NCBI GenBank assembly: GCA_964628855.1
Contig: CAZVMV010000006.1
Coordinates: 4,539 to 68,538, forward strand
Reading direction: 5' to 3'
Origin: an uncultured Gammaproteobacteria bacterium
GTDB lineage: Bacteria > Patescibacteriota > Patescibacteriia > UBA10025 > JAHIVO01
Length of the DNA stretch: 64,000 bases
Shown here: piece by piece, positions 1-64,000 of the stretch
How the letters are laid out: each line of letters begins with the position of its first letter
Numbering within the stretch: the stretch's first letter is position 1
Notes under the pieces: model-generated
Database searches by the model: none
The model's input: the letters and a program-made list of their open reading frames with translations, nothing else
What the model was told of the DNA's origin: nothing
Translations under genes and position numbers: made by a program

Positions 1-296
1 TCGCCCCTTTGGGGATCGGAAAACCGGTAAGTAATCTCATCAATGATCAGGTACTCATTGTCATGAAAATTTGGTTCCATCGACGCACCGCGGACATAGA
101 AAGGCTGGAAAAGGAAATACCTGACCGGGATGATGATGGCTAGGGCGATCAGCACAATCTTGACCAGCTCAATAATAAAGCTCCGCGGCGAATCCGCGTA
201 TGAAGGCGGTTTTGGCTGGGAAGTCTTCTGTTCCTGTTTGACCTCCTCTTTGGCTTTTTTATTATCGATATCGTAATCGCTGATCGTCAGCCTCAT
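1..296 (-). CDS. lepB: signal peptidase I, paralog 1 (N-terminal part only; gene runs off the left edge)
   Basis: Manual translation from ATG at 296: MRLTISDYDIDNKKAKEEVKQEQKTSQPKPPSYADSPRSFIIELVKIVLIALAIIIPVRYFLFQPFYVRGASMEPNFHD. It is colinear with the N-terminus of the 306..929 product, including the catalytic-Ser SMEP motif. Confidence 0.8.
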   Translation of the reverse strand, partial: MRLTISDYDIDNKKAKEEVKQEQKTSQPKPPSYADSPRSFIIELVKIVLIALAIIIPVRYFLFQPFYVRGASMEPNFHDNEYLIIDEITYRFSDPQRG

Positions 297-305
297 AATA
301 TTTTT

Positions 306-929
306 TTAATAAGTTGGTGTGGTAAAATGCTGGAATTCGCTGAATGGCCAGACGCGCAACCAAGCCCGGCCGATAATCTGCTTTTTAGTAATTGTGCCAA
401 ACATGCGCGAATCCATACTGACCGGGCGGTTATCCCCCATGACGTAATACATGTCCGGACCGAGTGTCGTGGTTATATTACCATTGGTCAATATGCCGTC
501 CCCTAGATATTTTTCATTTAATTCCTGCCTAACGCCTGACGGCGACACTATATTAACATGCTGGTCCTTCACTTCTACAGTTTCATTCGGCAGACCGATG
601 ACTCGTTTGATCAAGGCCTCGTGAACATTGGGGATCTTTAGCACAACGACGTCACCCCGCTGTGGCTCGGTAAAACGGTAAGTAATTTCGTCGATCAACA
701 AATACTGGTAATCAGAAAAATTTGGCTCCATGGACGCGCCCTCGACATAGTAAGGCTGGAAAAGAAAATACCTTACTGGAATGACTATCACCAGGGCAAT
801 CAGGACAATTTTGACCAATTCAACGATGAATGCCCTGGGCGATTCTGAAAAACCAGGATCCGAGGAAGCGGATTTTTCTTTTTTTGCTTTTTTATTTGAA
901 AAATCGTAATCACCTACTGACAAACGCAT
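306..929 (-). CDS. lepB: signal peptidase I, paralog 2
   Basis: 207 aa with an N-terminal TM anchor. Motifs: GASMEPN (Ser), LIKRVIGLPNE (Lys) and GDNRPVSMDSR. Confidence 0.9.
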   Translation of the reverse strand: MRLSVGDYDFSNKKAKKEKSASSDPGFSESPRAFIVELVKIVLIALVIVIPVRYFLFQPYYVEGASMEPNFSDYQYLLIDEITYRFTEPQRGDVVVLKIPNVHEALIKRVIGLPNETVEVKDQHVNIVSPSGVRQELNEKYLGDGILTNGNITTTLGPDMYYVMGDNRPVSMDSRMFGTITKKQIIGRAWLRVWPFSEFQHFTTPTY

Positions 930-958
930 GATACTTTTTTATTCTGTTATGTGACTCA

Positions 959-1035
959 TGGTGGACGATGAAGGAGTTGAACCTTCGACCTCGGCAATGT
1001 GAATGCCGCGCTCTAACCAACTGAGCTAATCGTCC
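959..1035 (-). tRNA. tRNA-Val (anticodon CAC), CCA encoded
   Basis: Reverse complement is GGACGAT-TA-GCTC..GAGC-G-CGGCA-TTCACAT-TGCCG-AGGTC-GAAGG-TTCAACT-CCTTC-ATCGTCC-A-CCA. The cloverleaf is perfect. Confidence 0.9.
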
Positions 1036-1154
1036 CGAGTAATTGGCAAGATATTAAAAAAACCCAATGAATAGGCACATCATACCACAAATTTACACCC
1101 AAATCAAGTGCCTGACCGGGGTATTAATTATATTAGAGAAGTTAATTAATCGGC

Positions 1155-1862
1155 TTATCTAAACCTTAACTTAAAAACACGCCAAAAACACTCCCACATG
1201 ATACGGATGCTGAATTTCGACGCCCCGCCACGACGCTCCATGAAAGTTATTGGGATTTCAGTTATCCTGAATTTATTTCGGTAAGACCGGTATTTTAACT
1301 CAATCAAAATCACATACCCGATAGCCGCCAATTGACCAAGGCCGATTTTATCAAGCACCCCCTTTCGGAAACAGACATAGCCGGTGGTTAAATCCTTGAT
1401 AGGGACACCAAGCACCAATCTCGCATAAAAATTTCCCAATGCGCTTATGAACCTTCTTGCCCAGCTCCAATTGACGATCCTGCCCCCCGGTACATAACGT
1501 GAGCCTATCACCACATCTGCTTTTTCCATTTTTTGAATAAACTGAGGTATCACTTTTGGGTCGTGAGAAAAATCGGCATCCATGCAAAAAATTAGGTCAG
1601 CCCCTAAAGTTTCAATGGCAAAATGAAATCCTTGAACATAGGCCCGGCCCAATCCCTCCTTCTTCTGGCGGTGCAAAACCTTGATCCGGCCATTCTGTCG
1701 CGCCAATTGGTCGGCGACCTCGCCGGTCCCGTCCGGTGAATTGTCATCTACTATTAAAATTTGCAAATCACTAACCTTCAGAGCAAAAATTTCATTTGTA
1801 ATGCCCGGCAAGTTTTCCCGTTCATTGTAGGTCGGGAGTATTATGACTGTTTTTGTGTCCAT
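1155..1862 (-). CDS. GT2 family polyprenol-phosphate mannosyltransferase-like glycosyltransferase
   Basis: 235 aa. Motifs ILPTYNERENL, IVDDNSPDGT and DADFSHDP resemble Ppm1/DPM1-type synthases. Confidence 0.8.
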   Translation of the reverse strand: MDTKTVIILPTYNERENLPGITNEIFALKVSDLQILIVDDNSPDGTGEVADQLARQNGRIKVLHRQKKEGLGRAYVQGFHFAIETLGADLIFCMDADFSHDPKVIPQFIQKMEKADVVIGSRYVPGGRIVNWSWARRFISALGNFYARLVLGVPIKDLTTGYVCFRKGVLDKIGLGQLAAIGYVILIELKYRSYRNKFRITEIPITFMERRGGASKFSIRIMWECFWRVFKLRFR

Positions 1863-1938
1863 ATAGAATGCCTACAGTATATCTTATAATGTCGGTTTTT
1901 GGCTATTAAAAATATCACAGACAATATCTTTAGCATCT

Positions 1939-1967
1939 TTGACTTATCCCCGTAATTCTATTATAAT
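1939..1967 (+). promoter_or_regulatory. sigma70-type promoter TTGACT-17-TATAAT upstream of the LCP gene
   Basis: TTGACT at 1939..1944, 17-nt spacer, TATAAT at 1962..1967. Confidence 0.55.
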
Positions 1968-2037
1968 TCCACCAGCTCCTCGGCTTGTTTACCGTCACTT
2001 TTTAGTTTATTTTTGCATAATCCACCCCTCACTCCAA

Positions 2038-3552
2038 ATGCCCGACCCGCAGACAGAAAAATTGGCAGACAGCACCCCGGACTCCTCCCCCAAGAAAATA
2101 GATCCTGGCGTCTACCGGACCACCCTGTTGCCCAAACAAAAATCACATCTATTACGCTGGACGCTCATCCTGGTTGCGGTCGTCGTTTTGATCGGCCTGG
2201 CTTTTGGGGTAAAATTCATTTCCGCCATTAACAGCACTAATGCTTCGTCCGGGAAAAAAATAAGTTTCTTCACGCAATTGTCGCATCTTGTCTCAAATCC
2301 CTCAGAAGAACTGAAAGGCGGAAACCAGGATCGGATCAATATCATCCTGGCCGGCATCGGCGGAGCCGGACATGAGGGGGCTTATCTCACTGACACGCTT
2401 ATTTTGGTCAGCATCAAACCGTCAACAAATGAAATTGCCACCATCTCCATACCCCGCGACCTGGTGGTGAATTTCCCAAAATACGGCTGGCGCAAAATCA
2501 ACAACGCGCTGGCTTTTGGCACGGAAATGGATTATCCCGGCGGGGGCGAGGCCCTTCTGACAAAAGTGGTGGGAGACGTCACGGGCTTGCCGATACACTA
2601 CTACGCACGGATAGATTTCGAAGGCTTCAGAAAAGCGATTGACGACCTGGGCGGGATTGACGTATATATCGACAACACTTTCACCGACGCCAGTTACCCC
2701 AACTATTCATACGGCTACCAGACCGTAAAATTTACCAAGGGCTGGGAGCACATGAACGGCGAACGGGCGCTCCAATTCGCTCGGTCGCGGCACGGGTGCT
2801 GTGGCGAGGGCTCGGATTTTGCCAGATCAAAAAGGCAGCAAAAAATATTATTGGCCATGAAAAATAAGTTTTTTTCCATCAATTCCGTGGCCAATCCCTC
2901 ATCGATCGTTTCGGTCCTGAATGACATCGGTACTCATAATGAAACCAACATGGAGGTATGGGAGATGGTTCAGTTTGCAAAAATCGCCAAAGACATAAAC
3001 AAAGACAATATTATCAATATGGTGCTGGATAACAGCGTCCACGGCCTCCTGGTCAGTGCCACTGGTGCAGACGGAGCCTACATCCTCAAACCTAAGGACG
3101 ACGATTACTCCGCCATTCAATCAATGGCAAAAAATATCTTCTCTACCGGACAAATCGTCCATGAAAATGCCCAGATCGAAATCCAGAATGGCACCTCCGA
3201 AACCGGACTGGCCGGCAAAACCGCCGACCGGTTGACTGCATTGAATTATACTGTAGCCAGGATTGCAAATGCGGCAGCGAAAGAGCCGGTAACACAAACA
3301 ACCATCTACGACCTTTCTGGTGGCACTAAGCCATATACGTTGGCTGGCCTGAAAAACACCCTCAACGCAACCTTATCGGCAACTCCCCCAACAGGTTACC
3401 TGAATGTGAACACTACTACCTACAGCAATGCCAATAACAACACCAACACAGCGGAACCGATCGACATTTTAATAATTGTCGGGACTGACCAGTCAGCCAC
3501 CACCACTTCACAGACTGGCCAGACATCTGCCAGCCGCCGCCCTTCGTCATAA
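2038..3552 (+). CDS. LytR-CpsA-Psr (LCP) family cell-envelope protein
   Basis: LCP core RINIILAGIGGAGHEGAYLTDTLILVSI..ISIPRDL, N-terminal TM helix, Asn/Thr-rich tail. Start moved from TTG 1939 (which is the -35 box) to ATG 2038. Confidence 0.85.
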   Translation: MPDPQTEKLADSTPDSSPKKIDPGVYRTTLLPKQKSHLLRWTLILVAVVVLIGLAFGVKFISAINSTNASSGKKISFFTQLSHLVSNPSEELKGGNQDRINIILAGIGGAGHEGAYLTDTLILVSIKPSTNEIATISIPRDLVVNFPKYGWRKINNALAFGTEMDYPGGGEALLTKVVGDVTGLPIHYYARIDFEGFRKAIDDLGGIDVYIDNTFTDASYPNYSYGYQTVKFTKGWEHMNGERALQFARSRHGCCGEGSDFARSKRQQKILLAMKNKFFSINSVANPSSIVSVLNDIGTHNETNMEVWEMVQFAKIAKDINKDNIINMVLDNSVHGLLVSATGADGAYILKPKDDDYSAIQSMAKNIFSTGQIVHENAQIEIQNGTSETGLAGKTADRLTALNYTVARIANAAAKEPVTQTTIYDLSGGTKPYTLAGLKNTLNATLSATPPTGYLNVNTTTYSNANNNTNTAEPIDILIIVGTDQSATTTSQTGQTSASRRPSS

Positions 3553-3557
3553 CGCAT

Positions 3558-4877
3558 ATGAATCATTCATTGCCGCGCGTAGTATTGGCAGGCCGCACCA
3601 ATGCCGGGAAGTCAACCTTGTTTAATACCTTGGCCGGCGAAAAAAATTCCATAGTCTCTCCGATACCGGGGACAACCAGGGACCTAAACGTCAAGCCCAT
3701 AAATTGGCGCGGCTGTATTTTTGAGCTGGTCGATTCAGGGGGGCTAGACGCCGCGATCATCGGTCCGATCGAAAAAAAAGTACAGGCCAAGGCCCAGGAA
3801 GCGATCCAGCATGCCGAGGTCATAATTTTTGTAATTGACAGCCAGCAGGAGTTAACTGCCGTTGATTTTTCCATCGCCAAGTCCATAAAAAAGATGGGGG
3901 CCAAGATTGTCCTAGCCGCCAATAAAGCGGACAATACCCGCCAAAAACAGCGTCTCGCTCCCGAACTTTATAAGCTAGGGCTAGGAGAACCGCTTGCCCT
4001 CTCCGGACTGAATGGGACCGGGACGGGCGATCTTCTGGATAAAGTTGTAAATTTGCTCGAAAAAAATAACTACCAACCCGAAAAAAGTTTTACGAGGGTG
4101 TCAATAATTGGAAAAACAAATGTTGGCAAGTCATCGCTCATAAATGGACTATTGGGCAAAGAATGGGCTATTACTAGCCACCTGCCGCACACCACGCGCG
4201 AGCCTAGGGATACGATAATTGAATCCGACGGAAAAAACATAACACTGGTAGATACGGCCGGCTTGCGAAAACACGAAGCTAAGGCCGGACAAATAGAAAA
4301 AATCAGCGCCATAAAAACGCAAAACGCAATTCGGCGGTCCGATATCACGCTCTTCGTGACCGATGCCACGACGCCTTTATCCAAACAGGACATGTCTATC
4401 GCCCAACTCGCACTTGAATGCCATAATGGTATAATTATTGTGGTCAATAAATGGGACATGATACCGGAAAAAACCCCTCAAACCATGGATCTTTTCATCA
4501 ACCGGTACCAGCATTATTTTCCCTGGTTATCCTGGGCACCAATCATCTTTATTTCGGCACTTCATAAACAACGCCTGCATGACCTGATGAGGCTGATAAT
4601 CTCCGTACAGCAAGCTCGTAACAGGCGTATTCCACAAGAAAACCTGTCAAAAACTCTCGGCCATATCTCACTTCCCCGCGGACGAGTTTCAAACCATCCA
4701 GCCACCAAGCTCACCGGTCTCACCCAGACTGATGTTGACCCGCCGACCTTCATGCTCTATACCAATAGGCGCGATCCCATCAATTCCGCGATAATTAATA
4801 TTGTAGAGAAGCAACTAAGGACCGAATACGATTTCAACGGCACGCCTATTATCATTAACGTGCGAAAACGCAATTAA
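3558..4877 (+). CDS. der: ribosome-associated GTPase Der/EngA
   Basis: 439 aa with two GTPase domains (GRTNAGKST..DSGG..NKAD and GKTNVGKSS..DTAG..NKWD) plus a KH-like C-terminus. Confidence 0.92.
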   Translation: MNHSLPRVVLAGRTNAGKSTLFNTLAGEKNSIVSPIPGTTRDLNVKPINWRGCIFELVDSGGLDAAIIGPIEKKVQAKAQEAIQHAEVIIFVIDSQQELTAVDFSIAKSIKKMGAKIVLAANKADNTRQKQRLAPELYKLGLGEPLALSGLNGTGTGDLLDKVVNLLEKNNYQPEKSFTRVSIIGKTNVGKSSLINGLLGKEWAITSHLPHTTREPRDTIIESDGKNITLVDTAGLRKHEAKAGQIEKISAIKTQNAIRRSDITLFVTDATTPLSKQDMSIAQLALECHNGIIIVVNKWDMIPEKTPQTMDLFINRYQHYFPWLSWAPIIFISALHKQRLHDLMRLIISVQQARNRRIPQENLSKTLGHISLPRGRVSNHPATKLTGLTQTDVDPPTFMLYTNRRDPINSAIINIVEKQLRTEYDFNGTPIIINVRKRN

Positions 4878-4878
4878 T

Positions 4879-5409
4879 ATGATCCTTATCGTAGCACTGG
4901 GTAATCCGGAACCTGAATACGCCGGCACTCGGCACAACTTGGCTGTCGCAGCACTGAAGCCTTTGGCCCTGGATTCCGAAAGCAAATTTGATTCCCTGAT
5001 TTCTAAACCATACCCGCGTTCCGAAGTGCTGCTCGCTTTTCCCCAGACGTTTATGAATGAATCGGGAAAATCGGTTTCCCAGGTAAAAAACTTTTACAAA
5101 ATACCAGACGAAAACATTTGGGTTGTGCATGACGACGTCGACCTGCCATTCGGCACCGTTAGGGTCAGTTTCAATTCTTCCGCCGCCGGCCATCGTGGAG
5201 TCCAATCGGTAATCGAGGCAATTGGAACGCAAAACTTTTGGAGGATCAGAATGGGCATCGGCCGTCCGGCTAATTCCATCCCGACCGACGCATATGTCCT
5301 GCAAAAATTTACGCCTGAAGAAAAAAATAAACTAAATTCAATAACCGATTCAGTTATCGCTCATATTGCCTCATATTTAGGAAAAGGGATATTTGAAGAA
5401 ACTTTTTAA
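4879..5409 (+). CDS. pth: peptidyl-tRNA hydrolase
   Basis: 176 aa. Motifs ALGNPEPEYAGTRHN, FPQTFMNESG and HDDVDLPFG. Confidence 0.9.
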   Translation: MILIVALGNPEPEYAGTRHNLAVAALKPLALDSESKFDSLISKPYPRSEVLLAFPQTFMNESGKSVSQVKNFYKIPDENIWVVHDDVDLPFGTVRVSFNSSAAGHRGVQSVIEAIGTQNFWRIRMGIGRPANSIPTDAYVLQKFTPEEKNKLNSITDSVIAHIASYLGKGIFEETF

Positions 5410-5414
5410 ACAAT

Positions 5415-6488
5415 ATGGATACACAGGAAAAATTAGCGATTGACAAAATACTAAGGCTAGTCGCAGAACAAAAAGCTTCCGACTTACACTTGATGATCGG
5501 GAGCCACCCAGTGATCAGGATGAACAACAAACTTATCACCCTGGAAAATGAGTTGATAATAACCCGCGAATTCATGAGCGGTTTCATCCAAAGCGTCCTC
5601 GATCCTGAACAGTTATCCGCTCTGGAAAAAAACCGGGAAGTGGTACTGGCATACCAATTCCAAAAACAGACTCGTTTCCGTATCAATGTCTTTCACCAAA
5701 AAGGCCAGATCGCCGCATACCTACGCCTCATCGGAAACACGATTATGCCACTGCGGTCTCTGGGCCTGCCCAATATACTAGAATCGATGGCTGAGCTAAA
5801 AAAGGGACTGCTTATTTTTAGCGGCTCCTTTGGTTCTGGTAAAACGACCACTTCGGCCTCTTTGCTCGATTACATCAATAGAAATAGGTCGGCATATATT
5901 TTGACTGTGGAGAAACCGATTGAATACCTATTCAACAACCAAAAAAGCATTATTGAGCAGCGCGAGGTCGGCCGCGACACCAACAGTTTTGAACAAGCCT
6001 TGGCCTATGTCACCCAAGAGGACGTAGATATTGTTTTTTTATCTGAACTGCCTACACCGGCCGTGATACACCAAGTCATGAATATCGCCACATCAGGGCG
6101 GCTGGTTATCGCCAATCTAGAGGCGGATACGATCATTAAAACCCTAGAATTGATGATTAACAGTTTCCCGAAAGACGAACAACAACAAATACGCGAACAA
6201 TTAGCGGCAAACCTAGCAGGGATTGTTTGCCAAAGGCTCGTCCCCCGCCTTGGCGGTGGTCAGGTGGCTGTAGCAGAGATAATGACTTCGACGCCTCCGA
6301 TACAATCTCTCATCAAAGAAGGCTCCCTATTCCAAATCAACAACATCATCCTGACCTCACGGGCAGAGGGCATGGTCTCATTGGACTGGTCGCTGGCAGA
6401 ACTGGTAAAGACAAACGAAGTGCAGTTGGAGGATGCATTACAATATGCGAGCGATCCCCAGCAATTACGCTACATGTTAAGAGTATAA
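5415..6488 (+). CDS. pilT: type IV pilus retraction ATPase PilT-like
   Basis: 357 aa. Walker A GSFGSGKTTT, EQREVGRDT, and Walker B-like DVDIVFLSEL. Confidence 0.8.
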   Translation: MDTQEKLAIDKILRLVAEQKASDLHLMIGSHPVIRMNNKLITLENELIITREFMSGFIQSVLDPEQLSALEKNREVVLAYQFQKQTRFRINVFHQKGQIAAYLRLIGNTIMPLRSLGLPNILESMAELKKGLLIFSGSFGSGKTTTSASLLDYINRNRSAYILTVEKPIEYLFNNQKSIIEQREVGRDTNSFEQALAYVTQEDVDIVFLSELPTPAVIHQVMNIATSGRLVIANLEADTIIKTLELMINSFPKDEQQQIREQLAANLAGIVCQRLVPRLGGGQVAVAEIMTSTPPIQSLIKEGSLFQINNIILTSRAEGMVSLDWSLAELVKTNEVQLEDALQYASDPQQLRYMLRV

Positions 6489-6500
6489 TATTCCAAATAT

Positions 6501-7562
6501 ATGCCATTATTCAATAAAAAGAATGAGGGCTTGATCGGTATAGATTTTGGCTCGGGCGCAATAAAAATCGTTGAACTCGTGAGCAATGGCAGTGCTGTTG
6601 AATTGGTCACATACGGCATGGGAGTGAAAGATCGCGTGACGGTCAAAACCGATGCGGTACGCAATCAAAGGGCTACGGTCGAACAGCTGACACATGTCCT
6701 GAAAGAAGCGCGGGCGAATACTACGCGTGTAGTGGCCGCCCTGCCAGCGGTGAACGTTTTCACGACTGTCATAAGCTTGCCTCAAATGCCGAAAAGCGAG
6801 ATTGAGGATGCCATCAGATGGGAAGCGAAAAAAATGGTCCCTTTACCACTGGAAAAAATGGCCATTGATTGGCATCCGGTACCTTCCGATCCCAGCGACC
6901 CGAAGGGTAAGGATAAAATAAAAATAATCATGACTGCCGCACCGTCAGACGTCATCCAGGGATATTTATCGATGATGAAAATCGCCGGTCTGCAGCTGGT
7001 CGGCTTGGAAACTGAGGCAACCGCCCTCAGGCGGTCATTACTTCCGATGGCCCACGGTTGCCAATTACTTCTGGATATGGGCGCTTCAACGTCAAATGTA
7101 ATAATTTTCGACCAGGGGTTGCCGATCGTCACCCGAAATATCGAAGTCGGCGGAGAAGCGATCAACCGCAACATCGCGAATGCCATGAACATTTCCATCG
7201 AACGCGCTGGCCAGTTCCGGGATGATGTCGGCCTCCCGGCTAATGGAGTCGCATCACACCCCGTCCATCAGGCAATTATATTTGTCGTCGACAACCTCAT
7301 CATTCAGGAACTTTCCCGCGTTTTAAACTCATACCTGATGGGTGGCGGACGGCCAGTAGACCAGATAATGATCGCCGGCGGATGCAGCCACATAAAAAAC
7401 CTCGACATCTACCTGTCGGCTCAGACAAAATTAAAAACCATTGTCGGGGACCCCTGGCAGGAAATTCATTTTCATCCGGAACTGAAACAGAACCTGGACA
7501 AACTGGCGCCGCAGATGGCTGTCGCCATCGGACTTGCGTTAAAAGTAAAAACGCTAAAATAA
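6501..7562 (+). CDS. pilM: type IV pilus assembly protein PilM (actin-like ATPase fold)
   Basis: 353 aa. Motifs GIDFGSGAIKIVEL, DMGASTSNV and IAGGCS. Confidence 0.85.
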   Translation: MPLFNKKNEGLIGIDFGSGAIKIVELVSNGSAVELVTYGMGVKDRVTVKTDAVRNQRATVEQLTHVLKEARANTTRVVAALPAVNVFTTVISLPQMPKSEIEDAIRWEAKKMVPLPLEKMAIDWHPVPSDPSDPKGKDKIKIIMTAAPSDVIQGYLSMMKIAGLQLVGLETEATALRRSLLPMAHGCQLLLDMGASTSNVIIFDQGLPIVTRNIEVGGEAINRNIANAMNISIERAGQFRDDVGLPANGVASHPVHQAIIFVVDNLIIQELSRVLNSYLMGGGRPVDQIMIAGGCSHIKNLDIYLSAQTKLKTIVGDPWQEIHFHPELKQNLDKLAPQMAVAIGLALKVKTLK

Positions 7563-7565
7563 ATC

Positions 7566-7594
7566 TTGACGAAATTAAATTCGGGATGTATATT
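7566..7594 (+). promoter_or_regulatory. promoter TTGACG-17-TATATT for the small ORF at 7636
   Basis: TTGACG at 7566..7571, 17-nt spacer, TATATT at 7589..7594. Confidence 0.5.
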
Positions 7595-7635
7595 GGAATA
7601 CAAATTTCCAAGCTCTTTAGCATTTGGAGGAATCC

Positions 7636-7836
7636 ATGACAGACCAACCAATCGAGCCAAAACCACACCGGATTGGGGTGCGGGCCTCGGCTTCTGGCGA
7701 AGGATGGGACATCCTCATCAACGACGAAGTGGTGAGGCAGCTGATCTCGACCAATGCGCCAGTTGTCACGTCTGACGCACATGGCGTACACTATTCGCAC
7801 GATGGCCAGCTCTATGACATACCTTGGCCCACGTAG
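7636..7836 (+). CDS. small hypothetical protein (66 aa), autonomous unit
   Basis: GGAGG (7626..7630) + 5 nt + ATG. It has its own promoter and terminator. Product MTDQPIEPKPHRIGVRASASGEGWDILINDEVVRQL... is not recognised. Confidence 0.5.
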   Translation: MTDQPIEPKPHRIGVRASASGEGWDILINDEVVRQLISTNAPVVTSDAHGVHYSHDGQLYDIPWPT

Positions 7837-7864
7837 CCAAATATCCAAAATCACATCTTCAGGT

Positions 7865-7888
7865 CCGGATCACCCGATCCGGCTTTTT
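7865..7888 (+). terminator. rho-independent terminator
   Basis: CCGGATC-ACCC-GATCCGG followed by C-TTTTT. Confidence 0.7.
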
Positions 7889-7898
7889 ATTTTTATCT

Positions 7899-8079
7899 AA
7901 AAACAAAAAACCCACTTTACTGCCGCCAAGCGCAAGGTTTTGCAGAAAATCTACAACACCTTAACTTGAGGTTACTGACAAGACGTAGGAGGGGTTGTCT
8001 CGTGGTCACCGCTTGGGTCGGCAGAAAAATGGGTTTTTCCTGCAGTTTTCCACTTGCCAAAAATGTAAAAATGCGTTAA
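7899..8079 (-). ncRNA. candidate ~180-nt structured sRNA (unclassified)
   Basis: A minus-strand promoter at 8086..8114 points into it. A long closing helix pairs 7905..7932 with 8010..8038 (AAAAACCCA/TGGGTTTTT, CTGCCG/CGGCAG, CCAAGCG/CGCTTGG). That helix encloses two hairpins and ends in a T-run on the minus strand. There is no convincing ORF. Confidence 0.3.
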
Positions 8080-8082
8080 TAT
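8054..8082 (+). promoter_or_regulatory. promoter TTGCCA-17-TAATAT directed toward mfd
   Basis: TTGCCA at 8054..8059, 17-nt spacer, TAATAT at 8077..8082. It would leave a ~145-nt leader before the mfd GTG. Confidence 0.45.
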
Positions 8083-8085
8083 AGA

Positions 8086-8114
8086 ATAGTAGCAAATCAG
8101 CCCACCCCTGTCAA
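8086..8114 (-). promoter_or_regulatory. promoter TTGACA-17-TACTAT on the minus strand
   Basis: The reverse complement of 8109..8114 is TTGACA and of 8086..8091 is TACTAT, with a 17-nt spacer. Confidence 0.45.
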
Positions 8115-8233
8115 GGCCTTTTACACGAGCCAGGGAGCGGACTTTGCCGTTCGCGCTTCATATAGTAAACGCCGTCCGGTCATATATTTACCCGCGTGAT
8201 TGGCCGGCCTTTCAAAATATTAAATAGAATACC

Positions 8234-11200
8234 GTGCCTGTTAACCAGTCCAGCCACCATGGCATGGCTGACTTTATCAAAGAGTCGACAGAACAGCTGC
8301 AGACCAAAAAAACCGTCAGCCTAGCCGGACTCCCGCATCTCGCGGCCCAAACCTACTACGTCACGATCCATCCCTTCATTTCCGAAAGGGTGATCTTGTG
8401 GTTGACGACTACGAATGAATCGACTTCGGTAGAAAAACTGATGGCCTACTGGCACAAAATATTCAAAATCAACGCGCCTGTTTGGAAAATGGAAGATATC
8501 AGCCCCCTGCGCGCGCAACGCCTGGCCGATCTCCAGCCACAGGTTGTCGTGACAAGTTTCCGGCAATTGAACGAGAAACTCCCCGCCCTCAACTCAAATG
8601 GTCAGCACCTGATGACTTTGTCAGTCGGGGACAACCTTACGCCGTCATCATTATCGCAAAAACTTATTGACTATAATTACGAATTCACCGGCCAAGCCAG
8701 CCAAAGCGGCTTTTTTGCCAGACGCGGCGGGGTCATGGATATTTACCCGATCAACCTGGACCGCCCGATCCGATTGGAATTCTCTGACCGGCAGATAATC
8801 AGTCTGCATGCTTTCAACCCCATCAACAAACGCATCGGCGAGGCGCTCAAGGAATGCCAAATAGTCGCCGTGAAATTCCGTCCCAACACTGGCCGGACGA
8901 CATTCTCGACTTATCTAGAAACAATCCAAAACCCACTCATCATCTACCATGACCGCGAAGAAGCGGCCGGAGAGCTGCCAAACTGGCGACAGATTGAAGA
9001 AAAACTGGCGCCCTACCAGCGCCTGGTTTTCCATGATTTCCATAAAAATTCCACGCATACGCATTTTGAACACGCTCCCCTGTACCGGCAAAATTTTAGC
9101 AAACTGGTAATTGATATGCAAGAAATGTCGAAAAAAAACTGGCAGATCGGGATCGCCACGAATCGCCCAAAAGAACTCCAACAGCTACTCAAAGAAAAAA
9201 AAGCCGGAGACCTGCCTGTCGCATGGTGGCCTTTTATCCATGAACTCGAGGGGTTTAAAAACGAACCGGCCAGATTGCTCCTGCTCACAGACAAGGAAAT
9301 TTTTGGGGCCCAAAACCTTAAACACGAATCCCCGCGCCACCGTGTCGACCAGGCATTCATCATGGGCATGCAGCCGGGTGATTATATCGTCCACCTGGAT
9401 CACGGCATCGGACGTTTTGTAGGTATGAATAAAAACATCGTTGAAAACATCACACGCGAATACTTTGTCCTGCAATACGCGGAGGGCGACAAACTCTATG
9501 TTCCCGTCGAAACAGCGGATAAAATCTCCAAATACATCGGTATTGCCCACCCCAAATTGCACAGGCTCTCGGGCGGACAATGGTACCAGCTCACCCGCAA
9601 GGTGAAACAGGAGGCAAAGATACTTGCCCAGGAGCTGCTTAAAATTTACGCTAAACGTGAATTGATCAAAATCAAGCCGTGTGAAAAAACAACGCCCGAA
9701 GAAGATGAACTGTCCAAATCATTCCCATACAAAGAAACTGAGGACCAAGCCAAAGCGATAAACGACGTCGAGTCTGACATGTGCCATGAAACGCCGATGG
9801 ACAGGCTCATCTGCGGAGACGTCGGTTTTGGTAAAACCGAGGTAGCAGTCAGGGCTGCATTCAAGGCTGTCATGAACAAAAAACAGGTGGCTTTGCTGTC
9901 ACCAACCACAATTTTGACCCAGCAGCACTTTGACACTTTTTCCGAACGTCTGAAAAAATTTCCGATCAAGATGGGCATCTTGTCGCGCTTCGAAACATCA
10001 AAAGAGCAGGCCCAGACGATTGCCGGGATGAAAAGCGGGATAATAGACATCGTCGTCGGTACGCACCGCCTGCTATCAAGTGATGTTAGTTTTAAAAACC
10101 TGGGCCTGATAATTATCGACGAGGAACAGCGTTTCGGAGTAAAGGCCAAAGAAAAACTTAAGGCTCTCCGTACCCAAGCCCACATCCTGACCCTGACTGC
10201 GACACCGATTCCGAGAACTCTCAATATCGCCCTTTCCGGCGTACGTGACGTAAGCATTATCGAAACTCCGCCGGAGGGCAGGCTCCCCATTAACACACTC
10301 ATCGAAGCATATTCGCCTGAACTGGTTACCAAAGCAATTTCCGAAGAACTGAAAAGGGGCGGCCAGGTATACTATCTCCATAACAAAGTTGAAACGATCG
10401 CCTTCGCCGCCAAAGAAATTAGCCAAATGGTGCCTGGCAGCCGGACCGGCATTGCCCATGGCCGCTTGCCGGAAAAAGACCTGGCCAAGGCCATGGCCGA
10501 CTTCGATACCGGCAAAACTAACATCCTGGTCTGTTCCACCATCATAGAAAATGGCCTGGATTTGCCAAACGTAAACACGCTTATTGTTGATAATGCGACT
10601 AACTTCGGCCTAGCCCAATTGTATCAGTTGCGTGGCCGGATTGGCCGCGGCAGCCGCCAAGCCCATGCCTATTTCCTGTACCACCGGAAAAAACTGAAGG
10701 GTAATGCGAAAAAACGCCTCCAGGCTCTGATGGAAGCAAAAAAACTCGGCAGCGGTTTCCAACTTGCCCTCCGCGACCTGGAAATCCGCGGCGCCGGAAA
10801 TATTCTCGGCAAAGAACAACATGGAAAAGTATCAGCGATCGGGCTTTCACTCTACACGCGGTTGTTAGCCCAGGCGATAGAAGAACTTAAGTTCGGTAAA
10901 ATCCAGGAACCGGTCCGGGATATCCTGATCGACCTGCCGATGGAAGCGTACATCCCGCAGGAATTCCTGCCAGAAGAAGAACGGCTGATCCTTTACCAGC
11001 AATTAGCCGGAATCATGAACATGAATGAGCTCTCTGAAATGCGCGAGAAAATGATCCGTTCCCGTTCCCGTGAGGAACAACGGCATTTCCCTAAGCAGTT
11101 ACTGAACCTTTTTGAAATTCTGGAAATACGAATCCTCGGTCAAACCACCGACATCTCTCATATCGACACAACTTGGACGACGGATCAGTACGGCCATAAA

Positions 11201-11395
11201 ATACAGAAACTGATAATCAAGTTTTTATTTCCTCTCAAGCCTGAGCCATTGGCCAAACTACTCCAAAAAAATCCAAACTGGCAATTTACAGACGATTCCA
11301 TCAAAATCGATTTGGAAAAACTGGGCGACAAATGGCTCGACGAGCTCAAAAAAACCATCAGGAACTTCCAGCATACGCCAGTACAAAAAAAATAA
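8234..11395 (+). CDS. mfd: transcription-repair coupling factor
   Basis: 1053 aa. CarD-like RNAP-interaction domain (YIVHLDHGIGRF) and SF2 motifs GDVGFGKTEVA, DEEQRFGV, TATPIPRT and RGRIGRG. GTG start. Confidence 0.92.
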   Translation: MPVNQSSHHGMADFIKESTEQLQTKKTVSLAGLPHLAAQTYYVTIHPFISERVILWLTTTNESTSVEKLMAYWHKIFKINAPVWKMEDISPLRAQRLADLQPQVVVTSFRQLNEKLPALNSNGQHLMTLSVGDNLTPSSLSQKLIDYNYEFTGQASQSGFFARRGGVMDIYPINLDRPIRLEFSDRQIISLHAFNPINKRIGEALKECQIVAVKFRPNTGRTTFSTYLETIQNPLIIYHDREEAAGELPNWRQIEEKLAPYQRLVFHDFHKNSTHTHFEHAPLYRQNFSKLVIDMQEMSKKNWQIGIATNRPKELQQLLKEKKAGDLPVAWWPFIHELEGFKNEPARLLLLTDKEIFGAQNLKHESPRHRVDQAFIMGMQPGDYIVHLDHGIGRFVGMNKNIVENITREYFVLQYAEGDKLYVPVETADKISKYIGIAHPKLHRLSGGQWYQLTRKVKQEAKILAQELLKIYAKRELIKIKPCEKTTPEEDELSKSFPYKETEDQAKAINDVESDMCHETPMDRLICGDVGFGKTEVAVRAAFKAVMNKKQVALLSPTTILTQQHFDTFSERLKKFPIKMGILSRFETSKEQAQTIAGMKSGIIDIVVGTHRLLSSDVSFKNLGLIIIDEEQRFGVKAKEKLKALRTQAHILTLTATPIPRTLNIALSGVRDVSIIETPPEGRLPINTLIEAYSPELVTKAISEELKRGGQVYYLHNKVETIAFAAKEISQMVPGSRTGIAHGRLPEKDLAKAMADFDTGKTNILVCSTIIENGLDLPNVNTLIVDNATNFGLAQLYQLRGRIGRGSRQAHAYFLYHRKKLKGNAKKRLQALMEAKKLGSGFQLALRDLEIRGAGNILGKEQHGKVSAIGLSLYTRLLAQAIEELKFGKIQEPVRDILIDLPMEAYIPQEFLPEEERLILYQQLAGIMNMNELSEMREKMIRSRSREEQRHFPKQLLNLFEILEIRILGQTTDISHIDTTWTTDQYGHKIQKLIIKFLFPLKPEPLAKLLQKNPNWQFTDDSIKIDLEKLGDKWLDELKKTIRNFQHTPVQKK

Positions 11396-11420
11396 GGCGT
11401 CGGTTATATTGACCGGCGCC
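11385..11420 (-). terminator. rho-independent terminator for the small minus-strand ORF (T-run lies inside the mfd 3' end)
   Basis: On the minus strand GGCGCCGGT-CAATATA-ACCGACGCC is followed by TTATTTTTTTT. Confidence 0.6.
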
Positions 11421-11454
11421 TATGTAACCTGCTGGCAATTAGCCATGCCTGTAG

Positions 11455-11649
11455 TTAAGTTCCGGCGCATACCGATTTGCCAACTAACGGAGCTGGGGAC
11501 GTTCGTGCACGCTTCCAGCACCAGCGGAATGGCAAGCCGACAAATATGAACAAGGGCGGCATACAGACCACAACCAGCAACGCTGCCAAAAGTAAGGCGA
11601 TAAGGTACAGGAGCAAATAGACAGCGTACCCAAAAACTTCTCGTATCAT
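11455..11649 (-). CDS. small hydrophobic membrane protein (64 aa)
   Basis: AAGGAG + 7 nt + ATG. Product MIREVFGYAVYLLLYLIALLLAALLVVVCMPPLFIFVGLPF... has 1-2 TM helices and a basic tail. The gene has its own terminator. Confidence 0.5.
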   Translation of the reverse strand: MIREVFGYAVYLLLYLIALLLAALLVVVCMPPLFIFVGLPFRWCWKRARTSPAPLVGKSVCAGT

Positions 11650-11719
11650 CGCGCACTCCTTTACGTAAAGTACTCTTTAATATTCAAAATCTATCAGACA
11701 GGCACTGATTGTCAAGTAC

Positions 11720-11748
11720 TTGCCAAATCCGTACCTATACAATACAAT
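11720..11748 (+). promoter_or_regulatory. promoter TTGCCA-17-TACAAT upstream of dprA
   Basis: TTGCCA at 11720..11725, 17-nt spacer, TACAAT at 11743..11748. Confidence 0.5.
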
Positions 11749-11776
11749 AGCTACACAAGACCTTCCCCAAAAAATA

Positions 11777-12676
11777 ATGGTCTTATTTTTTTATGGAATA
11801 GATAATATGGACGGCTTATCAGTCATAAAAATCCATGACTCTGCATACCCCCGCCGACTCAAGGAAATCCATTCCCCTCCCAAACTACTATATATAAAGG
11901 GAGTGCTGCCAGTCTATACCAATCTGGCACTGGCTGTGGTCGGGACGAGAAAGACGTCCCCCTATGGCCGCGCCATCACACCAACACTAGTTGGCGCATT
12001 AGCTAGAGCCGGCGTACTGATTGTATCTGGCTTAGCGCTTGGCATTGACGCCTTGGCACATCAGGCAGCACTTGATGCCGGTGGACAAACGATTGCGGTT
12101 TTAGGTTGCGGACTTGATGCAGTATATCCCGTCGCCAACTGGCAGCTGGCAAATGAAATTGTCAGCCGGGGCGGGGCGCTAATTTCCGAATACCCACCGG
12201 GCACGCCTCCGCTCAAACAACACTTCCCTGCCCGTAACCGAATTATCTCAGGCCTATCGCGCGGCGTCCTGGTGATCGAGGGCAGCGAGGACTCGGGGTC
12301 CTTGATCACTGCAAAGTTTGCGGTAGACCAAAATCGTGACGTATTAGCCGTGCCGGGGAATATTATGTCAAAAACGTCAACCGGCCCAAATAATTTAATA
12401 AAAATGGGCGCCAAAGCCGTCACCTCGGCCGAAGACGTCTTGGCCGCCCTCGATCTGGAATTAGCTGGACAATATAGGGAAAATTCCACCATTATACCCA
12501 CATCACCGGACGAGGAATTGCTACTCAAATGCATCAACCATGAACCTGTTCACATTGACGAAATTATCCAAAAGAGTAAACTGAATACCAGTATCATCAA
12601 TTCCACGCTGACTATGATGGAAATGAAAGGATTTGTCCGACATCTGGGTGGGATGTATTACGTAAGAGCCAAATAA
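11777..12676 (+). CDS. dprA: DNA processing protein DprA
   Basis: Motifs GTRKTSPYG, GLALGIDALAHQAAL and FPARNRIISGLS, with a C-terminal winged helix. The start is ambiguous (ATG 11777 or 11807). The TTG at 11720 in the ORF track is the -35 box. Confidence 0.88.
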   Translation: MVLFFYGIDNMDGLSVIKIHDSAYPRRLKEIHSPPKLLYIKGVLPVYTNLALAVVGTRKTSPYGRAITPTLVGALARAGVLIVSGLALGIDALAHQAALDAGGQTIAVLGCGLDAVYPVANWQLANEIVSRGGALISEYPPGTPPLKQHFPARNRIISGLSRGVLVIEGSEDSGSLITAKFAVDQNRDVLAVPGNIMSKTSTGPNNLIKMGAKAVTSAEDVLAALDLELAGQYRENSTIIPTSPDEELLLKCINHEPVHIDEIIQKSKLNTSIINSTLTMMEMKGFVRHLGGMYYVRAK

Positions 12677-12706
12677 AAAATAATCTATTTGAACCGCTCA
12701 GTCACG

Positions 12707-12738
12707 GCTCTGAGCTTGCCTCAGAGCTGAAGTTTTTT
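12707..12738 (+). terminator. putative terminator after dprA
   Basis: GCTCTGAG-CTTGC-CTCAGAGC, then TGAAG-TTTTTT. Confidence 0.5.
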
Positions 12739-12746
12739 ACCAGATT

Positions 12747-15023
12747 ATGGCAAAAAAAGAACTCATTATCGTCGAGTCGCCAACCAAAGCAAAAACTATC
12801 TCCCGCTTCCTCGGGAGCAAGTTTCATGTTGAGGCGTCTTTCGGACATATCCGGGACCTTCCGCGTTCAAAAATCGGGGTTGATACGGAACATGATTTCC
12901 AGCCGCAATATATCATCCCCCGGGACAAACAAAAGACCCTAACCAGACTGCGCAAACTCGCACTCGGTTCACCAACCATCTACTTTGCGACTGACGAAGA
13001 CCGCGAAGGTGAAGCGATCTCCTGGCACCTCCTGGAATCATTCAAAACTGACAAAAAAAACGTGAAAGAGCCAGTCGATCCGACAGTGATAGACGCTAAA
13101 TCAAAACGGATCGTATTCCATGAAATCACCGAAACAGCAATAAATGAGGCGCTAAAAAATCCGCGCCAGCTGGATATGCACTTGGTTGACGCACAACAAG
13201 CACGTCGCATTCTGGATAGGCTGGTCGGTTATGAACTGTCGCCTTTCCTATGGAAAAAAGTAGCTAAGGGCCTTTCTGCCGGACGGGTGCAGTCTGTCGC
13301 GCTGCGACTGATTGTCGAGCGGCAACGTGAAATTGACGCTTTCAAACCTGAAGAATACTGGACTATTGAGGCTGTTTTCACCAAACAAAAAGACGAAACA
13401 CTGGACATTAAAGCAAAATTATTCAAAGAAAACGGAAAATCACTGGAAAAATTCGCCATAAAAAACGATAAAGAAGCTCACGCGTTACTGAAAAAACTCC
13501 AAGACGCAAAATACTCAGTTGCTGATGTGCAAGCGAAGGAGTCGAAAAAAAATCCCCCATCTCCTTTTACCACATCCACACTGCAACAAGAAGCGAACCG
13601 GAGATTTGGATACTCGGCCAGGCAGACTATGATGCTAGCCCAACAGTTGTATGAGGGAGTCGACCTTGGCAACAACCGACGTGAAGGCTTGATCACCTAC
13701 ATGCGTACTGACTCACTCAACTTGTCGGATAAATTCCTGAATGAATCAAAAGAATACCTCATAAAATCTTTTGGCCAACAATATTCACTGCCCGAGCCGC
13801 GCAAATTCAAGGCCAAGTCAAAACTGGCCCAAGAAGCCCATGAAGCCATCCGGCCGACCGAAGTCATAAATACGCCAGAAGCTGTTCAAACGTTCCTGGA
13901 CCCAAAACAACTTAAATTGTACGAATTGATATGGCAGCGAGCTGTTGCCAGCCAAATGCCAGAAGCAGTGATGAATAATGTAACCATTGATATTAACGAG
14001 GATACCAACACGTATACTTTTCGCGCCACAGGCTCAACCATAAAATTCGACGGCTTCATGAAGGTATATAACCTTGTAAAGGAAAATGCTGTGCCGATAG
14101 TCGAGTCCGGTGAGCCACTTGATGCTAAAACCATCGAACCTCTCCAGCATTTTACCGAACCGCCGGCACAATATTCAGAAGCGGGCTTGGTCCACGCTCT
14201 CGAGGAACGAGATATCGGCCGTCCGTCTACTTATGCCCCGACAATAGCCACTCTAGTTGAACGGAATTATGTGAACAAGGACCAGGGGCGCCTGAAACCC
14301 ACCGAAATTGGTTTCCATGTCTGTGACGTATTGACCGAACATTTCCCAGTAATTATGGACTATAAATTTACCGCGCACATGGAGGATGACCTCGACTCCA
14401 TCGCCGGCGGGACCAAAGAATGGGTGCCGGTCATTAAAGAATTTTATGATCCATTCAAAGAAAACCTGATGAAAAAGCACGAGGAAGTAGCAAAATCTGA
14501 AATAACTTCCGATGTCGTCTGCGACAAATGCGGCAAACCGATGGTTATTAAAATGAGTCGGTTCGGCAAATTCTTAGCTTGTACGGGATATCCGGAATGC
14601 CGGAATACTAAGCCCATCGACCAGAATGGGGCAGTCATGGAGCATCCGCCAGAGCACCAGACAGACGAGAAATGCGACAAATGCGGCTCGCCGATGGTCC
14701 TGAAGCATGGCCGCTTCGGCCCTTTCTTTGCCTGTTCTGCATACCCGAAATGCAAGAATATCAAAAACATCCAGCAGAAAACCGGCGTCACCTGCCCACA
14801 ATGCAATCAGGGCGACATTATCGCTAAACGGTCAAAACGCGGCAAGACATTCTATTCATGCAATCGGTATCCTGATTGCAAATTCGCCCTCTGGTCCAAG
14901 CCAACTGGCGAAAAATGTCCGACCTGCGGGTCGCTGCTAATATTCGCAGCTGGCGGCAAAGTGAGATGTTCAAACAAGGAGTGTAAATTTGAAAAACTAA
15001 ACGACAACCAAACCAATGCCTAA
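12747..15023 (+). CDS. topA: DNA topoisomerase I
   Basis: 758 aa. TOPRIM (LIIVESPTKAKTI), active-site Tyr region GLITYMRTDS, and four C-terminal C4 zinc ribbons. Confidence 0.95.
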   Translation: MAKKELIIVESPTKAKTISRFLGSKFHVEASFGHIRDLPRSKIGVDTEHDFQPQYIIPRDKQKTLTRLRKLALGSPTIYFATDEDREGEAISWHLLESFKTDKKNVKEPVDPTVIDAKSKRIVFHEITETAINEALKNPRQLDMHLVDAQQARRILDRLVGYELSPFLWKKVAKGLSAGRVQSVALRLIVERQREIDAFKPEEYWTIEAVFTKQKDETLDIKAKLFKENGKSLEKFAIKNDKEAHALLKKLQDAKYSVADVQAKESKKNPPSPFTTSTLQQEANRRFGYSARQTMMLAQQLYEGVDLGNNRREGLITYMRTDSLNLSDKFLNESKEYLIKSFGQQYSLPEPRKFKAKSKLAQEAHEAIRPTEVINTPEAVQTFLDPKQLKLYELIWQRAVASQMPEAVMNNVTIDINEDTNTYTFRATGSTIKFDGFMKVYNLVKENAVPIVESGEPLDAKTIEPLQHFTEPPAQYSEAGLVHALEERDIGRPSTYAPTIATLVERNYVNKDQGRLKPTEIGFHVCDVLTEHFPVIMDYKFTAHMEDDLDSIAGGTKEWVPVIKEFYDPFKENLMKKHEEVAKSEITSDVVCDKCGKPMVIKMSRFGKFLACTGYPECRNTKPIDQNGAVMEHPPEHQTDEKCDKCGSPMVLKHGRFGPFFACSAYPKCKNIKNIQQKTGVTCPQCNQGDIIAKRSKRGKTFYSCNRYPDCKFALWSKPTGEKCPTCGSLLIFAAGGKVRCSNKECKFEKLNDNQTNA

Positions 15024-15963
15024 TATTCTCGTGACCGGTGCAGCCGGACAGGTCGGTTCAGCCTTGGTGCCGGCATTGCAAAAAAAATTCGGCCCAGACA
15101 ATATCATAGCTGGCATAATGAAAACTGCACCTCAAAGCAACCAAGTCATGACAGAACGAGTAGATACTACGGACAAGGAGTCTGTACGGACAATTATCAA
15201 GAAACACAATATAAGCATCATTTACCATCTGGCTGGTATGCTTTCGGCCGCCAGCGAGAAGGATCCCGAACGCTCATGGCAGGTAAATTTCGTTGGCCTG
15301 AAAAACGTTCTGGAATTGGCCCGCGACCTGAAATTGGAAAAAATTTTCTGGCCAAGCTCAATCGCTGCTTTCGGACCGAATACCCCGAAACAGCAAACAC
15401 CCCAGTCCACCATCCTCGAGCCCACTACTATGTACGGCGTGGCAAAAGTGGCCGGTGAACTGCTCTGTAACTATTTCCACCACCGGTACCAACTGGACGT
15501 TAGAAGTTTGCGTTACCCGGGTTTAATCAGCCATGCAGCTCCGCCATCAGACGGGACGACAGAATATTCAATCTCGATGTTTTATGCTGCCTTACAGCAT
15601 CAGGCATTTAGCTGTTTCTTGAAACAGGATACCGCCCTTCCAATGATGTATATGGACGACGCAATCAAGGCGACGATTGATCTAATGGAAGCCGATTCGA
15701 ATAAATTAACAATCCGCACCAGCTACAATGTCACGGCATTCAGCTTTACGCCTGCTGAACTAGCGGAACTAATAAAAAAAGAGGCGCCGGACTTCCAAAT
15801 TTCCTACCAGCCGGACTTCCACCAGGCAATCGCCGATTCTTGGCCAAAAAGTATTGACGACTCACAAGCCCGGAAAGACTGGGGATGGCGACCGGCATTT
15901 GACCTGAATCAAATGACCGAGGACATGTTTGCCAACTTGAAAAAAAAGCTACGAGATAAATAA
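15016..15963 (+). CDS. NAD-dependent epimerase/dehydratase family protein, L-threonine 3-dehydrogenase-like
   Basis: 315 aa extended SDR with TGAAGQVGS and YGVAKVAGE (YxxxK). RYPGLIS resembles the TDH subgroup. It overlaps the topA stop by 8 nt. Confidence 0.7.
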   Translation: MPNILVTGAAGQVGSALVPALQKKFGPDNIIAGIMKTAPQSNQVMTERVDTTDKESVRTIIKKHNISIIYHLAGMLSAASEKDPERSWQVNFVGLKNVLELARDLKLEKIFWPSSIAAFGPNTPKQQTPQSTILEPTTMYGVAKVAGELLCNYFHHRYQLDVRSLRYPGLISHAAPPSDGTTEYSISMFYAALQHQAFSCFLKQDTALPMMYMDDAIKATIDLMEADSNKLTIRTSYNVTAFSFTPAELAELIKKEAPDFQISYQPDFHQAIADSWPKSIDDSQARKDWGWRPAFDLNQMTEDMFANLKKKLRDK

Positions 15964-16002
15964 TTTCAATAAAAAACAGGGGTAACCCGTTTTAAAAATT
16001 GT

Positions 16003-18117
16003 TTACTCTTTGTCCGGATTTGTAGTTTTATTGAGGCTAGAAAGCAATTGTTCGATGGTCGTATCCCCCGGCTTGATCCGCAGAGCCTCCTCCAAGGATG
16101 CCTTGGCTCCAGCCAGGTCACCCTGGGCTTGCAGTGCAAAGGCAATATTCACATCAGCCAGATAATTACTTGGCTGCAGGGATTTAGATTTCCTAAAATA
16201 GTTAATCGCCTCAACTAAGTCTAATGTTGACTGTTTTTTTATGCCCTCCTCAGATGATTGGGCGCCTGCCTGCGCCTGAACCAATATCGCTCGGCCGATA
16301 TTTAAAAATGCCTGGGGGTTCGTAGGTTCCAATTCCGACTGCTTCTTGTACGCTTCTTCGGCCAGCGGGTCTGCATTACTTATTAAATTACGCATTGAAT
16401 CATATAATAACGCGGTCTGTTCATATACAATCGCATTTTCAGGATCGGCAACTCGCGCCTGCTTTAATGCATCGACCGTTTTCTGAACATATCCCTGGAT
16501 AATGACTGGATCCGGAGTTGTCCGTGAAGCCTCTAATTGGGCTGCAGTCGCATAACCCTGCGCTAGGGTCATGACGTAACCGGCCTCATGAGAATTTAAC
16601 TTTACGGCATCTTGCAACAAGTTCTCTATACTTTTTAATGGAGCTTGGGTATTTATTAATTCATTAGCGCGATAAGATTTATAATCCGCCAGCCAAAACC
16701 TTACTCCCGCATAGCCAGAGACGCCTACCAGCACTAAAATTGATGAAATACATAACAGCATCACGAACCAGGTAAATTGGAATGGCCTGAAGACCTTTAC
16801 CTTTTCTATGAAAGATGACGGACTCAGGAAGCGAAAATTAATGCCCAACCATAGCCACCATAAGAAATAAAGAATAAAATTGAACGGAGTCATGAAAAAT
16901 ACCGCCAATAACGCCAAAAAAAATACAAGCACGCCCAAAGACCATGACCATTGGGAATTTCCTGATTTCCAGTCATTTAAAAATTTTATTATTGCCTTGA
17001 TGACAAGCCAGCCCATAAGGGCCAACTGGAGCAGAACGAATATGGTACCAATTTGGGTTAATTGGCCCCACCATTCGCTGCCAGACTTATTAAAACGGAC
17101 CGACGCGTTCGAAGTTTGGTTGAAGCTGGCCGGTCGCCATCGTTGGAAATCATAAGCAAAAGTCTGTGGTCCAGTCCCCAGCACCAATGATTGCTTGATG
17201 CTCCTATAGGCAATACTCATTGAAGTGCGCTGGTCAAGAGTCAAGGTGGTGCTGGACGAAGCATGAGTTAATTGCGGAAAATTAATAGCCATTCCGGTCG
17301 CCAGCGCTATACATGCAACTAATGGAACGAGCGCTTCCCACTTATTGAACGATTTTATTCTTGCCAGACCTGCCGCGGAAAATAAGGCCAGACCTGCTAA
17401 CCCAATAAAAATTACCATGGTCTTGCCAGAAGCCATAATATACAAAATTTGCACGGTTAAACAAAAAATCCACCATAATTTTCTATACAGACCTTTGCTC
17501 TGCCAGAACAAAATAAGGGTTACAAAAATTACAAGTGTTGCGACAATCGATGCTGTAATAGAGGATGAAGCGAAAATATTAAATCTGATATCCTGCGCCA
17601 TTCCCCACGGTAAAAGATACAATCCATAATTCTGTAAAACGCTAACACCCAAGCCAAAAGTTACCACGACGCTCAAAGACCCGGCTAACCAACGCCAATC
17701 TTGAATGTCCCGGGTTGTCCCGATTAACAGGAAAAAAAACAGTATATAGCAAAATGCAGTGACGGCATTCCCACTGTAAGATCCGCCCGACCCAAAAATA
17801 CTTGAGAAAAAATTCTTAGATAATATTGTGCTTATTAAGATACAAACATATGACGCGATTACTAACCATATTGACCTATGGTAATAAAGCCTGAGTTCCC
17901 TTTTCTGCACCCAATAGTAGAGACAAAAAAATGAGGCGATTAATACAGTAACCGTAAATAATATCGTTTTATTCATTTCCTGTGGAAAGTTGCCTGCGGG
18001 AATAAAAAAAGCCGGCATAAGTAAAACCAGCCCGCGAATGATCCAACGCACTATACTTGACCCGAATTGGGCATCATTAGAAAAAAACCATCGTCTGGCA
18101 GTATCTATCAAAAACAT
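16003..18117 (-). CDS. O-antigen ligase (Wzy_C)-like polytopic membrane protein with C-terminal TPR repeats
   Basis: 704 aa. About 12 hydrophobic helices are followed by a ~230-aa TPR-like soluble tail. Confidence 0.65.
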   Translation of the reverse strand: MFLIDTARRWFFSNDAQFGSSIVRWIIRGLVLLMPAFFIPAGNFPQEMNKTILFTVTVLIASFFCLYYWVQKRELRLYYHRSIWLVIASYVCILISTILSKNFFSSIFGSGGSYSGNAVTAFCYILFFFLLIGTTRDIQDWRWLAGSLSVVVTFGLGVSVLQNYGLYLLPWGMAQDIRFNIFASSSITASIVATLVIFVTLILFWQSKGLYRKLWWIFCLTVQILYIMASGKTMVIFIGLAGLALFSAAGLARIKSFNKWEALVPLVACIALATGMAINFPQLTHASSSTTLTLDQRTSMSIAYRSIKQSLVLGTGPQTFAYDFQRWRPASFNQTSNASVRFNKSGSEWWGQLTQIGTIFVLLQLALMGWLVIKAIIKFLNDWKSGNSQWSWSLGVLVFFLALLAVFFMTPFNFILYFLWWLWLGINFRFLSPSSFIEKVKVFRPFQFTWFVMLLCISSILVLVGVSGYAGVRFWLADYKSYRANELINTQAPLKSIENLLQDAVKLNSHEAGYVMTLAQGYATAAQLEASRTTPDPVIIQGYVQKTVDALKQARVADPENAIVYEQTALLYDSMRNLISNADPLAEEAYKKQSELEPTNPQAFLNIGRAILVQAQAGAQSSEEGIKKQSTLDLVEAINYFRKSKSLQPSNYLADVNIAFALQAQGDLAGAKASLEEALRIKPGDTTIEQLLSSLNKTTNPDKE

Positions 18118-18118
18118 G

Positions 18119-18973
18119 TTAACTGGTAATTTTTCTAATAATGGCTTGCAGCTCCTCGGCAGAATAATAATGCACCGTTATAGTCCCCCGCTTACCTTTC
18201 CTCCTGATTTCAACTTTGGTGCCCAGAGCGGCTTGAAGCATATCCTCCTTTTCCAAGATGTTTGGATCCTTTGCTCGACGGGCGTGCTGGCGCACGGATA
18301 CGCGTCTGGCTTGCGATTCAGTTATTCTTACTGACAGGCCGCTCTTTAGTACTTCCCTGAATAGCTTCTCTCGTTCTGCAGAAGTTTCGACGCTTAAAAG
18401 GGCTTTGGCGTGACCCTCTGTTATCTTACCCTCGGCCAGCGCTTGCTGCATGTCACTTGGTAAGGTCAGTAGCCTCAGCGAGTTTGTAACAGTGACGCGA
18501 TTCTGTCCGACTTTTTTACCAACTTCATCCTGTATCAAATTAAATTCATCAATTAACCTCTGATAGCCTCTGGCACGCTCAATAGGATTCAGGCTCTGTC
18601 GCTGTACGTTCTCCACGATAGCCAGCTCCAACTTCTCCTGCTCTGTCGCTGTCCTGATAACCGCCGGGACCTTTTTCAAGCCGGCAAGTTTTGCGGCCCG
18701 CAACCGACGCTCACCAGCGATCAGCTGATAACCGCCACGTGCGTGAATAACCACAAGTGGCTGGATAATCCCATGAACTTTTATCGAGTTTACAAGATCC
18801 TCTAGCGCCACCCGGTCAAAATTGGTACGCGGTTGGTGCGGATTCGGCTGAATTTCATTGATTGGCAATTCATGGGTTCCCTGGCTTATTACCGGCTCCT
18901 CAGCTTCTGAACGATCCATGTTCCGAGGCGGTATCAATGAATTCAAGCCCCTGCCTAATCCAGTTCTGTTCAT
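18119..18973 (-). CDS. parB: chromosome partitioning protein ParB
   Basis: Motifs GLGRGLNSLIP and IIQPLVV..GERRLRAAKLAG, plus an HTH. ATG 18973 is preferred because ATG 19003 would overlap parA. Confidence 0.9.
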   Translation of the reverse strand: MNRTGLGRGLNSLIPPRNMDRSEAEEPVISQGTHELPINEIQPNPHQPRTNFDRVALEDLVNSIKVHGIIQPLVVIHARGGYQLIAGERRLRAAKLAGLKKVPAVIRTATEQEKLELAIVENVQRQSLNPIERARGYQRLIDEFNLIQDEVGKKVGQNRVTVTNSLRLLTLPSDMQQALAEGKITEGHAKALLSVETSAEREKLFREVLKSGLSVRITESQARRVSVRQHARRAKDPNILEKEDMLQAALGTKVEIRRKGKRGTITVHYYSAEELQAIIRKITS

Positions 18974-18983
18974 ATATTTTATT

Positions 18984-19751
18984 TTAAATAATTTCTTGTT
19001 CAATTATTTCCCGGGCGAGCCGTTCGTAAGCCCTACCGCCGGGCGAGCGGCGGTCATAGTGCAAAATACTTTTACCGTAACTGGGGGCTTCTGCCAGCTG
19101 GACATTCCTGGGGATGACTGTGCGAAATATCTTATTTGGGAAAAACTGATACAGCTGGTTAAAAACATCTTTGGAAAGCCGACTTCGTTCATCATACATC
19201 GTCATCACCGCACCAAGTATTTTGAGATCTGGCTTAAGGTTTTGACGCACCAAATCGATCGTTTCAAGAAGTTGGCTCAGCCCTTCTAAGGCGTAATATT
19301 CAGTTTGGACCGGTATCAATGCCTCATCTGCCGCCACCAGTCCGTTTACGGTCAACAAACAAAGACTCGGAGGGCAATCTATTAGGATATAATCATAATC
19401 ATGCCTAACCTCTAGGATGGCATTATGCAGACGGAATTCCCTCGTTTCCACTTCAACAAGTTCTACCCTGGCTCCAGCCAAATCTATGGTCGAAGGAACC
19501 ACGCGTAGACCGTCTACCTCTGTCGGATGTATAACTTCACGAATCGACATTTCGGTCACTAATGGGTGGTATACGCCTCGTTCAATGGAACGATAATCCA
19601 GGCCAATACCTGATGAAGCGTTGCCCTGGGGGTCCAAATCAATTAACAGTACAAATTTGCCAAGATGGGCCAAGTAAGCGGCAACATTAACCGCGGTCGT
19701 GGTTTTACCCACCCCGCCTTTTTGGTTTACGATGGCAATTACACGTGGCAT
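18984..19751 (-). CDS. parA: chromosome partitioning ATPase ParA/Soj
   Basis: 255 aa with deviant Walker A KGGVGKTTTAVN and DLDPQGNAS. Confidence 0.92.
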   Translation of the reverse strand: MPRVIAIVNQKGGVGKTTTAVNVAAYLAHLGKFVLLIDLDPQGNASSGIGLDYRSIERGVYHPLVTEMSIREVIHPTEVDGLRVVPSTIDLAGARVELVEVETREFRLHNAILEVRHDYDYILIDCPPSLCLLTVNGLVAADEALIPVQTEYYALEGLSQLLETIDLVRQNLKPDLKILGAVMTMYDERSRLSKDVFNQLYQFFPNKIFRTVIPRNVQLAEAPSYGKSILHYDRRSPGGRAYERLAREIIEQEII

Positions 19752-19778
19752 AGATGCCGTAATTATAGCAAAAAACCG

Positions 19779-19807
19779 TTGACATAGACAGTTTTTTCTA
19801 ATAGAAT
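19779..19807 (+). promoter_or_regulatory. promoter TTGACA-17-TAGAAT for tRNA-Leu
   Basis: TTGACA at 19779..19784 and TAGAAT at 19802..19807. The tRNA starts 10 nt later. Confidence 0.6.
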
Positions 19808-19816
19808 CTCATATAT

Positions 19817-19903
19817 GCCGGGATGGCGGAATTGGCAGACGCACAGGACTCAAAATCCTGCGACCGCAAGGTCATGGGAGTTCGACCCTCCCTCCCGGCA
19901 CCA
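19817..19903 (+). tRNA. tRNA-Leu (anticodon CAA), long variable arm, CCA encoded
   Basis: GCCGGGA..anticodon loop CTCAAAA..GGGAG-TTCGACC-CTCCC-TCCCGGC-A-CCA. Confidence 0.9.
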
Positions 19904-19930
19904 ACCAGTAAAAATTTTTATCAACACAAA

Positions 19931-19957
19931 AACCTCCCGATTTATCAGGAGGTTTTT
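19931..19957. terminator. bidirectional terminator between tRNA-Leu and the BNR-repeat gene
   Basis: AACCTCC-N10-GGAGGTT, flanked by an A-run upstream and TTTTT downstream. Confidence 0.6.
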
Positions 19958-19968
19958 GGAAATATTAG

Positions 19969-22302
19969 TTATTTCTTAACCGTCAACGTCAGATTAAGCG
20001 TCCCAACGGCGGCATATTCATGGCGGTCAGTCCTGTCTGGCCACCAGTTCAACACGTACTTCGTGGTTTGCTGTGGGCGGAAAGGGGCGGTGAATTTTCC
20101 GTTCTTGTCAGTCTTGATCGTACCGATTAGTACATACTTAGTGCCGTTCAGACGATACATGCCGACCGTCTTGTTCGCCAGAGCTTTCCTGGTAGAACCG
20201 TCGATCAGATTGCCAGTCAACGTGACATACTTATTTTTCTTTACATTATTTGCGCTAAATTTTAGATTTACCATCTTTGACCTGGTCTTCATGCCGATCA
20301 GCCCATGTTTACTCCCGACCACCAATCCGTCAAATACGACCGAATTGAATGTTTCCGACTTCAATCCTTGATATAACAAACCCCATGAGGCTCCCTGGTC
20401 GCTTGACTTAAGCATGATGCCATGATTGGCATAATCAGTTGCCGTCAAATAAAGGGTGTTTGGCGTGGTGTTTTTCTGTACAGTAATTGCACCAAAACGC
20501 AGATAACCGGCAGGGGCGAGTTTGGTCCAAGTCGCACCACTGTCAGTGGATTTGAAAAATCCGTCAAGCATCTGTGGCGCAAGGTCATTTGAGGCTGTGG
20601 CGTAAACCGTTGTCTGGGTTTCAGGGTCAACGAGGATGCTATTGATGTTCAATTGGGTATCAATGCCTGTCAATTTAGTCCAGGTTCCGTTCTCATACTT
20701 ATAGATGCCCTTAGTTGACGACACTGCGGGCTTGCCTTCACCCGTGCCGGCATACATGATACCGGAAGTGGTCATAGACAAAACAGTGGCCGGGGCATCA
20801 TCGGAGATAGCGAGATCAGTCCAGGTAACGCCTGCATCCACACTCTTCAGGACTGCACCTTTATGATCAACAGGGTCAATCAAGGCTAAATATACCGTGC
20901 TCGTGTTTGCCGGATCAGTCAGAAAATACCTAGGACGTAAATTGTTCCAGTCCCCTGATTTGAATTTTGCGACGTTAACCACTGATGGGATTTGGCCTGT
21001 CCAAGTGGTGCCAGCGTCAGTACTGCGGTACACCCAACCACCGATTGAACCGGCCAGAACAATATTCGCATCGTCTGGCTTGACCCATACGGATTCGCCA
21101 ATACCACTGGAATCGCAACGAGTCAGTGGGTCGCATGGCAAGACCGGCCAAGTCCATGTGGGTACGGCAGCATTAAAATTAGTAGTTTTTGCCAAACCGT
21201 TGCTAGATGAAATCCAAGCTGTGGTTTTGTCGGTCGTATAGCTAATTGCCAAAACGTTTACTCCAGTGATGCCATTCAGACTGTTGCTCCAAGTCAAACC
21301 TCCGTTTGTACTCTTGCAAACGCCGCTCATACAGTCACCGTACAATACCGTTTCATCAGCAGAGTTAACCACCACTGTCTTTCCTGGACCACGCATGACA
21401 TTCGTATGCACGTCCATATCAGTCCATGTAGAGCCATTGTTAGTGGAATATCCGGAACACGCATACCACTTTGACGATGTCCAGACGGAATAATTGCCAC
21501 ATGGGCGCGAGGCTGACGTGCCGATATTTGTCCATGTAGAACCGGCGTTGGTCGATAACCACAAAGCATTATCACCACTTAATGTGATTATGTTGGCATC
21601 ATAAGGATCGGCATTAACATTTGTAAAAGACGAGACGCTAGCATCAACCGAAACGGCAGCCCAAGTTGTGCCGCCATCGGTGGTAACATATAGTTTAGCC
21701 ACTCCGGTCGTATCATTACGAGTAACGGCATAAAAAGTGCCGGATGTTTTTGAAGCAGCATAACTCATGATATTTTCGCCTGCAGCGATGGCCACATGAG
21801 TAAATGTCGCGCCGTTGTCACTGCTAAATATTGTCGTATCGTTCCAAGTCGTAAAAAGCTTTCCCTGGGCAAAAAGCATTGGACTGCCCATATTAGTCCC
21901 AAGCTGAGTCAGTGTTGCCCCATAATCGGTGCTCTTATACACCCCATCGAGCGCCACGAAAACGGTATGGGTGGCTGGATCAACTTCAACGGCGGTCCCT
22001 GACCCTAAATCATAAGTGCCAGCCGGCCGCTGCCAAGTGGCCGCCGCATCGGTCGAGTAAAAGAATCCGTTTGGGACACCGCTGGCTATGGTATAAACAT
22101 GATCTCCATCAACTGCAATATCCCAATTATCTCCGCCATAAATCCCCAGATTGGTCGAAATTGCTTTTTGTTGTGCCTCTGGCACCGCTGCCGGGACCTC
22201 ATCGGCCTGTGCCATGGTGATGGCTAGGGTCCCTGCCAAAATAAATCCAATACCAACAGCCCATAGTACGACGATACTAGGCCGTTTAAACCCCTTTGTC
22301 AT
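19969..22302 (-). CDS. secreted/anchored BNR (Asp-box) repeat beta-propeller protein
   Basis: 777 aa with an N-terminal signal anchor. At least 10 S-x-D-x-G-x-T-W repeats are present (STDAAATW, TTDGGTTW, STNAGSTW, STDAGTTW, SVDAGVTW, STDSGATW, SSDQGASW). The C-terminus is an Ig-like domain. Confidence 0.8.
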   Translation of the reverse strand: MTKGFKRPSIVVLWAVGIGFILAGTLAITMAQADEVPAAVPEAQQKAISTNLGIYGGDNWDIAVDGDHVYTIASGVPNGFFYSTDAAATWQRPAGTYDLGSGTAVEVDPATHTVFVALDGVYKSTDYGATLTQLGTNMGSPMLFAQGKLFTTWNDTTIFSSDNGATFTHVAIAAGENIMSYAASKTSGTFYAVTRNDTTGVAKLYVTTDGGTTWAAVSVDASVSSFTNVNADPYDANIITLSGDNALWLSTNAGSTWTNIGTSASRPCGNYSVWTSSKWYACSGYSTNNGSTWTDMDVHTNVMRGPGKTVVVNSADETVLYGDCMSGVCKSTNGGLTWSNSLNGITGVNVLAISYTTDKTTAWISSSNGLAKTTNFNAAVPTWTWPVLPCDPLTRCDSSGIGESVWVKPDDANIVLAGSIGGWVYRSTDAGTTWTGQIPSVVNVAKFKSGDWNNLRPRYFLTDPANTSTVYLALIDPVDHKGAVLKSVDAGVTWTDLAISDDAPATVLSMTTSGIMYAGTGEGKPAVSSTKGIYKYENGTWTKLTGIDTQLNINSILVDPETQTTVYATASNDLAPQMLDGFFKSTDSGATWTKLAPAGYLRFGAITVQKNTTPNTLYLTATDYANHGIMLKSSDQGASWGLLYQGLKSETFNSVVFDGLVVGSKHGLIGMKTRSKMVNLKFSANNVKKNKYVTLTGNLIDGSTRKALANKTVGMYRLNGTKYVLIGTIKTDKNGKFTAPFRPQQTTKYVLNWWPDRTDRHEYAAVGTLNLTLTVKK

Positions 22303-22398
22303 AGTGTTTATTTTAATGGTTACAGGGGCAAATTGCCCCTCTTACCTAATAAGTATAACTTAGCGGTAATTAAGTGGCAACCGGTGTTTAATAAACGC

Positions 22399-22420
22399 AA
22401 AAAACGTCTGCCCGCCAGAC
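22399..22420 (-). terminator. putative terminator after the tRNA pair
   Basis: On the minus strand GTCTG-GCGGG-CAGAC is followed by GTTTTTTG. Confidence 0.45.
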
Positions 22421-22422
22421 CA

Positions 22423-22495
22423 TACCAGGGGTGGGGATCGAACCCACGACCTCGGGCTTATGAGTCCCACGCTCTACCGACTGAGCTACCCTGGC
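22423..22495 (-). tRNA. tRNA with CAT anticodon (elongator Met or Ile2-lysidine type), no encoded CCA
   Basis: GCCAGGG-TA-GCTC..GAGC..loop CTCATAA..GTGGG-TTCGATC-CCCAC-CCCTGGT-A. It has a G1:U72 wobble and an A31:G39 mismatch. Confidence 0.8.
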
Positions 22496-22531
22496 CCAAG
22501 TCAGGCGGGCAGAGGTTGATGCAAATTTTGT

Positions 22532-22606
22532 TGGTTGCCGGGGGGGGATTCGAACCCCCGACCTCGGGATTATGAGCCCCGCGAGCTGCCACTGCTCTAC
22601 CCGGCG
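22532..22606 (-). tRNA. initiator tRNA-fMet (CAT), CCA encoded
   Basis: CGCCGGG..CGGGG-CTCATAA-TCCCG..GGGGG-TTCGAAT-CCCCC-CCCGGCA-A-CCA. The C1:A72 mismatch and the G:C run in the anticodon stem are initiator hallmarks. Confidence 0.88.
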
Positions 22607-22641
22607 ATAAAGCATAGAAAACCCTATTAGGGTTCGCTGGC

Positions 22642-22670
22642 ATTATAGAGTAACATCAATAAAATGGCAA
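22642..22670 (-). promoter_or_regulatory. promoter TTGCCA-17-TATAAT for the tRNA-fMet/tRNA-CAT pair
   Basis: The reverse complement of 22665..22670 is TTGCCA and of 22642..22647 is TATAAT. Confidence 0.55.
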
Positions 22671-22740
22671 GGCATAAACCCCTCATATCCGATCCAAAAC
22701 GATCCCGTGCTATACTTATACCATTATCAGTAAATTTAAT

Positions 22741-23637
22741 ATGCACCAAACAGTTGGATTATTAGCCGCATTTATCGCCCTCCTCGCCTGGGGATTCGGT
22801 GATTTCGCCATCCAAAAATCAGTGAGGATCGTCGGTGCCATGCCCACATTATTCGTCATTGGCATTATTGGTTCAATCGGGCTTTTCCCTTTTGTCTCAC
22901 ATGAGATTCCTCAACTTTTCAAATCAGGGAAAACTGGCCTGCTGTTGATCGCAACCGTTTTCATCACATTGATTTGCGCAATCTTGTTATTTGAAGCATT
23001 ACGACGGGGCAAATTATCGGTCATCGAACCAGTTGCAAGCTTTGAATTGCCGATCACTATCATTATCACTACGGTAATAATCGGGGAATCGATCTCGCAC
23101 CTTCAACTATGGTTAATTGTCCTGATTTTCTTAGGGCTACTGACTACGGTCCTGCACCGCGAACCTCGCCATTGGTGGAACGTTTTCCACCACACAACAT
23201 TCTTTGAGCGCGGCGTGGTCATCGCCCTGACCGGCACCCTGGCAGCAGCCCTAACCAACACGTTCACAGGCCTTCTTAGCCAGCATACCACACCGATGGT
23301 TGCCATCTGGGGAATCCACACTTCACTTGCGCTAATCTGCCTTTTTTGGATGGTTTTGCGCAAACAAATTAGGTCATCGCTCCAATTGGCCAGGACACAC
23401 TGGCGGCCGATAATCCTCCAGGGAATTTTTGACAATATCGCCTGGCTAGCCTACGCCTATGCCGTGACTGGCCTGCAAATATCAATTACCATAGCAATTA
23501 CAGAAAGTTATATTGCCCTGGCGGCATTATTGGGCATTACGTTAAATAAAGAGCATCTTCAGCGTCACCAGTATTTCGGCATTGCGATCACGCTTATTGC
23601 TGTAATCATTCTGGCGACTATAAGCGCGTCAATTTGA
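22741..23637 (+). CDS. EamA/DMT family transporter
   Basis: 298 aa with about 10 TM helices arranged as two EamA-like halves. Confidence 0.75.
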   Translation: MHQTVGLLAAFIALLAWGFGDFAIQKSVRIVGAMPTLFVIGIIGSIGLFPFVSHEIPQLFKSGKTGLLLIATVFITLICAILLFEALRRGKLSVIEPVASFELPITIIITTVIIGESISHLQLWLIVLIFLGLLTTVLHREPRHWWNVFHHTTFFERGVVIALTGTLAAALTNTFTGLLSQHTTPMVAIWGIHTSLALICLFWMVLRKQIRSSLQLARTHWRPIILQGIFDNIAWLAYAYAVTGLQISITIAITESYIALAALLGITLNKEHLQRHQYFGIAITLIAVIILATISASI

Positions 23638-23643
23638 TCCAAG

Positions 23644-24147
23644 ATGTTTGCCACTACACACATCCTTTCCGGAATTATCATTGGCCAGCATGCACCTAAT
23701 GCCTGGTGGGCTTTCGGCATTTCGCTGATTTCACATTATGCTCTTGATTTTATTCCACATGGCGATGCGCCCCTCGGGCCATGGATGGTTTCAGACCCCA
23801 AAAAACGCCGTTTAATATATGTCCTAGGCGCTGATGCCTGCATATCGGCACTGATGTTGGCTTACTTTTGGGCAAATGGCAAGTTGCCGGCTTTATCCTT
23901 GCTCATCCCGGCAATACTGGGAGCCTTGCTACCTGACCTGTTTTGGTTTATTTATTTCTTTTTTTCTCAATCTAACTTTCTGAAAAATAAATTTCCAAAA
24001 TTATTTTCTATATTTAAACGTATTGATGAATTTCACCATTTCATCCATTCGCTAGTTGATAAAAAAATAAAAAAAATATGGCCGGGCATTACCGTCCAAT
24101 TAATAATTGTTACTATATTTGTTTATTTAATTTTTTCCTGGCGGTAA
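23644..24147 (+). CDS. hypothetical membrane protein (possibly YdjM/DUF457-like)
   Basis: 167 aa with 4-5 TM helices. It contains THILSG and SHYALDFIPHGD His-rich motifs. The 3' end overlaps convergent lgt by 25 nt. Confidence 0.55.
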   Translation: MFATTHILSGIIIGQHAPNAWWAFGISLISHYALDFIPHGDAPLGPWMVSDPKKRRLIYVLGADACISALMLAYFWANGKLPALSLLIPAILGALLPDLFWFIYFFFSQSNFLKNKFPKLFSIFKRIDEFHHFIHSLVDKKIKKIWPGITVQLIIVTIFVYLIFSWR

Positions 24148-24911
24148 ATATTACAACAAGCCACGAGCGCAGGGATAAAAATTAGTATACTCAACCACTG
24201 TGTCTCGCTCAGGGCTCCGATCATCGGCTTATGTAAGCGGACAAAATCGAGAAAAAAACGGATTACAGAAAATAACAAGAAATAAACCAGAGTCACGATC
24301 CCTGACCCCGCCTTTTGTCTGCGCGAGAGCCAAACCAGAACGCCGAATATAATCAACATCAATACGGACTCATAAAAAAATAATGGATGGAAAAATTCAT
24401 AAGATTCATAGCCCGGTTCGCGAAATTGTAACTCAATCGGGATGCTGACAGATGATTTTGTCGGATAGCCATACAGCTCCTGATTGAAATAGTTGCCCCA
24501 GCGTCCAATGGCCTGCATCAAAGGCAATGGAACAACCATGAGATCGGTTAAAAGGAAAAATTTTATCTTCTTCCGGCGAGAATACAGCCAGACTGCCAAT
24601 AACGATCCAAAAATAACCCCGTGAATCGCCAAGCCCCCTCGCCAGATGCTGAAAAGTTCGGAAGGTTTACTTTGGTAATATCCCCACTCTCCAATAACGT
24701 GCCCAATCCTTCCGCCAAGCAACCCAAGAAATAAAACAAGAAAAAACAGGTTATAGACATGAGTCGTGTCAACCTGTTTTTTCTTAAAAAAATATAGAGT
24801 GAGGAATAAACCCGAGATGACTGCCATGGCAATCAATAATCCGTACCATCTCAATTCAACCGGGCCGATTGTCGCTAGAATGGCCTGAGGATGGACGGTG
24901 TGCCAAAACAT
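24123..24911 (-). CDS. lgt: prolipoprotein diacylglyceryl transferase
   Basis: 262 aa. Motifs GGRIGH, GGLAIHG and RWGNYFNQELYG. Confidence 0.9.
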   Translation of the reverse strand: MFWHTVHPQAILATIGPVELRWYGLLIAMAVISGLFLTLYFFKKKQVDTTHVYNLFFLVLFLGLLGGRIGHVIGEWGYYQSKPSELFSIWRGGLAIHGVIFGSLLAVWLYSRRKKIKFFLLTDLMVVPLPLMQAIGRWGNYFNQELYGYPTKSSVSIPIELQFREPGYESYEFFHPLFFYESVLMLIIFGVLVWLSRRQKAGSGIVTLVYFLLFSVIRFFLDFVRLHKPMIGALSETQWLSILIFIPALVACCNIYRQEKIK

Positions 24912-24935
24912 AGCTACAAATTATCAGATGTATTT

Positions 24936-25694
24936 TTACTGAGCCAACGCAGCGTCAATTGCCGATTTAAAACTTGAATACGGCAGGGCTCCGGAAATGA
25001 GCGTCCCATTTACGAAAGTCGCTGGAGTACCATTAACACCGTAACCCTGACCTTCTGTCTGGTCACTGTTGACCCGCGAAGTCGATGTGCCCTGATCCAG
25101 ACAAGTGTTAAATTTCGAAGTATTTAAGCCCAAATCTTTCGCGTAACCCTTGAGGTCTGTGACGGTCAGCGCGCTCTGATTTTGGAACAACTTATCATGC
25201 ATTTCCCAAAATTTTCCCTGGGCGCCGGCGCATTCAGCTGCTTCCGCAGATTTCTGCGCATTAGGATGAATGCTTGTCAGCGGGAAATATCTGTACACGA
25301 GCTTAACTTTTCCCTTATAGTCCGTCATGATCTGATTTAGAGTTGTAAACAAAGACTCGCAATAAGGACACTCAAAATCCGAGTATTCAACAAGCGTGAC
25401 CGCTGCATTTGTGTCGCCCTTTACGTGGTCCGTATCCTTGATTTGAATGTCAACTTTTGTGGGTGCCGTGTTGGTATTGGCTACGGCTGTATTAGTATTT
25501 ACGGCCGCGACCTGATTCGTGTTACTGTCCCCATTGCCGTCAATTTTCGTCCGCAAAAGGGAATAGGTCATAATAAACGCCACCAGGGATGTTAAAGTGA
25601 TACCGGCCAAAATTCCGGTAATGAAAGCCATGCGCGGGGGCGTTTTAAAAACGACCGACTGCGGCTTTTCATCAAAATTTTTCATGTCCGACAT
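24936..25694 (-). CDS. membrane-anchored DsbA-family thiol:disulfide oxidoreductase (paralog A)
   Basis: 252 aa with an N-terminal TM helix, CPYC active site and DSBA-like fold (FVNGTLISGALPY). Confidence 0.85.
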   Translation of the reverse strand: MSDMKNFDEKPQSVVFKTPPRMAFITGILAGITLTSLVAFIMTYSLLRTKIDGNGDSNTNQVAAVNTNTAVANTNTAPTKVDIQIKDTDHVKGDTNAAVTLVEYSDFECPYCESLFTTLNQIMTDYKGKVKLVYRYFPLTSIHPNAQKSAEAAECAGAQGKFWEMHDKLFQNQSALTVTDLKGYAKDLGLNTSKFNTCLDQGTSTSRVNSDQTEGQGYGVNGTPATFVNGTLISGALPYSSFKSAIDAALAQ

Positions 25695-25792
25695 ATATTA
25701 TAATTTATTAATTATTATTTTTTAGTTATTAAAAGTGCCGACCCATTTATCTAATTGTACCATACCCCTGTTGTGAGTCAATTGCGCATGAT

Positions 25793-26509
25793 TTATTGCG
25801 CATAGGCTGCCAGCAACCGATCAATAGCACTCTGCATGTCCGCGAATGAAATTACGCCCGGGAATATTCTACCATTGATGAAAAAAGTAGGGGTACCAGT
25901 GACTCCAGCATTCAATCCGTCTTCAAAATCCTTCTGGACCTTGACCGAATACGTACCTTGGTCGAGGCAAGTATTGAACTTATCGGTATCAAGATTGATC
26001 TCCTTGGCGTAGTTCTTTAGGGACAAAACGGAAAGGTCGGACTGGTTGATGAACATTTTATCATGCATAGCCCAAAATTTATCCTGGGCGTGCGCGCACA
26101 ATCCAGCTTCAGCGGCTTTCTGCGCGTTAGGGTGGCTTTCGGTTATCGGGAAATTGCGGTACTCAAATTTTATCCTATTACCGTAATAGTTTGTTAATTC
26201 CCGTACGACTGAAAAGGCCTCTTTGCAATAGGGGCATTGGAAATCTGAAAATTCAACAATTACAACACTGGCTGTCGGACTGCCAATAAATGGGGCGTCC
26301 GGCACGTCGACATTGGCATTCGTCGCAGTAACCGCATTACTGTTTCCGTTGAAATTCTTGACGTTCTGCCTGACTAGGATAAAAAAATATATCCCCGCCA
26401 CCACTACCAGTCCGATGATGACTGCGGCAACTACAAAAAGAGTCTTCCAGCGGCGGGCTTTACGGTCGGCCTCCTCATACCCAGCATGACCAATTTCACT
26501 TTGTTCCAT
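25793..26509 (-). CDS. membrane-anchored DsbA-family thiol:disulfide oxidoreductase (paralog B)
   Basis: 238 aa with CPYC. It is colinear with the 24936..25694 product. Confidence 0.85.
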   Translation of the reverse strand: MEQSEIGHAGYEEADRKARRWKTLFVVAAVIIGLVVVAGIYFFILVRQNVKNFNGNSNAVTATNANVDVPDAPFIGSPTASVVIVEFSDFQCPYCKEAFSVVRELTNYYGNRIKFEYRNFPITESHPNAQKAAEAGLCAHAQDKFWAMHDKMFINQSDLSVLSLKNYAKEINLDTDKFNTCLDQGTYSVKVQKDFEDGLNAGVTGTPTFFINGRIFPGVISFADMQSAIDRLLAAYAQ

Positions 26510-26538
26510 AGTTTCAAATAGGCTTATACGCCTGCTGG

Positions 26539-26751
26539 CTATTCAGGGAATATCCTGCGTCCATTATCTTCATATAATTCAATGGCCAAAACTGGGCAGG
26601 ATTTCGCTGCATCCAGGATTGTCTGATGATCCGCCCCTTGTTCATTCTTCATCTTGACCTTTCCCTCCTCATCCAGCTCAAAAACTTCAGGGGCAATTGC
26701 CACGCATGTGCCCGCGCTTATGCATTTATCTCGATCGAGATGAATTTTCAT
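26539..26751 (-). CDS. single-cluster ferredoxin
   Basis: 70 aa. The pattern DKCISAGTC...KSCP is typical of small [3Fe-4S]/[4Fe-4S] ferredoxins. Confidence 0.8.
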   Translation of the reverse strand: MKIHLDRDKCISAGTCVAIAPEVFELDEEGKVKMKNEQGADHQTILDAAKSCPVLAIELYEDNGRRIFPE

Positions 26752-26757
26752 AATAAC

Positions 26758-27255
26758 CTATTCCTTACGTTTACCTAATTGGTGATCCAGCATCAGGATT
26801 GCGCTTCCCTTATCCCCGACCATTTTCAGCTTTTCCACAATTTCCAGTGTATTGGCCTCCTCCTCCACCTGCTCATCGATAAACCACTTCAAAAAACTCT
26901 GTGCGGAATAATCTTTTTCTTTGAGCGCCAGTTCATACAAGCCATCAATTAGTTTTGTAATCTTCTGCTCGTGCTGGTAGGCCAAACCGAAAGCCTGATG
27001 GGGAGGCGGCAATTTTACCGGCGGTTTTGGCAGTGCGGACAATTCAATTTTGCCGCCCTTTTCGATGATGAAATCCAGGAATTTTATAGCATGAGTGAGC
27101 TCCTCCTGATACTGAACGCGTAACCACGCCCCGAAGCCTTTCAGATTGAGCGACTCATAATACCCAGCCAATGCAAGGTATAACATGGCCGAATACTGTT
27201 CCTCGGCAATCTGCCTATTAAAGGCCGCTTCTAGTTTTTTGCTTATCATAAACAA
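26758..27255 (-). CDS. ferritin (non-haem)
   Basis: Ferritin-like four-helix di-iron ligands (EEQYSAMLY, QEELTHAIKF, EQKIT, FIDEQVEEE). It probably starts at ATG 27249. Confidence 0.85.
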   Translation of the reverse strand: MFMISKKLEAAFNRQIAEEQYSAMLYLALAGYYESLNLKGFGAWLRVQYQEELTHAIKFLDFIIEKGGKIELSALPKPPVKLPPPHQAFGLAYQHEQKITKLIDGLYELALKEKDYSAQSFLKWFIDEQVEEEANTLEIVEKLKMVGDKGSAILMLDHQLGKRKE

Positions 27256-27299
27256 TTATGTTAATTAATTAGGCCTTATTACTATACAACAATCTCCTA

Positions 27300-27911
27300 C
27301 TATTTGGTAGCCATCAAAATGCTTTCAACTGCTGTCCAATTTACCACCTGCCAAAAAGCTTTAATATAATCCGCACGGACATTCCTATATTTCAGGTAGT
27401 AGGCATGTTCCCACACATCCAGACCAAGGAGAGGAGTACGGCCGAGAGATAGGGGCGAATCCTGGTTTGCAGTCTTTTCGATTACGAGTTTCCTCCCACT
27501 GAGCGATAGCCAAGCCCAACCTGAACCAAACAGGTTAAGGGCGACATCGCTCATCTGCTCCTTAAGTTTTTCAAAACTGCCAAATTCCTGATTGATCGCC
27601 TCAGCCAACTCCCCTTTCGGTTCGCCGCCAGATTTCGGGCCCATAGTTGCCCAATACAGATTATGGTTGTAATGACCACCTCCAGCATTCTTCACGGCCA
27701 GCCTGATATCCTCAGGAATTGACGTCAAATCACGCAATAACACCTCTATTGGTTTTTCGAACAACTCCGGATGTTTTTCGACAGCCGCGTTTAATTTTTG
27801 CGTATAGGTATCGTGATGTTTGTCATGATGCAGTTTCACAGTAGCTGCGTCAATATGCGGTTCCAGAGCATCATAATCATAAGGCAATGGTGGGGTAATA
27901 TATTTATTCAT
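27300..27911 (-). CDS. Fe/Mn superoxide dismutase
   Basis: Motifs HHDKHH and DVWEHAYYL. Start trimmed to ATG 27911 because the longer ORF would overlap sufU. Confidence 0.92.
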   Translation of the reverse strand: MNKYITPPLPYDYDALEPHIDAATVKLHHDKHHDTYTQKLNAAVEKHPELFEKPIEVLLRDLTSIPEDIRLAVKNAGGGHYNHNLYWATMGPKSGGEPKGELAEAINQEFGSFEKLKEQMSDVALNLFGSGWAWLSLSGRKLVIEKTANQDSPLSLGRTPLLGLDVWEHAYYLKYRNVRADYIKAFWQVVNWTAVESILMATK

Positions 27912-27921
27912 AAATTTATCG

Positions 27922-28311
27922 TTAATTATTTTTTTTATGTTCCGCATGGGTGGCCTGCCGCAAAGTTTCCAGAGCCAGCAATGCACATTTACGTCTGGCT
28001 GGCGTGATGGGCACGCCCATGTCTTTAATAAAATCGTTATCAGTGTACTTCTCTAGGTCCTGGATACTCTTGCCTGGCGCCTTTTCTGTCAAAATTGAGG
28101 CTGCCGCCCTGGCAATACTGCATCCGGCTCCGTCGAATTTGACTTCCTGCAGCTTTTTCTTCGATTTATCGGTACGATAGCTAATCCTAATACGATCGCC
28201 GCATAATGGATTATTTCGTTCAGCCATGCCATCCGGCCGTTTAACTTCGCCGAAATTCTTCGGTGACCGGGAGTGGTCAATGATGATTTGTCTGTACATG
28301 TCAAAACTCAT
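27922..28311 (-). CDS. sufU: SUF-system Fe-S scaffold/sulfur-transfer protein SufU
   Basis: 129 aa. Motifs NPLCGD, GAGCSIARAAAS and RRKCALLALETL. Confidence 0.88.
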   Translation of the reverse strand: MSFDMYRQIIIDHSRSPKNFGEVKRPDGMAERNNPLCGDRIRISYRTDKSKKKLQEVKFDGAGCSIARAAASILTEKAPGKSIQDLEKYTDNDFIKDMGVPITPARRKCALLALETLRQATHAEHKKNN

Positions 28312-29555
28312 AATTTGAATATTTCCTTAGCCTTCTTTAAAGCGACGACCAGCGCATGGACATCGGCTTCAGTATTATATATATAGAAACTTGCCCGAGT
28401 AGTGGATTCGACTCCCAATTTTTCATGCAATGGCTGAGCACAATGATGGCCTGCCCTGACTGCCACGCCCTGCTCATCCAAAATCGAAGCCAGGTCGTGT
28501 GGGTGGATATCTTTCATACTGAAAGCTACGGCACCACCCCTGTCCTTAACCTCTCGCGGACCATAAATAGTCAAACCAGAAATCGAACTCAATTCTTTGA
28601 TCGCCAGCGTAGTGATCTCCTGTTCATGTGAAAAAACCCGATCCATCCCGATCGCCTGCAAATAATCGATGGCCGCACCCAACCCGATCGTACCAGCAAT
28701 ATTTGGCGTTCCCGCTTCAAATTTCCACGGAAGTTCATTCCATCTTGCCTCACGTAACGTCACCTGCGAAATCATGTCTCCACCCGTGAGGAAGGGCGGC
28801 ATGTTTTCAAGAATTTCGCGTTTGCCATATAGAACGCCCACCCCTGTCGGCCCAAGCATCTTATGTGAAGAAAAAACGTAAAAATCTGCATCGGTCTTTT
28901 TCATGTCCACCGGAAAATGCGGCACGCTTTGCGCCCCGTCTACAAGCACGACCGCGTGAGGCGCTTTTTTCCTGACTTGTTTGATAATATCCCTTGCGGG
29001 ATTTATCGTACCGAGAACATTCGACATGTGCGTAAATGCCACGAGCTTTACCTGTTCGGTCAATAAGTCGTCCAAATGGGTTATATCCAGGCGTCCATTA
29101 GAACTAACTGGGATAAAAGACAACCGGGCACCCTTTTCCTTAGCCAAAACTTGCCATGGGACCAGATTGGCATGATGTTCCATTTCAGTCAGGATGATAT
29201 GATCTCCACGTTTGATGTTTTGCCTGCCCCAAGAATACGCCACTAAGTTTATGCTTTCGGTGGCATTCCTGGTGAATATTATTTCGGTAGCCGATGTGGC
29301 ATTGATGAAATCGGCAACCTTTTGCCGGACAAGCTCATATGCTTCAGAAGCCTTTTCGGACAAGGTATAGATGCCTCGATGCACATTGGCATAGTAAGTC
29401 TCATAAAATATTTTTACCGCATCGATTACCGCCCTCGGTTTCTGCGTACTAGCAGTAGAATCAAGGTATACTAAGGGTTTGCTGTTAATTTTTTGGGAAA
29501 AAATCGGGAATTCAGATCTGATCTTTTGCCATGTCCTGCTGTTAATTGATGTCAT
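28308..29555 (-). CDS. sufS: cysteine desulfurase SufS
   Basis: 415 aa. PLP-Lys in SSHKMLGPTG and the active-site Cys in RAGHHCAQP. Confidence 0.92.
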   Translation of the reverse strand: MTSINSRTWQKIRSEFPIFSQKINSKPLVYLDSTASTQKPRAVIDAVKIFYETYYANVHRGIYTLSEKASEAYELVRQKVADFINATSATEIIFTRNATESINLVAYSWGRQNIKRGDHIILTEMEHHANLVPWQVLAKEKGARLSFIPVSSNGRLDITHLDDLLTEQVKLVAFTHMSNVLGTINPARDIIKQVRKKAPHAVVLVDGAQSVPHFPVDMKKTDADFYVFSSHKMLGPTGVGVLYGKREILENMPPFLTGGDMISQVTLREARWNELPWKFEAGTPNIAGTIGLGAAIDYLQAIGMDRVFSHEQEITTLAIKELSSISGLTIYGPREVKDRGGAVAFSMKDIHPHDLASILDEQGVAVRAGHHCAQPLHEKLGVESTTRASFYIYNTEADVHALVVALKKAKEIFKL

Positions 29556-30259
29556 AATACGTGTGGAAATATTTTTGCTGAGTGCCCGGGTATACGGGCC
29601 AGGACTGGGTGAAAAAATCCATTAATTAAGTTCCTGACGGCTTGACGCCTTGATAAACCGCGGCTCATCAGATAAAAAATCTGCTCAGCATTCACGCGAC
29701 TTGTGGTCGAGCCATGCGTCGCTCTTACGTCATTGGCTAGGATTTCCAGAGTTGGGATTGAGGTTGCCATCCCCTGGCCAAAAAGCAGCACATTATCAGC
29801 GAAATATGAATTTGTCAAGTCAGCGTTTGGATGGATTTTCAAAAGCCCGTTGAATTGTCCGAAGGCGGAGTCCTCATAAACTCCTTTTATCAGTATATCA
29901 CCTTTTGTATTTTTTGCCTGATGGTGCATGGACACGTCAAATGCGTGGCGGTCTTTGCCGATACCGTGGAAAACTGCAGATATATATGCCTCCGCCCCGC
30001 TGCCTACAAGTTCTACGGATGTTTTTATTGTAGCGTTATTTGACCGATAAACGGCCATGCCCATATGCAGTCGCGCATGCTTATGAAGAACGAGTTGAAT
30101 GGAAGGATTCACGATCCGATCCAGGCTTTTCCCTACCCATACCAAATTCAGATTCCTGCCAGCCATGACGGTAATGGAAATATTCGAACTCTTATGTTTA
30201 AGTACGTCGATTTCCAAAGTCATGTCTTTTTTGATTTGCAGTCTTCTTGTAAGTGACAT
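29552..30259 (-). CDS. sufD: Fe-S cluster assembly protein SufD (short form)
   Basis: 235 aa with a SufB/D beta-helix core. It is translationally coupled between sufB and sufS. Confidence 0.75.
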   Translation of the reverse strand: MSLTRRLQIKKDMTLEIDVLKHKSSNISITVMAGRNLNLVWVGKSLDRIVNPSIQLVLHKHARLHMGMAVYRSNNATIKTSVELVGSGAEAYISAVFHGIGKDRHAFDVSMHHQAKNTKGDILIKGVYEDSAFGQFNGLLKIHPNADLTNSYFADNVLLFGQGMATSIPTLEILANDVRATHGSTTSRVNAEQIFYLMSRGLSRRQAVRNLINGFFHPVLARIPGHSAKIFPHVL

Positions 30260-30264
30260 ATTTT

Positions 30265-31656
30265 TTATCCTACGCTGCCTTCCATTTCCAGTTGGATCAG
30301 CCTGTTCAGTTCAACAGCATATTCAAGCGGTAATTCTTTGGCAATCGGCTCGATAAACCCCGAAACGACTAAATTCATGGCCTCGGCTTCGCTTAACCCA
30401 CGGCTTCTCAGATAAAACATCTGTTCTTCTCCGATCTTTCCGACTGACGCCTCATGGCCGATCTGAACATCACTTTCCTTGATTTCCATAGTCGGATAAG
30501 TATCAGAACGCGACCGCTCATCCAACAACAGTGCGTCGCATACGACATTAGATTTCACCCCAGTCATGCCGCGTGGCACCCGAACAAGACCACGATAAGA
30601 TGTGCGTCCTGTTTCCTTGGCAATTGACTTGGAAATTATCCGTGACGTGGTTTCAGGCGCTCCATGTATGGCTTTTCCACCGGCATCCTGGTGCTGACCG
30701 GCACCAGCCAAAGCAATGGATAATACTTCGCCGTGAGCTTTCCTCCCTAATAGATAAACAGACGGGTATTTCATGGTCAATTTACTCCCGAGATTTCCAT
30801 CTACCCACTCCATCACGCCTTCCTCATATACAAAACTTCGCTTGGTCACCAAATTGTAAACATTCTTTGACCAGTTCTGTACGGTGGTGTAGCGGACCCT
30901 TGCGCCCGGCTTAACGATAATTTCAACAACGGCGGAATGCAATGAATCAGTTGTATATACCGGCGCGGTGCAGCCCTCGACATAGTGCACAAAACTGCCA
31001 GGTTCGGCGATAATTAGCGTTCTCTCAAATTGGCCGGCGTTTTTGGCATTGATGCGGAAGTATGCCTGCAATGGGAATTCCACTTTCACGCCGGCTGGCA
31101 CATATACGAAGCTGCCGCCGCTCCAAACCGCGGTATTAAGTGCCGCAAATTTGTTGTCGCCGGCCGGGATGACGCGGCCAAAGTATTTCTTTACGATCTC
31201 TGGAAATTTCTTCAGCGCCGTATCCATATCCTCGAATATGACGCCATTCTTGCCCATGCGGTCTTTTAAATTATGGTAGACTGCCTCTGACTCGTATTGA
31301 GCCATTACGCCTGACAGGTATTTTTGCTCGGCCTGTGGGATGCCCAGTCTCTGATAGGTATTTCTGATGGCTGTCGGCACCTCTCCCCAGCTCTGGAAAA
31401 CCTTTTCCACCGGTTTCATGTAATAATAAATATCGTCAAATTTTATTTTTGACAGGTCGCCACCCCAGGACGGCATTTGTTTCTTTACGAAAGTCTGATA
31501 TGCTCGGATTCTGACGTCTCTCATCCAGGATGGTTCGGACTTCATATGAGAAATTTCACGGACCACCTTTTCGTTTATCCCTTTTTTCGCCTTATAAATA
31601 TATGAGACAGGATCCGGACGCGACAGTACTTCCTGATTTGAATTAGCGGTAGACAT
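30265..31656 (-). CDS. sufB: Fe-S cluster assembly protein SufB
   Basis: 463 aa. Conserved blocks include [11 protein letters not shown] and [14 protein letters not shown]. Confidence 0.93.
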
Positions 31657-31660
31657 ACGC

Positions 31661-32404
31661 CTAAATTTCTTTCTTCAGCCAGTCATATCCACGCTTTTCC
31701 ACTTGCTGGGCCAGTTCCTTGCCGCCCGATTTTACGATCCTACCGTCGATCATCACATGCACACGATCTGGCTTGATGAATTTAAGGATGCGCATGTAAT
31801 GTGTAATCACCACAAACGCCCGTTTGCGGCTACGTAAAGCATTTACCCCCGCGGAAACGATTTTGAGCGCATCTATATCCAAACCAGAATCAGTTTCGTC
31901 GAGAATGGCTAATTTTGGCTCTAATAAAGTTAGTTGTAACATTTCAAGTTTTTTCTTTTCCCCGCCGGAAAAACCTTCATTCAAGCCGCGCTGAGCCAGG
32001 TCGTGACGTAATTTCAATTTTGCCGCAGCGGCGATAAAACGGGCATGGAATTCCGCTACCGCGAGCGTATTCTTGGTATAGATGGAATTATAGGCAGTGC
32101 GTAAAAAATGCTCAATGGACAGGCCCCCCACCTCGCTTGGATACTGGAACGACAAAAAAATCCCTAGCCTTGCCCGTTCATCCGGCTCCTTGGAATTTAT
32201 ATTCTTTCCTTGCATGATCAAACTGCCGCGTGAAATATCAAAACCCGGATGCCCCATGATTACTGACGCTAAAGTTGACTTGCCGGATCCATTGGGGCCC
32301 ATTATCGCATGCACCTCGCCCGCACGGAAGGCCACATTGATCCCATTCAAAATTTTCTTTTTCCCCACCCCGGCATACAAATTTTTTACTTCAAACAAAT
32401 TCAT
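31661..32404 (-). CDS. sufC: Fe-S cluster assembly ATPase SufC
   Basis: Motifs [17 protein letters not shown] and [12 protein letters not shown]. Start trimmed to ATG 32404 (MNLFEVKNL). Confidence 0.92.
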
Positions 32405-32414
32405 TGGAAAAAAA

Positions 32415-32561
32415 TTAATAACAACAACTTTCCTTGTAACCGCACTGTTTACATACAGAACTTTTGCTCCCGCGGAGTGACGGCATATCGGCGCCGCAGG
32501 TCGGGCACGCTTGCCGGTCCTGATTATATTCTGACGGATAACTATTTGTGTGCTTTGACAT
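32415..32561 (-). CDS. candidate 48-aa zinc-ribbon protein
   Basis: Manual translation: MSKHTNSYPSEYNQDRQACPTCGADMPSLRGSKSSVCKQCGYKESCCY. It fills the fur-sufC gap exactly, overlapping the fur stop by 20 nt and ending 8 nt before the sufC ATG. It is too short to appear in the ORF track as a separate call. Confidence 0.4.
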   Translation of the reverse strand: MSKHTNSYPSEYNQDRQACPTCGADMPSLRGSKSSVCKQCGYKESCCY

Positions 32562-33096
32562 AATAATGACAATTAGTCTGGAAACAACATTCTCGACATA
32601 CTGGCGCCTCTTTGTGTAAGTCGTCCAGAAGCTCGCCACAGGCCATGCAGAATAGCTCTGGAGTTTTTGATTTTGGCGATAACTTTTTTTGGCAGGCAGA
32701 ACAGTATCCGCGTACCTCGAAATTATCTGACCGAACGAAAAAACTCCCACTCGCGGCCAAAGATTTTGCAACTTCGACAAGACGACTATCCATTATCTCG
32801 GAAATGGAATGGCACTTTTCGCAAACCAAATGAATATGCGAATCTACACGACTTTCGTACCGGCTGATTTTGTCGACCACGCATTCCTTGATATAACCAT
32901 GCTGCCTCAGGAAATCCAAATTGCGGTAAACCGTACCGAAGCTGATGTTACGGAGCTTTTTCCTTACCCCTCGGTAAATTTGTTCGGCAGTCGGGTGGCC
33001 TGGCTCGTGCCGCAGATATTCCAAAATGTCCAAACGCTGGCTAGTAAGGCGCCAATCACGGGTTGGATGGTTTTTTTCTACTTTTTTAGCCGGCAT
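32542..33096 (-). CDS. Fur-family (Fur/PerR-like) transcriptional regulator with an extra C-terminal Cys-rich extension
   Basis: 184 aa. A winged-helix N-terminus (TSQRLDILEYL..FGTVYRNLDFL) and the canonical CEKC...CSAC pair are followed by ~46 extra aa carrying CMAC..CREC..C. Confidence 0.85.
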   Translation of the reverse strand: MPAKKVEKNHPTRDWRLTSQRLDILEYLRHEPGHPTAEQIYRGVRKKLRNISFGTVYRNLDFLRQHGYIKECVVDKISRYESRVDSHIHLVCEKCHSISEIMDSRLVEVAKSLAASGSFFVRSDNFEVRGYCSACQKKLSPKSKTPELFCMACGELLDDLHKEAPVCRECCFQTNCHYYVKAHK

Positions 33097-33106
33097 GATA
33101 ACGATA

Positions 33107-33131
33107 CTTATTAAGAATGATTCTCAATAAG
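33107..33131. promoter_or_regulatory. Fur/PerR-box-like palindrome (12-1-12, one mismatch)
   Basis: CTTATTAAGAAT-G-ATTCTCAATAAG. The core TGAGAATCATTCTTA resembles TGATAATNATTATCA-type boxes and abuts the -10 of the regulator's own promoter. Confidence 0.55.
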
Positions 33132-33158
33132 TATACTGAGGGCTCAATAATTTGTCAA
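33130..33158 (-). promoter_or_regulatory. promoter TTGACA-17-TATACT of the Fur-family gene/suf cluster
   Basis: The reverse complement of 33153..33158 is TTGACA and of 33130..33135 is TATACT. Confidence 0.55.
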
Positions 33159-33200
33159 CCCAAAAACAGGCCAAGGAAGCCTGTATTCGGGAAGTGTAAA

Positions 33201-33896
33201 TTATTTCGCTAACTGCATAATAATGGCCACCAGTCCGATAACCCCAACAATTACGCCAATCACCTTCAATGTTATTGCACTGCGACCAACTTTTTTCTCA
33301 TATTCTTCTTCAGACCGGCAACTTATTATAAAATCACCGCTACCCTTCTGAAAAACCAATCCATCTGGGCCGTTTGAAACGAAGCCATTAACATACACCG
33401 GTCCGCCAACCAATAACGCCTCTTCACTCGCCTTCGTCCGATACCCACCCAAACGAACTGAAAGCTTCGACATGATGTGGTTACCGAAATCCACGCCAGG
33501 CTGTAAAAACTGCTCGCCTAGTGATTGCGGATCAAATTTTGCGCCGTCAGGATTCACGGCCACCTTACCGGAAGAGTCTTGCGCATAAAACTGAACTTTT
33601 TCCTGATTGCTATCCTCCGTATGCCAGGATGTGCGCGTCTCGCCCCGTGCGTCCTGCTCGGTCACTTCCCTTTCTATTTCATATGAATAATAAACGCAGT
33701 CGCGATGTGAAAATGGCGTCTGCAGGGGGCGCTCACAAACAATAGTGCCCTGAATTTCAGCTTGGGCGCCTGACTGAAGCTGTCCGATGGGTACTGATTT
33801 TGATGAGGCTAACCTGGCCTGAGTCTTTTTGCTGCGCACGCCCAGGTACCACAATAAACCGCCCAGTCCAATCATGACGATTCCAAATATTGCCAT
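33201..33896 (-). CDS. GIDE-domain-like membrane protein (N- and C-terminal TM helices)
   Basis: 231 aa. TM, then SVPIGQLQSGAQAEIQGTIVCERPLQTPFSHRDCVYYSYEIE, then a C-terminal TM, as in bacterial GIDE (PF12483-like) proteins. Confidence 0.5.
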   Translation of the reverse strand: MAIFGIVMIGLGGLLWYLGVRSKKTQARLASSKSVPIGQLQSGAQAEIQGTIVCERPLQTPFSHRDCVYYSYEIEREVTEQDARGETRTSWHTEDSNQEKVQFYAQDSSGKVAVNPDGAKFDPQSLGEQFLQPGVDFGNHIMSKLSVRLGGYRTKASEEALLVGGPVYVNGFVSNGPDGLVFQKGSGDFIISCRSEEEYEKKVGRSAITLKVIGVIVGVIGLVAIIMQLAK

Positions 33897-33994
33897 AATG
33901 ATAGTGTTAATGATTAATTTTTATTTAATTAATCCCGGTAAAATTATGCAATCAGTATCTAGGGCATCAACCTAATAACATACTTTAAAAAAAC

Positions 33995-34183
33995 CTACTC
34001 CTCCCAGGAAATTGCCCCAGTTGGGCAGCTGTCAATCGCATCCTGAACTGGCAGGCCTTCATAACTATCCAATGGCTTCACCTGAGATTTGCCCTCAAGG
34101 CTTAACTCGAATACTTCAGGGCAAAGCGCGGTGCACGTCCCGCAACCTGAACATTTTTCCGGATCTACGTGTGGTTTTCTCAT
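33995..34183 (-). CDS. small 4Fe-4S ferredoxin
   Basis: 62 aa with CSGCGTC...SCP. Confidence 0.8.
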   Translation of the reverse strand: MRKPHVDPEKCSGCGTCTALCPEVFELSLEGKSQVKPLDSYEGLPVQDAIDSCPTGAISWEE

Positions 34184-34198
34184 AGTTTTTTTAATCTA

Positions 34199-35725
34199 TT
34201 AACCGACAGCGCCCTCCTTGACCGCCATCTTTTTTATTTTAAATATTTTCTTGGTCTTCAACGCTTCGAGTGCCAGGGCAATTCGATCATCATTAGAACC
34301 GTATAAGGTGAATAAACGCTCGCCCTTACGGACTTTCTGTCCTAACATCTTGTTGATATATATACCCGCCATCTTATCATGGGGCGCGCCCAATGTCCGG
34401 GCAATTTCATCCACCATCTTATCATCCACGTCTGACACCTGGCCGTTATATGGGGCATGGAACCTCTGACGCACCGCTGATTGGGTCAGGTCTTCAGAAT
34501 CGAGGTTCCATTTACCGCCTTGAGCCTTGATTATCTCCTGCATTTTTTTCCAGGCACGGCCGCTGGTCAGGGCTTCTGAGGCCAACATGTGCCCAACTCC
34601 TTTCCTCGCCTTACCGCACAGCTCCAATAAGCGTCCGGCCAAGATTATGGATTTTTTCTCCAGGTCTGACGGGCGATAATCTTTTTGCTGCAGGACGCGC
34701 AGAACATCACGCGCCTCTAAAGATGGCCCGATTCCTCGTCCAACCGGCTCATGGGTCTCGGTCAGCGCCACATCAATTTTCATATTGAAACGTTTTGCCA
34801 AATACTCGAATTTTTTCTTCACGTCCATGGCGGTATTTCTGTCTGCGATCTTTACAGAAGGGCCAAACGGCAAATCAACCACCAAATGCGTTACTCCCAT
34901 TGCGACTTTTTTTGCCATAATGCTTACCACCATCTTATCCAATGGCTCAAGCATCATCGGATGCGAAACCCGAATAATATAGTCGTCAGCAGGTGCCAGC
35001 CGGAAACTGCCTCCCCAGATTAAGCAAGCGCCGACCTTATCCAAAACTTTTTGAATCTGTTCAAAAGTCAGGTGCACCGGTGCTAATACTTCCATAGTGT
35101 CAGCCGTCCCGGCTGGGGAGGTGATTGCCCGTGATGAAGTTTTTGGTATGAATACCCCGCAGGATGCGATGATTGGAATTACTACCATGGTCGTACGATT
35201 GCCGGCCACTCCCCCAACAGAGTGCTTGTCTGCGACTACTTTCGCCTTCGGCTTTAAAACCTCGCCAGTCTCTGCCATCGCCTTGGTCATGAAAAAAAGC
35301 TCTTCATTCGAAAAATCCTTAATGAAACTGGAGGCGACAAAATAAGTGATTTCCACACTGGATAATTTGTGGTGGACTATATCATAAATAATCGAGCGCA
35401 TTTCCTCATATGTCAGGCTCTGGCCGAGGAGTTTTTTCCTTATTGCCTCGATCGAGGGCGGGCGGGACAGGACGTGCAATGATACCGGTTCGCCATCCCT
35501 AATTTTACGGTGACGCCAAACCTCACGAAAGAAGCCGACTTCCCCTTTTTCGACTTTATGCCGTGAATAATAGGCCACCACGATTGCCCGCTGGCCAGCC
35601 CATTTCACTTCCAAAAGGTCGCCCAGCACGATCCCGTAGGTCTTAGCCTCCTCCTCATGCAAAATGACAACCCAGGGCTGTCCGCCAGATGCAAAATCAA
35701 GTTTTTTCGCTTTTAGATAGAGCAT
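34199..35725 (-). CDS. AMP phosphorylase (archaeal-type thymidine phosphorylase family)
   Basis: 508 aa. An extra N-terminal ~85-aa domain is followed by a glycosyl-transferase family-3 core (DKHSVGGVAGNRTT, TSRAITSPAGTADT) and a PYNP C-terminal domain. Confidence 0.8.
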   Translation of the reverse strand: MLYLKAKKLDFASGGQPWVVILHEEEAKTYGIVLGDLLEVKWAGQRAIVVAYYSRHKVEKGEVGFFREVWRHRKIRDGEPVSLHVLSRPPSIEAIRKKLLGQSLTYEEMRSIIYDIVHHKLSSVEITYFVASSFIKDFSNEELFFMTKAMAETGEVLKPKAKVVADKHSVGGVAGNRTTMVVIPIIASCGVFIPKTSSRAITSPAGTADTMEVLAPVHLTFEQIQKVLDKVGACLIWGGSFRLAPADDYIIRVSHPMMLEPLDKMVVSIMAKKVAMGVTHLVVDLPFGPSVKIADRNTAMDVKKKFEYLAKRFNMKIDVALTETHEPVGRGIGPSLEARDVLRVLQQKDYRPSDLEKKSIILAGRLLELCGKARKGVGHMLASEALTSGRAWKKMQEIIKAQGGKWNLDSEDLTQSAVRQRFHAPYNGQVSDVDDKMVDEIARTLGAPHDKMAGIYINKMLGQKVRKGERLFTLYGSNDDRIALALEALKTKKIFKIKKMAVKEGAVG

Positions 35726-35802
35726 AGTGTGCTTACATTATAAATGATTAGGTTGGTTATGACAAAATTACTGGTTATTATAAGACTTTTTAGGATGAAA
35801 TA

Positions 35803-35831
35803 TTGACAATTGATTTGAACCCTGGTATCCT
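35803..35831 (+). promoter_or_regulatory. promoter TTGACA-17-TATCCT for the small ORF at 35889
   Basis: TTGACA at 35803..35808 and TATCCT at 35826..35831. Confidence 0.45.
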
Positions 35832-35888
35832 GATAACCTAAAAGAAACAAACAAAGCAACTTCACCTCACAACCACCAAGGAGGGTGC

Positions 35889-36125
35889 GTGCTCGACAAG
35901 CTAACCAAAATAATCAAAGGCTTGCGTCCGGAAGCACTAACTCCTGGCACGACCGCATACCGCATGCGTGATGTCAGGAAAACCATCGCTGCCTGTGACC
36001 GTAGAGTCAACCTGAAGAACGCCAACAGGCCTCCTGTTGACCCTGATGACTTTACGGTTGTTGGTGACGCTTCGGTCCACCCAAACATTTTTCGCCAGCA
36101 TTTCGGAGACGACACAACGGACTAA
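35889..36125 (+). CDS. small hypothetical protein (78 aa), autonomous unit
   Basis: AAGGAGGG + TGC + GTG start. It has its own promoter and terminator. Product MLDKLTKIIKGLRPEALTPGTTAYRMRDVRK... is not recognised. Confidence 0.45.
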   Translation: MLDKLTKIIKGLRPEALTPGTTAYRMRDVRKTIAACDRRVNLKNANRPPVDPDDFTVVGDASVHPNIFRQHFGDDTTD

Positions 36126-36147
36126 TGCCGCTCCGAAAAACCAAAAT

Positions 36148-36180
36148 ACTCCTGCTTTAGGGCGGGAGTTTATTTTTTTA
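36148..36180. terminator. bidirectional terminator (small ORF / DUF1858 gene)
   Basis: ACTCCTGC-TTTAGG-GCGGGAGT followed by TTATTTTTTT. The minus-strand reading is followed by ATTTTGGTTTTT. Confidence 0.65.
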
Positions 36181-36187
36181 GTGCTTT

Positions 36188-36439
36188 TTAAGAATTGTTA
36201 ATCAAATTGTTGATATCTTTCAGCAGCGGTTTTAAATCCAAACCGTGAACCGCTGCCCCGGATTCCAAGCTCTCATACGGCGAGATGGCACACCCGACGC
36301 AATGGAAACCGCGCTCCATCAGGAGCAAAGAGACTTGTGGGTAACGACTCAATAACTCTCCCATCAAAATATCGCCGTTGACCACCGGTTTTTTGCTTTT
36401 TATCGTGATACGTTTTTTTTGAGATTTCTGAATTGCCAT
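36188..36439 (-). CDS. DUF1858 / hybrid-cluster-protein-associated redox disulfide domain protein
   Basis: 83 aa. ILMGELLSRYPQVSLLLMERGFHCVGCAISPYESLESGAAVHGLD matches the DUF1858 pattern. Confidence 0.7.
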   Translation of the reverse strand: MAIQKSQKKRITIKSKKPVVNGDILMGELLSRYPQVSLLLMERGFHCVGCAISPYESLESGAAVHGLDLKPLLKDINNLINNS

Positions 36440-36494
36440 ATGTTTAAAAAGTCGGTAGTAAACAGACTACCTGTTTTCAAGCTAGGTGTCAATG

Positions 36495-37247
36495 TCAGTC
36501 GATTAATAATAGAAGCGCCATAATGCCTACGCCAAAAAGTAGCGACAGTAATTGAAGTACTGACTTGCCTGTATGCGATTCTTTCTTCAATTCCGGAATC
36601 AGATCGGCTGAAGCGATGTAAATAAAACCGCCGATGGTCAATGGCACAATAACCGTGTGAATGGACTCCATTGAACGTCCGATGATAAGAGTTACGACAG
36701 CTCCCAAAATGGCAACGCTGGCAGATAAGAAATTATAAAATAATGCTTTCACTCTTTGCATGCCGGTATGTAATAGGATGCCAAAATCACCTATTTCTTG
36801 GGGTATTTCATGTAGAATAACGGCAATCGTAGTAGTGATTCCCAATGGCACACTGACTAGGAAGCTGCCGGCAATAATCGTACCGTCAATAAAATTATGG
36901 AAAGCGTCACCGATTAGGTTTGTCGAGGCCAGCGGATGCGGATGGTCCTCTGAGGTAGGTATATGACAATGCCGCCACCATAATATCTTTTCCAGAATGA
37001 AAAACGAAAGCATGCCAGCCAAGATAAGCAATGACATTAATGTCATGTTATAGTCCGTATCCTTGATAGCCTCCGGCAACAGATGGATAAAAGCGTCACC
37101 CAATAAACCGCCAGCCGCAAAGCTTACCAAAAATAGGAGCACCTTCCTCAAGCGATCCATGCCTATTGAAAGCGTAAATACGCCGATCAGGGAGATCAGG
37201 CTGATGACAGTAACGCTCGCTATTGTCAGGATCCATGTTTGTAGCAT
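36495..37247 (-). CDS. ZIP family divalent metal transporter (ZupT-like)
   Basis: 250 aa with 8 TM helices and motifs HNFIDG and HEIPQEIGDF. TACAAT + 6 nt + ATG suggests a leaderless mRNA. Confidence 0.85.
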   Translation of the reverse strand: MLQTWILTIASVTVISLISLIGVFTLSIGMDRLRKVLLFLVSFAAGGLLGDAFIHLLPEAIKDTDYNMTLMSLLILAGMLSFFILEKILWWRHCHIPTSEDHPHPLASTNLIGDAFHNFIDGTIIAGSFLVSVPLGITTTIAVILHEIPQEIGDFGILLHTGMQRVKALFYNFLSASVAILGAVVTLIIGRSMESIHTVIVPLTIGGFIYIASADLIPELKKESHTGKSVLQLLSLLFGVGIMALLLLID

Positions 37248-37304
37248 ATTTCTATTGTACCAAAAAAAAACTCCAAAGACTATAAAGGATTTGCTTAAAC
37301 CAGA

Positions 37305-38705
37305 CTATCTTAGATATCCCCATGTATGGAGCCGATCGCTGTCATTTGTCCAGCGTTCGCCAATATCAGTCCGATAAAAAACGTTCGGTAAAATAATATT
37401 GGCAGCACGGCTATAAGCTACTCGTCTGGCCTCCTCAACCGTAGATCCGCTACCAGCAACAACTAGCACATAGCCCGACGAACCCGCCACGCGCCAGACT
37501 CCATTCTCAATCTTTACATCCTCCAGGTGTATGCCTTCCAAATGGTGGTTTGATTTGAAGGTAATCGAGAGGTCGTGGTATGTCTGTACCAGTTCAGAAT
37601 CTGGATCCTGGGAAAAATACGTAGGTAACAATAGCCTCAAGCCGATCTGAAAACCTTTCTTGGTCCTTATTTCGTAATCCTCGCCTTTGGCCATCCGGTA
37701 CAGCCATTCACCGATAGGCATTTCCAGTCCCTCCAATTGGATTTGGATCGTTGGGTACCCAAACCGGCAGGTAAACTCAAGCGGGTAAATGCCGCGGGCA
37801 TTAACGATACAATTAATATCCACGTACCCGACATATCCTGCCGCTCGTAACGAGGTGTGCATCCTTTCCAGTGTTGCCCGAAAAAGGTTGTTCGGAGAAC
37901 TCCAGTACATGAGCGTGCCCATCTCCCCTGTAAACGGACCGAGATTGCCGGGAAAAATTCTCTTATGCTCAAAATTCACATTGATTGGGTAAAGGAAATC
38001 GTGTCCGTTGAAAAAAGCTCCGACAGCCACCTCCACCCCGGATACATATTTTTGAAGAACGAAAGTTGGCGCCCGTTTCTGCCAGGTCTGCTTGTTTGTC
38101 TCGAATAATTCCAATAAATCGCGGCCATCGTCTTCCTGCCCGATAAAAAGCAGGCTTTTCGGTGCGGTGCCGCTCGGCTTGAAAACATATCGGGACGGAT
38201 GTTGTTTAATAAAATCAATAGCGGCCTGATAATCTGTGAATTGCCACCAACGGAGAGTGTTGATGTCATGTTTTTTCAATTCGGCTTGGCCGAATTCCCT
38301 GTCATCTTCCAGTCGGTCAGTATAGGCGCTTCCCCCGATCACCAGTTTACCTGCCTTGCGTAGCGTATCAGCTTCCTCCCCAAAATGTATATCATCAAAC
38401 ACAATTACATCGGCCCAGTCTACATATGGCTTCCATTCATCCACCTTGTCGACAAAACCATTGTACACATCGGCATCCTCTTTTGATTCGACAAACACTT
38501 TCACTACATTTCCTTCCAGTTTCAGATGCCAAGCCAGATCACCATTATAACTGCGCCTTGAAACAAAAAGAAACTTTTTTGGCGGGAAATTACTAGCACT
38601 AAAAACCGGGGCTGGCGCGCGGGTGTTGCCAGAAGCTCCATTGGAGCCGTTTCCGTTTGAATGAGATGGGTGGTTTTTGCCGTTTGGTAGTTTTTCTTGG
38701 TTCAT
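37305..38705 (-). CDS. ATP-grasp protein, phosphoribosylamine-glycine ligase (PurD)-like
   Basis: 466 aa. A low-complexity N-terminus (NGNGSNGASGN) precedes a PurD-like core (FEHKRIFPGNLGPFTGEMGT, YVGYVDINCIV). Confidence 0.6.
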   Translation of the reverse strand: MNQEKLPNGKNHPSHSNGNGSNGASGNTRAPAPVFSASNFPPKKFLFVSRRSYNGDLAWHLKLEGNVVKVFVESKEDADVYNGFVDKVDEWKPYVDWADVIVFDDIHFGEEADTLRKAGKLVIGGSAYTDRLEDDREFGQAELKKHDINTLRWWQFTDYQAAIDFIKQHPSRYVFKPSGTAPKSLLFIGQEDDGRDLLELFETNKQTWQKRAPTFVLQKYVSGVEVAVGAFFNGHDFLYPINVNFEHKRIFPGNLGPFTGEMGTLMYWSSPNNLFRATLERMHTSLRAAGYVGYVDINCIVNARGIYPLEFTCRFGYPTIQIQLEGLEMPIGEWLYRMAKGEDYEIRTKKGFQIGLRLLLPTYFSQDPDSELVQTYHDLSITFKSNHHLEGIHLEDVKIENGVWRVAGSSGYVLVVAGSGSTVEEARRVAYSRAANIILPNVFYRTDIGERWTNDSDRLHTWGYLR

Positions 38706-38796
38706 ACCTGACGCTATGCGAACTACTGCTTCAATACTATATAGCAGTATGAATAATACTCCTCATGGCCATGAATGCAAGAGTGTGGAAAAGTGC

Positions 38797-38835
38797 CAGA
38801 AAACCAAAACCCCACCGGTTGAGGATGGGGCTTGG
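38797..38835 (-). terminator. putative terminator after the DUF378 gene
   Basis: On the minus strand CCAAGCCCCA-N11-TGGGGTTTTGG is followed by TTTTC. Confidence 0.45.
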
Positions 38836-38848
38836 TTTATATAAAGGG

Positions 38849-39061
38849 CTATTGTACATTCTTTGACTTGCCCGGGATGGTCACCGCCATATAGACAGCG
38901 GATAATCCGACCAGGCTGTACACGACCCGCGATAAGGCGGACATGTCACCAAAGATTGTCTTGACCAGGTCGAACTTGACGATACCGACGAGGCCCCAGT
39001 TAAGGGCACCGACGAGTACCAGGATCAAGGCGACCCAATCTATTGCATTCATCTTTTTCAT
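38849..39061 (-). CDS. DUF378 family small membrane protein
   Basis: 70 aa. IDWVALILVLVGALNWGLVG..VVYSLVGLSAVY. Confidence 0.75.
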   Translation of the reverse strand: MKKMNAIDWVALILVLVGALNWGLVGIVKFDLVKTIFGDMSALSRVVYSLVGLSAVYMAVTIPGKSKNVQ

Positions 39062-39079
39062 AGTTGTTAGTTTAGTTGA

Positions 39080-39484
39080 TTATTCTGGGATAAGTACGGA
39101 ATCAATCACGTGGATGACACCGTTATCGGCAGTAATGTCGGTTTTTATGACCTTTGCCTCACCGACCATTACTCCAGTATCCATGACGGCAATTGGTAGT
39201 GAACCGCCCTGTACTGTTTTGAGTGACTGCTGTTTAACGACATCAGCTGCAAGCATTGAACCGCTCACCACATGATAGGTCAGGACTGCGGTCAATTTAG
39301 CCTTGTCTTCAAGCAATGATTCGACAGTACCAGCAGGTAACTTGGCAAATGCCTCATCAGTCGGGGCAAATACGGTATATGGGCCTGGTCCAGATAGGGT
39401 GGACACCAGATCAGCGGCTTTGACCGCGGCCACTAGTGTCTTGAAGGTACCAGACTTCACCGCTATATCAACGATAGTAGACAT
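39080..39484 (-). CDS. fasciclin (FAS1) domain protein
   Basis: 134 aa. Motifs [22 protein letters not shown] and [11 protein letters not shown]. Confidence 0.85.
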
Positions 39485-39524
39485 AATTGTTGTAATTTAG
39501 TTTGTTAACGTGCTACTGCAAGTC

Positions 39525-39553
39525 TTGCGTGATTTCAGGATACCTGGTAACAT
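39525..39553 (+). promoter_or_regulatory. promoter TTGCGT-17-TAACAT; the ATG lies 7 nt after the -10 (leaderless)
   Basis: TTGCGT at 39525..39530, TAACAT at 39548..39553, ATG at 39560. Confidence 0.45.
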
Positions 39554-39559
39554 AAAAAC

Positions 39560-40414
39560 ATGCAAAACGTGCATTTGAGCCCTCCAGAACTAGCTCCCCT
39601 TTTCGGGGTCAATGTCTCCACCATCAAAAGATGGGTGGATAAAGGTTTTATTCAATCCGTTAAAACTTCTGGTGGCCACCGGAGGATTTCACGGGAACAA
39701 CTGGCGGCCTTTGTCCAGCGGTACCCGAAATACGTGCACAACTCATACGTCCTGTCCCGGCTGCTGAAAAACAAGCAGACCAAGCTGAAGGATTGGCAAA
39801 AATATTACCGCCACCTCCACCAGAACGAAGTCCGGCAGGCAGAACAGCAAGTCCAGCAACTATACCTGTCTAACGTGCCGATCACTACAATTTTGGACGA
39901 TTTGATCGCCCCTGCCCTGCGTCATATTGGCGACGAATGGTTTGCCGGACGAGTTTCAGTTTTTGAGGAACATCGGATGAGTTTTATTGTCAGGGTTCAG
40001 CTGCTTAAATTGGACCAGCTCATACCCGACCGGACCAGTGTCCGATCTCCACTTGCTATCCTAGCTTGTGCTGCTGGCGACCACCATGAACTCCCTTTAT
40101 TGATGGTTGGATTAATTTTGAAAAAAAATGGCTGGCGTACGACAAATTTAGGCATCAATATCTCATCTTCTGAAATGGATAAAGCCTGCCGCCTCCTCAA
40201 ACCACAATTGGTTTGTCTGACAAAAACTTATAGCCAGGGCCAGAATGCCTCAACCTACCTGACTTATCTACAGCCAACGATAAAAAAAATCAAAGCCCGT
40301 TTAGTAATAGGCGGGAATGGCTGGCCTTTAACATTGCAGAATAAACCAAAAACCGCTTGGTACCGACAGGTCTCCGATTTGAAGGAATTGAATGATTTTC
40401 TGAAAAAAATTTAA
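39560..40414 (+). CDS. CarH/LitR-like regulator: excisionase/MerR-type HTH + B12-binding domain
   Basis: 284 aa. HTH LSPPELAPLFGVNVSTIKRWVDKGF..GGHRRISREQL. Helical-bundle W-x9-EH motif (WFAGRVSVFEEH). Rossmann B12 domain with a GDHHELP (DxH), CLT, VIGGNG pattern. Confidence 0.65.
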   Translation: MQNVHLSPPELAPLFGVNVSTIKRWVDKGFIQSVKTSGGHRRISREQLAAFVQRYPKYVHNSYVLSRLLKNKQTKLKDWQKYYRHLHQNEVRQAEQQVQQLYLSNVPITTILDDLIAPALRHIGDEWFAGRVSVFEEHRMSFIVRVQLLKLDQLIPDRTSVRSPLAILACAAGDHHELPLLMVGLILKKNGWRTTNLGINISSSEMDKACRLLKPQLVCLTKTYSQGQNASTYLTYLQPTIKKIKARLVIGGNGWPLTLQNKPKTAWYRQVSDLKELNDFLKKI

Positions 40415-42153
40415 ACGCTTCCCACCTGCTCCCTCCACATTGCGGCGTACAGACCGCCTTTCTTAAGCAACTCATTGTGCGTCCCCTGTTCAATCAACCG
40501 TCCGTGCTCCAAGACGTAAATCCGATCCGCATGGGACACAGTAGACAAACGGTGCGCGATACTGATGCGCATGAGATCAGATTGCTGGCGTTCAATATCC
40601 CTGATGGTGTCGGTGATCGCCTTTTCAGTTATGGAATCAAGACTGGAAGTGGCTTCATCAAAAATCAGCAGTTCTGGCTTCCGCAATAAAGCCCGGGCGA
40701 TAGCCAGGCGTTGGCGTTCACCACCGGACAATTTGATGCCTCCTTCGCCGATGCGCGTACCCAAACCCCCGCCTGCACGGTCGAGTATTGACTCTGCCGA
40801 AGCGGAGCGCAGAACCGCCAGGCACTCCTCGTCAGAGGCATGCGGGTTTACGAACAATAAATTTTCCCTGATCGTGCCGGCAAACAGCTGGGTTTCTTGG
40901 GCTACCAAACCAATGCGTCTACGGAAATCCGAAAAATCAATCTCTCCGCTGTCTATGCCGTTAAAAAATATTTTTCCGTTTGTCGGACGGTACAGGCCAC
41001 CGAGAAGTTTCACCAGCGTGGATTTCCCTGATCCTGACGGGCCGACCAAAGCAATCGTTTCACCGGCATGGGCTTCGAGTGAAATATTTTCGACCGCGCG
41101 AATATGGCTGGATTGGTATTGGAATTTAACGGCATCGAATTTCACCGAGTGCAGTCGACCAAGGCTTTTCGGTTGGACCGGTTTTTGCTCCGGTGGGGCG
41201 GAAAACACTTCAGCCAATTTCTCCAAACTTGCCCGCGCTTCCTGGTAATTCGTGGCGACCGTGCCTAATTCCGCGAGTGGGGAAAAAATAAAAAATGAAT
41301 ACACGAAAATGCTGAAAAACTGGCCCATTGTTATCAAGCCTTGGGAAATGAGCCACAGCATCAGGAAAAGAAGTAATGATCGGATGGTATTTATCGCCGT
41401 TCCTTGGATAAAACTGATCTTACGTATCATGACGACCTTTTTCAGTTCAAGCTCCAAAATTTTGTCATTCACTGCATTCAACCGGCCGATCTCCTGTGAT
41501 TCCAGCCCTAAGCTTTTCACCAATTCCACATTGCGTATCGTCTCTGTAGTCGATCCGGCCATAGAGGCAGACTCGGTTACTATCTTCTTTTGGGCTGCCT
41601 TAATCCTGCGGCTGGAAAAAAAAGTTATTGACCCCAGTATCGGAATCATTAAAAAATATGTAAGGCCGATTGACCAATGGACCGTTGTGGCATAAATCAG
41701 GACAAATATTATGCCGATTAGGGAAAAAAATACAATATTCACCATACTCGTAATCAAAGCCTGGGAATCATCACGGGCTTTCTGCATCTTGCGCAACAAC
41801 TCCCCTGACCGCTGGTCCTCAAAAACCATATACGGTAGTGAAAAAGAATGCTGGACACTGTCGGAATACAATTTCGTCCCCAACCGTTGGGTAATGACAT
41901 TAACGTAATAATCCTGAAAATTTTTCGCTATCCGGGAAATCATTGCAACCGTCACCGAGGCTAACAGCAATAACAAAACACCGCGAATAAATCCGCTATG
42001 CGTGTACTCATGGTACCGGCTGGCGTACTTATCGACGATGATCCGGAAAATCTGGGGGTCAAGTAGTGAAAAGACCTGGTTCACCGTCGCCAGAGCCAAC
42101 GCCCCGATAAGAATTTTTTTGTACCGCCTGAGGTACGTCCAAAGCAATTTCAT
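40411..42153 (-). CDS. ABC exporter, fused permease/ATPase (MsbA-like)
   Basis: 580 aa. A 6-TM domain plus an NBD (GPSGSGKST, LSGGERQR, LLIFDEATSSLD). Confidence 0.88.
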   Translation of the reverse strand: MKLLWTYLRRYKKILIGALALATVNQVFSLLDPQIFRIIVDKYASRYHEYTHSGFIRGVLLLLLASVTVAMISRIAKNFQDYYVNVITQRLGTKLYSDSVQHSFSLPYMVFEDQRSGELLRKMQKARDDSQALITSMVNIVFFSLIGIIFVLIYATTVHWSIGLTYFLMIPILGSITFFSSRRIKAAQKKIVTESASMAGSTTETIRNVELVKSLGLESQEIGRLNAVNDKILELELKKVVMIRKISFIQGTAINTIRSLLLFLMLWLISQGLITMGQFFSIFVYSFFIFSPLAELGTVATNYQEARASLEKLAEVFSAPPEQKPVQPKSLGRLHSVKFDAVKFQYQSSHIRAVENISLEAHAGETIALVGPSGSGKSTLVKLLGGLYRPTNGKIFFNGIDSGEIDFSDFRRRIGLVAQETQLFAGTIRENLLFVNPHASDEECLAVLRSASAESILDRAGGGLGTRIGEGGIKLSGGERQRLAIARALLRKPELLIFDEATSSLDSITEKAITDTIRDIERQQSDLMRISIAHRLSTVSHADRIYVLEHGRLIEQGTHNELLKKGGLYAAMWREQVGSV

Positions 42154-42230
42154 ATTTAAAGAAATTTAAATAATATAAAGTGCGGACAGTATACATTTAA
42201 CTGTCCCCTATGTCAATTTCCAGATGCCGA

Positions 42231-44030
42231 CTACTCTTCAACTTCCATCGCGCCATTACCAGCCCGCTTCCTTTCGTTGACGGTCAGATATTTTTTCCTT
42301 AATCTTACGCTTTTGGGGGTGACTTCCAAATATTCATCTTCAGCCATTATTTCCAGACCGCGTTCAATTGACAACTCCAAAGGTGGCGCCAGCTGGATGG
42401 CGTCATCAGAACCGGAGGCGCGCATGTTTGTCAGGCGCTTTCCCTTGATCGGGTTCACTGCAATATCAATTCCTTTTGAAGTATTGCCGATTACCATCCC
42501 TTCATACACCTCTGTAGCTGGGGCAATGTACAGAGTTCCGCGCTGTTGCAGATTGTCCAGCGAATACCCGAGCGCCTTGCCAGTTGCCATGGAAACCATG
42601 GATCCTACGTCCCGCTTTTTAATTTCCCCCACTACCGGCCGGTAACCGATAAACCGCGAACATAATATGCCTTCACCTTTTGTATCGACGATAAACTCGC
42701 TCCGATAACCCAGGAGGCCTCTGGTCGGTATTTCAAAAATCATACGGATGACACCGCCACCATGTTCCATGTGCGTCATAATCCCTTTGCGTTTGCCCAT
42801 TTTTTCAATCACTATTCCAGACGATACTTCAGGCACGTCTATCGTCGCCTCTTCAAATGGCTCCATCTTTTTCCCATCAATATCTTTAATTATTACCTGG
42901 GGTTGCGAAACCTGTACCTCGTAGCCTTCGCGTCGCATATTCTCAATTAGAATTGCCACGTGCAATTCCCCACGGCCATATACCTTGTACGAATCCGGTA
43001 AAAAATCTATTTTCAAGCCTACATTGACTTCCAGTTCCTTTTCCAGACGCTCTTTCAGCTGTCGATTTGTGACAAACTTGCCTTCACGGCCTGCGAACGG
43101 GGAGTTATTCACTAAAAAATTCAATGAAATAGTCGGCTCATCGACCAAGATGGCTGGCAGCGCCTCCTGGTTCTCGCGCTCACACAATGTTTCGCCAATA
43201 TCAATTTCCGGGAAACCAGCAATCATCACAATGTCACCGGCATCAGCCTGCTCCGATTCAATCCGCTGCATACCTTTGAATGTGAAAAGTTTCGTAATCT
43301 TGCCAGACTGTACGACGGCATTAGATTTTTTTAATACCAATGTACTGCCCAATTTCACCGTGCTCTCATAAACACGACCGATGGCTAAGCGACCGAGGTA
43401 ATTATCATAACCCAAATTAAACGGCTGGAATCTGAATGGCGCAGATGTATCAGCTGGCGCCGGATGAACTTTCAATAAAATAGTATCCAGAAGCGGAGTC
43501 AAATCTTTTGATTCGTCTGTCAGGTTCATTTTTGCGATCCCATCCCGGCCGATGGCATACACCACAGTAAAATCCAATTGTTCGTCGGTAGCACCGAGGT
43601 CCATGAATAATTCGTATACCTCTTCCTGCGCCAGATCAGGGTCAGCGGCAGGCTTGTCAATTTTATTGATGACGACAATCGGCTTCAGTCCAAGCTCTAA
43701 GGATTTTTTCAAAACGAAACGTGTCTGTGGCATCGGGCCCTCCTGTGCATCCACCACCAACAAAACACTGTCGATCGAACGCAACACGCGCTCCACTTCT
43801 GAGCCAAAATCCGCATGGCCAGGCGTATCGACAATATTAATCTTCGTGCCACGGTAAAACACCGAGGCATTTTTCGAATAAATGGTGATCCCGCGCTCTT
43901 TTTCCAAAGCGTTTGAATCCATACTGGCGTTCTCATCGGTAACCATGCCGGTCTGCCGCATTATTGCGTCAGTCAGCAACGTCTTGCCATGGTCAACATG
44001 CGCGATAATAGCAATATTCCTTATTTCCAT
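42231..44030 (-). CDS. typA: translational GTPase TypA/BipA
   Basis: Motifs AHVDHGKTLL, DTPGHADF and NKID. Start trimmed to ATG 44030 (MEIRNIAI). Confidence 0.93.
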   Translation of the reverse strand: MEIRNIAIIAHVDHGKTLLTDAIMRQTGMVTDENASMDSNALEKERGITIYSKNASVFYRGTKINIVDTPGHADFGSEVERVLRSIDSVLLVVDAQEGPMPQTRFVLKKSLELGLKPIVVINKIDKPAADPDLAQEEVYELFMDLGATDEQLDFTVVYAIGRDGIAKMNLTDESKDLTPLLDTILLKVHPAPADTSAPFRFQPFNLGYDNYLGRLAIGRVYESTVKLGSTLVLKKSNAVVQSGKITKLFTFKGMQRIESEQADAGDIVMIAGFPEIDIGETLCERENQEALPAILVDEPTISLNFLVNNSPFAGREGKFVTNRQLKERLEKELEVNVGLKIDFLPDSYKVYGRGELHVAILIENMRREGYEVQVSQPQVIIKDIDGKKMEPFEEATIDVPEVSSGIVIEKMGKRKGIMTHMEHGGGVIRMIFEIPTRGLLGYRSEFIVDTKGEGILCSRFIGYRPVVGEIKKRDVGSMVSMATGKALGYSLDNLQQRGTLYIAPATEVYEGMVIGNTSKGIDIAVNPIKGKRLTNMRASGSDDAIQLAPPLELSIERGLEIMAEDEYLEVTPKSVRLRKKYLTVNERKRAGNGAMEVEE

Positions 44031-44040
44031 AATATAAAAA

Positions 44041-45297
44041 TTATCGGTAACGTCGAGTCGGGCGGCCAAGATGTGTCCGCGACCCGTATCTTCCCTGCCG
44101 TGGGGCAAACGGCCGCCTATTACCACTCCGGAAAGTCTGATCTGAAACATGGCGCGGCTCTTGCCTGGCGGGCGGCAAACTCGGCAAAGGCTTTACCGGC
44201 AAGGTGGTCCGTATCAACCTCTCTATACTCCTGACGTCCTGACGCTCGTCAAACATGGCGAACGAGACGGCTCGGCCGGTCCGGCCGGCACGTGCTGTCC
44301 GGCCGATACGATGGACATAATCTTCCGCTTGTGACGGCAGATCAAAATTAACAACCAGCTCAATGCCTGTGACGTCAATGCCCCTGGCCGCAATGTCAGT
44401 TGCAATCAACACCCGGTACTTGCCGGATTTGAAACCTTCCAGTGCATCACGGCGCTGGGCTAGGCTGCGGTTTGAGTGAATCTCGGCAGCATGATGTCCC
44501 ATAGCCCTGACCCTGTGCGCTAAACGTTTAGCACCGAACTTGGTCCGCGTAAAAACCAGGACTGGCCCGTGACACTGCTGCAACAACAATTCCAATAATC
44601 TGGGTTTATCTTCCTTGGCAATGAAAAAAAGCTCCTGTGAAACCTGGTCCACGGTCGTCCCTGACTGGGCGATTTCCACGCTGATCGGCAATTTCATGTG
44701 TCGCTGGGCGATGGCCACGATCTCTTTCGGCATGGTTGCAGAAAAAAGCATAGTTTGCCGGTCACGCGGAACGGCGGCCAGTATTTTATTTATTTGCGGC
44801 GCAAAACCCATGTCCAACATGCGATCTGCCTCATCAAGTACTAGCACACGCACCTCATTTAATCGGACAGACTTCTGTTCCATATGGTCAAGTAGTCGGC
44901 CTGGCGTGGCGATTATGACGTGCGGCCTCTTCCGCATATTTTGTTGCTGGATAAGCATTGATGCTCCGCCGATTAGGACTGCAGTGCGTAGGCCGAATGA
45001 ACGGCCGAGTTCAGCCAAAGATTCATCCACCTGGATGGCCAGTTCACGCGTCGGCAAGAGGATAAGCCCAGTGCCGTTCACCTGCGCCAAACGCTGTAAC
45101 ATCGGGATGCCGAATGCCAAGGTCTTGCCAGTGCCAGTCTGGGCAATACCGATCAGGTCATTGCCTTCGATGGCCACTGGGATTGATTTTTCCTGAATGG
45201 GTGTAGGTTGGACAAATTTCAGTCGCTCAAGGACTTCTAAAAGACGCGGCGCTATGCCTAAACCGTAAAATCCATTGGTTATTTTGTTGATTTCCAT
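44041..45297 (-). CDS. DEAD-box ATP-dependent RNA helicase
   Basis: 418 aa. Motifs AQTGTGKT, PTRELA, DEAD, SAT and HRIGRTARAG, with an Arg-rich tail. Confidence 0.92.
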   Translation of the reverse strand: MEINKITNGFYGLGIAPRLLEVLERLKFVQPTPIQEKSIPVAIEGNDLIGIAQTGTGKTLAFGIPMLQRLAQVNGTGLILLPTRELAIQVDESLAELGRSFGLRTAVLIGGASMLIQQQNMRKRPHVIIATPGRLLDHMEQKSVRLNEVRVLVLDEADRMLDMGFAPQINKILAAVPRDRQTMLFSATMPKEIVAIAQRHMKLPISVEIAQSGTTVDQVSQELFFIAKEDKPRLLELLLQQCHGPVLVFTRTKFGAKRLAHRVRAMGHHAAEIHSNRSLAQRRDALEGFKSGKYRVLIATDIAARGIDVTGIELVVNFDLPSQAEDYVHRIGRTARAGRTGRAVSFAMFDERQDVRSIERLIRTTLPVKPLPSLPPARQEPRHVSDQTFRSGNRRPFAPRQGRYGSRTHLGRPTRRYR

Positions 45298-45362
45298 AAA
45301 ATAAAAATCCTGCGTGAGGATTTGCTAAAGTGCGGGAAGTATAGGACTTTATTGGCAGTTTG

Positions 45363-45833
45363 TCAAGCGTTTAGCACTCGAATATCAAACTTCTCCATAT
45401 TCTTCCCTTCGTCCGAAAAATAAAATTCACCTTCTAGCTTTTCGCCTTTAAGCGCTTTAGGAAGCCAATACCGGTCATCCACCCACATCTGGTCATACGG
45501 AATAGCGTTGATCGGGAACCAGCGGGGCTTCATTTCATCGGTCTCTGCCGGCTCGCCCTGCCATTTCCGCAAGAAATAGATATACATTGACTGCGCCCAT
45601 TCAGGGCGTGGTTTGAAATAAAATTTCAACAATCCGATGTACTTCAAATCCTCCACTCGAGCTGTAACGCGCGCCTCCTCTTCCAACTCCCGCAGTGTTG
45701 CCTGTTCAATAGTTTCCCCTTCGTGGACCTTGCCGCCCAGGCCATTCAATCGCCCAGCGCCAAAACCACGCTTTTTCACGGCGAGGCAGATAGTGTTGGC
45801 CCGTATGAGCAGACAGAGAGTAGTCTTAATCAT
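45363..45833 (-). CDS. NUDIX hydrolase (MutT/NUDT1-like)
   Basis: 156 aa with Nudix box GGKVHEGETIEQATLRELEEEARV. Confidence 0.85.
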   Translation of the reverse strand: MIKTTLCLLIRANTICLAVKKRGFGAGRLNGLGGKVHEGETIEQATLRELEEEARVTARVEDLKYIGLLKFYFKPRPEWAQSMYIYFLRKWQGEPAETDEMKPRWFPINAIPYDQMWVDDRYWLPKALKGEKLEGEFYFSDEGKNMEKFDIRVLNA

Positions 45834-45843
45834 GCTAAAAAGC

Positions 45844-46131
45844 TTACGGCTGGACTGTAGGCTGGGTCCGGGCTTTACGCCTAGCCCACCATTGGTGAAG
45901 ATACATGTACAGCCCAGTAATCACCATCAAAGCCAAAATCACGGAAAAATACGTGCTGATCTTATTATGAACAAACCTCAATTGGCCGGCATTTAGTTTT
46001 GGGAATTTTTCTAGAAAAAATGCTGGGTAGCGCATCACCACGCCCGTGCCTGCCATGACCAGCATCAATGCGGTGATGATCAAAACTAACAGCCGGTGAA
46101 TTTTTCTGGCAATAAGAAATAATTTAGTCAT
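45844..46131 (-). CDS. small two-TM membrane protein (PepSY-TM-like helix)
   Basis: Starts MTKLFLIARKIHRLLVLII at ATG 46131. It overlaps the cytochrome-b5 gene stop by 8 nt. Confidence 0.5.
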   Translation of the reverse strand: MTKLFLIARKIHRLLVLIITALMLVMAGTGVVMRYPAFFLEKFPKLNAGQLRFVHNKISTYFSVILALMVITGLYMYLHQWWARRKARTQPTVQP

Positions 46132-46969
46132 CTTCTTGTTCGTTATCCTCCCGCCCACTATTTGTGGTAGTCGATGGGGAAGTATTTGTAGTCTGGCTAA
46201 TAGTTTGGGGCGTCACGTTACTGTTAAGGGTGCCTAATTTATAGGCCGCTAATTGCTGGGAGGCAAAGGTAGAATGCTGTCCTTTGCCGCCTTGCGTCGC
46301 AAATGCCGTAGTCGCATCCTTGCCGCAATAAGGTATGATTATCGCCCGGCCACCAGGATGCGCATTTAAGTAATTAGTCACAGCGTATACGCCACTATTG
46401 ATAATTATCCAACAGTCACTGGCAATGCTATGTTTTGCCACTGTGGCTGAATCAAGTTGAATTGAAGAAGCTGAATTTGTCGGCATAGTACTCGTATTTG
46501 TTACTGTGGTAGGAGAAGTCGTGGAGTTAGTATTAGTGTTCACAATTTCCTGTGTCACAGAAGAATTAAGAGCGCCGACTAAATAGTTTGATAATAATTG
46601 TTCGGCCTCGTTGGAATGCTGGCCTTGCCCTCCTTTAGTAGCAAAAGCGGCAGTAGCGTCCTTGCCGCAATAAGGTATTATCATGTCACGTCCGCCAGGG
46701 TGTTTTGAAAGATAATTTGAAACTGCATACACGCTGCCCTGGACAATAATCCAACAGTCAGAAGCAGAAGCGTGCTGAGCTACAACGGCTTCCGTCAACC
46801 TGGAAGCATTTGTTGAGTTCAGGAGAATATTTGTTGTGTTGGTGTTTGTTGTTGCCACCGAATTGCCTAATAAGTCACGCTGTTGATTATTATAGGAGCC
46901 AACAAAAATAACCACTAAAATAATGGTGATAATAATGCCTATTGTGCCGATAATTAATTCCCATTTCAT
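46124..46969 (-). CDS. membrane-anchored protein with two cytochrome b5-like haem-binding domains
   Basis: 281 aa. An N-terminal TM helix is followed by two copies of H-x-SDCWI..VY.V.NYL..HPGGR.IIPYCGKDAT.AF (HPGG signature), separated by Thr/Asn-rich linkers. Confidence 0.75.
   Translation of the reverse strand: MKWELIIGTIGIIITIILVVIFVGSYNNQQRDLLGNSVATTNTNTTNILLNSTNASRLTEAVVAQHASASDCWIIVQGSVYAVSNYLSKHPGGRDMIIPYCGKDATAAFATKGGQGQHSNEAEQLLSNYLVGALNSSVTQEIVNTNTNSTTSPTTVTNTSTMPTNSASSIQLDSATVAKHSIASDCWIIINSGVYAVTNYLNAHPGGRAIIIPYCGKDATTAFATQGGKGQHSTFASQQLAAYKLGTLNSNVTPQTISQTTNTSPSTTTNSGREDNEQEDD
46226..46801 (-). repeat. internal tandem duplication (two ~235-nt b5-domain units, 46226..46459 and 46565..46801)
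   Basis: The two units align at both DNA and protein level (e.g. tccttgccgcaataaggta.. occurs in both). Confidence 0.7.
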
Positions 46970-47073
46970 ACAAGTATAATTAATATACGGTTATCAGTAT
47001 ACCGTTGTTTCAATAGTATGAAAACTCCCTCATTTTATAAGGTGAAGCTTAAACTTATACCCGTGCTGATAAA

Positions 47074-47370
47074 TTATTCCGGGCTGATTAATTCACCTAA
47101 CGCAATAATTAATATCAATAACCCGATGCCGGAAACAATATAAACAGCAACTGAACGTTCTTTACTTTTCACAATGCTTATTGCCCCCAACACAAACGCC
47201 ACAATGCCAGACAGCAGCGCCAGAGACATTGGTATGGAAATCGCGAGATTATCAAAAAATGTATCCCCACCTTCCTGGCCTGTCGCAACTACAATATTTC
47301 CGATTATAAAGAAAACAAAAAACAACCCCATACACCACATTGCCCATTTCCCAAGCTTAGTTTTTGGCAT
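47074..47370 (-). CDS. hypothetical 3-TM membrane protein
   Basis: 98 aa, hydrophobic throughout, not recognised. Confidence 0.5.
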   Translation of the reverse strand: MPKTKLGKWAMWCMGLFFVFFIIGNIVVATGQEGGDTFFDNLAISIPMSLALLSGIVAFVLGAISIVKSKERSVAVYIVSGIGLLILIIALGELISPE

Positions 47371-47434
47371 AAATATTATTCCTTTCTTAACTAATTATAA
47401 AGAGAAACGACTGCAATGTCCACTAAGATTCATC

Positions 47435-47509
47435 TGGCTCTGGGGCCCGGACTCGGACCAGGATCACTGCATTAACAGTGCAGGGTTTTGCCAATTAAAC
47501 TACCCCAGA
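47435..47509 (-). tRNA. second, divergent tRNA-Asn (GTT), CCA encoded, non-canonical T-loop (C55)
   Basis: TCTGGGG-TA-GTTT-AATTGGCA-AAAC-C-CTGCA-CTGTTAA-TGCAG-TGAT-CCTGG-TCCGAGT-CCGGG-CCCCAGA-G-CCA. All stems pair, G18G19/A14/A21/A58 are present and the discriminator is G73. Confidence 0.7.
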
Positions 47510-47643
47510 ATATAGCCGAAAACAAAAAACCGGCTTCTTTGTGCCGGCGTAGGGAAAATATTTCTACATCAAATTACGCCGGCAGGAGTCGGTTATTGTT
47601 TGAATTATTAACAATGGTTCTTGCGTATATCATATTGTCTGAC

Positions 47644-47672
47644 ACTTTATCAGATCGTATGGTTGTTGTCAA
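47644..47672 (-). promoter_or_regulatory. promoter TTGACA-17-TAAAGT on the minus strand (drives a leader, then tRNA-Asn-like)
   Basis: The reverse complement of 47667..47672 is TTGACA and of 47644..47649 is TAAAGT. Confidence 0.5.
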
Positions 47673-47698
47673 TGAGGCGAGCGGGCTTGACTAAATAC

Positions 47699-47727
47699 TT
47701 GACATGTTAACCATTGCACTGTAAACT
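47699..47727 (+). promoter_or_regulatory. promoter TTGACA-17-TAAACT for the MarR operon
   Basis: TTGACA at 47699..47704 and TAAACT at 47722..47727. ATG 47737 lies 9 nt after the -10, so the mRNA is (near-)leaderless. Confidence 0.5.
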
Positions 47728-47736
47728 GTGGATAAT

Positions 47737-48225
47737 ATGCAAACACAAGGAAAATGCCAAATTAACGAGCTTAATCTTAATCAAGCCATTAACAAGCTAT
47801 CTGTCATCATGTGGCGGATTTCAGCTAAGATTTTGCAGGAAGACCTGCATGTCTCATTTGCCCAATTCAAGATGCTGATGGCCATCTGGCACCGCGGGGA
47901 AATCTCCCAAAAGACAATTGCCAATTTCCACGGGCTTTCCGAAGCTGCGGTCAGTCGGCAAATCGAACAATTGGTCAACGAAAAGCTGATTATCAGGCGC
48001 ATCAATGAAAGTAATCGCCGCGAACACCTCCTTTCCCTTTCTGCAAAAGGGAAGACTTGCGTAAACCGTGCTACCAAAATACTTGATACACATTTCAACC
48101 GGCTATTTAACGTTCTTGGTCGGCAGAAAAGAAAATTTACCGAATTGCTCAATACCCTGCTAGAACATATTTGTGCCGAAGAGCCTGAAGCCTTCAAGCA
48201 CCAATCGGAAATTATTAAATCATAA
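47737..48225 (+). CDS. MarR family transcriptional regulator
   Basis: Winged HTH (FAQFKMLMAIW..ISQKTIANFHGLSEAAVSRQIEQLVNEKLIIR..NRREHLLSLS). The GTG at 47728 directly abuts the -10, so ATG 47737 was chosen. Confidence 0.85.
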   Translation: MQTQGKCQINELNLNQAINKLSVIMWRISAKILQEDLHVSFAQFKMLMAIWHRGEISQKTIANFHGLSEAAVSRQIEQLVNEKLIIRRINESNRREHLLSLSAKGKTCVNRATKILDTHFNRLFNVLGRQKRKFTELLNTLLEHICAEEPEAFKHQSEIIKS

Positions 48226-48229
48226 ATAC

Positions 48230-48802
48230 ATGGGCACGAAATTAAATATTAATATTATTTTAGCCAGCATCCGGGACCAACGTGCGGGTGAAAAAGTTGC
48301 TCATTGGATTTTTGGACTTGCCAAACAGTATCCCGAACTTGAACCGAGGCTCATCGACCTGAAGGATTTCCCGCTCCCCTTTTACCATCACGCGGAGCAG
48401 CCCGTTGATATTGAAGATACATACAATGACACTACTGAAATACGTTGGCGGGACGCGATCAGTACAGCAGATGGATTTATAGTTGTCGTTCCAGAATACA
48501 ATTGGGGTTATCCCGGCAACCTGAAAAATGCCATAGACTACCTGTACAAACCCTGGAACAAAAAACCTATTACTTTCGTTAGTTATGGCGGCCTGGCGGC
48601 TGGCACACGATCAGTCCAACAGCTTCGCCAAGTCGCCGTGGCGCTTCAGATGGCGCCAATTAGAGGGGACGTATTCATACCGACCATCTCGAAGGCTTTC
48701 GATATTAGCGGCCAACCTGTTAATCCAGGCCTAATAAAACAGTCCCAGGCCATGTTCGCCCAGATGATCTGGTGGGGAGCGGCTTTAAAAAAAGCACGTT
48801 AG
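48230..48802 (+). CDS. NADPH-dependent FMN reductase
   Basis: 190 aa flavodoxin-like protein with LASIRDQRAG and VVVPEYNWGYPG. Start trimmed to ATG 48230. Confidence 0.85.
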   Translation: MGTKLNINIILASIRDQRAGEKVAHWIFGLAKQYPELEPRLIDLKDFPLPFYHHAEQPVDIEDTYNDTTEIRWRDAISTADGFIVVVPEYNWGYPGNLKNAIDYLYKPWNKKPITFVSYGGLAAGTRSVQQLRQVAVALQMAPIRGDVFIPTISKAFDISGQPVNPGLIKQSQAMFAQMIWWGAALKKAR

Positions 48803-48833
48803 TCTATAAATAATAATTAATTTTTCTGATATC

Positions 48834-49751
48834 ATGCCAAACATTATTGAGGTAAAAAATCTGACAAAGAAATACGGCGATTTCACCGCTGTTGACGGAA
48901 TTACGTTCAATGTTGAACGCGGCGAAACGTTCGGCATCCTCGGTCCCAACGGCGCAGGCAAGACCACCACCCTGGAAATGATAGAGGGCCTGAAAGGCAT
49001 CACTTCCGGGGATGTACTGATCGACGATCTCCATGTCGTTCACCATGAGCGCCAGGTGAAAGCCATTATCGGCGTCCAATTGCAGGCATCATCGTTTTTT
49101 GACGGCCTGAACCTGAAAGAATTGCTAGACACTTTTGCCTCCCTCTACAACCGCCAGGTCGACGCGATGGCATTGTTGAAAAACGTCCAACTCGACGACA
49201 AATGGAAAAGCCATGTCAAAGAACTTTCGGGTGGGCAAAAACAGCGTCTCTCAATTGCTGTCGGACTAGTCAACGATCCGAAAGTTTTATTCCTTGACGA
49301 GCCGACCACCGGCCTTGACCCACAGGCCAGGCACAACATGTGGAATCTTATTTCGGACATAAAAAAACAGGGCAAAACAATCGTCCTGACCACGCATTAT
49401 ATGGAAGAAGCGGAAATCCTCTGCGACCATATCGCCATCATGGACCACGCAAAAATCATCAAAATGGACACGCCTTTTAACTTGCTGCGTAATTCGGGCG
49501 TGGGCTCCACCGTGACGTTCCGGGTGGACAAGCAATGCCCGACCGATCATTTCAAAAAACTGCCGGCCGTGGCGGAAGTGACTGCCGAAAACCATGGGTA
49601 CCGACTACTCACCACCAATCCGGAAGAGACGTTGCCAGCCTTATTCCAGCACGAAAACTCCTGTAATTTCAAATTATTCGACCTGCAATTAAAACAGGCA
49701 ACACTGGAAGACGTATTTTTAAAATTAACCGGGAGCAAGCTCCGCGAATAA
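48834..49751 (+). CDS. ABC transporter ATP-binding protein (ABC-2/DrrA type)
   Basis: Motifs GPNGAGKTT, LSGGQKQR and LFLDEPTTGLD. Confidence 0.9.
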   Translation: MPNIIEVKNLTKKYGDFTAVDGITFNVERGETFGILGPNGAGKTTTLEMIEGLKGITSGDVLIDDLHVVHHERQVKAIIGVQLQASSFFDGLNLKELLDTFASLYNRQVDAMALLKNVQLDDKWKSHVKELSGGQKQRLSIAVGLVNDPKVLFLDEPTTGLDPQARHNMWNLISDIKKQGKTIVLTTHYMEEAEILCDHIAIMDHAKIIKMDTPFNLLRNSGVGSTVTFRVDKQCPTDHFKKLPAVAEVTAENHGYRLLTTNPEETLPALFQHENSCNFKLFDLQLKQATLEDVFLKLTGSKLRE

Positions 49752-49755
49752 ACAT

Positions 49756-50859
49756 ATGAAAACCGTTTTTACACTCACCCTTTCAACCCTGAAAATGTTC
49801 GTCCGGAACAAACAGTCGCTGTTTTTCACGCTGTTCATGCCTTTTATATTCATCGGCATTTTCGGCCTCATTGGTTTCGACAAACCACAAAAAATTGATT
49901 TAGGCGTCGTCACTGGCAATCCTTCAGCCGCCACAAAATCATTCGTCGATTCCCTGGGTAATATCTCAGCCTTCCATATCCAGAGCGGCACAGAGGAAGC
50001 CGAACGGGCCGCGCTTCAGAAGGGCGACCGTGCCGTAGTGATAGTCATACCAGACGACCTGTTCCCTGACCCGACCGTTCAGGCTCCCCCGACCCCAAAA
50101 ACGGTCACTGTCCTGAAAAACGTGGCTTATGAACAACAGGCCCAAACTGCCATTGTCATCTTGAACCAGCTTTTCGATAAAACAACTCTCCAAGCGGCTA
50201 AGGCGCCAACCCTTTTCAACTTGGACGTGCAGGACATCAACGCCAAAAAAGTGCGATACATCGACTTCCTGCTCCCCGGCATCGTCGCCATGTCAATTAT
50301 GCAGATGGCCGTCTTTTCCGTTGCCTTTGTATTCACCGACTACAAGGAAAAGGGCATCCTCAAAAGACTTTTGGCGACTCCTATGAAACCGCAGACCTTT
50401 GTGACCGCCCAAGTGATTACCCGGCTGATGGTAGCTGTTACGCAGGCGGCGGTGTTGCTGGGCTTTGGCTCGCTGATATTTAAGTCGCATATATATGGCA
50501 ACCCCCTATTGATCATGGTTACCGTACTTTTAGGCGGCATCATGTTCCTTGGCCTCGGCTTCACCATCTCCGGTTTATCAAAGACAGTGGATGCGGTGCC
50601 GGCGATTGCGAACATCGTGGTTTTCCCCATGTTGTTCCTTTCCGGCATCTTCTTCCCCACCTCGGGCATGCCGAACTGGCTACAGCATGTTGTCGTCTAT
50701 TTGCCGTTGCAGCCGTTCGCCAACGCTCTGCGTGAAATAGTCGGTAACGGCGCGGGATTCAGTGCCATCAAAGGTGACCTAGCTTGGGTGGCCGGTTGGG
50801 CGGTCGTACTCATCACCCTGGCCATTATCACATTTCGATTCGAGGAAAAACGGGTATAG
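49756..50859 (+). CDS. ABC-2 type transporter permease
   Basis: 367 aa. One N-terminal TM helix, a large extracytoplasmic loop and a 5-TM C-terminal ABC-2 core. Confidence 0.85.
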   Translation: MKTVFTLTLSTLKMFVRNKQSLFFTLFMPFIFIGIFGLIGFDKPQKIDLGVVTGNPSAATKSFVDSLGNISAFHIQSGTEEAERAALQKGDRAVVIVIPDDLFPDPTVQAPPTPKTVTVLKNVAYEQQAQTAIVILNQLFDKTTLQAAKAPTLFNLDVQDINAKKVRYIDFLLPGIVAMSIMQMAVFSVAFVFTDYKEKGILKRLLATPMKPQTFVTAQVITRLMVAVTQAAVLLGFGSLIFKSHIYGNPLLIMVTVLLGGIMFLGLGFTISGLSKTVDAVPAIANIVVFPMLFLSGIFFPTSGMPNWLQHVVVYLPLQPFANALREIVGNGAGFSAIKGDLAWVAGWAVVLITLAIITFRFEEKRV

Positions 50860-50887
50860 CCCCACGGTCTGCCAGATAAAAAAACAG

Positions 50888-50913
50888 CCCCGTATAAAAA
50901 GTACGGGGTTTTT
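50888..50913. terminator. bidirectional terminator
   Basis: CCCCGTA-TAAAAAG-TACGGGG, flanked by AAAAAA and TTTTT. Confidence 0.7.
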
Positions 50914-50924
50914 GTTTGTTAAGG

Positions 50925-51407
50925 CTATTTCTTGTGCGGCTGTTGTGTGACGAATTTAACCTCGCCGTGGTAGTCAAAATAATACCCCTCAATCGCATCT
51001 ACTTTTATATTCATGCGTGAGACAATTTCCTCCGCCCTGTCCATGAAATCCTTTGGCACGATCAGAAAAAAAGAAGCACCGAAATGAGTATACCTTTCCC
51101 ATTCTTTGGCCTCCAGTTCATTCACCGTCTCGCTTGTTTCTACTTCCTCAATTATGGCCGTACGGCCATAATCACCTCCAGTACGCCAAACCACCAAATC
51201 AGGAAAATTCCCGCCTCCGACATTATGGCATTGCTTACCGGTCAAGTTCACGCTGACGTAAAAACCCCGGCGACGGAATGAATCATACGTTGCCGCAGAC
51301 GCCAGGATGACCTGGTCGTGTTCTATTTGTGACTGGCCGCGCCGGATAGCCATAGCCGGAACGGATAGTGAGTTATACCAACACATAGTACTCCGTTCCC
51401 CGGACAA
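50925..51407 (-). CDS. hypothetical protein with a PD-(D/E)xK (Uma2/restriction-endonuclease-like) motif pattern
   Basis: 160 aa. FPDLVVW-x13-IIEEVETSETV..LEAKEWERYTHFGASFFLIVP follows the PD..EVxS..K..Y..G..ywlv layout of Uma2-type nucleases. The start codon is uncertain. Confidence 0.4.
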   Translation of the reverse strand: MSGERSTMCWYNSLSVPAMAIRRGQSQIEHDQVILASAATYDSFRRRGFYVSVNLTGKQCHNVGGGNFPDLVVWRTGGDYGRTAIIEEVETSETVNELEAKEWERYTHFGASFFLIVPKDFMDRAEEIVSRMNIKVDAIEGYYFDYHGEVKFVTQQPHKK

Positions 51408-51503
51408 TGCAACCAGCCCTGCTGTGGATAAGTTTTGGCTAATATTAAAACATTATTGGGACCCGACATCAAGCGCTATTCCTGAAAAAACAACCAAAAC
51501 GGA

Positions 51504-52046
51504 TCACATGGCTGCGTTTTGACCGATGAAATTATACAGAAAAAAAACTACACCAGCCGCACCGGCAAGCAATAAAATATTGTCCAGCACCCCGCCGGTT
51601 CTTACGCGTAAAAATTTTGGTAGTAGTCCAACCCTTATTCGGATTGGCCAAAAAAATTCAATGCCGGATTTAGTAAGCATGTCTGATAAAAGATGACTTG
51701 CATATCCGATAATAACGACTAAAACCAAGACTAAAGATTGTCTGAAAAATATAACGCCACCGACAATAAGTATTGCCAAGATGACCAGCGAATGCATAAA
51801 ACCTCTGTGACCGAATACGCCGGAAGTAACCATCGCCACCGGCGCCAAAGGTTCAATCCCAACCTTCACCCCACCGATTCTCCCCCCGATCTTCAAATGT
51901 TTAATCCGGGATTCTGAAGCGTCAAGATCGGGCAGAAGAGCTGCAAAAGCCCCAATGACGATAAGCCACGGTGCAACGGACAGGCCAAAAAACGCCGGTA
52001 TCCAGACCGCATTTGCGCCGATGGCTGCATGGGTAATGCCCTTCAT
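51504..52046 (-). CDS. membrane-bound metal-dependent hydrolase, YdjM/DUF457-like
   Basis: 180 aa. Motifs GITHAAIG, LLPDLD, GHRGFMHS and SHLLSDMLTKSGIEFFWP. Confidence 0.7.
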   Translation of the reverse strand: MKGITHAAIGANAVWIPAFFGLSVAPWLIVIGAFAALLPDLDASESRIKHLKIGGRIGGVKVGIEPLAPVAMVTSGVFGHRGFMHSLVILAILIVGGVIFFRQSLVLVLVVIIGYASHLLSDMLTKSGIEFFWPIRIRVGLLPKFLRVRTGGVLDNILLLAGAAGVVFFLYNFIGQNAAM

Positions 52047-52078
52047 AAGATAATCATATCATAAAAAAATTCGCCAAC

Positions 52079-52150
52079 CTCCGCGAGTCGGATTCGAACC
52101 GACAACCTACCGGTTAACAGCCGGTTGCTCTACCATTGAGCTATCGCGGA
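52079..52150 (-). tRNA. tRNA-Asn (GTT), canonical, no encoded CCA
   Basis: TCCGCGA-TA-GCTC..GAGC-A-ACCGG-CTGTTAA-CCGGT-AGGTT-GTCGG-TTCGAAT-CCGAC-TCGCGGA-G. Confidence 0.9.
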
Positions 52151-52169
52151 ACTCGACGAATTTTTATAC

Positions 52170-53378
52170 TTAATAATCGCGCAATTTTTTCATCCCGACG
52201 TGTTCTTCGATCTTCTCCAGTGCCTTTGCCTCAATCTGACGTATGCGTTCACGGGTTACGCCGAATTCCTGGCCGACTTCCTCTAACGTATGGGACACCC
52301 CGTCATGTAGCCCAAATCTCATTTCCAATATTTTCTGCTCACGGGCAGATAATTCGCGTATAATATCCTGGACATGGTCCCTGAGCAATTGCATGGCTGC
52401 GACCCTGTCAGGAGTGATGGTTTTGACGTCCTCAATGAAATCACCTAAAACCGAGTCCTCATCATCACTGTCACCTACTGACGTTTCGAGCGAAACAGTG
52501 TCCTGTGATATTTTCATGATATGGTGGATTTTGTCAACCGGTTCGCCCATTTCAGCGGCGATTTCTTCTGGCAATGGTTCGCGGCCGAGGTCTTGGATCA
52601 ACTGACGCTCAACCTGTTGGAAGCGGTTGATTGTCTCAACCATATGTACTGGTATGCGGATGGTGCGCGACTGATCAGCTAGCGCGCGAGTGATGGCCTG
52701 ACGGATCCACCAGGTCGCATAGGTAGAAAACTTATAGCCTTTGCGGTAATCAAATTTCTCAACGGCACGGAAAAGCCCAATATTACCCTCCTGGATCAGA
52801 TCTAATAACGACAGCGAACGTCCCGTAAATTTCTTGGCAATCGATACGACTAGCCTCAAATTTGCCTCTACCAACTTACGTTGTGCCTCAACGTCGTTTC
52901 TCTCCTTACGTTTTGCCAGCTGTAATTCCTCTTCGGTTGACAATAAAGGCACCTTGCCTATTTCACGCAAATACATCTGGATGGAATCGTTGGAAATATC
53001 CGAGAGGTCAAGTCGGCGTTTATCTACGGCTTTTTTGCCTTTCACTGGCGGCTCAATTGGCGCTGGTTCGTTTAAAATACTGCCGCTTGATTCCACTACC
53101 TGGATGCCCGATCCTTCTAGCCTGTCCAAAAAATTGTCATATTCTTCCACGTACTCTTCCAATTCGGGAAAACCATAAAGTATCTCCGTCTCGGTGATGA
53201 ACCCGCGGGCATGCGCCTTACTAAAAAGCCGGTCTAATTTTGACGGGTCAAGCGTCGGCTTCACAACCGGCTTGATTGCCGGCGACTTGGCCTTTTTTAA
53301 TTTTTTTGTTGTCTTATGTCCGCCTTTTTTTGCTGGGCGACCAACCTTTTTTATTTTTTGTTTCTTTTTCTTAGGCAT
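52170..53378 (-). CDS. rpoD: RNA polymerase primary sigma factor
   Basis: 402 aa covering regions 1.2-4.2 ([57 protein letters not shown]), with a Lys-rich N-terminus. Confidence 0.95.
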
Positions 53379-53409
53379 ATCTAAAAAAACTTGCTTTAGT
53401 TAAAAAAAT

Positions 53410-55200
53410 TTACTCTTCAAGGTGACGCAATTCGGCCGCTAACTCCGAAAATTTATGGCCTTGTGATTCGGCTTCGTCATTCTTGCCCGCATTTTCGGCC
53501 TGACGCATCGCCCGTTCGATCTTTTTCAATTCCTCCTGGATATGGTGTTTTTTGAGTTCACGGATACCTAACCGTACCTCGCTTTCCAGCGTGTCAAGGT
53601 CATTATCCGGATACTCCCGCATTGCCCGAAGTGATAAAATTTCCGCATAGGTTAGCGATTTTTTATCATCATCCGGCAATGTCTTTATAAACGTTTCGTA
53701 GTCAAAAGTCTGTTTCTCAGTATAAAAGACAACGAGCCTTTTGTAAAGGTTTTGCAACTTGACATCAGTTAAGTGCTCAGGCGCCAGTTGATCAACTATT
53801 TTGGGCAGTAGAGACGGTATGTGCAATCCGATACCAACCACGAATTCACCTAAAGACGTAAAACGGTCTCGCAGCTGCGCCGCGGGCGGTTGCCCTGCTG
53901 GCTGTCCAATAGCTTTGGCCTTCACCTTTACAAGCGTATCGCGCAGGACATCCTCCGGAACATTGAGTGCAGAAGACAACTTTTGAAGGTAGTGGGTCTG
54001 CTCGATCTTGTCCGCCAACTTCGCAATCACACCTAATAGTGTTTTTGCCGCCACCTTTTTGTCATCAACCTTACTCAGGTTTATTTTCCCCAGGACTGAC
54101 GCAAAGTAATAATCCATAACCGACTGCGCGCCGGCAATGGCGCGGCGCCACAATTCCGCTCCCATTTTCACCAGTTCATCCGGATCTTTAGCACCGACAA
54201 TCCGTATAACTTTTGTGTTCATCTCCTCCTGCCACGCCACCTCGATGCCACGGCGGCTAGCCGTATCGCCGGCGATATCCTGGTCAAAGGCAAATGCGAC
54301 ATTGGTAGTCATCCGCTTGATCAATTTGACCTGCTCAAGCGTCAGGGCTGTGCCGGAAGAAGCTACTACATTTTCTACGCCTGCCTGGTGCGAAGCAATG
54401 CAGTCCATATATCCTTCGACCACGACGGCAAGCTTCTCCTGCTTGATCGCCTGTTTGGCCAAATCAAATCCATAAAGAATATGGCTTTTATCGTAAATAA
54501 GAGTCTGCGGTGAATTCACGTACTTAGCCGCTTCGGCTTTTTCCGGTCCTAGCCACCTTCCCCCGAAACCGACGATTGTGCCATGCGGATCGCGCACCGG
54601 AAACATCAGGCGGTTGCGGAACCGGTCATAAAATCCCGAGCCCCTTTCTTTCTTGACGGTCAGCCCTGCCAGGAAGATGTCCTCTGCACCAAAACCTTTT
54701 TTTATCAAAAAATCGGATAAAGTTTCCCACGCATCGGGCGCAAAACCAAGCATCCAGGTTTCAACAGTCTCGTCCTTGACCTGGCGCTTTTTCAAATAAT
54801 CCCTTACCGATTGGGCTTTTGGATGGTCTAATAAAATCTTATGATAAAACTCAGCGGCATACCGGCAAATATCCTGTAATTTAGTTTTTTGGTTGTTCAA
54901 TGCAGGGTCGCGGTACTGCAGCTGGACGCCGGCTTTTTTTGCCAACACGCGCAGCGCCTCCGGGAACTCCAGGCCTTCCATTTTCATGACAAACGAAAAA
55001 ATATCACCACCCTCGCCGCAGCCGAAACAGTGCCAGATCTGCTTGTCCCGGGACACCATGAATGATGGCGTCTTCTCATGGTGGAAAGGGCAGTTAGCCT
55101 TGAAATTATTCGTCCCCGCCGGCTTGATCTGAATGTACTCCTGGACCAGGTCGACGACGTCGATTTTAGATTTTATTTCCTCGATATTATCCTGGGGCAT
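53410..55200 (-). CDS. dnaG: DNA primase
   Basis: 596 aa with zinc ribbon CPFHHEKTPSF..CFGCG and TOPRIM (VVVEGYMD, DQDIAGD). Confidence 0.93.
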   Translation of the reverse strand: MPQDNIEEIKSKIDVVDLVQEYIQIKPAGTNNFKANCPFHHEKTPSFMVSRDKQIWHCFGCGEGGDIFSFVMKMEGLEFPEALRVLAKKAGVQLQYRDPALNNQKTKLQDICRYAAEFYHKILLDHPKAQSVRDYLKKRQVKDETVETWMLGFAPDAWETLSDFLIKKGFGAEDIFLAGLTVKKERGSGFYDRFRNRLMFPVRDPHGTIVGFGGRWLGPEKAEAAKYVNSPQTLIYDKSHILYGFDLAKQAIKQEKLAVVVEGYMDCIASHQAGVENVVASSGTALTLEQVKLIKRMTTNVAFAFDQDIAGDTASRRGIEVAWQEEMNTKVIRIVGAKDPDELVKMGAELWRRAIAGAQSVMDYYFASVLGKINLSKVDDKKVAAKTLLGVIAKLADKIEQTHYLQKLSSALNVPEDVLRDTLVKVKAKAIGQPAGQPPAAQLRDRFTSLGEFVVGIGLHIPSLLPKIVDQLAPEHLTDVKLQNLYKRLVVFYTEKQTFDYETFIKTLPDDDKKSLTYAEILSLRAMREYPDNDLDTLESEVRLGIRELKKHHIQEELKKIERAMRQAENAGKNDEAESQGHKFSELAAELRHLEE

Positions 55201-55203
55201 AAA

Positions 55204-55806
55204 TTATGGCTTAAGCGAAATCGCCCATTTAATAAACTCTGACAGAAAATTTTCTCTTATAACTTTCAATTCGGGGCTTAGCGATTCAATTAATTCGTTC
55301 TTTTTACTTGAGATATCCACCCCTACCCACTTCCTAACAATATTATCAAAAGCCAAATTGGTTGAGGTTATTCCATTCCATCTTTCCGGAAATGTCTTAA
55401 AGCCAAATTTCTGTAGGCTAGGCTGAAAAGTAACATCAACATCAATATAATTGCCGTCTTTTGTCATTACCTGTAAATAATTATGTCCATGTTCCCACTC
55501 ACCCTTCGCCAAAAACAACTTGATATTATCAGGGTATTGAATAGTCTGATCACTCCAACGAAAGGTGCAAACAACTGGCCTACTCACGATCCCAAGTGCA
55601 TCATAACATGACTTAAGTAATAAATGTTTACCAGTGCAGGTGCCCATTTTCTTAGTGGTCAAAACCTCATTAATGGTCCGACCGTCCCCCCATGGAATAT
55701 TGGCAACATTTTTTGTGATATCAACAAACTGCCGATGAGTATCAAAAGTACTGATGCGGACTTTATTTATGAATTTATTCAACTCTTCTATATTTTCTGT
55801 GAGCAT
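55204..55806 (-). CDS. transglutaminase-like (Cys-His-Asp) superfamily protein
   Basis: 200 aa. Candidate triad: GTCTGKH, EWEHGHNYLQV and YIDVDVT. The gene ends 3 nt before dnaG. Confidence 0.45.
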   Translation of the reverse strand: MLTENIEELNKFINKVRISTFDTHRQFVDITKNVANIPWGDGRTINEVLTTKKMGTCTGKHLLLKSCYDALGIVSRPVVCTFRWSDQTIQYPDNIKLFLAKGEWEHGHNYLQVMTKDGNYIDVDVTFQPSLQKFGFKTFPERWNGITSTNLAFDNIVRKWVGVDISSKKNELIESLSPELKVIRENFLSEFIKWAISLKP

Positions 55807-55878
55807 ATGATATACCGGGATAGGAAAAACTACCCCAGTCTTACTCCCTAATACGTATTCGCGTTATGCGGTATTTTA

Positions 55879-56640
55879 TTACCACTCCTGGAAATCCGGG
55901 GGAATCTCTTTGCCGATATCCTCCATCATTTTACCATCTATCTCATTACCGTCCGCATCAAATTCTCTGCTTCGATAAAGCAAATGTTCGCCGTTTGGGC
56001 CAGTAAAATTTACCTTTTCAGTACGGAAAGGGACTAATTGCTTTCCATCAATCCCATCCACCCAATGCTGACCGGTTGACTCACGAATCTTTTTCGAATA
56101 ATTACCTCGTTGTTCAACGGAATGTTTAGTTTCCCATGTTTCTCCCGACTTTTCTCCTTCTGTAGTTTTGCCCGACTCAAAAGTGAGCTGCCCATCCTCA
56201 AATGTACTTGATTTTTCCCAGCCATTTACCTGATGTATGTCGTGCCCAACTTCCCGCACCAGTTTGGTCTGCCCTTTTTCCACTTCTGTGCGCAAATCTT
56301 CGTATATAGCTTTGACTGAATCTGTATTAACCCCCTTATTGTCGTGATACTTAATGACTCGCTCCATTCTTTGATTGGCGGGCAAGCCTTCGGCAACCCA
56401 GCCACTTGGTCGTCCATCTTCGTATGCGGTTGGCTTTGTTGTAACATTTTTAAACTCTGGATTATCCAAAAAACTCCTGCCAGGCAATTCATTTACAGGC
56501 TCAATATTGGATTGCGCAGCCTGCTTTGCATCAAATCCTGACTCGGCTTCTGGGTTATACCCCGGTATTTCTCCCATAATAATTATAATTATACTTAATA
56601 AATCTACCCAAAAATTACCACTATATCCCCCCTTTGGCAA
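55879..56640 (-). CDS. hypothetical acidic protein (function unknown)
   Basis: 253 aa with no recognisable motif. The true start may be ATG 56577 (MGEIPGYNPEAE). Confidence 0.5.
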   Translation of the reverse strand: MPKGGYSGNFWVDLLSIIIIIMGEIPGYNPEAESGFDAKQAAQSNIEPVNELPGRSFLDNPEFKNVTTKPTAYEDGRPSGWVAEGLPANQRMERVIKYHDNKGVNTDSVKAIYEDLRTEVEKGQTKLVREVGHDIHQVNGWEKSSTFEDGQLTFESGKTTEGEKSGETWETKHSVEQRGNYSKKIRESTGQHWVDGIDGKQLVPFRTEKVNFTGPNGEHLLYRSREFDADGNEIDGKMMEDIGKEIPPDFQEW

Positions 56641-56645
56641 GGGTC

Positions 56646-57032
56646 TTATCGTTTGACCGGAGGCTGGTCCAAGAATTTATCCGACTTAAAAATCTTGCGG
56701 TTATTTTTGCCCATCGCCACGCGCTTAATGACCATCAGTTTAGCCGATTTTTTGCTGATGTTGACCAGCGTGTGCGGATCGTGGTCAGTCTCGATCATGT
56801 CTCCGGTCCGGACAATTTTTTTGTGCAGCCTTCCGCCCGCCTTCCATATCAATCGTAACCTGCCTTCGATAACGAATATTGTCTCGGCCACTTTCTCGTG
56901 GTGGTGCCAAGTTTGGGACGTGTTGACGAACTGGGAATTCAGGTGTACTTCATATTCCGGCCGTAAGTAATACCAGGTATGGCAATAATCTTTTTTTAAG
57001 TGAATGGATTGTTTCTGTGTGATGACTTTCAT
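56646..57032 (-). CDS. cupin domain protein
   Basis: 128 aa. WHHHEKVAETIFVIEGRL..GDMIETDHDPHTLVN matches the two cupin motifs. Confidence 0.7.
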   Translation of the reverse strand: MKVITQKQSIHLKKDYCHTWYYLRPEYEVHLNSQFVNTSQTWHHHEKVAETIFVIEGRLRLIWKAGGRLHKKIVRTGDMIETDHDPHTLVNISKKSAKLMVIKRVAMGKNNRKIFKSDKFLDQPPVKR

Positions 57033-57046
57033 TGAATATTCTTTAA

Positions 57047-57625
57047 TTAATATTTTGACAAGACATTAAGGATCAACTCCCTGTTTCTGTTCGCTTCCTG
57101 CTTACAGTCTTCGAGCGTCAAGAATTTGGTTTTTTGGTTCATCTTCTCCAGCGCATATTCGGCCGCTTCATCATGAGTCATGCCGCGCCGGCGTAAATCA
57201 GCAAGGAATATGGAGATGCCCTCTAAAGTTAAAAATTTAAAACACTCTGCATTTTTCATTACCTCTGCTTCTTTGGATTCTGTCGGGATCTGGTCGTGAT
57301 GCGCCTCGATGGCATTAAGAATAACTTTTTGGTCTTGGTCAGACATGCCCCACTCAGACAAAAAAGGTTTGGCAAAAGCCGCACTCGATTTGGTGTGATT
57401 TTGGTGAACCGGGCCACCTCGTTCCTCGTCAAAGATTGTATGCGCCAGATACAGGGCGATAACCACCAATCCAGGATTAACCCCGTGTTTTTTCGCCAAA
57501 AACTCCCCCTTTTTTACGGCTAATTCCGTTAGTCCCCAGGCAGGCGCATGATTTTTTTCGTATTGACGTTTGGCTAATTCGCGGGCTTTAACAATTATAT
57601 CATCCATAGTATTATGCGCGGTCAA
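57047..57625 (-). CDS. HD domain phosphohydrolase-like protein
   Basis: 192 aa with a His/Asp pattern (LYLAHTIFDEE, AIEAHHD). Confidence 0.6.
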   Translation of the reverse strand: MTAHNTMDDIIVKARELAKRQYEKNHAPAWGLTELAVKKGEFLAKKHGVNPGLVVIALYLAHTIFDEERGGPVHQNHTKSSAAFAKPFLSEWGMSDQDQKVILNAIEAHHDQIPTESKEAEVMKNAECFKFLTLEGISIFLADLRRRGMTHDEAAEYALEKMNQKTKFLTLEDCKQEANRNRELILNVLSKY

Positions 57626-60164
57626 TCAATTTTTGGACGAAGCGCAGTTTGGTAACTTCCGACATCAATGCCGCGGCAACTCCGGAGGTCAGGCACAGCG
57701 CAAATTGCCAAGTGGTCAGCACGCCAAATCCGAAAAGGCTGCGGACGCCCGGTATTACCAATGTCAGCAACAGGACAGAAATTGCCAGTCCGACTACCCA
57801 ACGCAGTGCCCGGTTTGGATGGTGTCTCATACTGTCAAACGACGTTCTGGTCCGTGACCTGTTGGCGATAATCAAACCGACATTGCCGATAACCAAGCTG
57901 GAGAATGCCAATGCCCTCGCCACGCCTTCCCCCCATTCATTTGATAATGCCAAGGCATAAATCGTAACGACAACCGCCAACACCCCGAATCCCTGCAACA
58001 CGCTGGTCCAGATTTGGGCTCGTCCAAATAATGGTTCACGGCTCGAACGCGGAGCGCGGGTCATAACATCCTTTTCCTCATGTTCCGCTTCGAAAACCAG
58101 CGTACAGGCCGGGTCAATGATTAATTCCAGAAACGCAATATGTATTGGCAGAAGCGCAAGAGGCCATTTCAAAAGTACTGATAGCAGTGCAATCCCGGCA
58201 ATGGGAATATGTACGGCAAAAATAAATGACATAGCCTTGCGGAGGTTGTCATAAATCCGGCGACCGGTTCGGACCGCGGCGACGATCGAAGTGAAATCAT
58301 CGTCCAGCAAAACTACGTCGGAAGCTTCTCGGGCTACGTCCGTGCCCCGACCACCCATAGCTACGCCGATATGAGCCGCTTTCAGTGCCGGCGCATCATT
58401 GACTCCATCTCCGGTCATGGCCACAATTTCTCCGCTGGCTTTGAGCGCCTGGACAATGTGTAATTTTTGTTCAGGAACAACCCGTGCAAAAACGTCCGTT
58501 TCCTTTATCAATCTGGCGATATCTTTCTTATGTGACTGTTCTAGCATGTCGCCTGTCATGACATGGATGGGAGGTTTCATCCCGATCTGCTCAGCAATAT
58601 GACGCGCCGTACCGGGATAATCGCCAGTAATCATTTTTACCCTGATACCCGCCGTTCGGCACTCGGCTACTGCTGCGGGGACGGCTGGCCGTATAGGATC
58701 AGCCAATCCGATCAGGCCAATCATCTTGAAATCAAAATCATGCTGCTGTGCTGGCAGTGATGTCGTCTGGGATTTGGCCACGGCGATGACCCGCAGCCCC
58801 ATATTTGCTAACTGCTCAATATTTTTTTCCAAAGCGGATTTTTCTGGCGCGGGCAAGTGGCACAAATCAGCCACCGCCTCTGGCGCTCCCTTAGCCGCCA
58901 CGATATATGAATCTTTCTTTGGCGTCATCCAGGCACGTGCCACGGAGAGCAGCTTGTCGGATAATGGATATTCGCGTATCTGTTGCCAGTTGGTGTGCAA
59001 ATGCCCGTCATGCCCAAATGCCCGTTCACCAAGTTCGCGCATGGCTTTTTCCATCGGATCAAATGGGTCGGGCGGCGATGCCAGGATGGCATATTCCACC
59101 AATGGATGGAGTTCTTCCGGCATAGCCCGTTGTTCGGCTGAAATCGAATAACAAGAATTGTCCACGCAGGCCGCGGCAACCGCCATTTTATTCTGGGTAA
59201 TCGTGCCGGTCTTGTCTGTACATAATACAGTGGCCGAGCCCAGAGTCTCCACCGCGGGTATGCGCCTCGTCAACACATTACGCTGGGCAATCCGCCAGGC
59301 ACCCAGTGCAAGGAATACGGTCATGACCACCGGGAATTCCTCCGGCAATGCGGACATGGCCAAAGCCAAACCGGCCAGCACACCACCCAGCCAATCGCCA
59401 CGCGTCAAACTGTAGACCAGTGCGACAACTATGCACAGTACCAGCCCGACGATGGCGAAAATATTTACCATACGCCTGGTTTGCCGCTGCAGCAGACTAT
59501 CCTCCTGCGTAAGCGTTTTCAGGACCAAGCCAATTTTCCCCACTTCAGTATGTACGCCAGTCGCTATAACTTCCGCTACTCCGCGGCCGCTCACGATGAG
59601 AGTACTGGAATAGACGCATGACTGATCACGGCCACCCGGCTTTATCCCGCCCGAACGGGGATCATGGTGGTGTTTTTGTACAGGCACTGATTCGCCGGTC
59701 AACAAAGACTCGTCTGCTCGGATGGTAAAAACCTTTAGCAGCTTGGCATCGGCCGGCACCCGGTCACCCTCCTCCAGCATTATAATATCGCCGCGTGCCA
59801 CTTCGCGACCTGCGATTCTTTTCACTACGCCATCACGTATTACACGAGCACGGGGGCTTGATAAATTCCTAAGTGCTTCCAGCGCCCTTTCGGTTTTTCT
59901 TTCCTGATAAAGCGTAATGCCGATTACCACGAGAATGGCTGCCAGCAGCAAACTTGCCTCCGCCCGATCTCCAATAAATAAATATATTGTGCCGCAAGCC
60001 AATAATAACAGCAGCATCGGTTCACGGATAACTTCTATTAATATATGCCAAACCGACCGCCGTTTGCCACTCGGCAGCTCATTATACCCTTCTTCCCTTA
60101 GGCGTTTTTGAGCTTCGATTTCCGATAATCCGTGCCATTTTTCGATCGTAACCTCAATTCCCAT
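57612..60164 (-). CDS. cation-transporting P-type ATPase (P2, Ca2+-ATPase-like)
   Basis: Motifs TGES, DKTGTIT, MITGD and GDGVNDAPALK, with 10 TM helices. Start trimmed to ATG 60164 because the longer ORF runs through tRNA-Ser. Confidence 0.9.
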   Translation of the reverse strand: MGIEVTIEKWHGLSEIEAQKRLREEGYNELPSGKRRSVWHILIEVIREPMLLLLLACGTIYLFIGDRAEASLLLAAILVVIGITLYQERKTERALEALRNLSSPRARVIRDGVVKRIAGREVARGDIIMLEEGDRVPADAKLLKVFTIRADESLLTGESVPVQKHHHDPRSGGIKPGGRDQSCVYSSTLIVSGRGVAEVIATGVHTEVGKIGLVLKTLTQEDSLLQRQTRRMVNIFAIVGLVLCIVVALVYSLTRGDWLGGVLAGLALAMSALPEEFPVVMTVFLALGAWRIAQRNVLTRRIPAVETLGSATVLCTDKTGTITQNKMAVAAACVDNSCYSISAEQRAMPEELHPLVEYAILASPPDPFDPMEKAMRELGERAFGHDGHLHTNWQQIREYPLSDKLLSVARAWMTPKKDSYIVAAKGAPEAVADLCHLPAPEKSALEKNIEQLANMGLRVIAVAKSQTTSLPAQQHDFDFKMIGLIGLADPIRPAVPAAVAECRTAGIRVKMITGDYPGTARHIAEQIGMKPPIHVMTGDMLEQSHKKDIARLIKETDVFARVVPEQKLHIVQALKASGEIVAMTGDGVNDAPALKAAHIGVAMGGRGTDVAREASDVVLLDDDFTSIVAAVRTGRRIYDNLRKAMSFIFAVHIPIAGIALLSVLLKWPLALLPIHIAFLELIIDPACTLVFEAEHEEKDVMTRAPRSSREPLFGRAQIWTSVLQGFGVLAVVVTIYALALSNEWGEGVARALAFSSLVIGNVGLIIANRSRTRTSFDSMRHHPNRALRWVVGLAISVLLLTLVIPGVRSLFGFGVLTTWQFALCLTSGVAAALMSEVTKLRFVQKLIDRA

Positions 60165-60194
60165 GGCGGAGTATTTAAGATTAATTTTTTTATT

Positions 60195-60283
60195 CGGAGA
60201 GGGCGAGATTCGAACTCGCGAAGGGCTTTTGGCCCTTACTTGCTTTCCAAGCAAGCGCACTAGACCAACTATGCGACCTCTCC
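60195..60283 (-). tRNA. tRNA-Ser (GGA), long variable arm, no encoded CCA
   Basis: GGAGAGG..CTTGC-TTGGAAA-GCAAG-variable arm GGGCC-AAAA-GCCC..GCGAG-TTCGAAT-CTCGC-CCTCTCC-G. Confidence 0.9.
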
Positions 60284-60371
60284 AAAAGGCCGTTCCATAA
60301 TGTTTAAAGTATACCATACCATTTTTTTACCAAAAAGAAAAGACTCCGTTAATCATAAAAAATCCCAGGTC

Positions 60372-60400
60372 TTGACACATTTCTCCTTGTTCCCTAAGAT
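60372..60400 (+). promoter_or_regulatory. promoter TTGACA-17-TAAGAT
   Basis: TTGACA at 60372..60377 and TAAGAT at 60395..60400. Confidence 0.55.
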
Positions 60401-60425
60401 GCGGGTACGGACAAGAGGAGGATCC

Positions 60426-60668
60426 ATGATCTTTGCCGTAATCGGCCCGATCGTAATCCCCGCATGTCCTATCCTTCTCGCTGATCCGAATGGGTTGGCC
60501 GGGAGGCAGACGGCGTTTGCGCTAAACTCTCTAGGTTCATCTGAACCGGGTGTTAGGGAGGCAAATGCCCATGTTTTTTCCTCATCAAAGGTCACATGTC
60601 GCCCACAAGCAGATGACAGATGGCATTGGACCAAGATGGGGAAGATGCGGGGGGTAAGGCTCTTTTAG
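60426..60668 (+). CDS. candidate 80-aa protein (alternatively part of a ~385-nt structured RNA)
   Basis: GGAGG (60417..60421) + 4 nt + ATG. Product MIFAVIGPIVIPACPILLADPNGLAGRQ...WHWTKMGKMRGVRLF. The region is stop-poor on both strands and rich in helices, so coding status is unresolved. Confidence 0.35.
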   Translation: MIFAVIGPIVIPACPILLADPNGLAGRQTAFALNSLGSSEPGVREANAHVFSSSKVTCRPQADDRWHWTKMGKMRGVRLF

Positions 60669-60758
60669 GAAAGTTGCTTGCTGCCAGTATGCAGCTTTCA
60701 TTCTGGCCACGGCCAGTCTAGCCCACACGGGTTGAGCCTTACCGGGCACAAATGAAAA

Positions 60759-60791
60759 GGACGCTTCCTGCGAAGCGTCCTCTATTTTTTT
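60759..60791. terminator. bidirectional rho-independent terminator shared by the 60372 unit (+) and the helicase gene (-)
   Basis: GGACGCTTC-CTGC-GAAGCGTCC followed by TCTATTTTTTT on the + strand and TTTTCATTT on the - strand. Confidence 0.8.
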
Positions 60792-60802
60792 GTCTACTCC
60801 TC

Positions 60803-63109
60803 CTAATTCAATTTACGATACGTACCCAAAGCGGCAGAATATTCTGCCAAGACTGAGAAGATGGTCCGAACCTCTTCACTGTCACTGCCCACGAAAGTCG
60901 CCATGTCACCAAGAACCACCAGCCTATCCTGCGCTCTGGAGAATGCCACCCGTAACCGGTTGACGTTTCTGTTGAAACCGATGTCACCTTTTGCGTTTGA
61001 CCTAACCATCGACAGGATAATTATCCGGCGTTGGGAGCCCTGGAATGCGTCTACCGTATTGACCACGCTATTTAGCAGGTCTTCGGTATCCAGCTGGTCA
61101 AAATTGATGATCGTGCGCCAAGTTGCCAGTCTTTCGTCAACAGCAAACGCCTGACGGAGTCTGCCGCGGATGAGTTCGATTTGCGCCCGGTAAGGGGTGA
61201 TGATCCCTATCTCATCAAGCGCGCCGCCTTTGCGTAAATGTTTCACGACATATTTGACTGCCAAGTTGGCTTCCCTGGGATTGAAGAAAGACGTCCCACT
61301 GCTTTGTTCTGCTTTGCCGCGAGTGGCGCTTGTATCATCAAACTCCACCTGGCCGTAATTGGCCGGGTCAAACCTTCCGACAATTAACCTGCCACCATAG
61401 AATAGCTTGCTGACCAAGTCACAAATGGCCGGCAACGAACGTCGGTTGATGCATAACAGGCTTTCCTTTAGCAGTGACTGCTTAAGCACAACATTAAACC
61501 AACCGTCAGAAAAATCCCTTATGTCACTTTCCGAATGGCCGTGCTCCTCCAAGTAACGGCGCGCGTCAGGTGTGATCTCCAGGTTTCCCAGTTGGTCAGG
61601 ATCGCCGATGAAAATGACCTTTTCCGTGACCAAAGATACGATCGGAAGCAACTCATACAAATGCCCACGGGATGCTTCATCAACAAAGGCGATTTCAAAA
61701 GTCATCCCCTCTTGTCGTAAGGCTGACAAGGTCTTGTCGGTCAGGAACGAGGCCATGGTACAGGCGATGATGACGCCGCGGCCGCTTTCGGACAACTGCC
61801 GAATTGCGTCCACCTCTTCAATTACCTGCGCTTTTTCATGGGGCTCGTCATGGCCCCTGGACATGCCTTCCCATTCCCGTTCGGAACGGTGCAGATGCAG
61901 GCAATCGGATGCCACGCTTTCCGGATCGTTTCCGAGTCGGAAAATCTGGTCCGGCACGCCAGTCGCCTCTTCGACAAAATGTACCAGAGCATCTAGCCCG
62001 CGGTTACTGTGTGAAATCAGGATAATCGTCCGTCCTTTTTTCAGGAACTGCCTGACAGCACGTGACGACAGGAAAGTTTTGCCCGTGCCGGCTGGACCCT
62101 GGACAACACTAACTGCCCGTTGGCTGGCGATATCCAGGAGCGCATGCTGTTGGGAATCGTCATCTTCGAACATCCGTGCTTCGTCCGGTTTCAGGAATAT
62201 GCTCGCGCATTGACGCGCACCGGCATTGTTCGTATTGCCTGCAATGACAGCCAATGGCAAGCTTGGCAGACGGCCAAACTCGACCTGCCTGCACATTTCC
62301 GCCTGTTGCTCCGGAATCCCGCAGGATAAAACCGGCTCGAAAGAAACCAGGTCGTTGATTTGCCCGATCGGCAAGTGCTCGATAAACGAAAAACGAATTT
62401 CCGTCTCAAGCACCGCATCGACGACTGCAGGAACTATATTCCCGCCACTGTCAAAAAAATTGACCTCTGCCTCAGGACGAAATACCGGCATGCCCTTATA
62501 AGTATACTCGGGCTTAAGCGGCAGCGTCACTCGGCTACGTTTCTGTAATGGTTTTCGCTGTACCGGCAGATTAAAAGCGCAGTTAAACGACATGCCACTC
62601 ACATCTAGTAGCCATTGCAGATACCAATCCAAGTAAGTCGCAGAGACTGCCAACATGCTTCTGAAAAGGCCGCCAAGAAGATCTGAAGGGGCATAAACCA
62701 GCCCGGTCAGCGTTGGCCGGAAAATATTCCATTCATCAGTGGGCTCGATTAGTTTCTGTCGTGCCGGACGGAATTGGCCAATGATTTCTATGAACTGGTC
62801 CCAATCACGGAACCAATAAGTGTCACGGCAGTCTTTGCCGAAAATCACCCTGACCCTAGGCGAAAAATTCTTTTGCCCGCCCTGACAATGGATGACCTGC
62901 GCTTGCGGCCAACGCTGCTTGCATTTGGTCGCATCGCCGATGCCACGGTTAATCACGATGATCAGATCAGGATCTCCGGTGACGGCACTGACGCTGGCTG
63001 AGTGCAATATAAATCCAATCGCCCGCCTGGTCAGCTGGGCAGTGAATTCACTTTCACCATCAGCCAACACAACAATTCTCGAAAACTGCATCTCCATGTA
63101 TATCTCCAT
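60803..63109 (-). CDS. Upf1-like superfamily 1 helicase with an uncharacterised N-terminal ~330 aa
   Basis: 768 aa. Motifs VVQGPAGTGKTF (I), FVDEASRG (II), FIGDPDQLG (III), ITPYRAQ, VDAFQGSQRRIIILSMVRSN (V) and RLRVAFSRAQDRLVVLG (VI). ATG 63097 has a GGAG 6 nt upstream and may be the true start. Confidence 0.85.
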   Translation of the reverse strand: MEIYMEMQFSRIVVLADGESEFTAQLTRRAIGFILHSASVSAVTGDPDLIIVINRGIGDATKCKQRWPQAQVIHCQGGQKNFSPRVRVIFGKDCRDTYWFRDWDQFIEIIGQFRPARQKLIEPTDEWNIFRPTLTGLVYAPSDLLGGLFRSMLAVSATYLDWYLQWLLDVSGMSFNCAFNLPVQRKPLQKRSRVTLPLKPEYTYKGMPVFRPEAEVNFFDSGGNIVPAVVDAVLETEIRFSFIEHLPIGQINDLVSFEPVLSCGIPEQQAEMCRQVEFGRLPSLPLAVIAGNTNNAGARQCASIFLKPDEARMFEDDDSQQHALLDIASQRAVSVVQGPAGTGKTFLSSRAVRQFLKKGRTIILISHSNRGLDALVHFVEEATGVPDQIFRLGNDPESVASDCLHLHRSEREWEGMSRGHDEPHEKAQVIEEVDAIRQLSESGRGVIIACTMASFLTDKTLSALRQEGMTFEIAFVDEASRGHLYELLPIVSLVTEKVIFIGDPDQLGNLEITPDARRYLEEHGHSESDIRDFSDGWFNVVLKQSLLKESLLCINRRSLPAICDLVSKLFYGGRLIVGRFDPANYGQVEFDDTSATRGKAEQSSGTSFFNPREANLAVKYVVKHLRKGGALDEIGIITPYRAQIELIRGRLRQAFAVDERLATWRTIINFDQLDTEDLLNSVVNTVDAFQGSQRRIIILSMVRSNAKGDIGFNRNVNRLRVAFSRAQDRLVVLGDMATFVGSDSEEVRTIFSVLAEYSAALGTYRKLN

Positions 63110-63196
63110 TCCACTTTAAATTTTCAAACAACAAAAAGAACTAATTGTGCCAACCTACCATAATATTTACTGATATGTCAAGCAAAAAAGACCCCC

Positions 63197-63224
63197 TTGA
63201 CTATCAGTGCAGGCATGCTAGTCT
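63197..63224 (+). promoter_or_regulatory. promoter TTGACT-16-TAGTCT, back-to-back with the helicase -35 box
   Basis: TTGACT at 63197..63202 and TAGTCT at 63219..63224. The palindrome ATGCTAG-TCTT-CTAGCAT (63215..63232) overlaps the -10. Confidence 0.4.
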
Positions 63225-63259
63225 TCTAGCATATCAAACCACGGAGCAAAGGAGGGATT

Positions 63260-63427
63260 GTGCTCTTTCGATCTCAGGTAAGAAGACTCGTTCTCCTTTC
63301 CGTGGCCCTAGCGTATTCGCGCGTCTGTAATTTTGGCCAGTTTTGTGGACTGCCCGCCAGAGCAGGCGCGCCAACTAACCGGCGACTGAATCGCGACTAT
63401 CGACGATGGCCAGTCGGTTTTACCTAG
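63260..63427 (+). CDS. candidate 55-aa peptide (alternatively part of a ~300-nt structured RNA)
   Basis: AAGGAGGG + ATT + GTG. Manual translation: MLFRSQVRRLVLLSVALAYSRVCNFGQFCGLPARAGAPTNRRLNRDYRRWPVGFT. It falls below the ORF-track length cut-off. The SD and start are enclosed in a hairpin. Confidence 0.3.
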   Translation: MLFRSQVRRLVLLSVALAYSRVCNFGQFCGLPARAGAPTNRRLNRDYRRWPVGFT

Positions 63428-63493
63428 CGGCTACGGAACAGGGACTTCCTGTGCGGTTTGCACCGAAGTCTCTTAAGTTGTTTCTTGGACCTT

Positions 63494-63529
63494 GGCCGCC
63501 TCCTGCACCCGGAGACGGCCCTTTTTTAT
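63494..63529 (+). terminator. rho-independent terminator
   Basis: GGCCGCCTCC-TGCACCC-GGAGACGGCC (10 bp with 1 mismatch) followed by CTTTTTTAT. Confidence 0.75.
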
Positions 63530-63576
63530 CCAAAAACAAAGCAGGCTGGACGCGCAGCCTACTCTGTTATTTTTTC

Positions 63577-64000
63577 TTATTTTGTTTTTTCCGCTTTCAA
63601 AACGGCCAGAGTCGTTTTGATGACCGTATCGGGATTCAAAGACATGCTGTCAATGCGTTCCCTGGCCAGAAATTGGGCGAATTCTGGGAAATCGGACGGC
63701 GCCTGTCCGCAGAAACCGATCTTTCGGTGATTCTTCTTAGCCGCCCGGATCACTTGGGACACCAGCGTGGTGACGGCAGCATTCCTCTCATCGTAGTCAT
63801 GAGCCACCAGTTCGGAATCACGGTCCACGCCTAATGTTAATTGGGTTAAATCATTTGAACCTATTGAAAAACCATCAAACACTTTAGAAAATTCATCAGC
63901 CAATATGACGTTGGATGGGATTTCACACATGACGTATACGTCCAGCCCTTTCTTGCCGCGTTCTAACCCATACTTTTTCATAGTGGCGACCACCTTTTTC
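63577..64000 (-). CDS. ppsA: phosphoenolpyruvate synthase / PEP-utilising enzyme, C-terminal part (gene continues beyond the right edge)
   Basis: PEP-utilising TIM-barrel motifs [16 protein letters not shown] and [11 protein letters not shown]. The frame is open to position 64000. Confidence 0.85.

Follow-up and report, generated by a model that had tools for sequence, protein, structure and literature searches.

A CarH-like regulator of Patescibacteria with a B12-binding module, its divergent fasciclin-DUF378 gene pair and a direct-repeat operator predicted at its start codon

Introduction

Very few sensors or transcription factors are recognisable in Patescibacteria, and it is largely obscure by what means these bacteria perceive their surroundings or hosts. 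The locus described here raises the question of what a regulator with a B12-binding module may sense and control in such an organism. It lies in a 64-kb stretch of DNA (the window, analysed here at its full length) from a tiny-genome Patescibacteria bacterium and adjoins two small genes of obscure role, encoding a fasciclin and a DUF378 protein, instead of pigment genes. In a first-pass annotation the regulator had been read as a combination of an excisionase/MerR-type HTH and a B12-binding module, with the divergent gene pair as candidate targets. Literature searches linking Patescibacteria or the Candidate Phyla Radiation to CarH/B12 photoreceptors found no report, and searches on DUF378, on fasciclin with LitR and on Patescibacteria with cobalamin returned nothing relevant.

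Results

Domain architecture and fold of the regulator

The 284-aa protein, whose ORF starts with ATG (Table 1), was searched against Pfam with HMMER, and each match reported here for the regulator, the fasciclin and the DUF378 protein exceeds its gathering score. The N-terminal part is matched by HTH_17 (residues 6-54, E 4e-10, score 40.1, cutoff 27), MerR (E 5e-7, score 29.8, cutoff 28.2) and MerR_1 (25.1, cutoff 21.6), by which the MerR-type winged helix that belongs to the N-terminus of CarH could be recognised. B12-binding_2 (residues 81-141, E 4e-7) and B12-binding (residues 166-253, E 4e-9) follow. This search had been proposed along with the first-pass annotation; it supports a B12-binding fold and the domain combination described there. 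The structural model proposed at the same time was built as an AF2 model (pLDDT 91.7), for which Foldseek ranks full-length TtCarH and the B12 domain of CtMerR first, with TM-scores of 0.79-0.83 on the target. CtMerR (8JBS) is also the best sequence match in the PDB as detected by HMMER (E 3.5e-27).

The DNA-binding domain aligns with BldC without gaps over 51 residues (E 1.5e-7), and the conserved wing T-x-GGHRR is common to both proteins; at the level of this domain's sequence, the similarity to BldC is real. The NCBIfam model for BldC (NF033787), which describes a stand-alone wHTH of ~68 aa, gives 41.9 bits against a cutoff of 77 for the regulator, in which a B12 module is joined to this domain. 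With the CarH equivalog model NF052513, 69.7 bits were obtained against a cutoff of 400.

Two other assignments were rejected. For a corrinoid methyltransferase protein (MtbC/MtgC/MtaC) the scores are low (MtgC 30.8 bits against 370, MtaC 12.5 against 450), and the protein carries an HTH domain. A corrinoid methyltransferase protein is the JGI label of some regulator homologues. In a classical MerR protein the C-terminus would be a coiled-coil dimerisation helix with an effector site, and not a B12 module as found here.

Table 1. Features of the regulator locus and their coordinates in the 64-kb window.
Feature	Coordinates	Strand	Description
Regulator CDS	39560..40414	+	BldC/HTH_17-like DNA-binding domain aa 6-54; four-helix bundle aa 81-141; Rossmann B12-binding domain aa 166-253
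DNA-binding domain, aa 6-54	39575..39721	+	top PDB match BldC (6AMK/6AMA)
Wx9EH motif: W127 (39938-40), E137 (39968-70), H138 (39971-73)	39938..39973	+	adenosyl-capping motif of CarH-type photoreceptors (PMC8156234)
G173-D174-H175-H176-E177-L178-P179; H176 at 40085-87	40076..40096	+	aligned to lower-axial His
G198-I-N-I-S202	40151..40165	+	GxxxP position, Ser instead of Pro
Predicted regulator promoter: -35 TTGCGT (39525-30), 17-bp spacer, extended-10 TG (39545-46), -10 TAACAT (39548-53)	39525..39553	+	conservation in 25 loci
Predicted operator, tandem 9-bp direct repeats	39555..39581	+	DR1 AAAACATGC (39555-63), DR2 AAAACGTGC (39564-72), degenerate DR3 ATTTGAGCC (39573-81)
Putative fasciclin promoter: -35 TTGCAG (39521..39516), 16-bp spacer, -10 TAAATT (39499..39494)	39494..39521	-	by eye; position not conserved; weak
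Fasciclin (FAS1) single-domain protein, 134 aa, no signal peptide	39080..39484	-	Pfam Fasciclin E 2e-42; divergent neighbour, candidate target
DUF378 small two-helix membrane protein, 70 aa	38849..39061	-	Pfam DUF378 E 8e-24; second gene of the divergent unit
Terminator-like hairpin and T-run directly 3' of DUF378	38807..38833	-	delimits the bicistronic fasciclin-DUF378 unit
ZIP metal transporter	36495..37247	-	recurrent regulator neighbour, about 9/28 clustered Patescibacteria loci; system membership not implied

Signature residues of the B12 module

The motifs in question are GDEW (124-127), E137-H138, G173-D174-H175-H176, CLT (219-221) and GGNG (251-254). The W-x9-E-H signature is exact, as first described, and HMMER alignments to TtCarH (5C8D) and CtMerR (8JBS) place W127, E137, H138 and H176 on the CarH columns W131, E141, H142 and H177. 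A different placement of the W/E/H residues had been named beforehand as a possible refutation, and the alignment agrees with the original claim. H176 aligns with the lower-axial His (H177 in TtCarH, H204 in CtMerR) and lies 38 residues after H138, the distance that had been given for the D-x-H.

The CarH B12-binding motif with the lower-axial His is ExHx2Gx41SxV/Tx22-27GG (PMC8156234). In the regulator it reads D174-H-H176-E-L-P179-x41-T221-K-T223-x27-G251-G252, with the His and the spacings exact, Gly replaced by Pro and Ser by Thr. From the layout DxHxxG...SxL...GG given in the first-pass annotation, the D-x-H, the change of Gly to Pro and the GG were retained, and the SxV/T position had to be corrected from C219-L220-T221 to T221-K222-T223, which lies x41 after P179 and x27 before G251-G252. 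Pro takes the place of the Gly of ExHxxG in 89 of 102 members of the clade described below, and CtMerR has Ala there.

The SignatureFinder signature of light-responsive cobalamin-binding domains consists of GxxW, EH, GxxH and GxxxP (PMC11796333). The regulator has G124xxW127, E137H138 and G173xxH176; in place of GxxxP it reads G198-I-N-I-S202, so that the set of four is incomplete. Pro occupies this position in 50 and Ser in 35 of the 102 Patescibacteria homologues. The residue following the Trp is F128, at a position where clade members differ (A, S, E, Q, F, R), and not a His as in TtCarH (H132), which makes the bis-His light state of TtCarH impossible.

Patescibacteria clade and gene neighbourhood

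The regulator belongs to a Patescibacteria-wide clade of more than 100 sequences with strongly conserved signature residues (W in 95, E in 99, H138 in 102, H176 in 97 and G198 in 102 of 102 homologues, i.e., 93-100%). Neighbourhood evidence was drawn from the loci of these homologues. Directly adjacent and divergent to the regulator, 22 of 27 independent Patescibacteria loci carry a fasciclin and/or a DUF378 gene, at a distance of 65-170 bp; the other five lack the pair. In most lineages the trio is kept in divergent arrangement at 65-90 bp, with protein identities of 35-50% and differing outer flanks. The window itself has the ORFs that had been described, with the 75-bp gap between the regulator and the fasciclin gene. 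By this conserved synteny, the proposed link to fasciclin-DUF378 is upgraded from a guess based on a single locus to a family-wide association.

The hairpin and T-run behind DUF378 bound a bicistronic fasciclin-DUF378 unit, and the gene 3' of the regulator is convergent. In the spacer of the putative fasciclin promoter one repeat-like 9-mer is found, TTAACGTGC (39505-13, + strand). Metal-homeostasis genes recur in the vicinity of the regulator, namely ZIP (9 loci), Fur (7), CorA (6) and DUF1858 (6).

The 64-kb window contains no gene for a B12 enzyme, transporter, adenosyltransferase, photolyase or carotenoid function, and a search of it with Rfam yielded only tRNAs and no cobalamin riboswitch. 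The earlier remark that cobalamin synthesis and uptake genes are not visible in the window thus holds. Carotenoid and photolyase genes are likewise absent from the Patescibacteria loci. Patescibacteria are not known to synthesise B12.

A sister clade of HTH_17-B12 regulators with 25-30% identity could be identified in Ignavibacteria, Bacteroidota, Marinimicrobia and Calditrichota. Among 49 of its loci, phytoene-desaturase-like genes adjoin in 23, phytoene synthase in 16 and lycopene cyclase in 14, which is the canonical CarH/LitR context. These uncharacterised regulators share the architecture as well as the promoter and the direct-repeat element at the predicted transcription start (see below). 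They differ in that the element is non-coding and located 20-40 nt upstream of the start codon, and in that carotenoid, cyclopropane-synthase, DUF1295 and SOUL genes adjoin them instead of fasciclin-DUF378.

Promoter and predicted operator

A -35 and an extended -10 element are located at a fixed distance from the ATG in 25 Patescibacteria loci. The -10 element ends 6 nt upstream of the ATG, which implies a leaderless mRNA, so that the leaderless start assumed in the first-pass annotation is now backed by conservation. The same promoter geometry occurs in 15 sister-clade loci. A generic sigma-70 consensus scan flagged neither the regulator promoter nor the fasciclin promoter. An operator of the classical MerR type, i.e., a palindrome within a spacer of 19-20 bp, was discarded, as the spacer has 17 bp here and the start site, not the spacer, holds the conserved element.

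This element is the predicted operator. It begins at the predicted transcription start and, in Patescibacteria, covers this site together with the leaderless start codon and codons 2-5. The conserved block from -5 to +13 consists of two 9-mers, AAAAC-RTGC and AAAWC-GTGC, which are kept across phyla, and with the degenerate third copy two or three tandem repeats can be predicted at -5 to +22 in both of these distant clades, at a length different from the 11 bp of CarH. Codons 2-5 are without synonymous variation (CAA in 27/27, AAC in 24/24, GTG in 25/25, CAT in 26/26), whereas synonymous change is saturated at every other conserved residue of the regulator. In at least 15 sister-clade loci, GTGCAAAWCGTGCAT preceded by AAAAC is non-coding, with a position upstream of the start codon and an unchanged distance to the -10 and -35 elements. 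The best match in sister-clade upstream windows has at most one arm mismatch in 6 of 50 cases, compared with 1.4% of control windows. New here are the 9-bp direct repeats at -5 to +13 of the regulator gene, a sequence-based prediction of an operator within the first five codons. The frozen 15-mer had at first been taken for a palindrome, ATGCA-N5-TGCAT. This was demoted, since the sister clade varies at the final two positions of the arm and conserves the upstream AAAAC, a pattern that fits two 9-mers.

A second clear operator at the fasciclin/DUF378 promoter could not be found by motif, 9-mer, anchored or k-mer scans. The full motif has its only site in each locus at the regulator's own start, and it is unique in the 64-kb window, with no other sites beyond chance. 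Repeat-like 9-mers in the intergenic regions across loci are not enriched over shuffles, an alignment anchored on the divergent start codon contains no conserved block, and k-mer discovery recovered only the -35 element of the regulator.

Comparison with characterised proteins

CtMerR of Chloracidobacterium thermophilum (8JBS/8JBT; Yu et al., FEBS J 2024) binds AdoCbl, is tetrameric in darkness and becomes a monomer in green light (PMC11796333). It is the closest solved relative of the regulator and an experimentally proven AdoCbl green-light sensor. Both proteins combine an HTH_17-type N-terminal domain with a CarH-like B12 domain and conserve GxxW, EH and GxxH; in both, the Trp is followed by another residue than His (Arg in CtMerR, Phe in the regulator), so that neither can form the bis-His light state. 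The identity over the B12 domain is ~24-26% in the Foldseek alignment, the Pro of GxxxP is Ser in the regulator, and only the regulator belongs to a clade confined to Patescibacteria with a fixed fasciclin-DUF378 neighbour. The DNA site and regulon of CtMerR are not described in PMC11796333.

With the CarH/LitR proteins of Thermus thermophilus (5C8D/E/F), Bacillus megaterium and Myxococcus xanthus the regulator shares Wx9EH and the axial His in register, as well as the divergent orientation to a candidate target gene. The DNA bound by TtCarH consists of tandem direct repeats overlapping the promoter (PMC8156234), and the same arrangement is predicted for the regulator, with repeats of 9 bp instead of 11 bp and of another sequence. 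Further differences are a DNA-binding domain closer to BldC than to the classical CarH MerR domain, the missing His132 equivalent, the missing carotenoid genes nearby and the score below the CarH equivalog cutoff. BldC of Streptomyces (6AMA/6AMK; Schumacher et al. 2018), which ranks first in the PDB for the DNA-binding domain, has protomers that each bind a 9-bp direct repeat, AATTxxxx(C), head-to-tail (PMC5859096). These repeats, an AT-rich 4 bp, a further 4 bp and then C, have the same form as AAAA-CRTG-C at the regulator. BldC is a 68-residue stand-alone domain without a sensor, whereas oligomerisation of the regulator would come from the B12 module.

Discussion

The regulator is probably an autoregulated, AdoCbl-dependent repressor of the CarH type, relieved by light or B12 shortage, with fasciclin-DUF378 as the likeliest co-regulated target. 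We infer that it would bind the 9-bp repeats and control this gene pair and, by analogy with the characterised proteins, that it would bind AdoCbl, oligomerise and respond to light. In the AdoCbl-bound form, H176 would lie below the corrin, and W127, E137 and H138 would cap the adenosyl group. This form would oligomerise, by analogy as a tetramer, and set its DNA-binding domains head-to-tail on the two repeats and the degenerate third, from -5 to about +22. Because the predicted repeats span the start of the leaderless regulator gene, the bound protein would block RNA polymerase at the start site. Co-C photolysis in the light or a lack of AdoCbl would lead to loss of the holo-oligomer and release of the DNA, and the divergent fasciclin-DUF378 unit could be co-regulated through the common 75-bp control region. 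Against this explanation count the equivalog score below the cutoff, S202, P179, F128, the missing second operator, the unflagged promoter and the absence of B12 genes from the window; furthermore, several names of MAGs bearing homologues suggest a groundwater or deep-mine origin, where light is absent.

The last point leads to a less probable alternative, in which AdoCbl availability is sensed instead of light: the holo form would repress as long as scavenged AdoCbl is sufficient, the apo form would release the DNA when it is scarce, and fasciclin-DUF378, joined in some lineages by ZIP, CorA or YibE_F, would have its role in acquiring the cofactor or metals or in contacting the host. ApoCarH of Thermus is monomeric and binds its operator poorly (PMC8156234), so that loss of the cofactor would be enough for derepression. 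Titles of MAGs, among them 'Afr_mines_BE2012' and 'GW1 ... OW334', point to dark subsurface sources, ZIP, Fur, CorA and DUF1858 genes recur as neighbours, carotenoid and photolyase genes are absent from the window and the Patescibacteria loci, and Patescibacteria are, by general knowledge, without B12 synthesis. However, the habitat is deduced solely from record names, and strong purifying selection acts on Wx9EH, the adenosyl-capping motif associated with light-sensing CarH proteins. In addition, photoreception has been proven for the closest characterised relative, and carotenoid genes adjoin the sister-clade regulators. As protein-bound AdoCbl is intrinsically photolabile, light and B12 supply are not exclusive as signals. 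That the B12 module is degenerate and works without a cofactor, as the CarA paralogue of myxobacteria does, or accepts only OHCbl or MeCbl, is very improbable. The two signature substitutions, P179 for Gly and S202 for Pro, would fit such a module, but CtMerR binds AdoCbl with Ala at the Gly position, CarA has no Wx9EH (PMC8156234), and the OHCbl-only negative control in PMC11796333 has Arg for the axial His, whereas both Wx9EH and the axial His are intact and conserved in the regulator.

Two alternatives concern the output. It is rather unlikely that fasciclin-DUF378 is merely syntenic, with an autoregulatory element and the true targets elsewhere in the genome. The lack of a second operator copy at the divergent promoter, the distance of at least 30 bp between the predicted operator and the putative fasciclin -35, and the five of 27 loci without the pair speak for it. 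On the other hand, the trio stays together at 65-90 bp in most lineages at only 35-50% identity and with changing outer flanks, and the LitR/CarH regulator of Thermus controls a divergent promoter pair. Moreover, a monocistronic regulator, its downstream gene being convergent, would have no output with an autoregulatory site alone. Still less likely, the frozen 5' element acts as RNA, either as a 5'-terminal hairpin (AUGCA/UGCAU) or as a recognition signal of leaderless mRNA for stability or translation. It does begin at the predicted +1 in both clades, its arms can pair, and the rare variants lie mostly in the 5-nt loop; Shine-Dalgarno motifs are nearly absent from the genome (2 of 53 genes), so that 5' ends matter for initiation. 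The hairpin, however, reaches just -2.9 kcal/mol, no better than shuffles, covariation is missing, and the sequence itself is conserved across phyla, as is the AAAAC that precedes the predicted start. Conservation fades over the final two positions of the arm in the sister clade (GTGCTT, GTGCAA), so that two 9-mers fit better than a stem, and for a BldC-like domain there is the precedent of 9-bp direct repeats.

For the favoured AdoCbl-dependent repressor, a wider role can be sketched only speculatively. Patescibacteria, taken as making neither carotenoids nor, by general knowledge, B12, might have repurposed a CarH-type photoreceptor, with AdoCbl scavenged from the host or community as a joint signal of light and cofactor supply that gates a fasciclin-DUF378 membrane or surface module, e.g., for host attachment or membrane protection. 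The operator would be fused to the regulator's own leaderless start codon and would thereby dictate the invariant N-terminal peptide MQNVH.

A predicted B12-dependent switch conserved throughout the phylum, together with a fixed gene pair and a predicted operator, offers a testable handle on sensing in Patescibacteria. It opens the questions whether a bacterium in which no B12 synthesis genes are visible employs scavenged AdoCbl as a signal of light, of cofactor supply or of the two together, and which roles fasciclin and DUF378 have. B12 photobiology and optogenetics gain a compact CarH-like family whose DNA-binding domain is of the BldC type and for which a 9-bp direct-repeat site is predicted. 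The locus is also an unusually clean case of a predicted operator inside a coding sequence that freezes synonymous sites.

Domain architecture and fold of the regulator

The ORF of the regulator, which starts with ATG, agreed in its length of 284 aa with the first-pass annotation, which had also guessed the kind of molecule correctly. The claimed B12-binding fold was borne out by Pfam, where HTH_17, B12-binding_2 and B12-binding (see the table) as well as MerR and MerR_1 scored above gathering scores. The W-x9-EH signature is exact and H138 and H176 are 38 residues apart, as claimed. The top match among PDB sequences (HMMER) is CtMerR (8JBS/8JBT, E 3.5e-27), the AdoCbl green-light sensor of Chloracidobacterium thermophilum, followed by photocobilins and then Thermus thermophilus CarH (TtCarH, 5C8D, E 4e-10). 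In the alignments, W127, E137, H138 and H176 share columns with TtCarH W131, E141, H142 and H177, and the W/E/H residues are thus at CarH-equivalent positions.

An AlphaFold2 model based on a family alignment of 43 sequences reached a mean pLDDT of 91.7 and a pTM of 0.88. In the PDB, Foldseek matched this model best to full-length TtCarH and to the B12 domain of CtMerR (target-normalised TM 0.79-0.83). The DNA-binding domain alone is best matched by BldC (6AMK/6AMA, E 1.5e-7, residues 6-56 aligned without gaps), which outranks SoxR and the domain of CtMerR itself.

Features of the regulator and its divergent neighbours. Conservation refers to the 102 Patescibacteria members.
Feature	Position	Strand	Remark
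DUF378 gene	38849-39061	-	after fasciclin
Terminator-like hairpin	38833..38807		follows DUF378; bounds two-gene unit
Fasciclin gene	39080-39484	-	divergent from regulator, 75-bp gap
-35 of regulator	39525-30		predicted
-10 of regulator	39548-53		predicted
DR1	39555-63		predicted operator repeat
DR2	39564-72		predicted operator repeat
DR3	39573-81		predicted operator repeat, degenerate
Regulator ORF	39560-40414	+	284 aa
HTH_17	residues 6-54		Pfam
B12-binding_2	residues 81-141		Pfam
B12-binding	residues 166-253		Pfam
Motif	G124-D-E-W127		W127 in 95/102
Motif	E137-H138		E137 in 99/102, H138 in 102/102
Motif	G173-D-H-H176		H176 in 97/102
Residue	G198		102/102
Residue	202		Pro 50/102, Ser 35/102
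Motif	C219-L-T221
Motif	G251-G-N-G254

Family and comparison with known systems

A search of 5.8 billion proteins yielded 153 relatives at E <=1e-5. The first 102 (35-86% identity), nearly all with HTH_17 and B12 domains, are Patescibacteria wherever named, Kerfeldbacteria among them; below these follow Marinimicrobia and relatives with 26-30% identity. When 1.84 billion representatives were searched with a profile, 394 clusters had E <=1e-30, of which about 38 (50% identity clusters) scored above 213 bits and were followed by a gap. Residue conservation in the 102 members indicates that the cofactor pocket is under purifying selection, which speaks against a decayed, CarA-like B12 module.

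The light-response signature given by the CtMerR authors consists of GxxW, EH, GxxH and GxxxP (PMC11796333). The regulator has the first three, whereas the fourth reads G198-I-N-I-S202, with Ser for Pro. CarH homologues are defined by Wx9EH and ExHx2Gx41SxV/Tx22-27GG (PMC8156234); the regulator (D174-x-H176-x2-P179-x41-T221-x-T223-x27-GG) keeps this spacing but substitutes Pro for Gly and Thr for Ser. The Trp is followed by Phe, in contrast to His132 in TtCarH and Arg in CtMerR, so that a bis-His light state is excluded, as in CtMerR. The regulator scores 69.7 bits with the NCBIfam CarH equivalog, whose cutoff is 400, and is therefore not a CarH orthologue; due to this cutoff and the one deviating signature element it is a strict member of neither CarH nor CtMerR. 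By analogy, it would nevertheless work like both.

The kind of molecule is already known. Unlike the described systems, the regulator combines a BldC-type domain with a predicted operator of 9-bp repeats, fused to the leaderless start codon of its own gene; its conserved partners are fasciclin-DUF378 in place of carotenoid genes, and its hosts are Patescibacteria. No paper in the library searched deals with CarH or B12 photoreceptors in Patescibacteria or the Candidate Phyla Radiation. New and testable are the clade-wide shift of the presumed regulon, the embedded predicted operator, and whether these ultra-small symbionts sense light or the cofactor.

Genomic neighbourhood

The divergent fasciclin-DUF378 pair of the first-pass annotation was confirmed. 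The survey, in which each GTDB species was represented by a single genome, gave 29 Patescibacteria loci (L007-L035) as well as around 50 loci of a sister clade (Ignavibacteria, Bacteroidota, Marinimicrobia, Calditrichota). In 22 of the 27 Patescibacteria loci independent of the window lineage, the immediate divergent upstream gene is fasciclin, DUF378 or fasciclin then DUF378. The spacing is mostly 65-90 bp (150-170 bp in two Patescibacteria loci), and the flanks outside the trio vary among lineages. Fasciclin occurs in a form of ~134 aa without signal peptide, as in the window, and in one of ~175-184 aa whose N-terminal part includes a hydrophobic segment. The closest single-domain PDB relatives of the window protein are the Rhodobacter fasciclin protein 1W7D and CupS, a cytoplasmic NDH-1 subunit of cyanobacteria, astaxanthin-binding fasciclin proteins being more distant; a cytoplasmic role associated with a membrane complex is therefore plausible but unproven.

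Recurring Patescibacteria neighbours are ZIP (9 loci), Fur (7), CorA (6) and DUF1858 (6), as well as YibE_F, Suf genes and hemerythrin. Their window counterparts are ferritin, superoxide dismutase, SufSDBC, Fur and ZIP. All of these but ZIP form an iron and oxidative-stress block on a single strand at 26758-33096 (ferritin, Fe/Mn superoxide dismutase, SufS, SufD, SufB, SufC, Fur). The regulator stop TAA (40412-14) overlaps that of a convergent ABC exporter (40411-13, -) within TTAA, leaving neither intergenic space nor a terminator. Directly after the fasciclin-DUF378 unit, a 466-aa ATP-grasp protein (37305-38705, -) with a low-complexity N-terminus is encoded, which is found only in the closest relatives. 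It is akin to phosphoribosylamine-glycine ligase, with 113 bits far below the PurD cutoff of 288.

In the sister clade, phytoene-desaturase-like oxidases (23/49 loci), phytoene synthase (16/49) and lycopene cyclase (14/49) were found as neighbours, besides cyclopropane-fatty-acid synthase, DUF1295, SOUL and SDR genes. With its carotenoid genes, this neighbourhood is the one classically seen around CarH/LitR regulators of light protection. Furthermore, six Ignavibacteria/Bacteroidota loci (L041, L045, L046, L050, L051, L081; e.g., L046:13581-13595) contain the near-perfect palindrome ATGCAAATTTTGCAT 139-225 nt (212-225 in 5/6) upstream of a conserved ~860-aa gene, within a few kb of the B12 regulator. 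The palindrome may serve this regulator family as a further site or be an operator unrelated to it.

Predicted promoter and operator

Alignment of the Patescibacteria loci on the regulator ATG revealed a -35-like cTTGc at -36..-31, an extended -10 (tGnTAnanT) at -15..-7, AAAC at -4..-1 and an invariant ATGCAAAACGTGCATTT at +1..+17. As the -10 ends 6 nt before the ATG, the predicted regulator mRNA should be leaderless. Shine-Dalgarno motifs are nearly absent from the genome: of the 53 window genes surveyed (e.g., 36495-37247, 6501-7562, 18984-19751), just 2 have a GGAG/GAGG/AGGA-like motif within 20 nt ahead of the start. In several genes a TATAAT-like box lies 6-15 nt in front of the ATG, and mRNAs of this organism may thus as a rule have no leader or a very short one.

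Of 30 loci, 24 share an identical 15-mer at the regulator start and five of the other six deviate by at most two bases, even though the proteins are only 35-53% identical. Synonymous variation is zero in codons 2-5 (CAA 27/27, AAC 24/24, GTG 25/25, CAT 26/26) and near-saturated at all other conserved residues; it is therefore the nucleotides that are constrained, rather than the peptide MQNVH. A few variants even replace Asn3 by Ile with flanking bases retained. At least 15 sister-clade loci have the same sequence, GTGCAAAWCGTGCAT preceded by AAAAC. Here it is non-coding, 20-40 nt ahead of the start codon, and its spacing from TTGACA-like and TAtcTT-like boxes is that of the Patescibacteria. 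Best matches with at most one arm mismatch occur in 6/50 sister-clade upstream windows, compared to 1.4% of control windows.

In the sister clade, conservation spans -5 to +13 and fades at +14/+15. Judged by sequence, this block corresponds to two putative 9-bp direct repeats, AAAAC-RTGC and AAAWC-GTGC; in both clades a degenerate third follows at +14..+22 (four A/T, a pyrimidine, A, two variable positions, final C). BldC protomers each bind one 9-bp direct repeat, AATTxxxx(C), head-to-tail (PMC5859096), and TtCarH tetramers occupy three direct repeats in tandem that overlap the promoter (PMC8156234). In the Ignavibacteria locus L058, four consecutive 9-mers, AAACGTGCG, GAACGTTTA, AAACGTGCA and AAACGTTTA, lie ~60 nt ahead of the regulator gene, as many as would be expected if each of the four DNA-binding domains of a tetramer had its own. 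A lone repeat-like TTAACGTGC (39505-13) lies in the spacer of the putative fasciclin promoter, and such copies are not enriched over shuffles across the loci. Motif discovery across the loci gave no convincing second operator beyond the regulator start.

Proposed mechanism and alternatives

AdoCbl-loaded regulator would oligomerise via its B12 module, and its BldC-like domains would settle on the tandem repeats straddling its own transcription start, resulting in self-repression. Photolysis of the Co-C bond, or AdoCbl shortage, would dissolve the complex; apoCarH binds DNA poorly (PMC8156234). A cofactor-independent B12 module is unlikely in view of its conservation. For the conserved 5′ element, action at the RNA level is a rival to the operator, but the hairpin is weak (-2.9 kcal/mol) and without covariation, and the upstream conserved AAAAC is left unexplained.

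The ABC exporter gene downstream runs convergently and overlaps the regulator's stop codon, so that the regulator is monocistronic here and must have another output. The best candidate, by synteny only, is the divergent fasciclin-DUF378 unit with its common 75-bp region; targets elsewhere in the genome are the rival. As to the signal, the sister-clade context supports a light-sensing origin of the entire HTH_17-B12 family. Sensing of B12 availability in dark habitats is compatible with the same molecular mechanism and is favored by MAG names hinting at groundwater or mine origin, by the metal-homeostasis neighbours and by the fact that no light-protection gene was found in the window or the Patescibacteria loci.

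Additional observations

The records of six loci (L009, L012, L017, L021, L024, L026) bear the title of an 'uncultured Gammaproteobacteria bacterium' MAG. In their regulator, neighbours and promoter these loci are typical of the Patescibacteria clade, and the bins are probably mislabelled. The window also encodes a 704-aa protein (16003-18117, -) without Pfam match and a 777-aa protein (19969-22302, -) with a Sortilin/Vps10-type repeat as sole match, both of which may be surface proteins. A 281-aa protein (46124-46969, -) carries a pair of cytochrome b5-like heme/steroid-binding domains, which is unusual in a bacterium with a reduced genome, and is located near MarR, NADPH-dependent FMN reductase and ABC-2 transporter genes.

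Follow-up and report, generated by a model that had tools for sequence, protein, structure and literature searches.

What does a short, sharply bounded stretch of DNA in a Patescibacteria genome make: a small protein or a folded RNA? The question arises at one end of the window, by which we mean the whole 64,000-nucleotide stretch that was analyzed. A first-pass annotation, made from the sequence, had recognized a unit running from promoter to terminator there and offered two alternatives, an 80-codon open reading frame or a large structured RNA. We find that both parts of this either/or hold, in that the frame is open and the RNA is folded, and that neither holds in its plain form.

The unit and its predicted fold

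The ~385-nt stretch is well supported as a predicted transcription unit, and as a gene, of its own (Table 1). The promoter and terminator proposed at first pass are both present, although we count 10 pairs from 60758 in the terminator stem rather than 9 bp from 60759. Transcription probably starts near 60407, as placed from the promoter. The perfect Shine-Dalgarno sequence and the ATG were correctly identified, whereas the spacing between them, given as 4 nt, is actually 3 nt. The 80-codon frame ends with a TAG at 60666-60668. The two "shadow" frames that had been reported are also there, the 122-aa one being the same frame lengthened upstream and the 93-aa one lying on the minus strand.

Table 1. 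Predicted features of the unit and of the adjacent gene, in window coordinates
Feature	Position	Strand	Description
Promoter	60372..60400	+	Sigma-70 type, TTGACA-17-TAAGAT; predicted, 10/12 consensus matches
Ribosome binding site and start	60414..60428	+	Shine-Dalgarno-like AGAGGAGGA at 60414-60422, 3 nt (TCC), ATG at 60426
Reading frame	60426..60668	+	80 codons; open in all relatives (65-101 codons)
5' hairpin	60426..60454	+	In the first codons (GAUC..GCCG-UAAU-CGGC..GAUC); MFE fold
Pc, 5' strand	60458..60464	+	CCCCGCA; long-range helix closing the central domain
H1	60473..60509	+	Hairpin (CCUUCU...GGGAGG) plus conserved AGGCAG junction
H2	60512..60569	+	Hairpin (GGCGUUUGC...GCAAAUGCC), including the tip GGUUC-AUCU-GAACC
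H3	60578..60643	+	Hairpin; base UUCCUCA/UGGGGAA conserved, apex (~60592-60628) hypervariable
Pc, 3' strand	60646..60652	+	UGCGGGG; directly abuts Pd
3' domain	60653..60743	+	Closed by the 10-bp helix Pd (GGUAAGGCUC/GAGCCUUACC)
Terminator	60758..60791	+	Intrinsic; stem 60758-60781 (10 pairs, loop 4), then CTATTTTTTT; predicted
Helicase gene	60803..63109	-	Upf1-like SF1 helicase, 768 aa; family-specific N-terminal region of ~300 aa

The plus strand folds to a minimum free energy (MFE) of -168.6 kcal/mol, compared with -130.4 +/- 5.7 for dinucleotide shuffles (z = -6.73), and none of 100 shuffles equaled it; for the minus strand, z = -2.99. This bears out the earlier impression of more structure than an ordinary 3' untranslated region would have. 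The helix that had been read by eye between GGTAAGGCTC (60653-60662) and GAGCCTTACC (60734-60743) is in the MFE fold, as are the hairpins noted at 60669-60699, 60703-60716, and 60534-60547. The structured 3' third is present, but the structure is not confined to it, as the central domain closed by Pc is folded as well. A compact two-domain model is well supported, in which Pc would close a central domain of three hairpins and Pd would close the 3' domain. Pd encloses a junction, UUUUAG, that contains the stop codon, together with the first two of the hairpins just listed and a third at 60720-60733.

The ribosome binding site of the unit is predicted to be mostly paired, with a probability of being unpaired of 0.25 (0.24-0.61 over the lineages described below). 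As read from the sequence, the Shine-Dalgarno element AGAGGAGGA could also pair with AUCCUUCUC at 60470-60478. Four things had escaped the first-pass annotation: the Pc helix, the open frame in relatives, the hypervariable patch, and the helicase partner.

Fold and reading frame across twelve lineages

Relatives came to light by several routes. A search with the translated frame returned one diverged relative (L001), on a 27-kb metagenome contig with the same gene order as the window: P-type ATPase, tRNA-Ser(GGA), unit, helicase. Starting from relatives of the helicase, we reached two Patescibacteria genomes (L003 and L004), in each of which a unit lies at the same location, on the opposite strand. 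When the unusual tRNA-Ser sequence was used for a scan, 35 Patescibacteria loci were returned, and among them only the known genomes and one new one (L033) carry the unit. This is a complete chromosome of Candidatus Kerfeldbacteria with two tandem copies of the unit, the second convergent with a helicase homologue. An exhaustive profile search yielded ~45 clusters of full-length helicase relatives, and the loci of seven of these were examined (L051, L052, L053, L055, L057, L058, and L060). All seven have a convergent small frame directly downstream, a terminator abutting the helicase stop codon, and, in most cases, a promoter-like site. A metagenome scan with the promoter block brought no additional lineage. 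Small ORFs beside the tRNA-Ser gene at L015 were considered as a homologue and rejected, with a weak fold (z = -2.2) and no match to the HMM or covariance model. The comparison set, then, comprises 12 lineages: the window, L001, L003, L004, L033, and the seven cluster loci. The same -35/-10 pair precedes the unit in L001, L003, L004, L033 (both copies), L052, L053, L057, and L060, and 10 of the 12 lineages have a GGAGG, GAGG, or AAGGA element 5-10 nt 5' of the start codon.

Eleven of the 12 lineages fold strongly, with z values between -4.3 and -7.7 (besides the window: L001, -6.07; L003, -6.09; L004, -4.27; L033 copy 1, -5.42; L051, -5.2; L052, -6.2; L055, -5.2; L057, -5.1; L058, -6.5; L060, -7.7), and L053 folds weakly (-1.6). 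In the lineages examined closely, the elements follow one another in constant order and with similar spacing: Pc, H1 with AGGCAR, H2, H3, Pc, and Pd with the 3' domain. Without constraints, the MFE fold includes Pc and H1 in each of the six sequences tested. Pd is missing from the MFE fold of L003 and L033, where forcing it costs 3.7 and 2.0 kcal/mol, respectively.

Whole-length MAFFT alignment of six units followed by RNAalifold recovered H1 alone, because distant sequences misalign, and Pc and Pd were therefore tested on chosen segments from seven lineages. In these segments, which were picked by hand and so favor pairing, 98.3% of Pc and Pd cells are paired, and 12 of the 17 pairs have changed on both sides, a level that none of 500 shuffles reached. 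Taken separately, Pc is paired in 100% of cells with two-sided changes in 7/7 pairs, and Pd in 97% with two-sided changes in 5/10. The covariation score for the two helices is 0.843 versus 0.284 in shuffles, and controls in which the segments were slid are 27-50% paired. The unguided MAFFT alignment served to test H1 only; in it, 91% of cells are paired and 7 of 13 pairs show two-sided changes (reached by 0/500 shuffles). Over 35 pairs and five lineages, compensatory changes occur in 25 columns, whereas 2000 shuffles gave at most 18. A covariance model of H1 (R1) detects all six training units and L051, the latter at 37.7 bits. It has no match in L055, L057, L058, and L060, the four most distant units, which are tied to the family by position, anatomy, and fold only.

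The pattern of substitution is also unlike that of the neighboring genes. Between the window and L001, identity at codon positions 1, 2, and 3 is 0.71, 0.77, and 0.70 in the unit, compared with 0.80, 0.88, and 0.52 in the flanking helicase gene and 0.77, 0.90, and 0.42 in the flanking ATPase gene; third positions are saturated in the flanking genes (0.42-0.52) and not in the unit. The best-conserved part of the unit is the 3' domain, which is ~96% identical in this pair and lies mostly 3' of the stop codon. The tandem copies of L033 show few differences outside the H3 apex. Two fall inside the reading frame, one a swap of U-A and U-G within H1 and the other in a tetraloop, and both alter an amino acid. 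Taken together, these comparisons strongly support the view that the unit has been selected as an RNA structure. The structured-RNA option of the first-pass annotation thus gains both the strong folds of 11/12 lineages and compensatory changes in homologues, in the closing helices Pc and Pd as well as in H1.

The reading frame tells a second story. In all 12 lineages, one plus-strand frame is open for 65-101 codons from the start codon, and the remaining plus-strand frames have two to six stops each. The chance of such an opening, estimated by dinucleotide shuffling, is 0.013-0.10 per lineage; combined over lineages it falls far below 1e-5, even on the assumption that just four of them are independent. 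By this estimate the open frames cannot be coincidence, and selection holds the frame open. The frame passes through the central domain and, in most lineages, takes in the 5' strands of both Pc and Pd and stops in the junction just behind Pd; in L051 it continues through the 3' domain.

What the frame encodes, in contrast, is barely conserved as a protein. In the closest pair, the window and L001, the three frames score 177, 181, and 150, that is, without preference for the ORF frame. Their first 18 residues are wholly different, yet a hairpin is retained at the same position, with an unrelated sequence in L001 (CUUUGCGA/UCGUAAAG). The AGGCAR junction encodes R-Q in six lineages but A-G-N in two, and UUUUCC and Pd also shift reading frame between lineages. 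In codon usage the frame scores no higher than the 3rd percentile of the genes of its own genome, and the AlphaFold2 model of the peptide has a mean pLDDT of 47 and no confident fold. Searches of Pfam and NCBIfam gave no family for the window peptide, and a Pfam search with the peptides of ten relatives gave one sub-threshold match (L060), which we judged to be chance. A profile search of 5.8 billion proteins for homologues of the peptide returned only four lineages that were already known. The plain small protein proposed as one alternative is not supported by these results, nor does the closest pair show the 3-periodic conservation that would be its signature. Some protein-level signal is left. 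Of 66 pairs, 22 have their best score in the ORF frame, where ~7 would be expected, and between the window and L033 this frame scores 62 versus at most 30 for the other frames. This signal is concentrated in the segment P.LLA..N.L.GRQ.A, which coincides with H1. It is weak, and it means that the peptide may matter. The N terminus is hydrophobic in most lineages, the exceptions including L001 and L003.

The helicase partner

The gene that faces the unit has the features of an Upf1-like SF1B helicase. Its predicted product combines an AAA_11 and AAA_12 core (Pfam, 3.5e-13 and 4e-36) with a Walker A motif, GPAGTGKT, of which GPAGTGK is invariant in the alignment, and its closest solved relatives are Upf1/NAM7 chains (1e-20). 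PADLOC models of MkoA match the helicase core only (residues 317-756; 8.8e-61). The AlphaFold2 model of the helicase has a pLDDT of 57, and its N-terminal region was modeled too poorly to warrant a fold search.

The unit is convergent with and abuts the helicase gene in 12/12 helicase loci, and the outer neighbors of the pair differ by lineage (PPDK, ABC transporter, DeoC, Ddl, and PolA). Among the collected loci, tblastn finds the helicase only where a unit is present. The 14-kb contig L045, which comes from a close relative and matches the promoter block of the window exactly, has neither unit nor helicase, and neither was found in 30 other 8-kb stretches around tRNA-Ser genes. In viral contigs the helicase has only two matches, at 24-25% identity and in the helicase core. 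The tRNA-Ser gene stays beside the unit in seven of the 12 lineages, so the adjacency of unit and helicase could partly reflect shared ancestry. Overall, the gene-order evidence gives good support to a two-gene accessory module, consisting of the unit and this rare helicase and so far found only in Patescibacteria.

The terminator of the unit also scores on the minus strand, just 3' of the helicase stop codon. On the minus strand, the helicase mRNA is the one transcript expected to extend, with its 3' end, as far as the unit.

Known systems and possible function

No Rfam 15 family matched the window at its gathering score or at an E value of 10 or less, in a set that includes RNase P, tmRNA, SRP, 6S, OLE, ROOL, GOLLD, raiA, and HEARO. 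At the gathering score, the 11 related loci yielded tRNAs only. ARAGORN found no tmRNA, and the neighboring tRNA-Ser was the only hit of either program near the unit. The cmscan search that had been suggested at first pass has therefore returned no known family, and the judgment by eye that RNase P, tmRNA, and SRP are absent agrees with these results. Searches of the literature turned up no description of such a unit, nor of a large structured RNA class in Patescibacteria. As far as these comparisons reach, the unit and helicase pair matches no described system or tested family, and the unit is a previously undescribed RNA family. It resembles OLE, ROOL, GOLLD, and raiA in being a multi-domain RNA of several hundred nucleotides with covariation, a limited lineage range, and particular neighbor genes; it differs from them in its conserved reading frame, and their Rfam models do not match it.

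The reading that we prefer, tentatively and at a little under an even chance, is that the helicase has the folded RNA as its cognate partner in a two-gene module, and that translation through the closing helices switches the fold. The functional product would then be the folded RNA, with the peptide not the main product. The RNA might be a substrate or decoy that restrains the helicase, or a reporter RNA on which the helicase acts. A ribosome reading the frame would have to melt Pc and Pd. Translation should preclude the compact fold, and vice versa, because the 3' strand of Pc and, in most lineages, the 5' strand of Pd lie within the frame, and the state of translation would therefore set which form of the RNA the helicase meets. 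Translation itself would be restrained and conditional, as the ribosome binding site region is predicted to be mostly paired.

Two described systems come close to such a module. Type III toxin-antitoxin systems (ToxIN; AvcID) are two-gene modules of a protein and an adjacent cognate structured RNA (PMC10511110). Ours also pairs a protein gene with an adjacent structured RNA, but its genes are convergent, its RNA carries a conserved open frame, and its protein is a helicase where type III systems have an endoribonuclease or deaminase. Tandem RNA repeats, a hallmark of type III, are absent from 60300-60850. The second system is Mokosh, whose MkoA helicase belongs, like the partner helicase, to the Upf1-like SF1 group. 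Mokosh combines MkoA with a PLD nuclease and has no RNA component, whereas no PLD domain was found in our helicase and no PLD nuclease gene in the neighborhoods listed.

As the main alternative, the unit could be a structured mRNA for a small, fast-evolving effector peptide, comparable to a type I toxin. The fold would keep the message stable and silent with its Shine-Dalgarno element sequestered, and the helicase or some other trigger would open it. We regard this as possible and, on balance, unlikely. Type I toxin mRNAs (hok/sok, aapA1/isoA1, ldr, and txpA/ratA) are stand-alone transcripts of ~400 nt with their own promoter and terminator, both of which are predicted here. They have extensive, conserved long-range folds and a ribosome binding site that can be sequestered, which is likewise what the predictions give for the unit (z of -4.3 to -7.7 in 11/12). 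Their small ORF has a poorly conserved, often hydrophobic product, and tandem copies, as in L033, are common at type I loci. The start codon and open frame of all 12 lineages, the Shine-Dalgarno-like element of 10, the mostly hydrophobic N termini, and the mostly paired ribosome binding site would all fit. So would the pairs that favor the ORF frame and the motif shared by the window, L001, L033, and L051. In addition, the indels that fall inside the frame between the window and L001 are multiples of three, and the first 1-nt indel comes directly after the stop codon.

However, that closest pair shows no frame preference; in L003 and in L001, the nearest relative, the N terminus lacks both hydrophobicity and conservation; AGGCAR, UUUUCC, and Pd fall into differing frames; and codon usage, the low pLDDT, and the lack of a Pfam family speak against a protein. 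Type I peptides are hydrophobic membrane peptides, usually under 60 aa, whereas the unit frame has 65-101 codons, spans the folded core, and lacks a hydrophobic segment in some lineages, although the N terminus is hydrophobic in most. That conservation is highest in the 3' domain beyond the stop codon also counts against a toxin message. A consensus scan of the minus strand over 59800-61200, which is a weak test, found no promoter-like site for an antisense antitoxin. Finally, a helicase gene accompanies the unit in every lineage, and we know of no type I system with such a link.

Dual-function bacterial RNAs (RNAIII/hld, SgrS/SgrT, and SR1/SR1P) resemble the unit in that a single transcript is under selection for its structure and also for its reading frame. 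Their ORF is short and separate and its peptide conserved, whereas here the frame passes through the closing helices and encodes a peptide with hardly any conservation. They also regulate by base-pairing; the sole candidate tested here, pairing of the H3 apex with the helicase mRNA, was negative, as duplex energies for such an antisense lie inside the shuffled range. The apex was also considered as a guide against phage DNA and set aside: three 20-mers had no exact match in viral_contigs, which is a weak test.

A purely non-coding structured RNA, in which the Shine-Dalgarno-like element is a 5' stabilizer recruiting a ribosome or 30S subunit and the frame has no function, is improbable. It would accommodate all of the structural evidence, the conservation without 3-periodicity, and the shifts of frame relative to RNA motifs, and STAB-SD-type 5' stabilizers, known in Firmicutes, provide a precedent. 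It leaves unexplained a stop-free frame in 12/12 lineages alongside other plus-strand frames with two to six stops, and a frame selectively kept open makes the pure non-coding reading incomplete. Least probable by far is a very divergent RNase P RNA, tmRNA, 6S RNA, or SRP RNA missed by Rfam in a poorly sampled host lineage: the size would fit RNase P RNA or tmRNA, but the Rfam and ARAGORN searches above were negative, end-to-end pairing, a tRNA-like domain, and P4-type strands are lacking, and a unit that is absent from the homologous place in L045 and duplicated in L033 fits poorly with an essential single-copy RNA.

If the preferred reading of a folded RNA partnered with the helicase is right, the unit would be a new large structured RNA class from Patescibacteria, a group from which, to our knowledge, almost none is known. 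Patescibacteria genomes are ~1 Mb and have very little spare DNA; twelve such lineages nonetheless keep a folded unit of ~400 nt with a near-consensus promoter and a rare helicase as neighbor. It would also be an unusually clean case in which selection acts on one sequence as a fold and, at the same time, as an open frame, with the two states mutually exclusive, which makes the coupling of translation and structure directly testable. For bacterial Upf1-like helicases, whose roles, such as Mokosh defense, are poorly understood, it would be the first hint of a cognate RNA. Even if it turned out to be no more than a small-ORF message of the toxin type, the unit would widen that class to include Patescibacteria and a helicase partner.

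A more specific and rather doubtful version of the helicase-RNA module is a switch for translation-sensing surveillance, abortive infection, or a toxin-antitoxin-like function, which would be a bacterial counterpart of the sensing of terminating ribosomes by Upf1-type helicases. In most lineages the ribosome would terminate at the conserved junction before the structured 3' domain, the helicase would read or reset the translation-dependent state of the fold, and the hypervariable apex of H3 would supply specificity. This apex is saturated between the window and L001, as no other stretch is, and it alone is strongly diverged between the tandem copies of L033, which are otherwise ~99% identical. 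Its length is unchanged in both comparisons.

A second small unit beside the helicase

Besides the folded, ORF-bearing unit, we observe a second small promoter-to-terminator unit between the start of the Upf1-like helicase gene and a PPDK-like gene. Its promoter is TTGACT-17-TAGTCT, a terminator lies at its other end, and it contains AAGGAGGG with a GTG start and a 55-codon frame (MLFRSQ...RRWPVGFT). The frame's stop, TAG or TGA, occupies the same codon position in relatives. The predicted fold stands out against shuffled sequences (z = -4.57); there was no Rfam match, and an HMM of the first unit did not detect this one. It is conserved in the related locus L001 and in L045, a close relative's contig that lacks the helicase. 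These genomes may thus have another structured RNA that carries an ORF.

Coordinates of features discussed in this part
Feature	Location	Strand	Remark
Second small unit	window 63198-63535	+
P-type ATPase, longest ORF (901 aa)	window 57612-60317	-	crosses tRNA-Ser gene
Conserved block	window 60305-60345; L001 9886-9920; L003 12879-12913; L033 4747-4781		between tRNA-Ser and unit
Unit, tandem duplicate	L033 4855-5250 and 5628-6023
Lys-rich 61-codon ORF	L033 5320-5505	-	between both unit copies
Partial tRNA-Ser(GGA) copies, 5' half	L004 about 13400-13480; L033 about 4560-4610, 4690-4715		between tRNA gene and unit
Small GIY-YIG-type ORF	L033 4274-4525	-	adjoins partial tRNA copies
Promoter with a pair of small ORFs behind it, 82 and about 76 codons long	L015 5828-6440	+	beside tRNA-Ser

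The interval between tRNA-Ser and the unit

A block, AGTATAnCATAsCA-(11 nt)-AAAAGAAAAG, is kept between tRNA-Ser and the unit, and part of its opposite strand can be read as the promoter of that tRNA (TGnTATGnTATACT). Among 41 loci compared, only L001, L003, L016, and L033 have it, all four with the unit; outside those loci, the relatives L043 and L045 have the block without the unit. The same interval holds partial tRNA-Ser copies in L004 and in the Kerfeldbacteria chromosome L033. Those in L033 adjoin a small GIY-YIG-type ORF, and a GIY-YIG gene is also close by in L004. Such copies resemble remnants left behind by a mobile endonuclease gene or by insertions that happened repeatedly at the tRNA.

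The Kerfeldbacteria chromosome carries the unit twice. Outside a 40-nt patch the copies share ~99% identity, and the regions upstream of their promoters have diverged. In L015, another Patescibacteria genome, a different element occupies the unit's position next to tRNA-Ser. Its fold is weak (z = -2.2), it is unrelated to the unit, and both of its small ORFs look like ordinary proteins.

Boundaries of the unit and the ATPase gene

A 982-nt contig identical to the window (L002, Logan SRR14932662) starts at 60412, ~5 nt downstream of the unit's predicted transcription start, and extends into the helicase gene. If SRR14932662 is a metatranscriptome, this start would be a hint of the unit's 5' end. 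On the other side, the longest P-type ATPase ORF appears over-extended, because the gene probably starts at an ATG near 60167, which opens the 851-aa translation bearing the Pfam ATPase domains.
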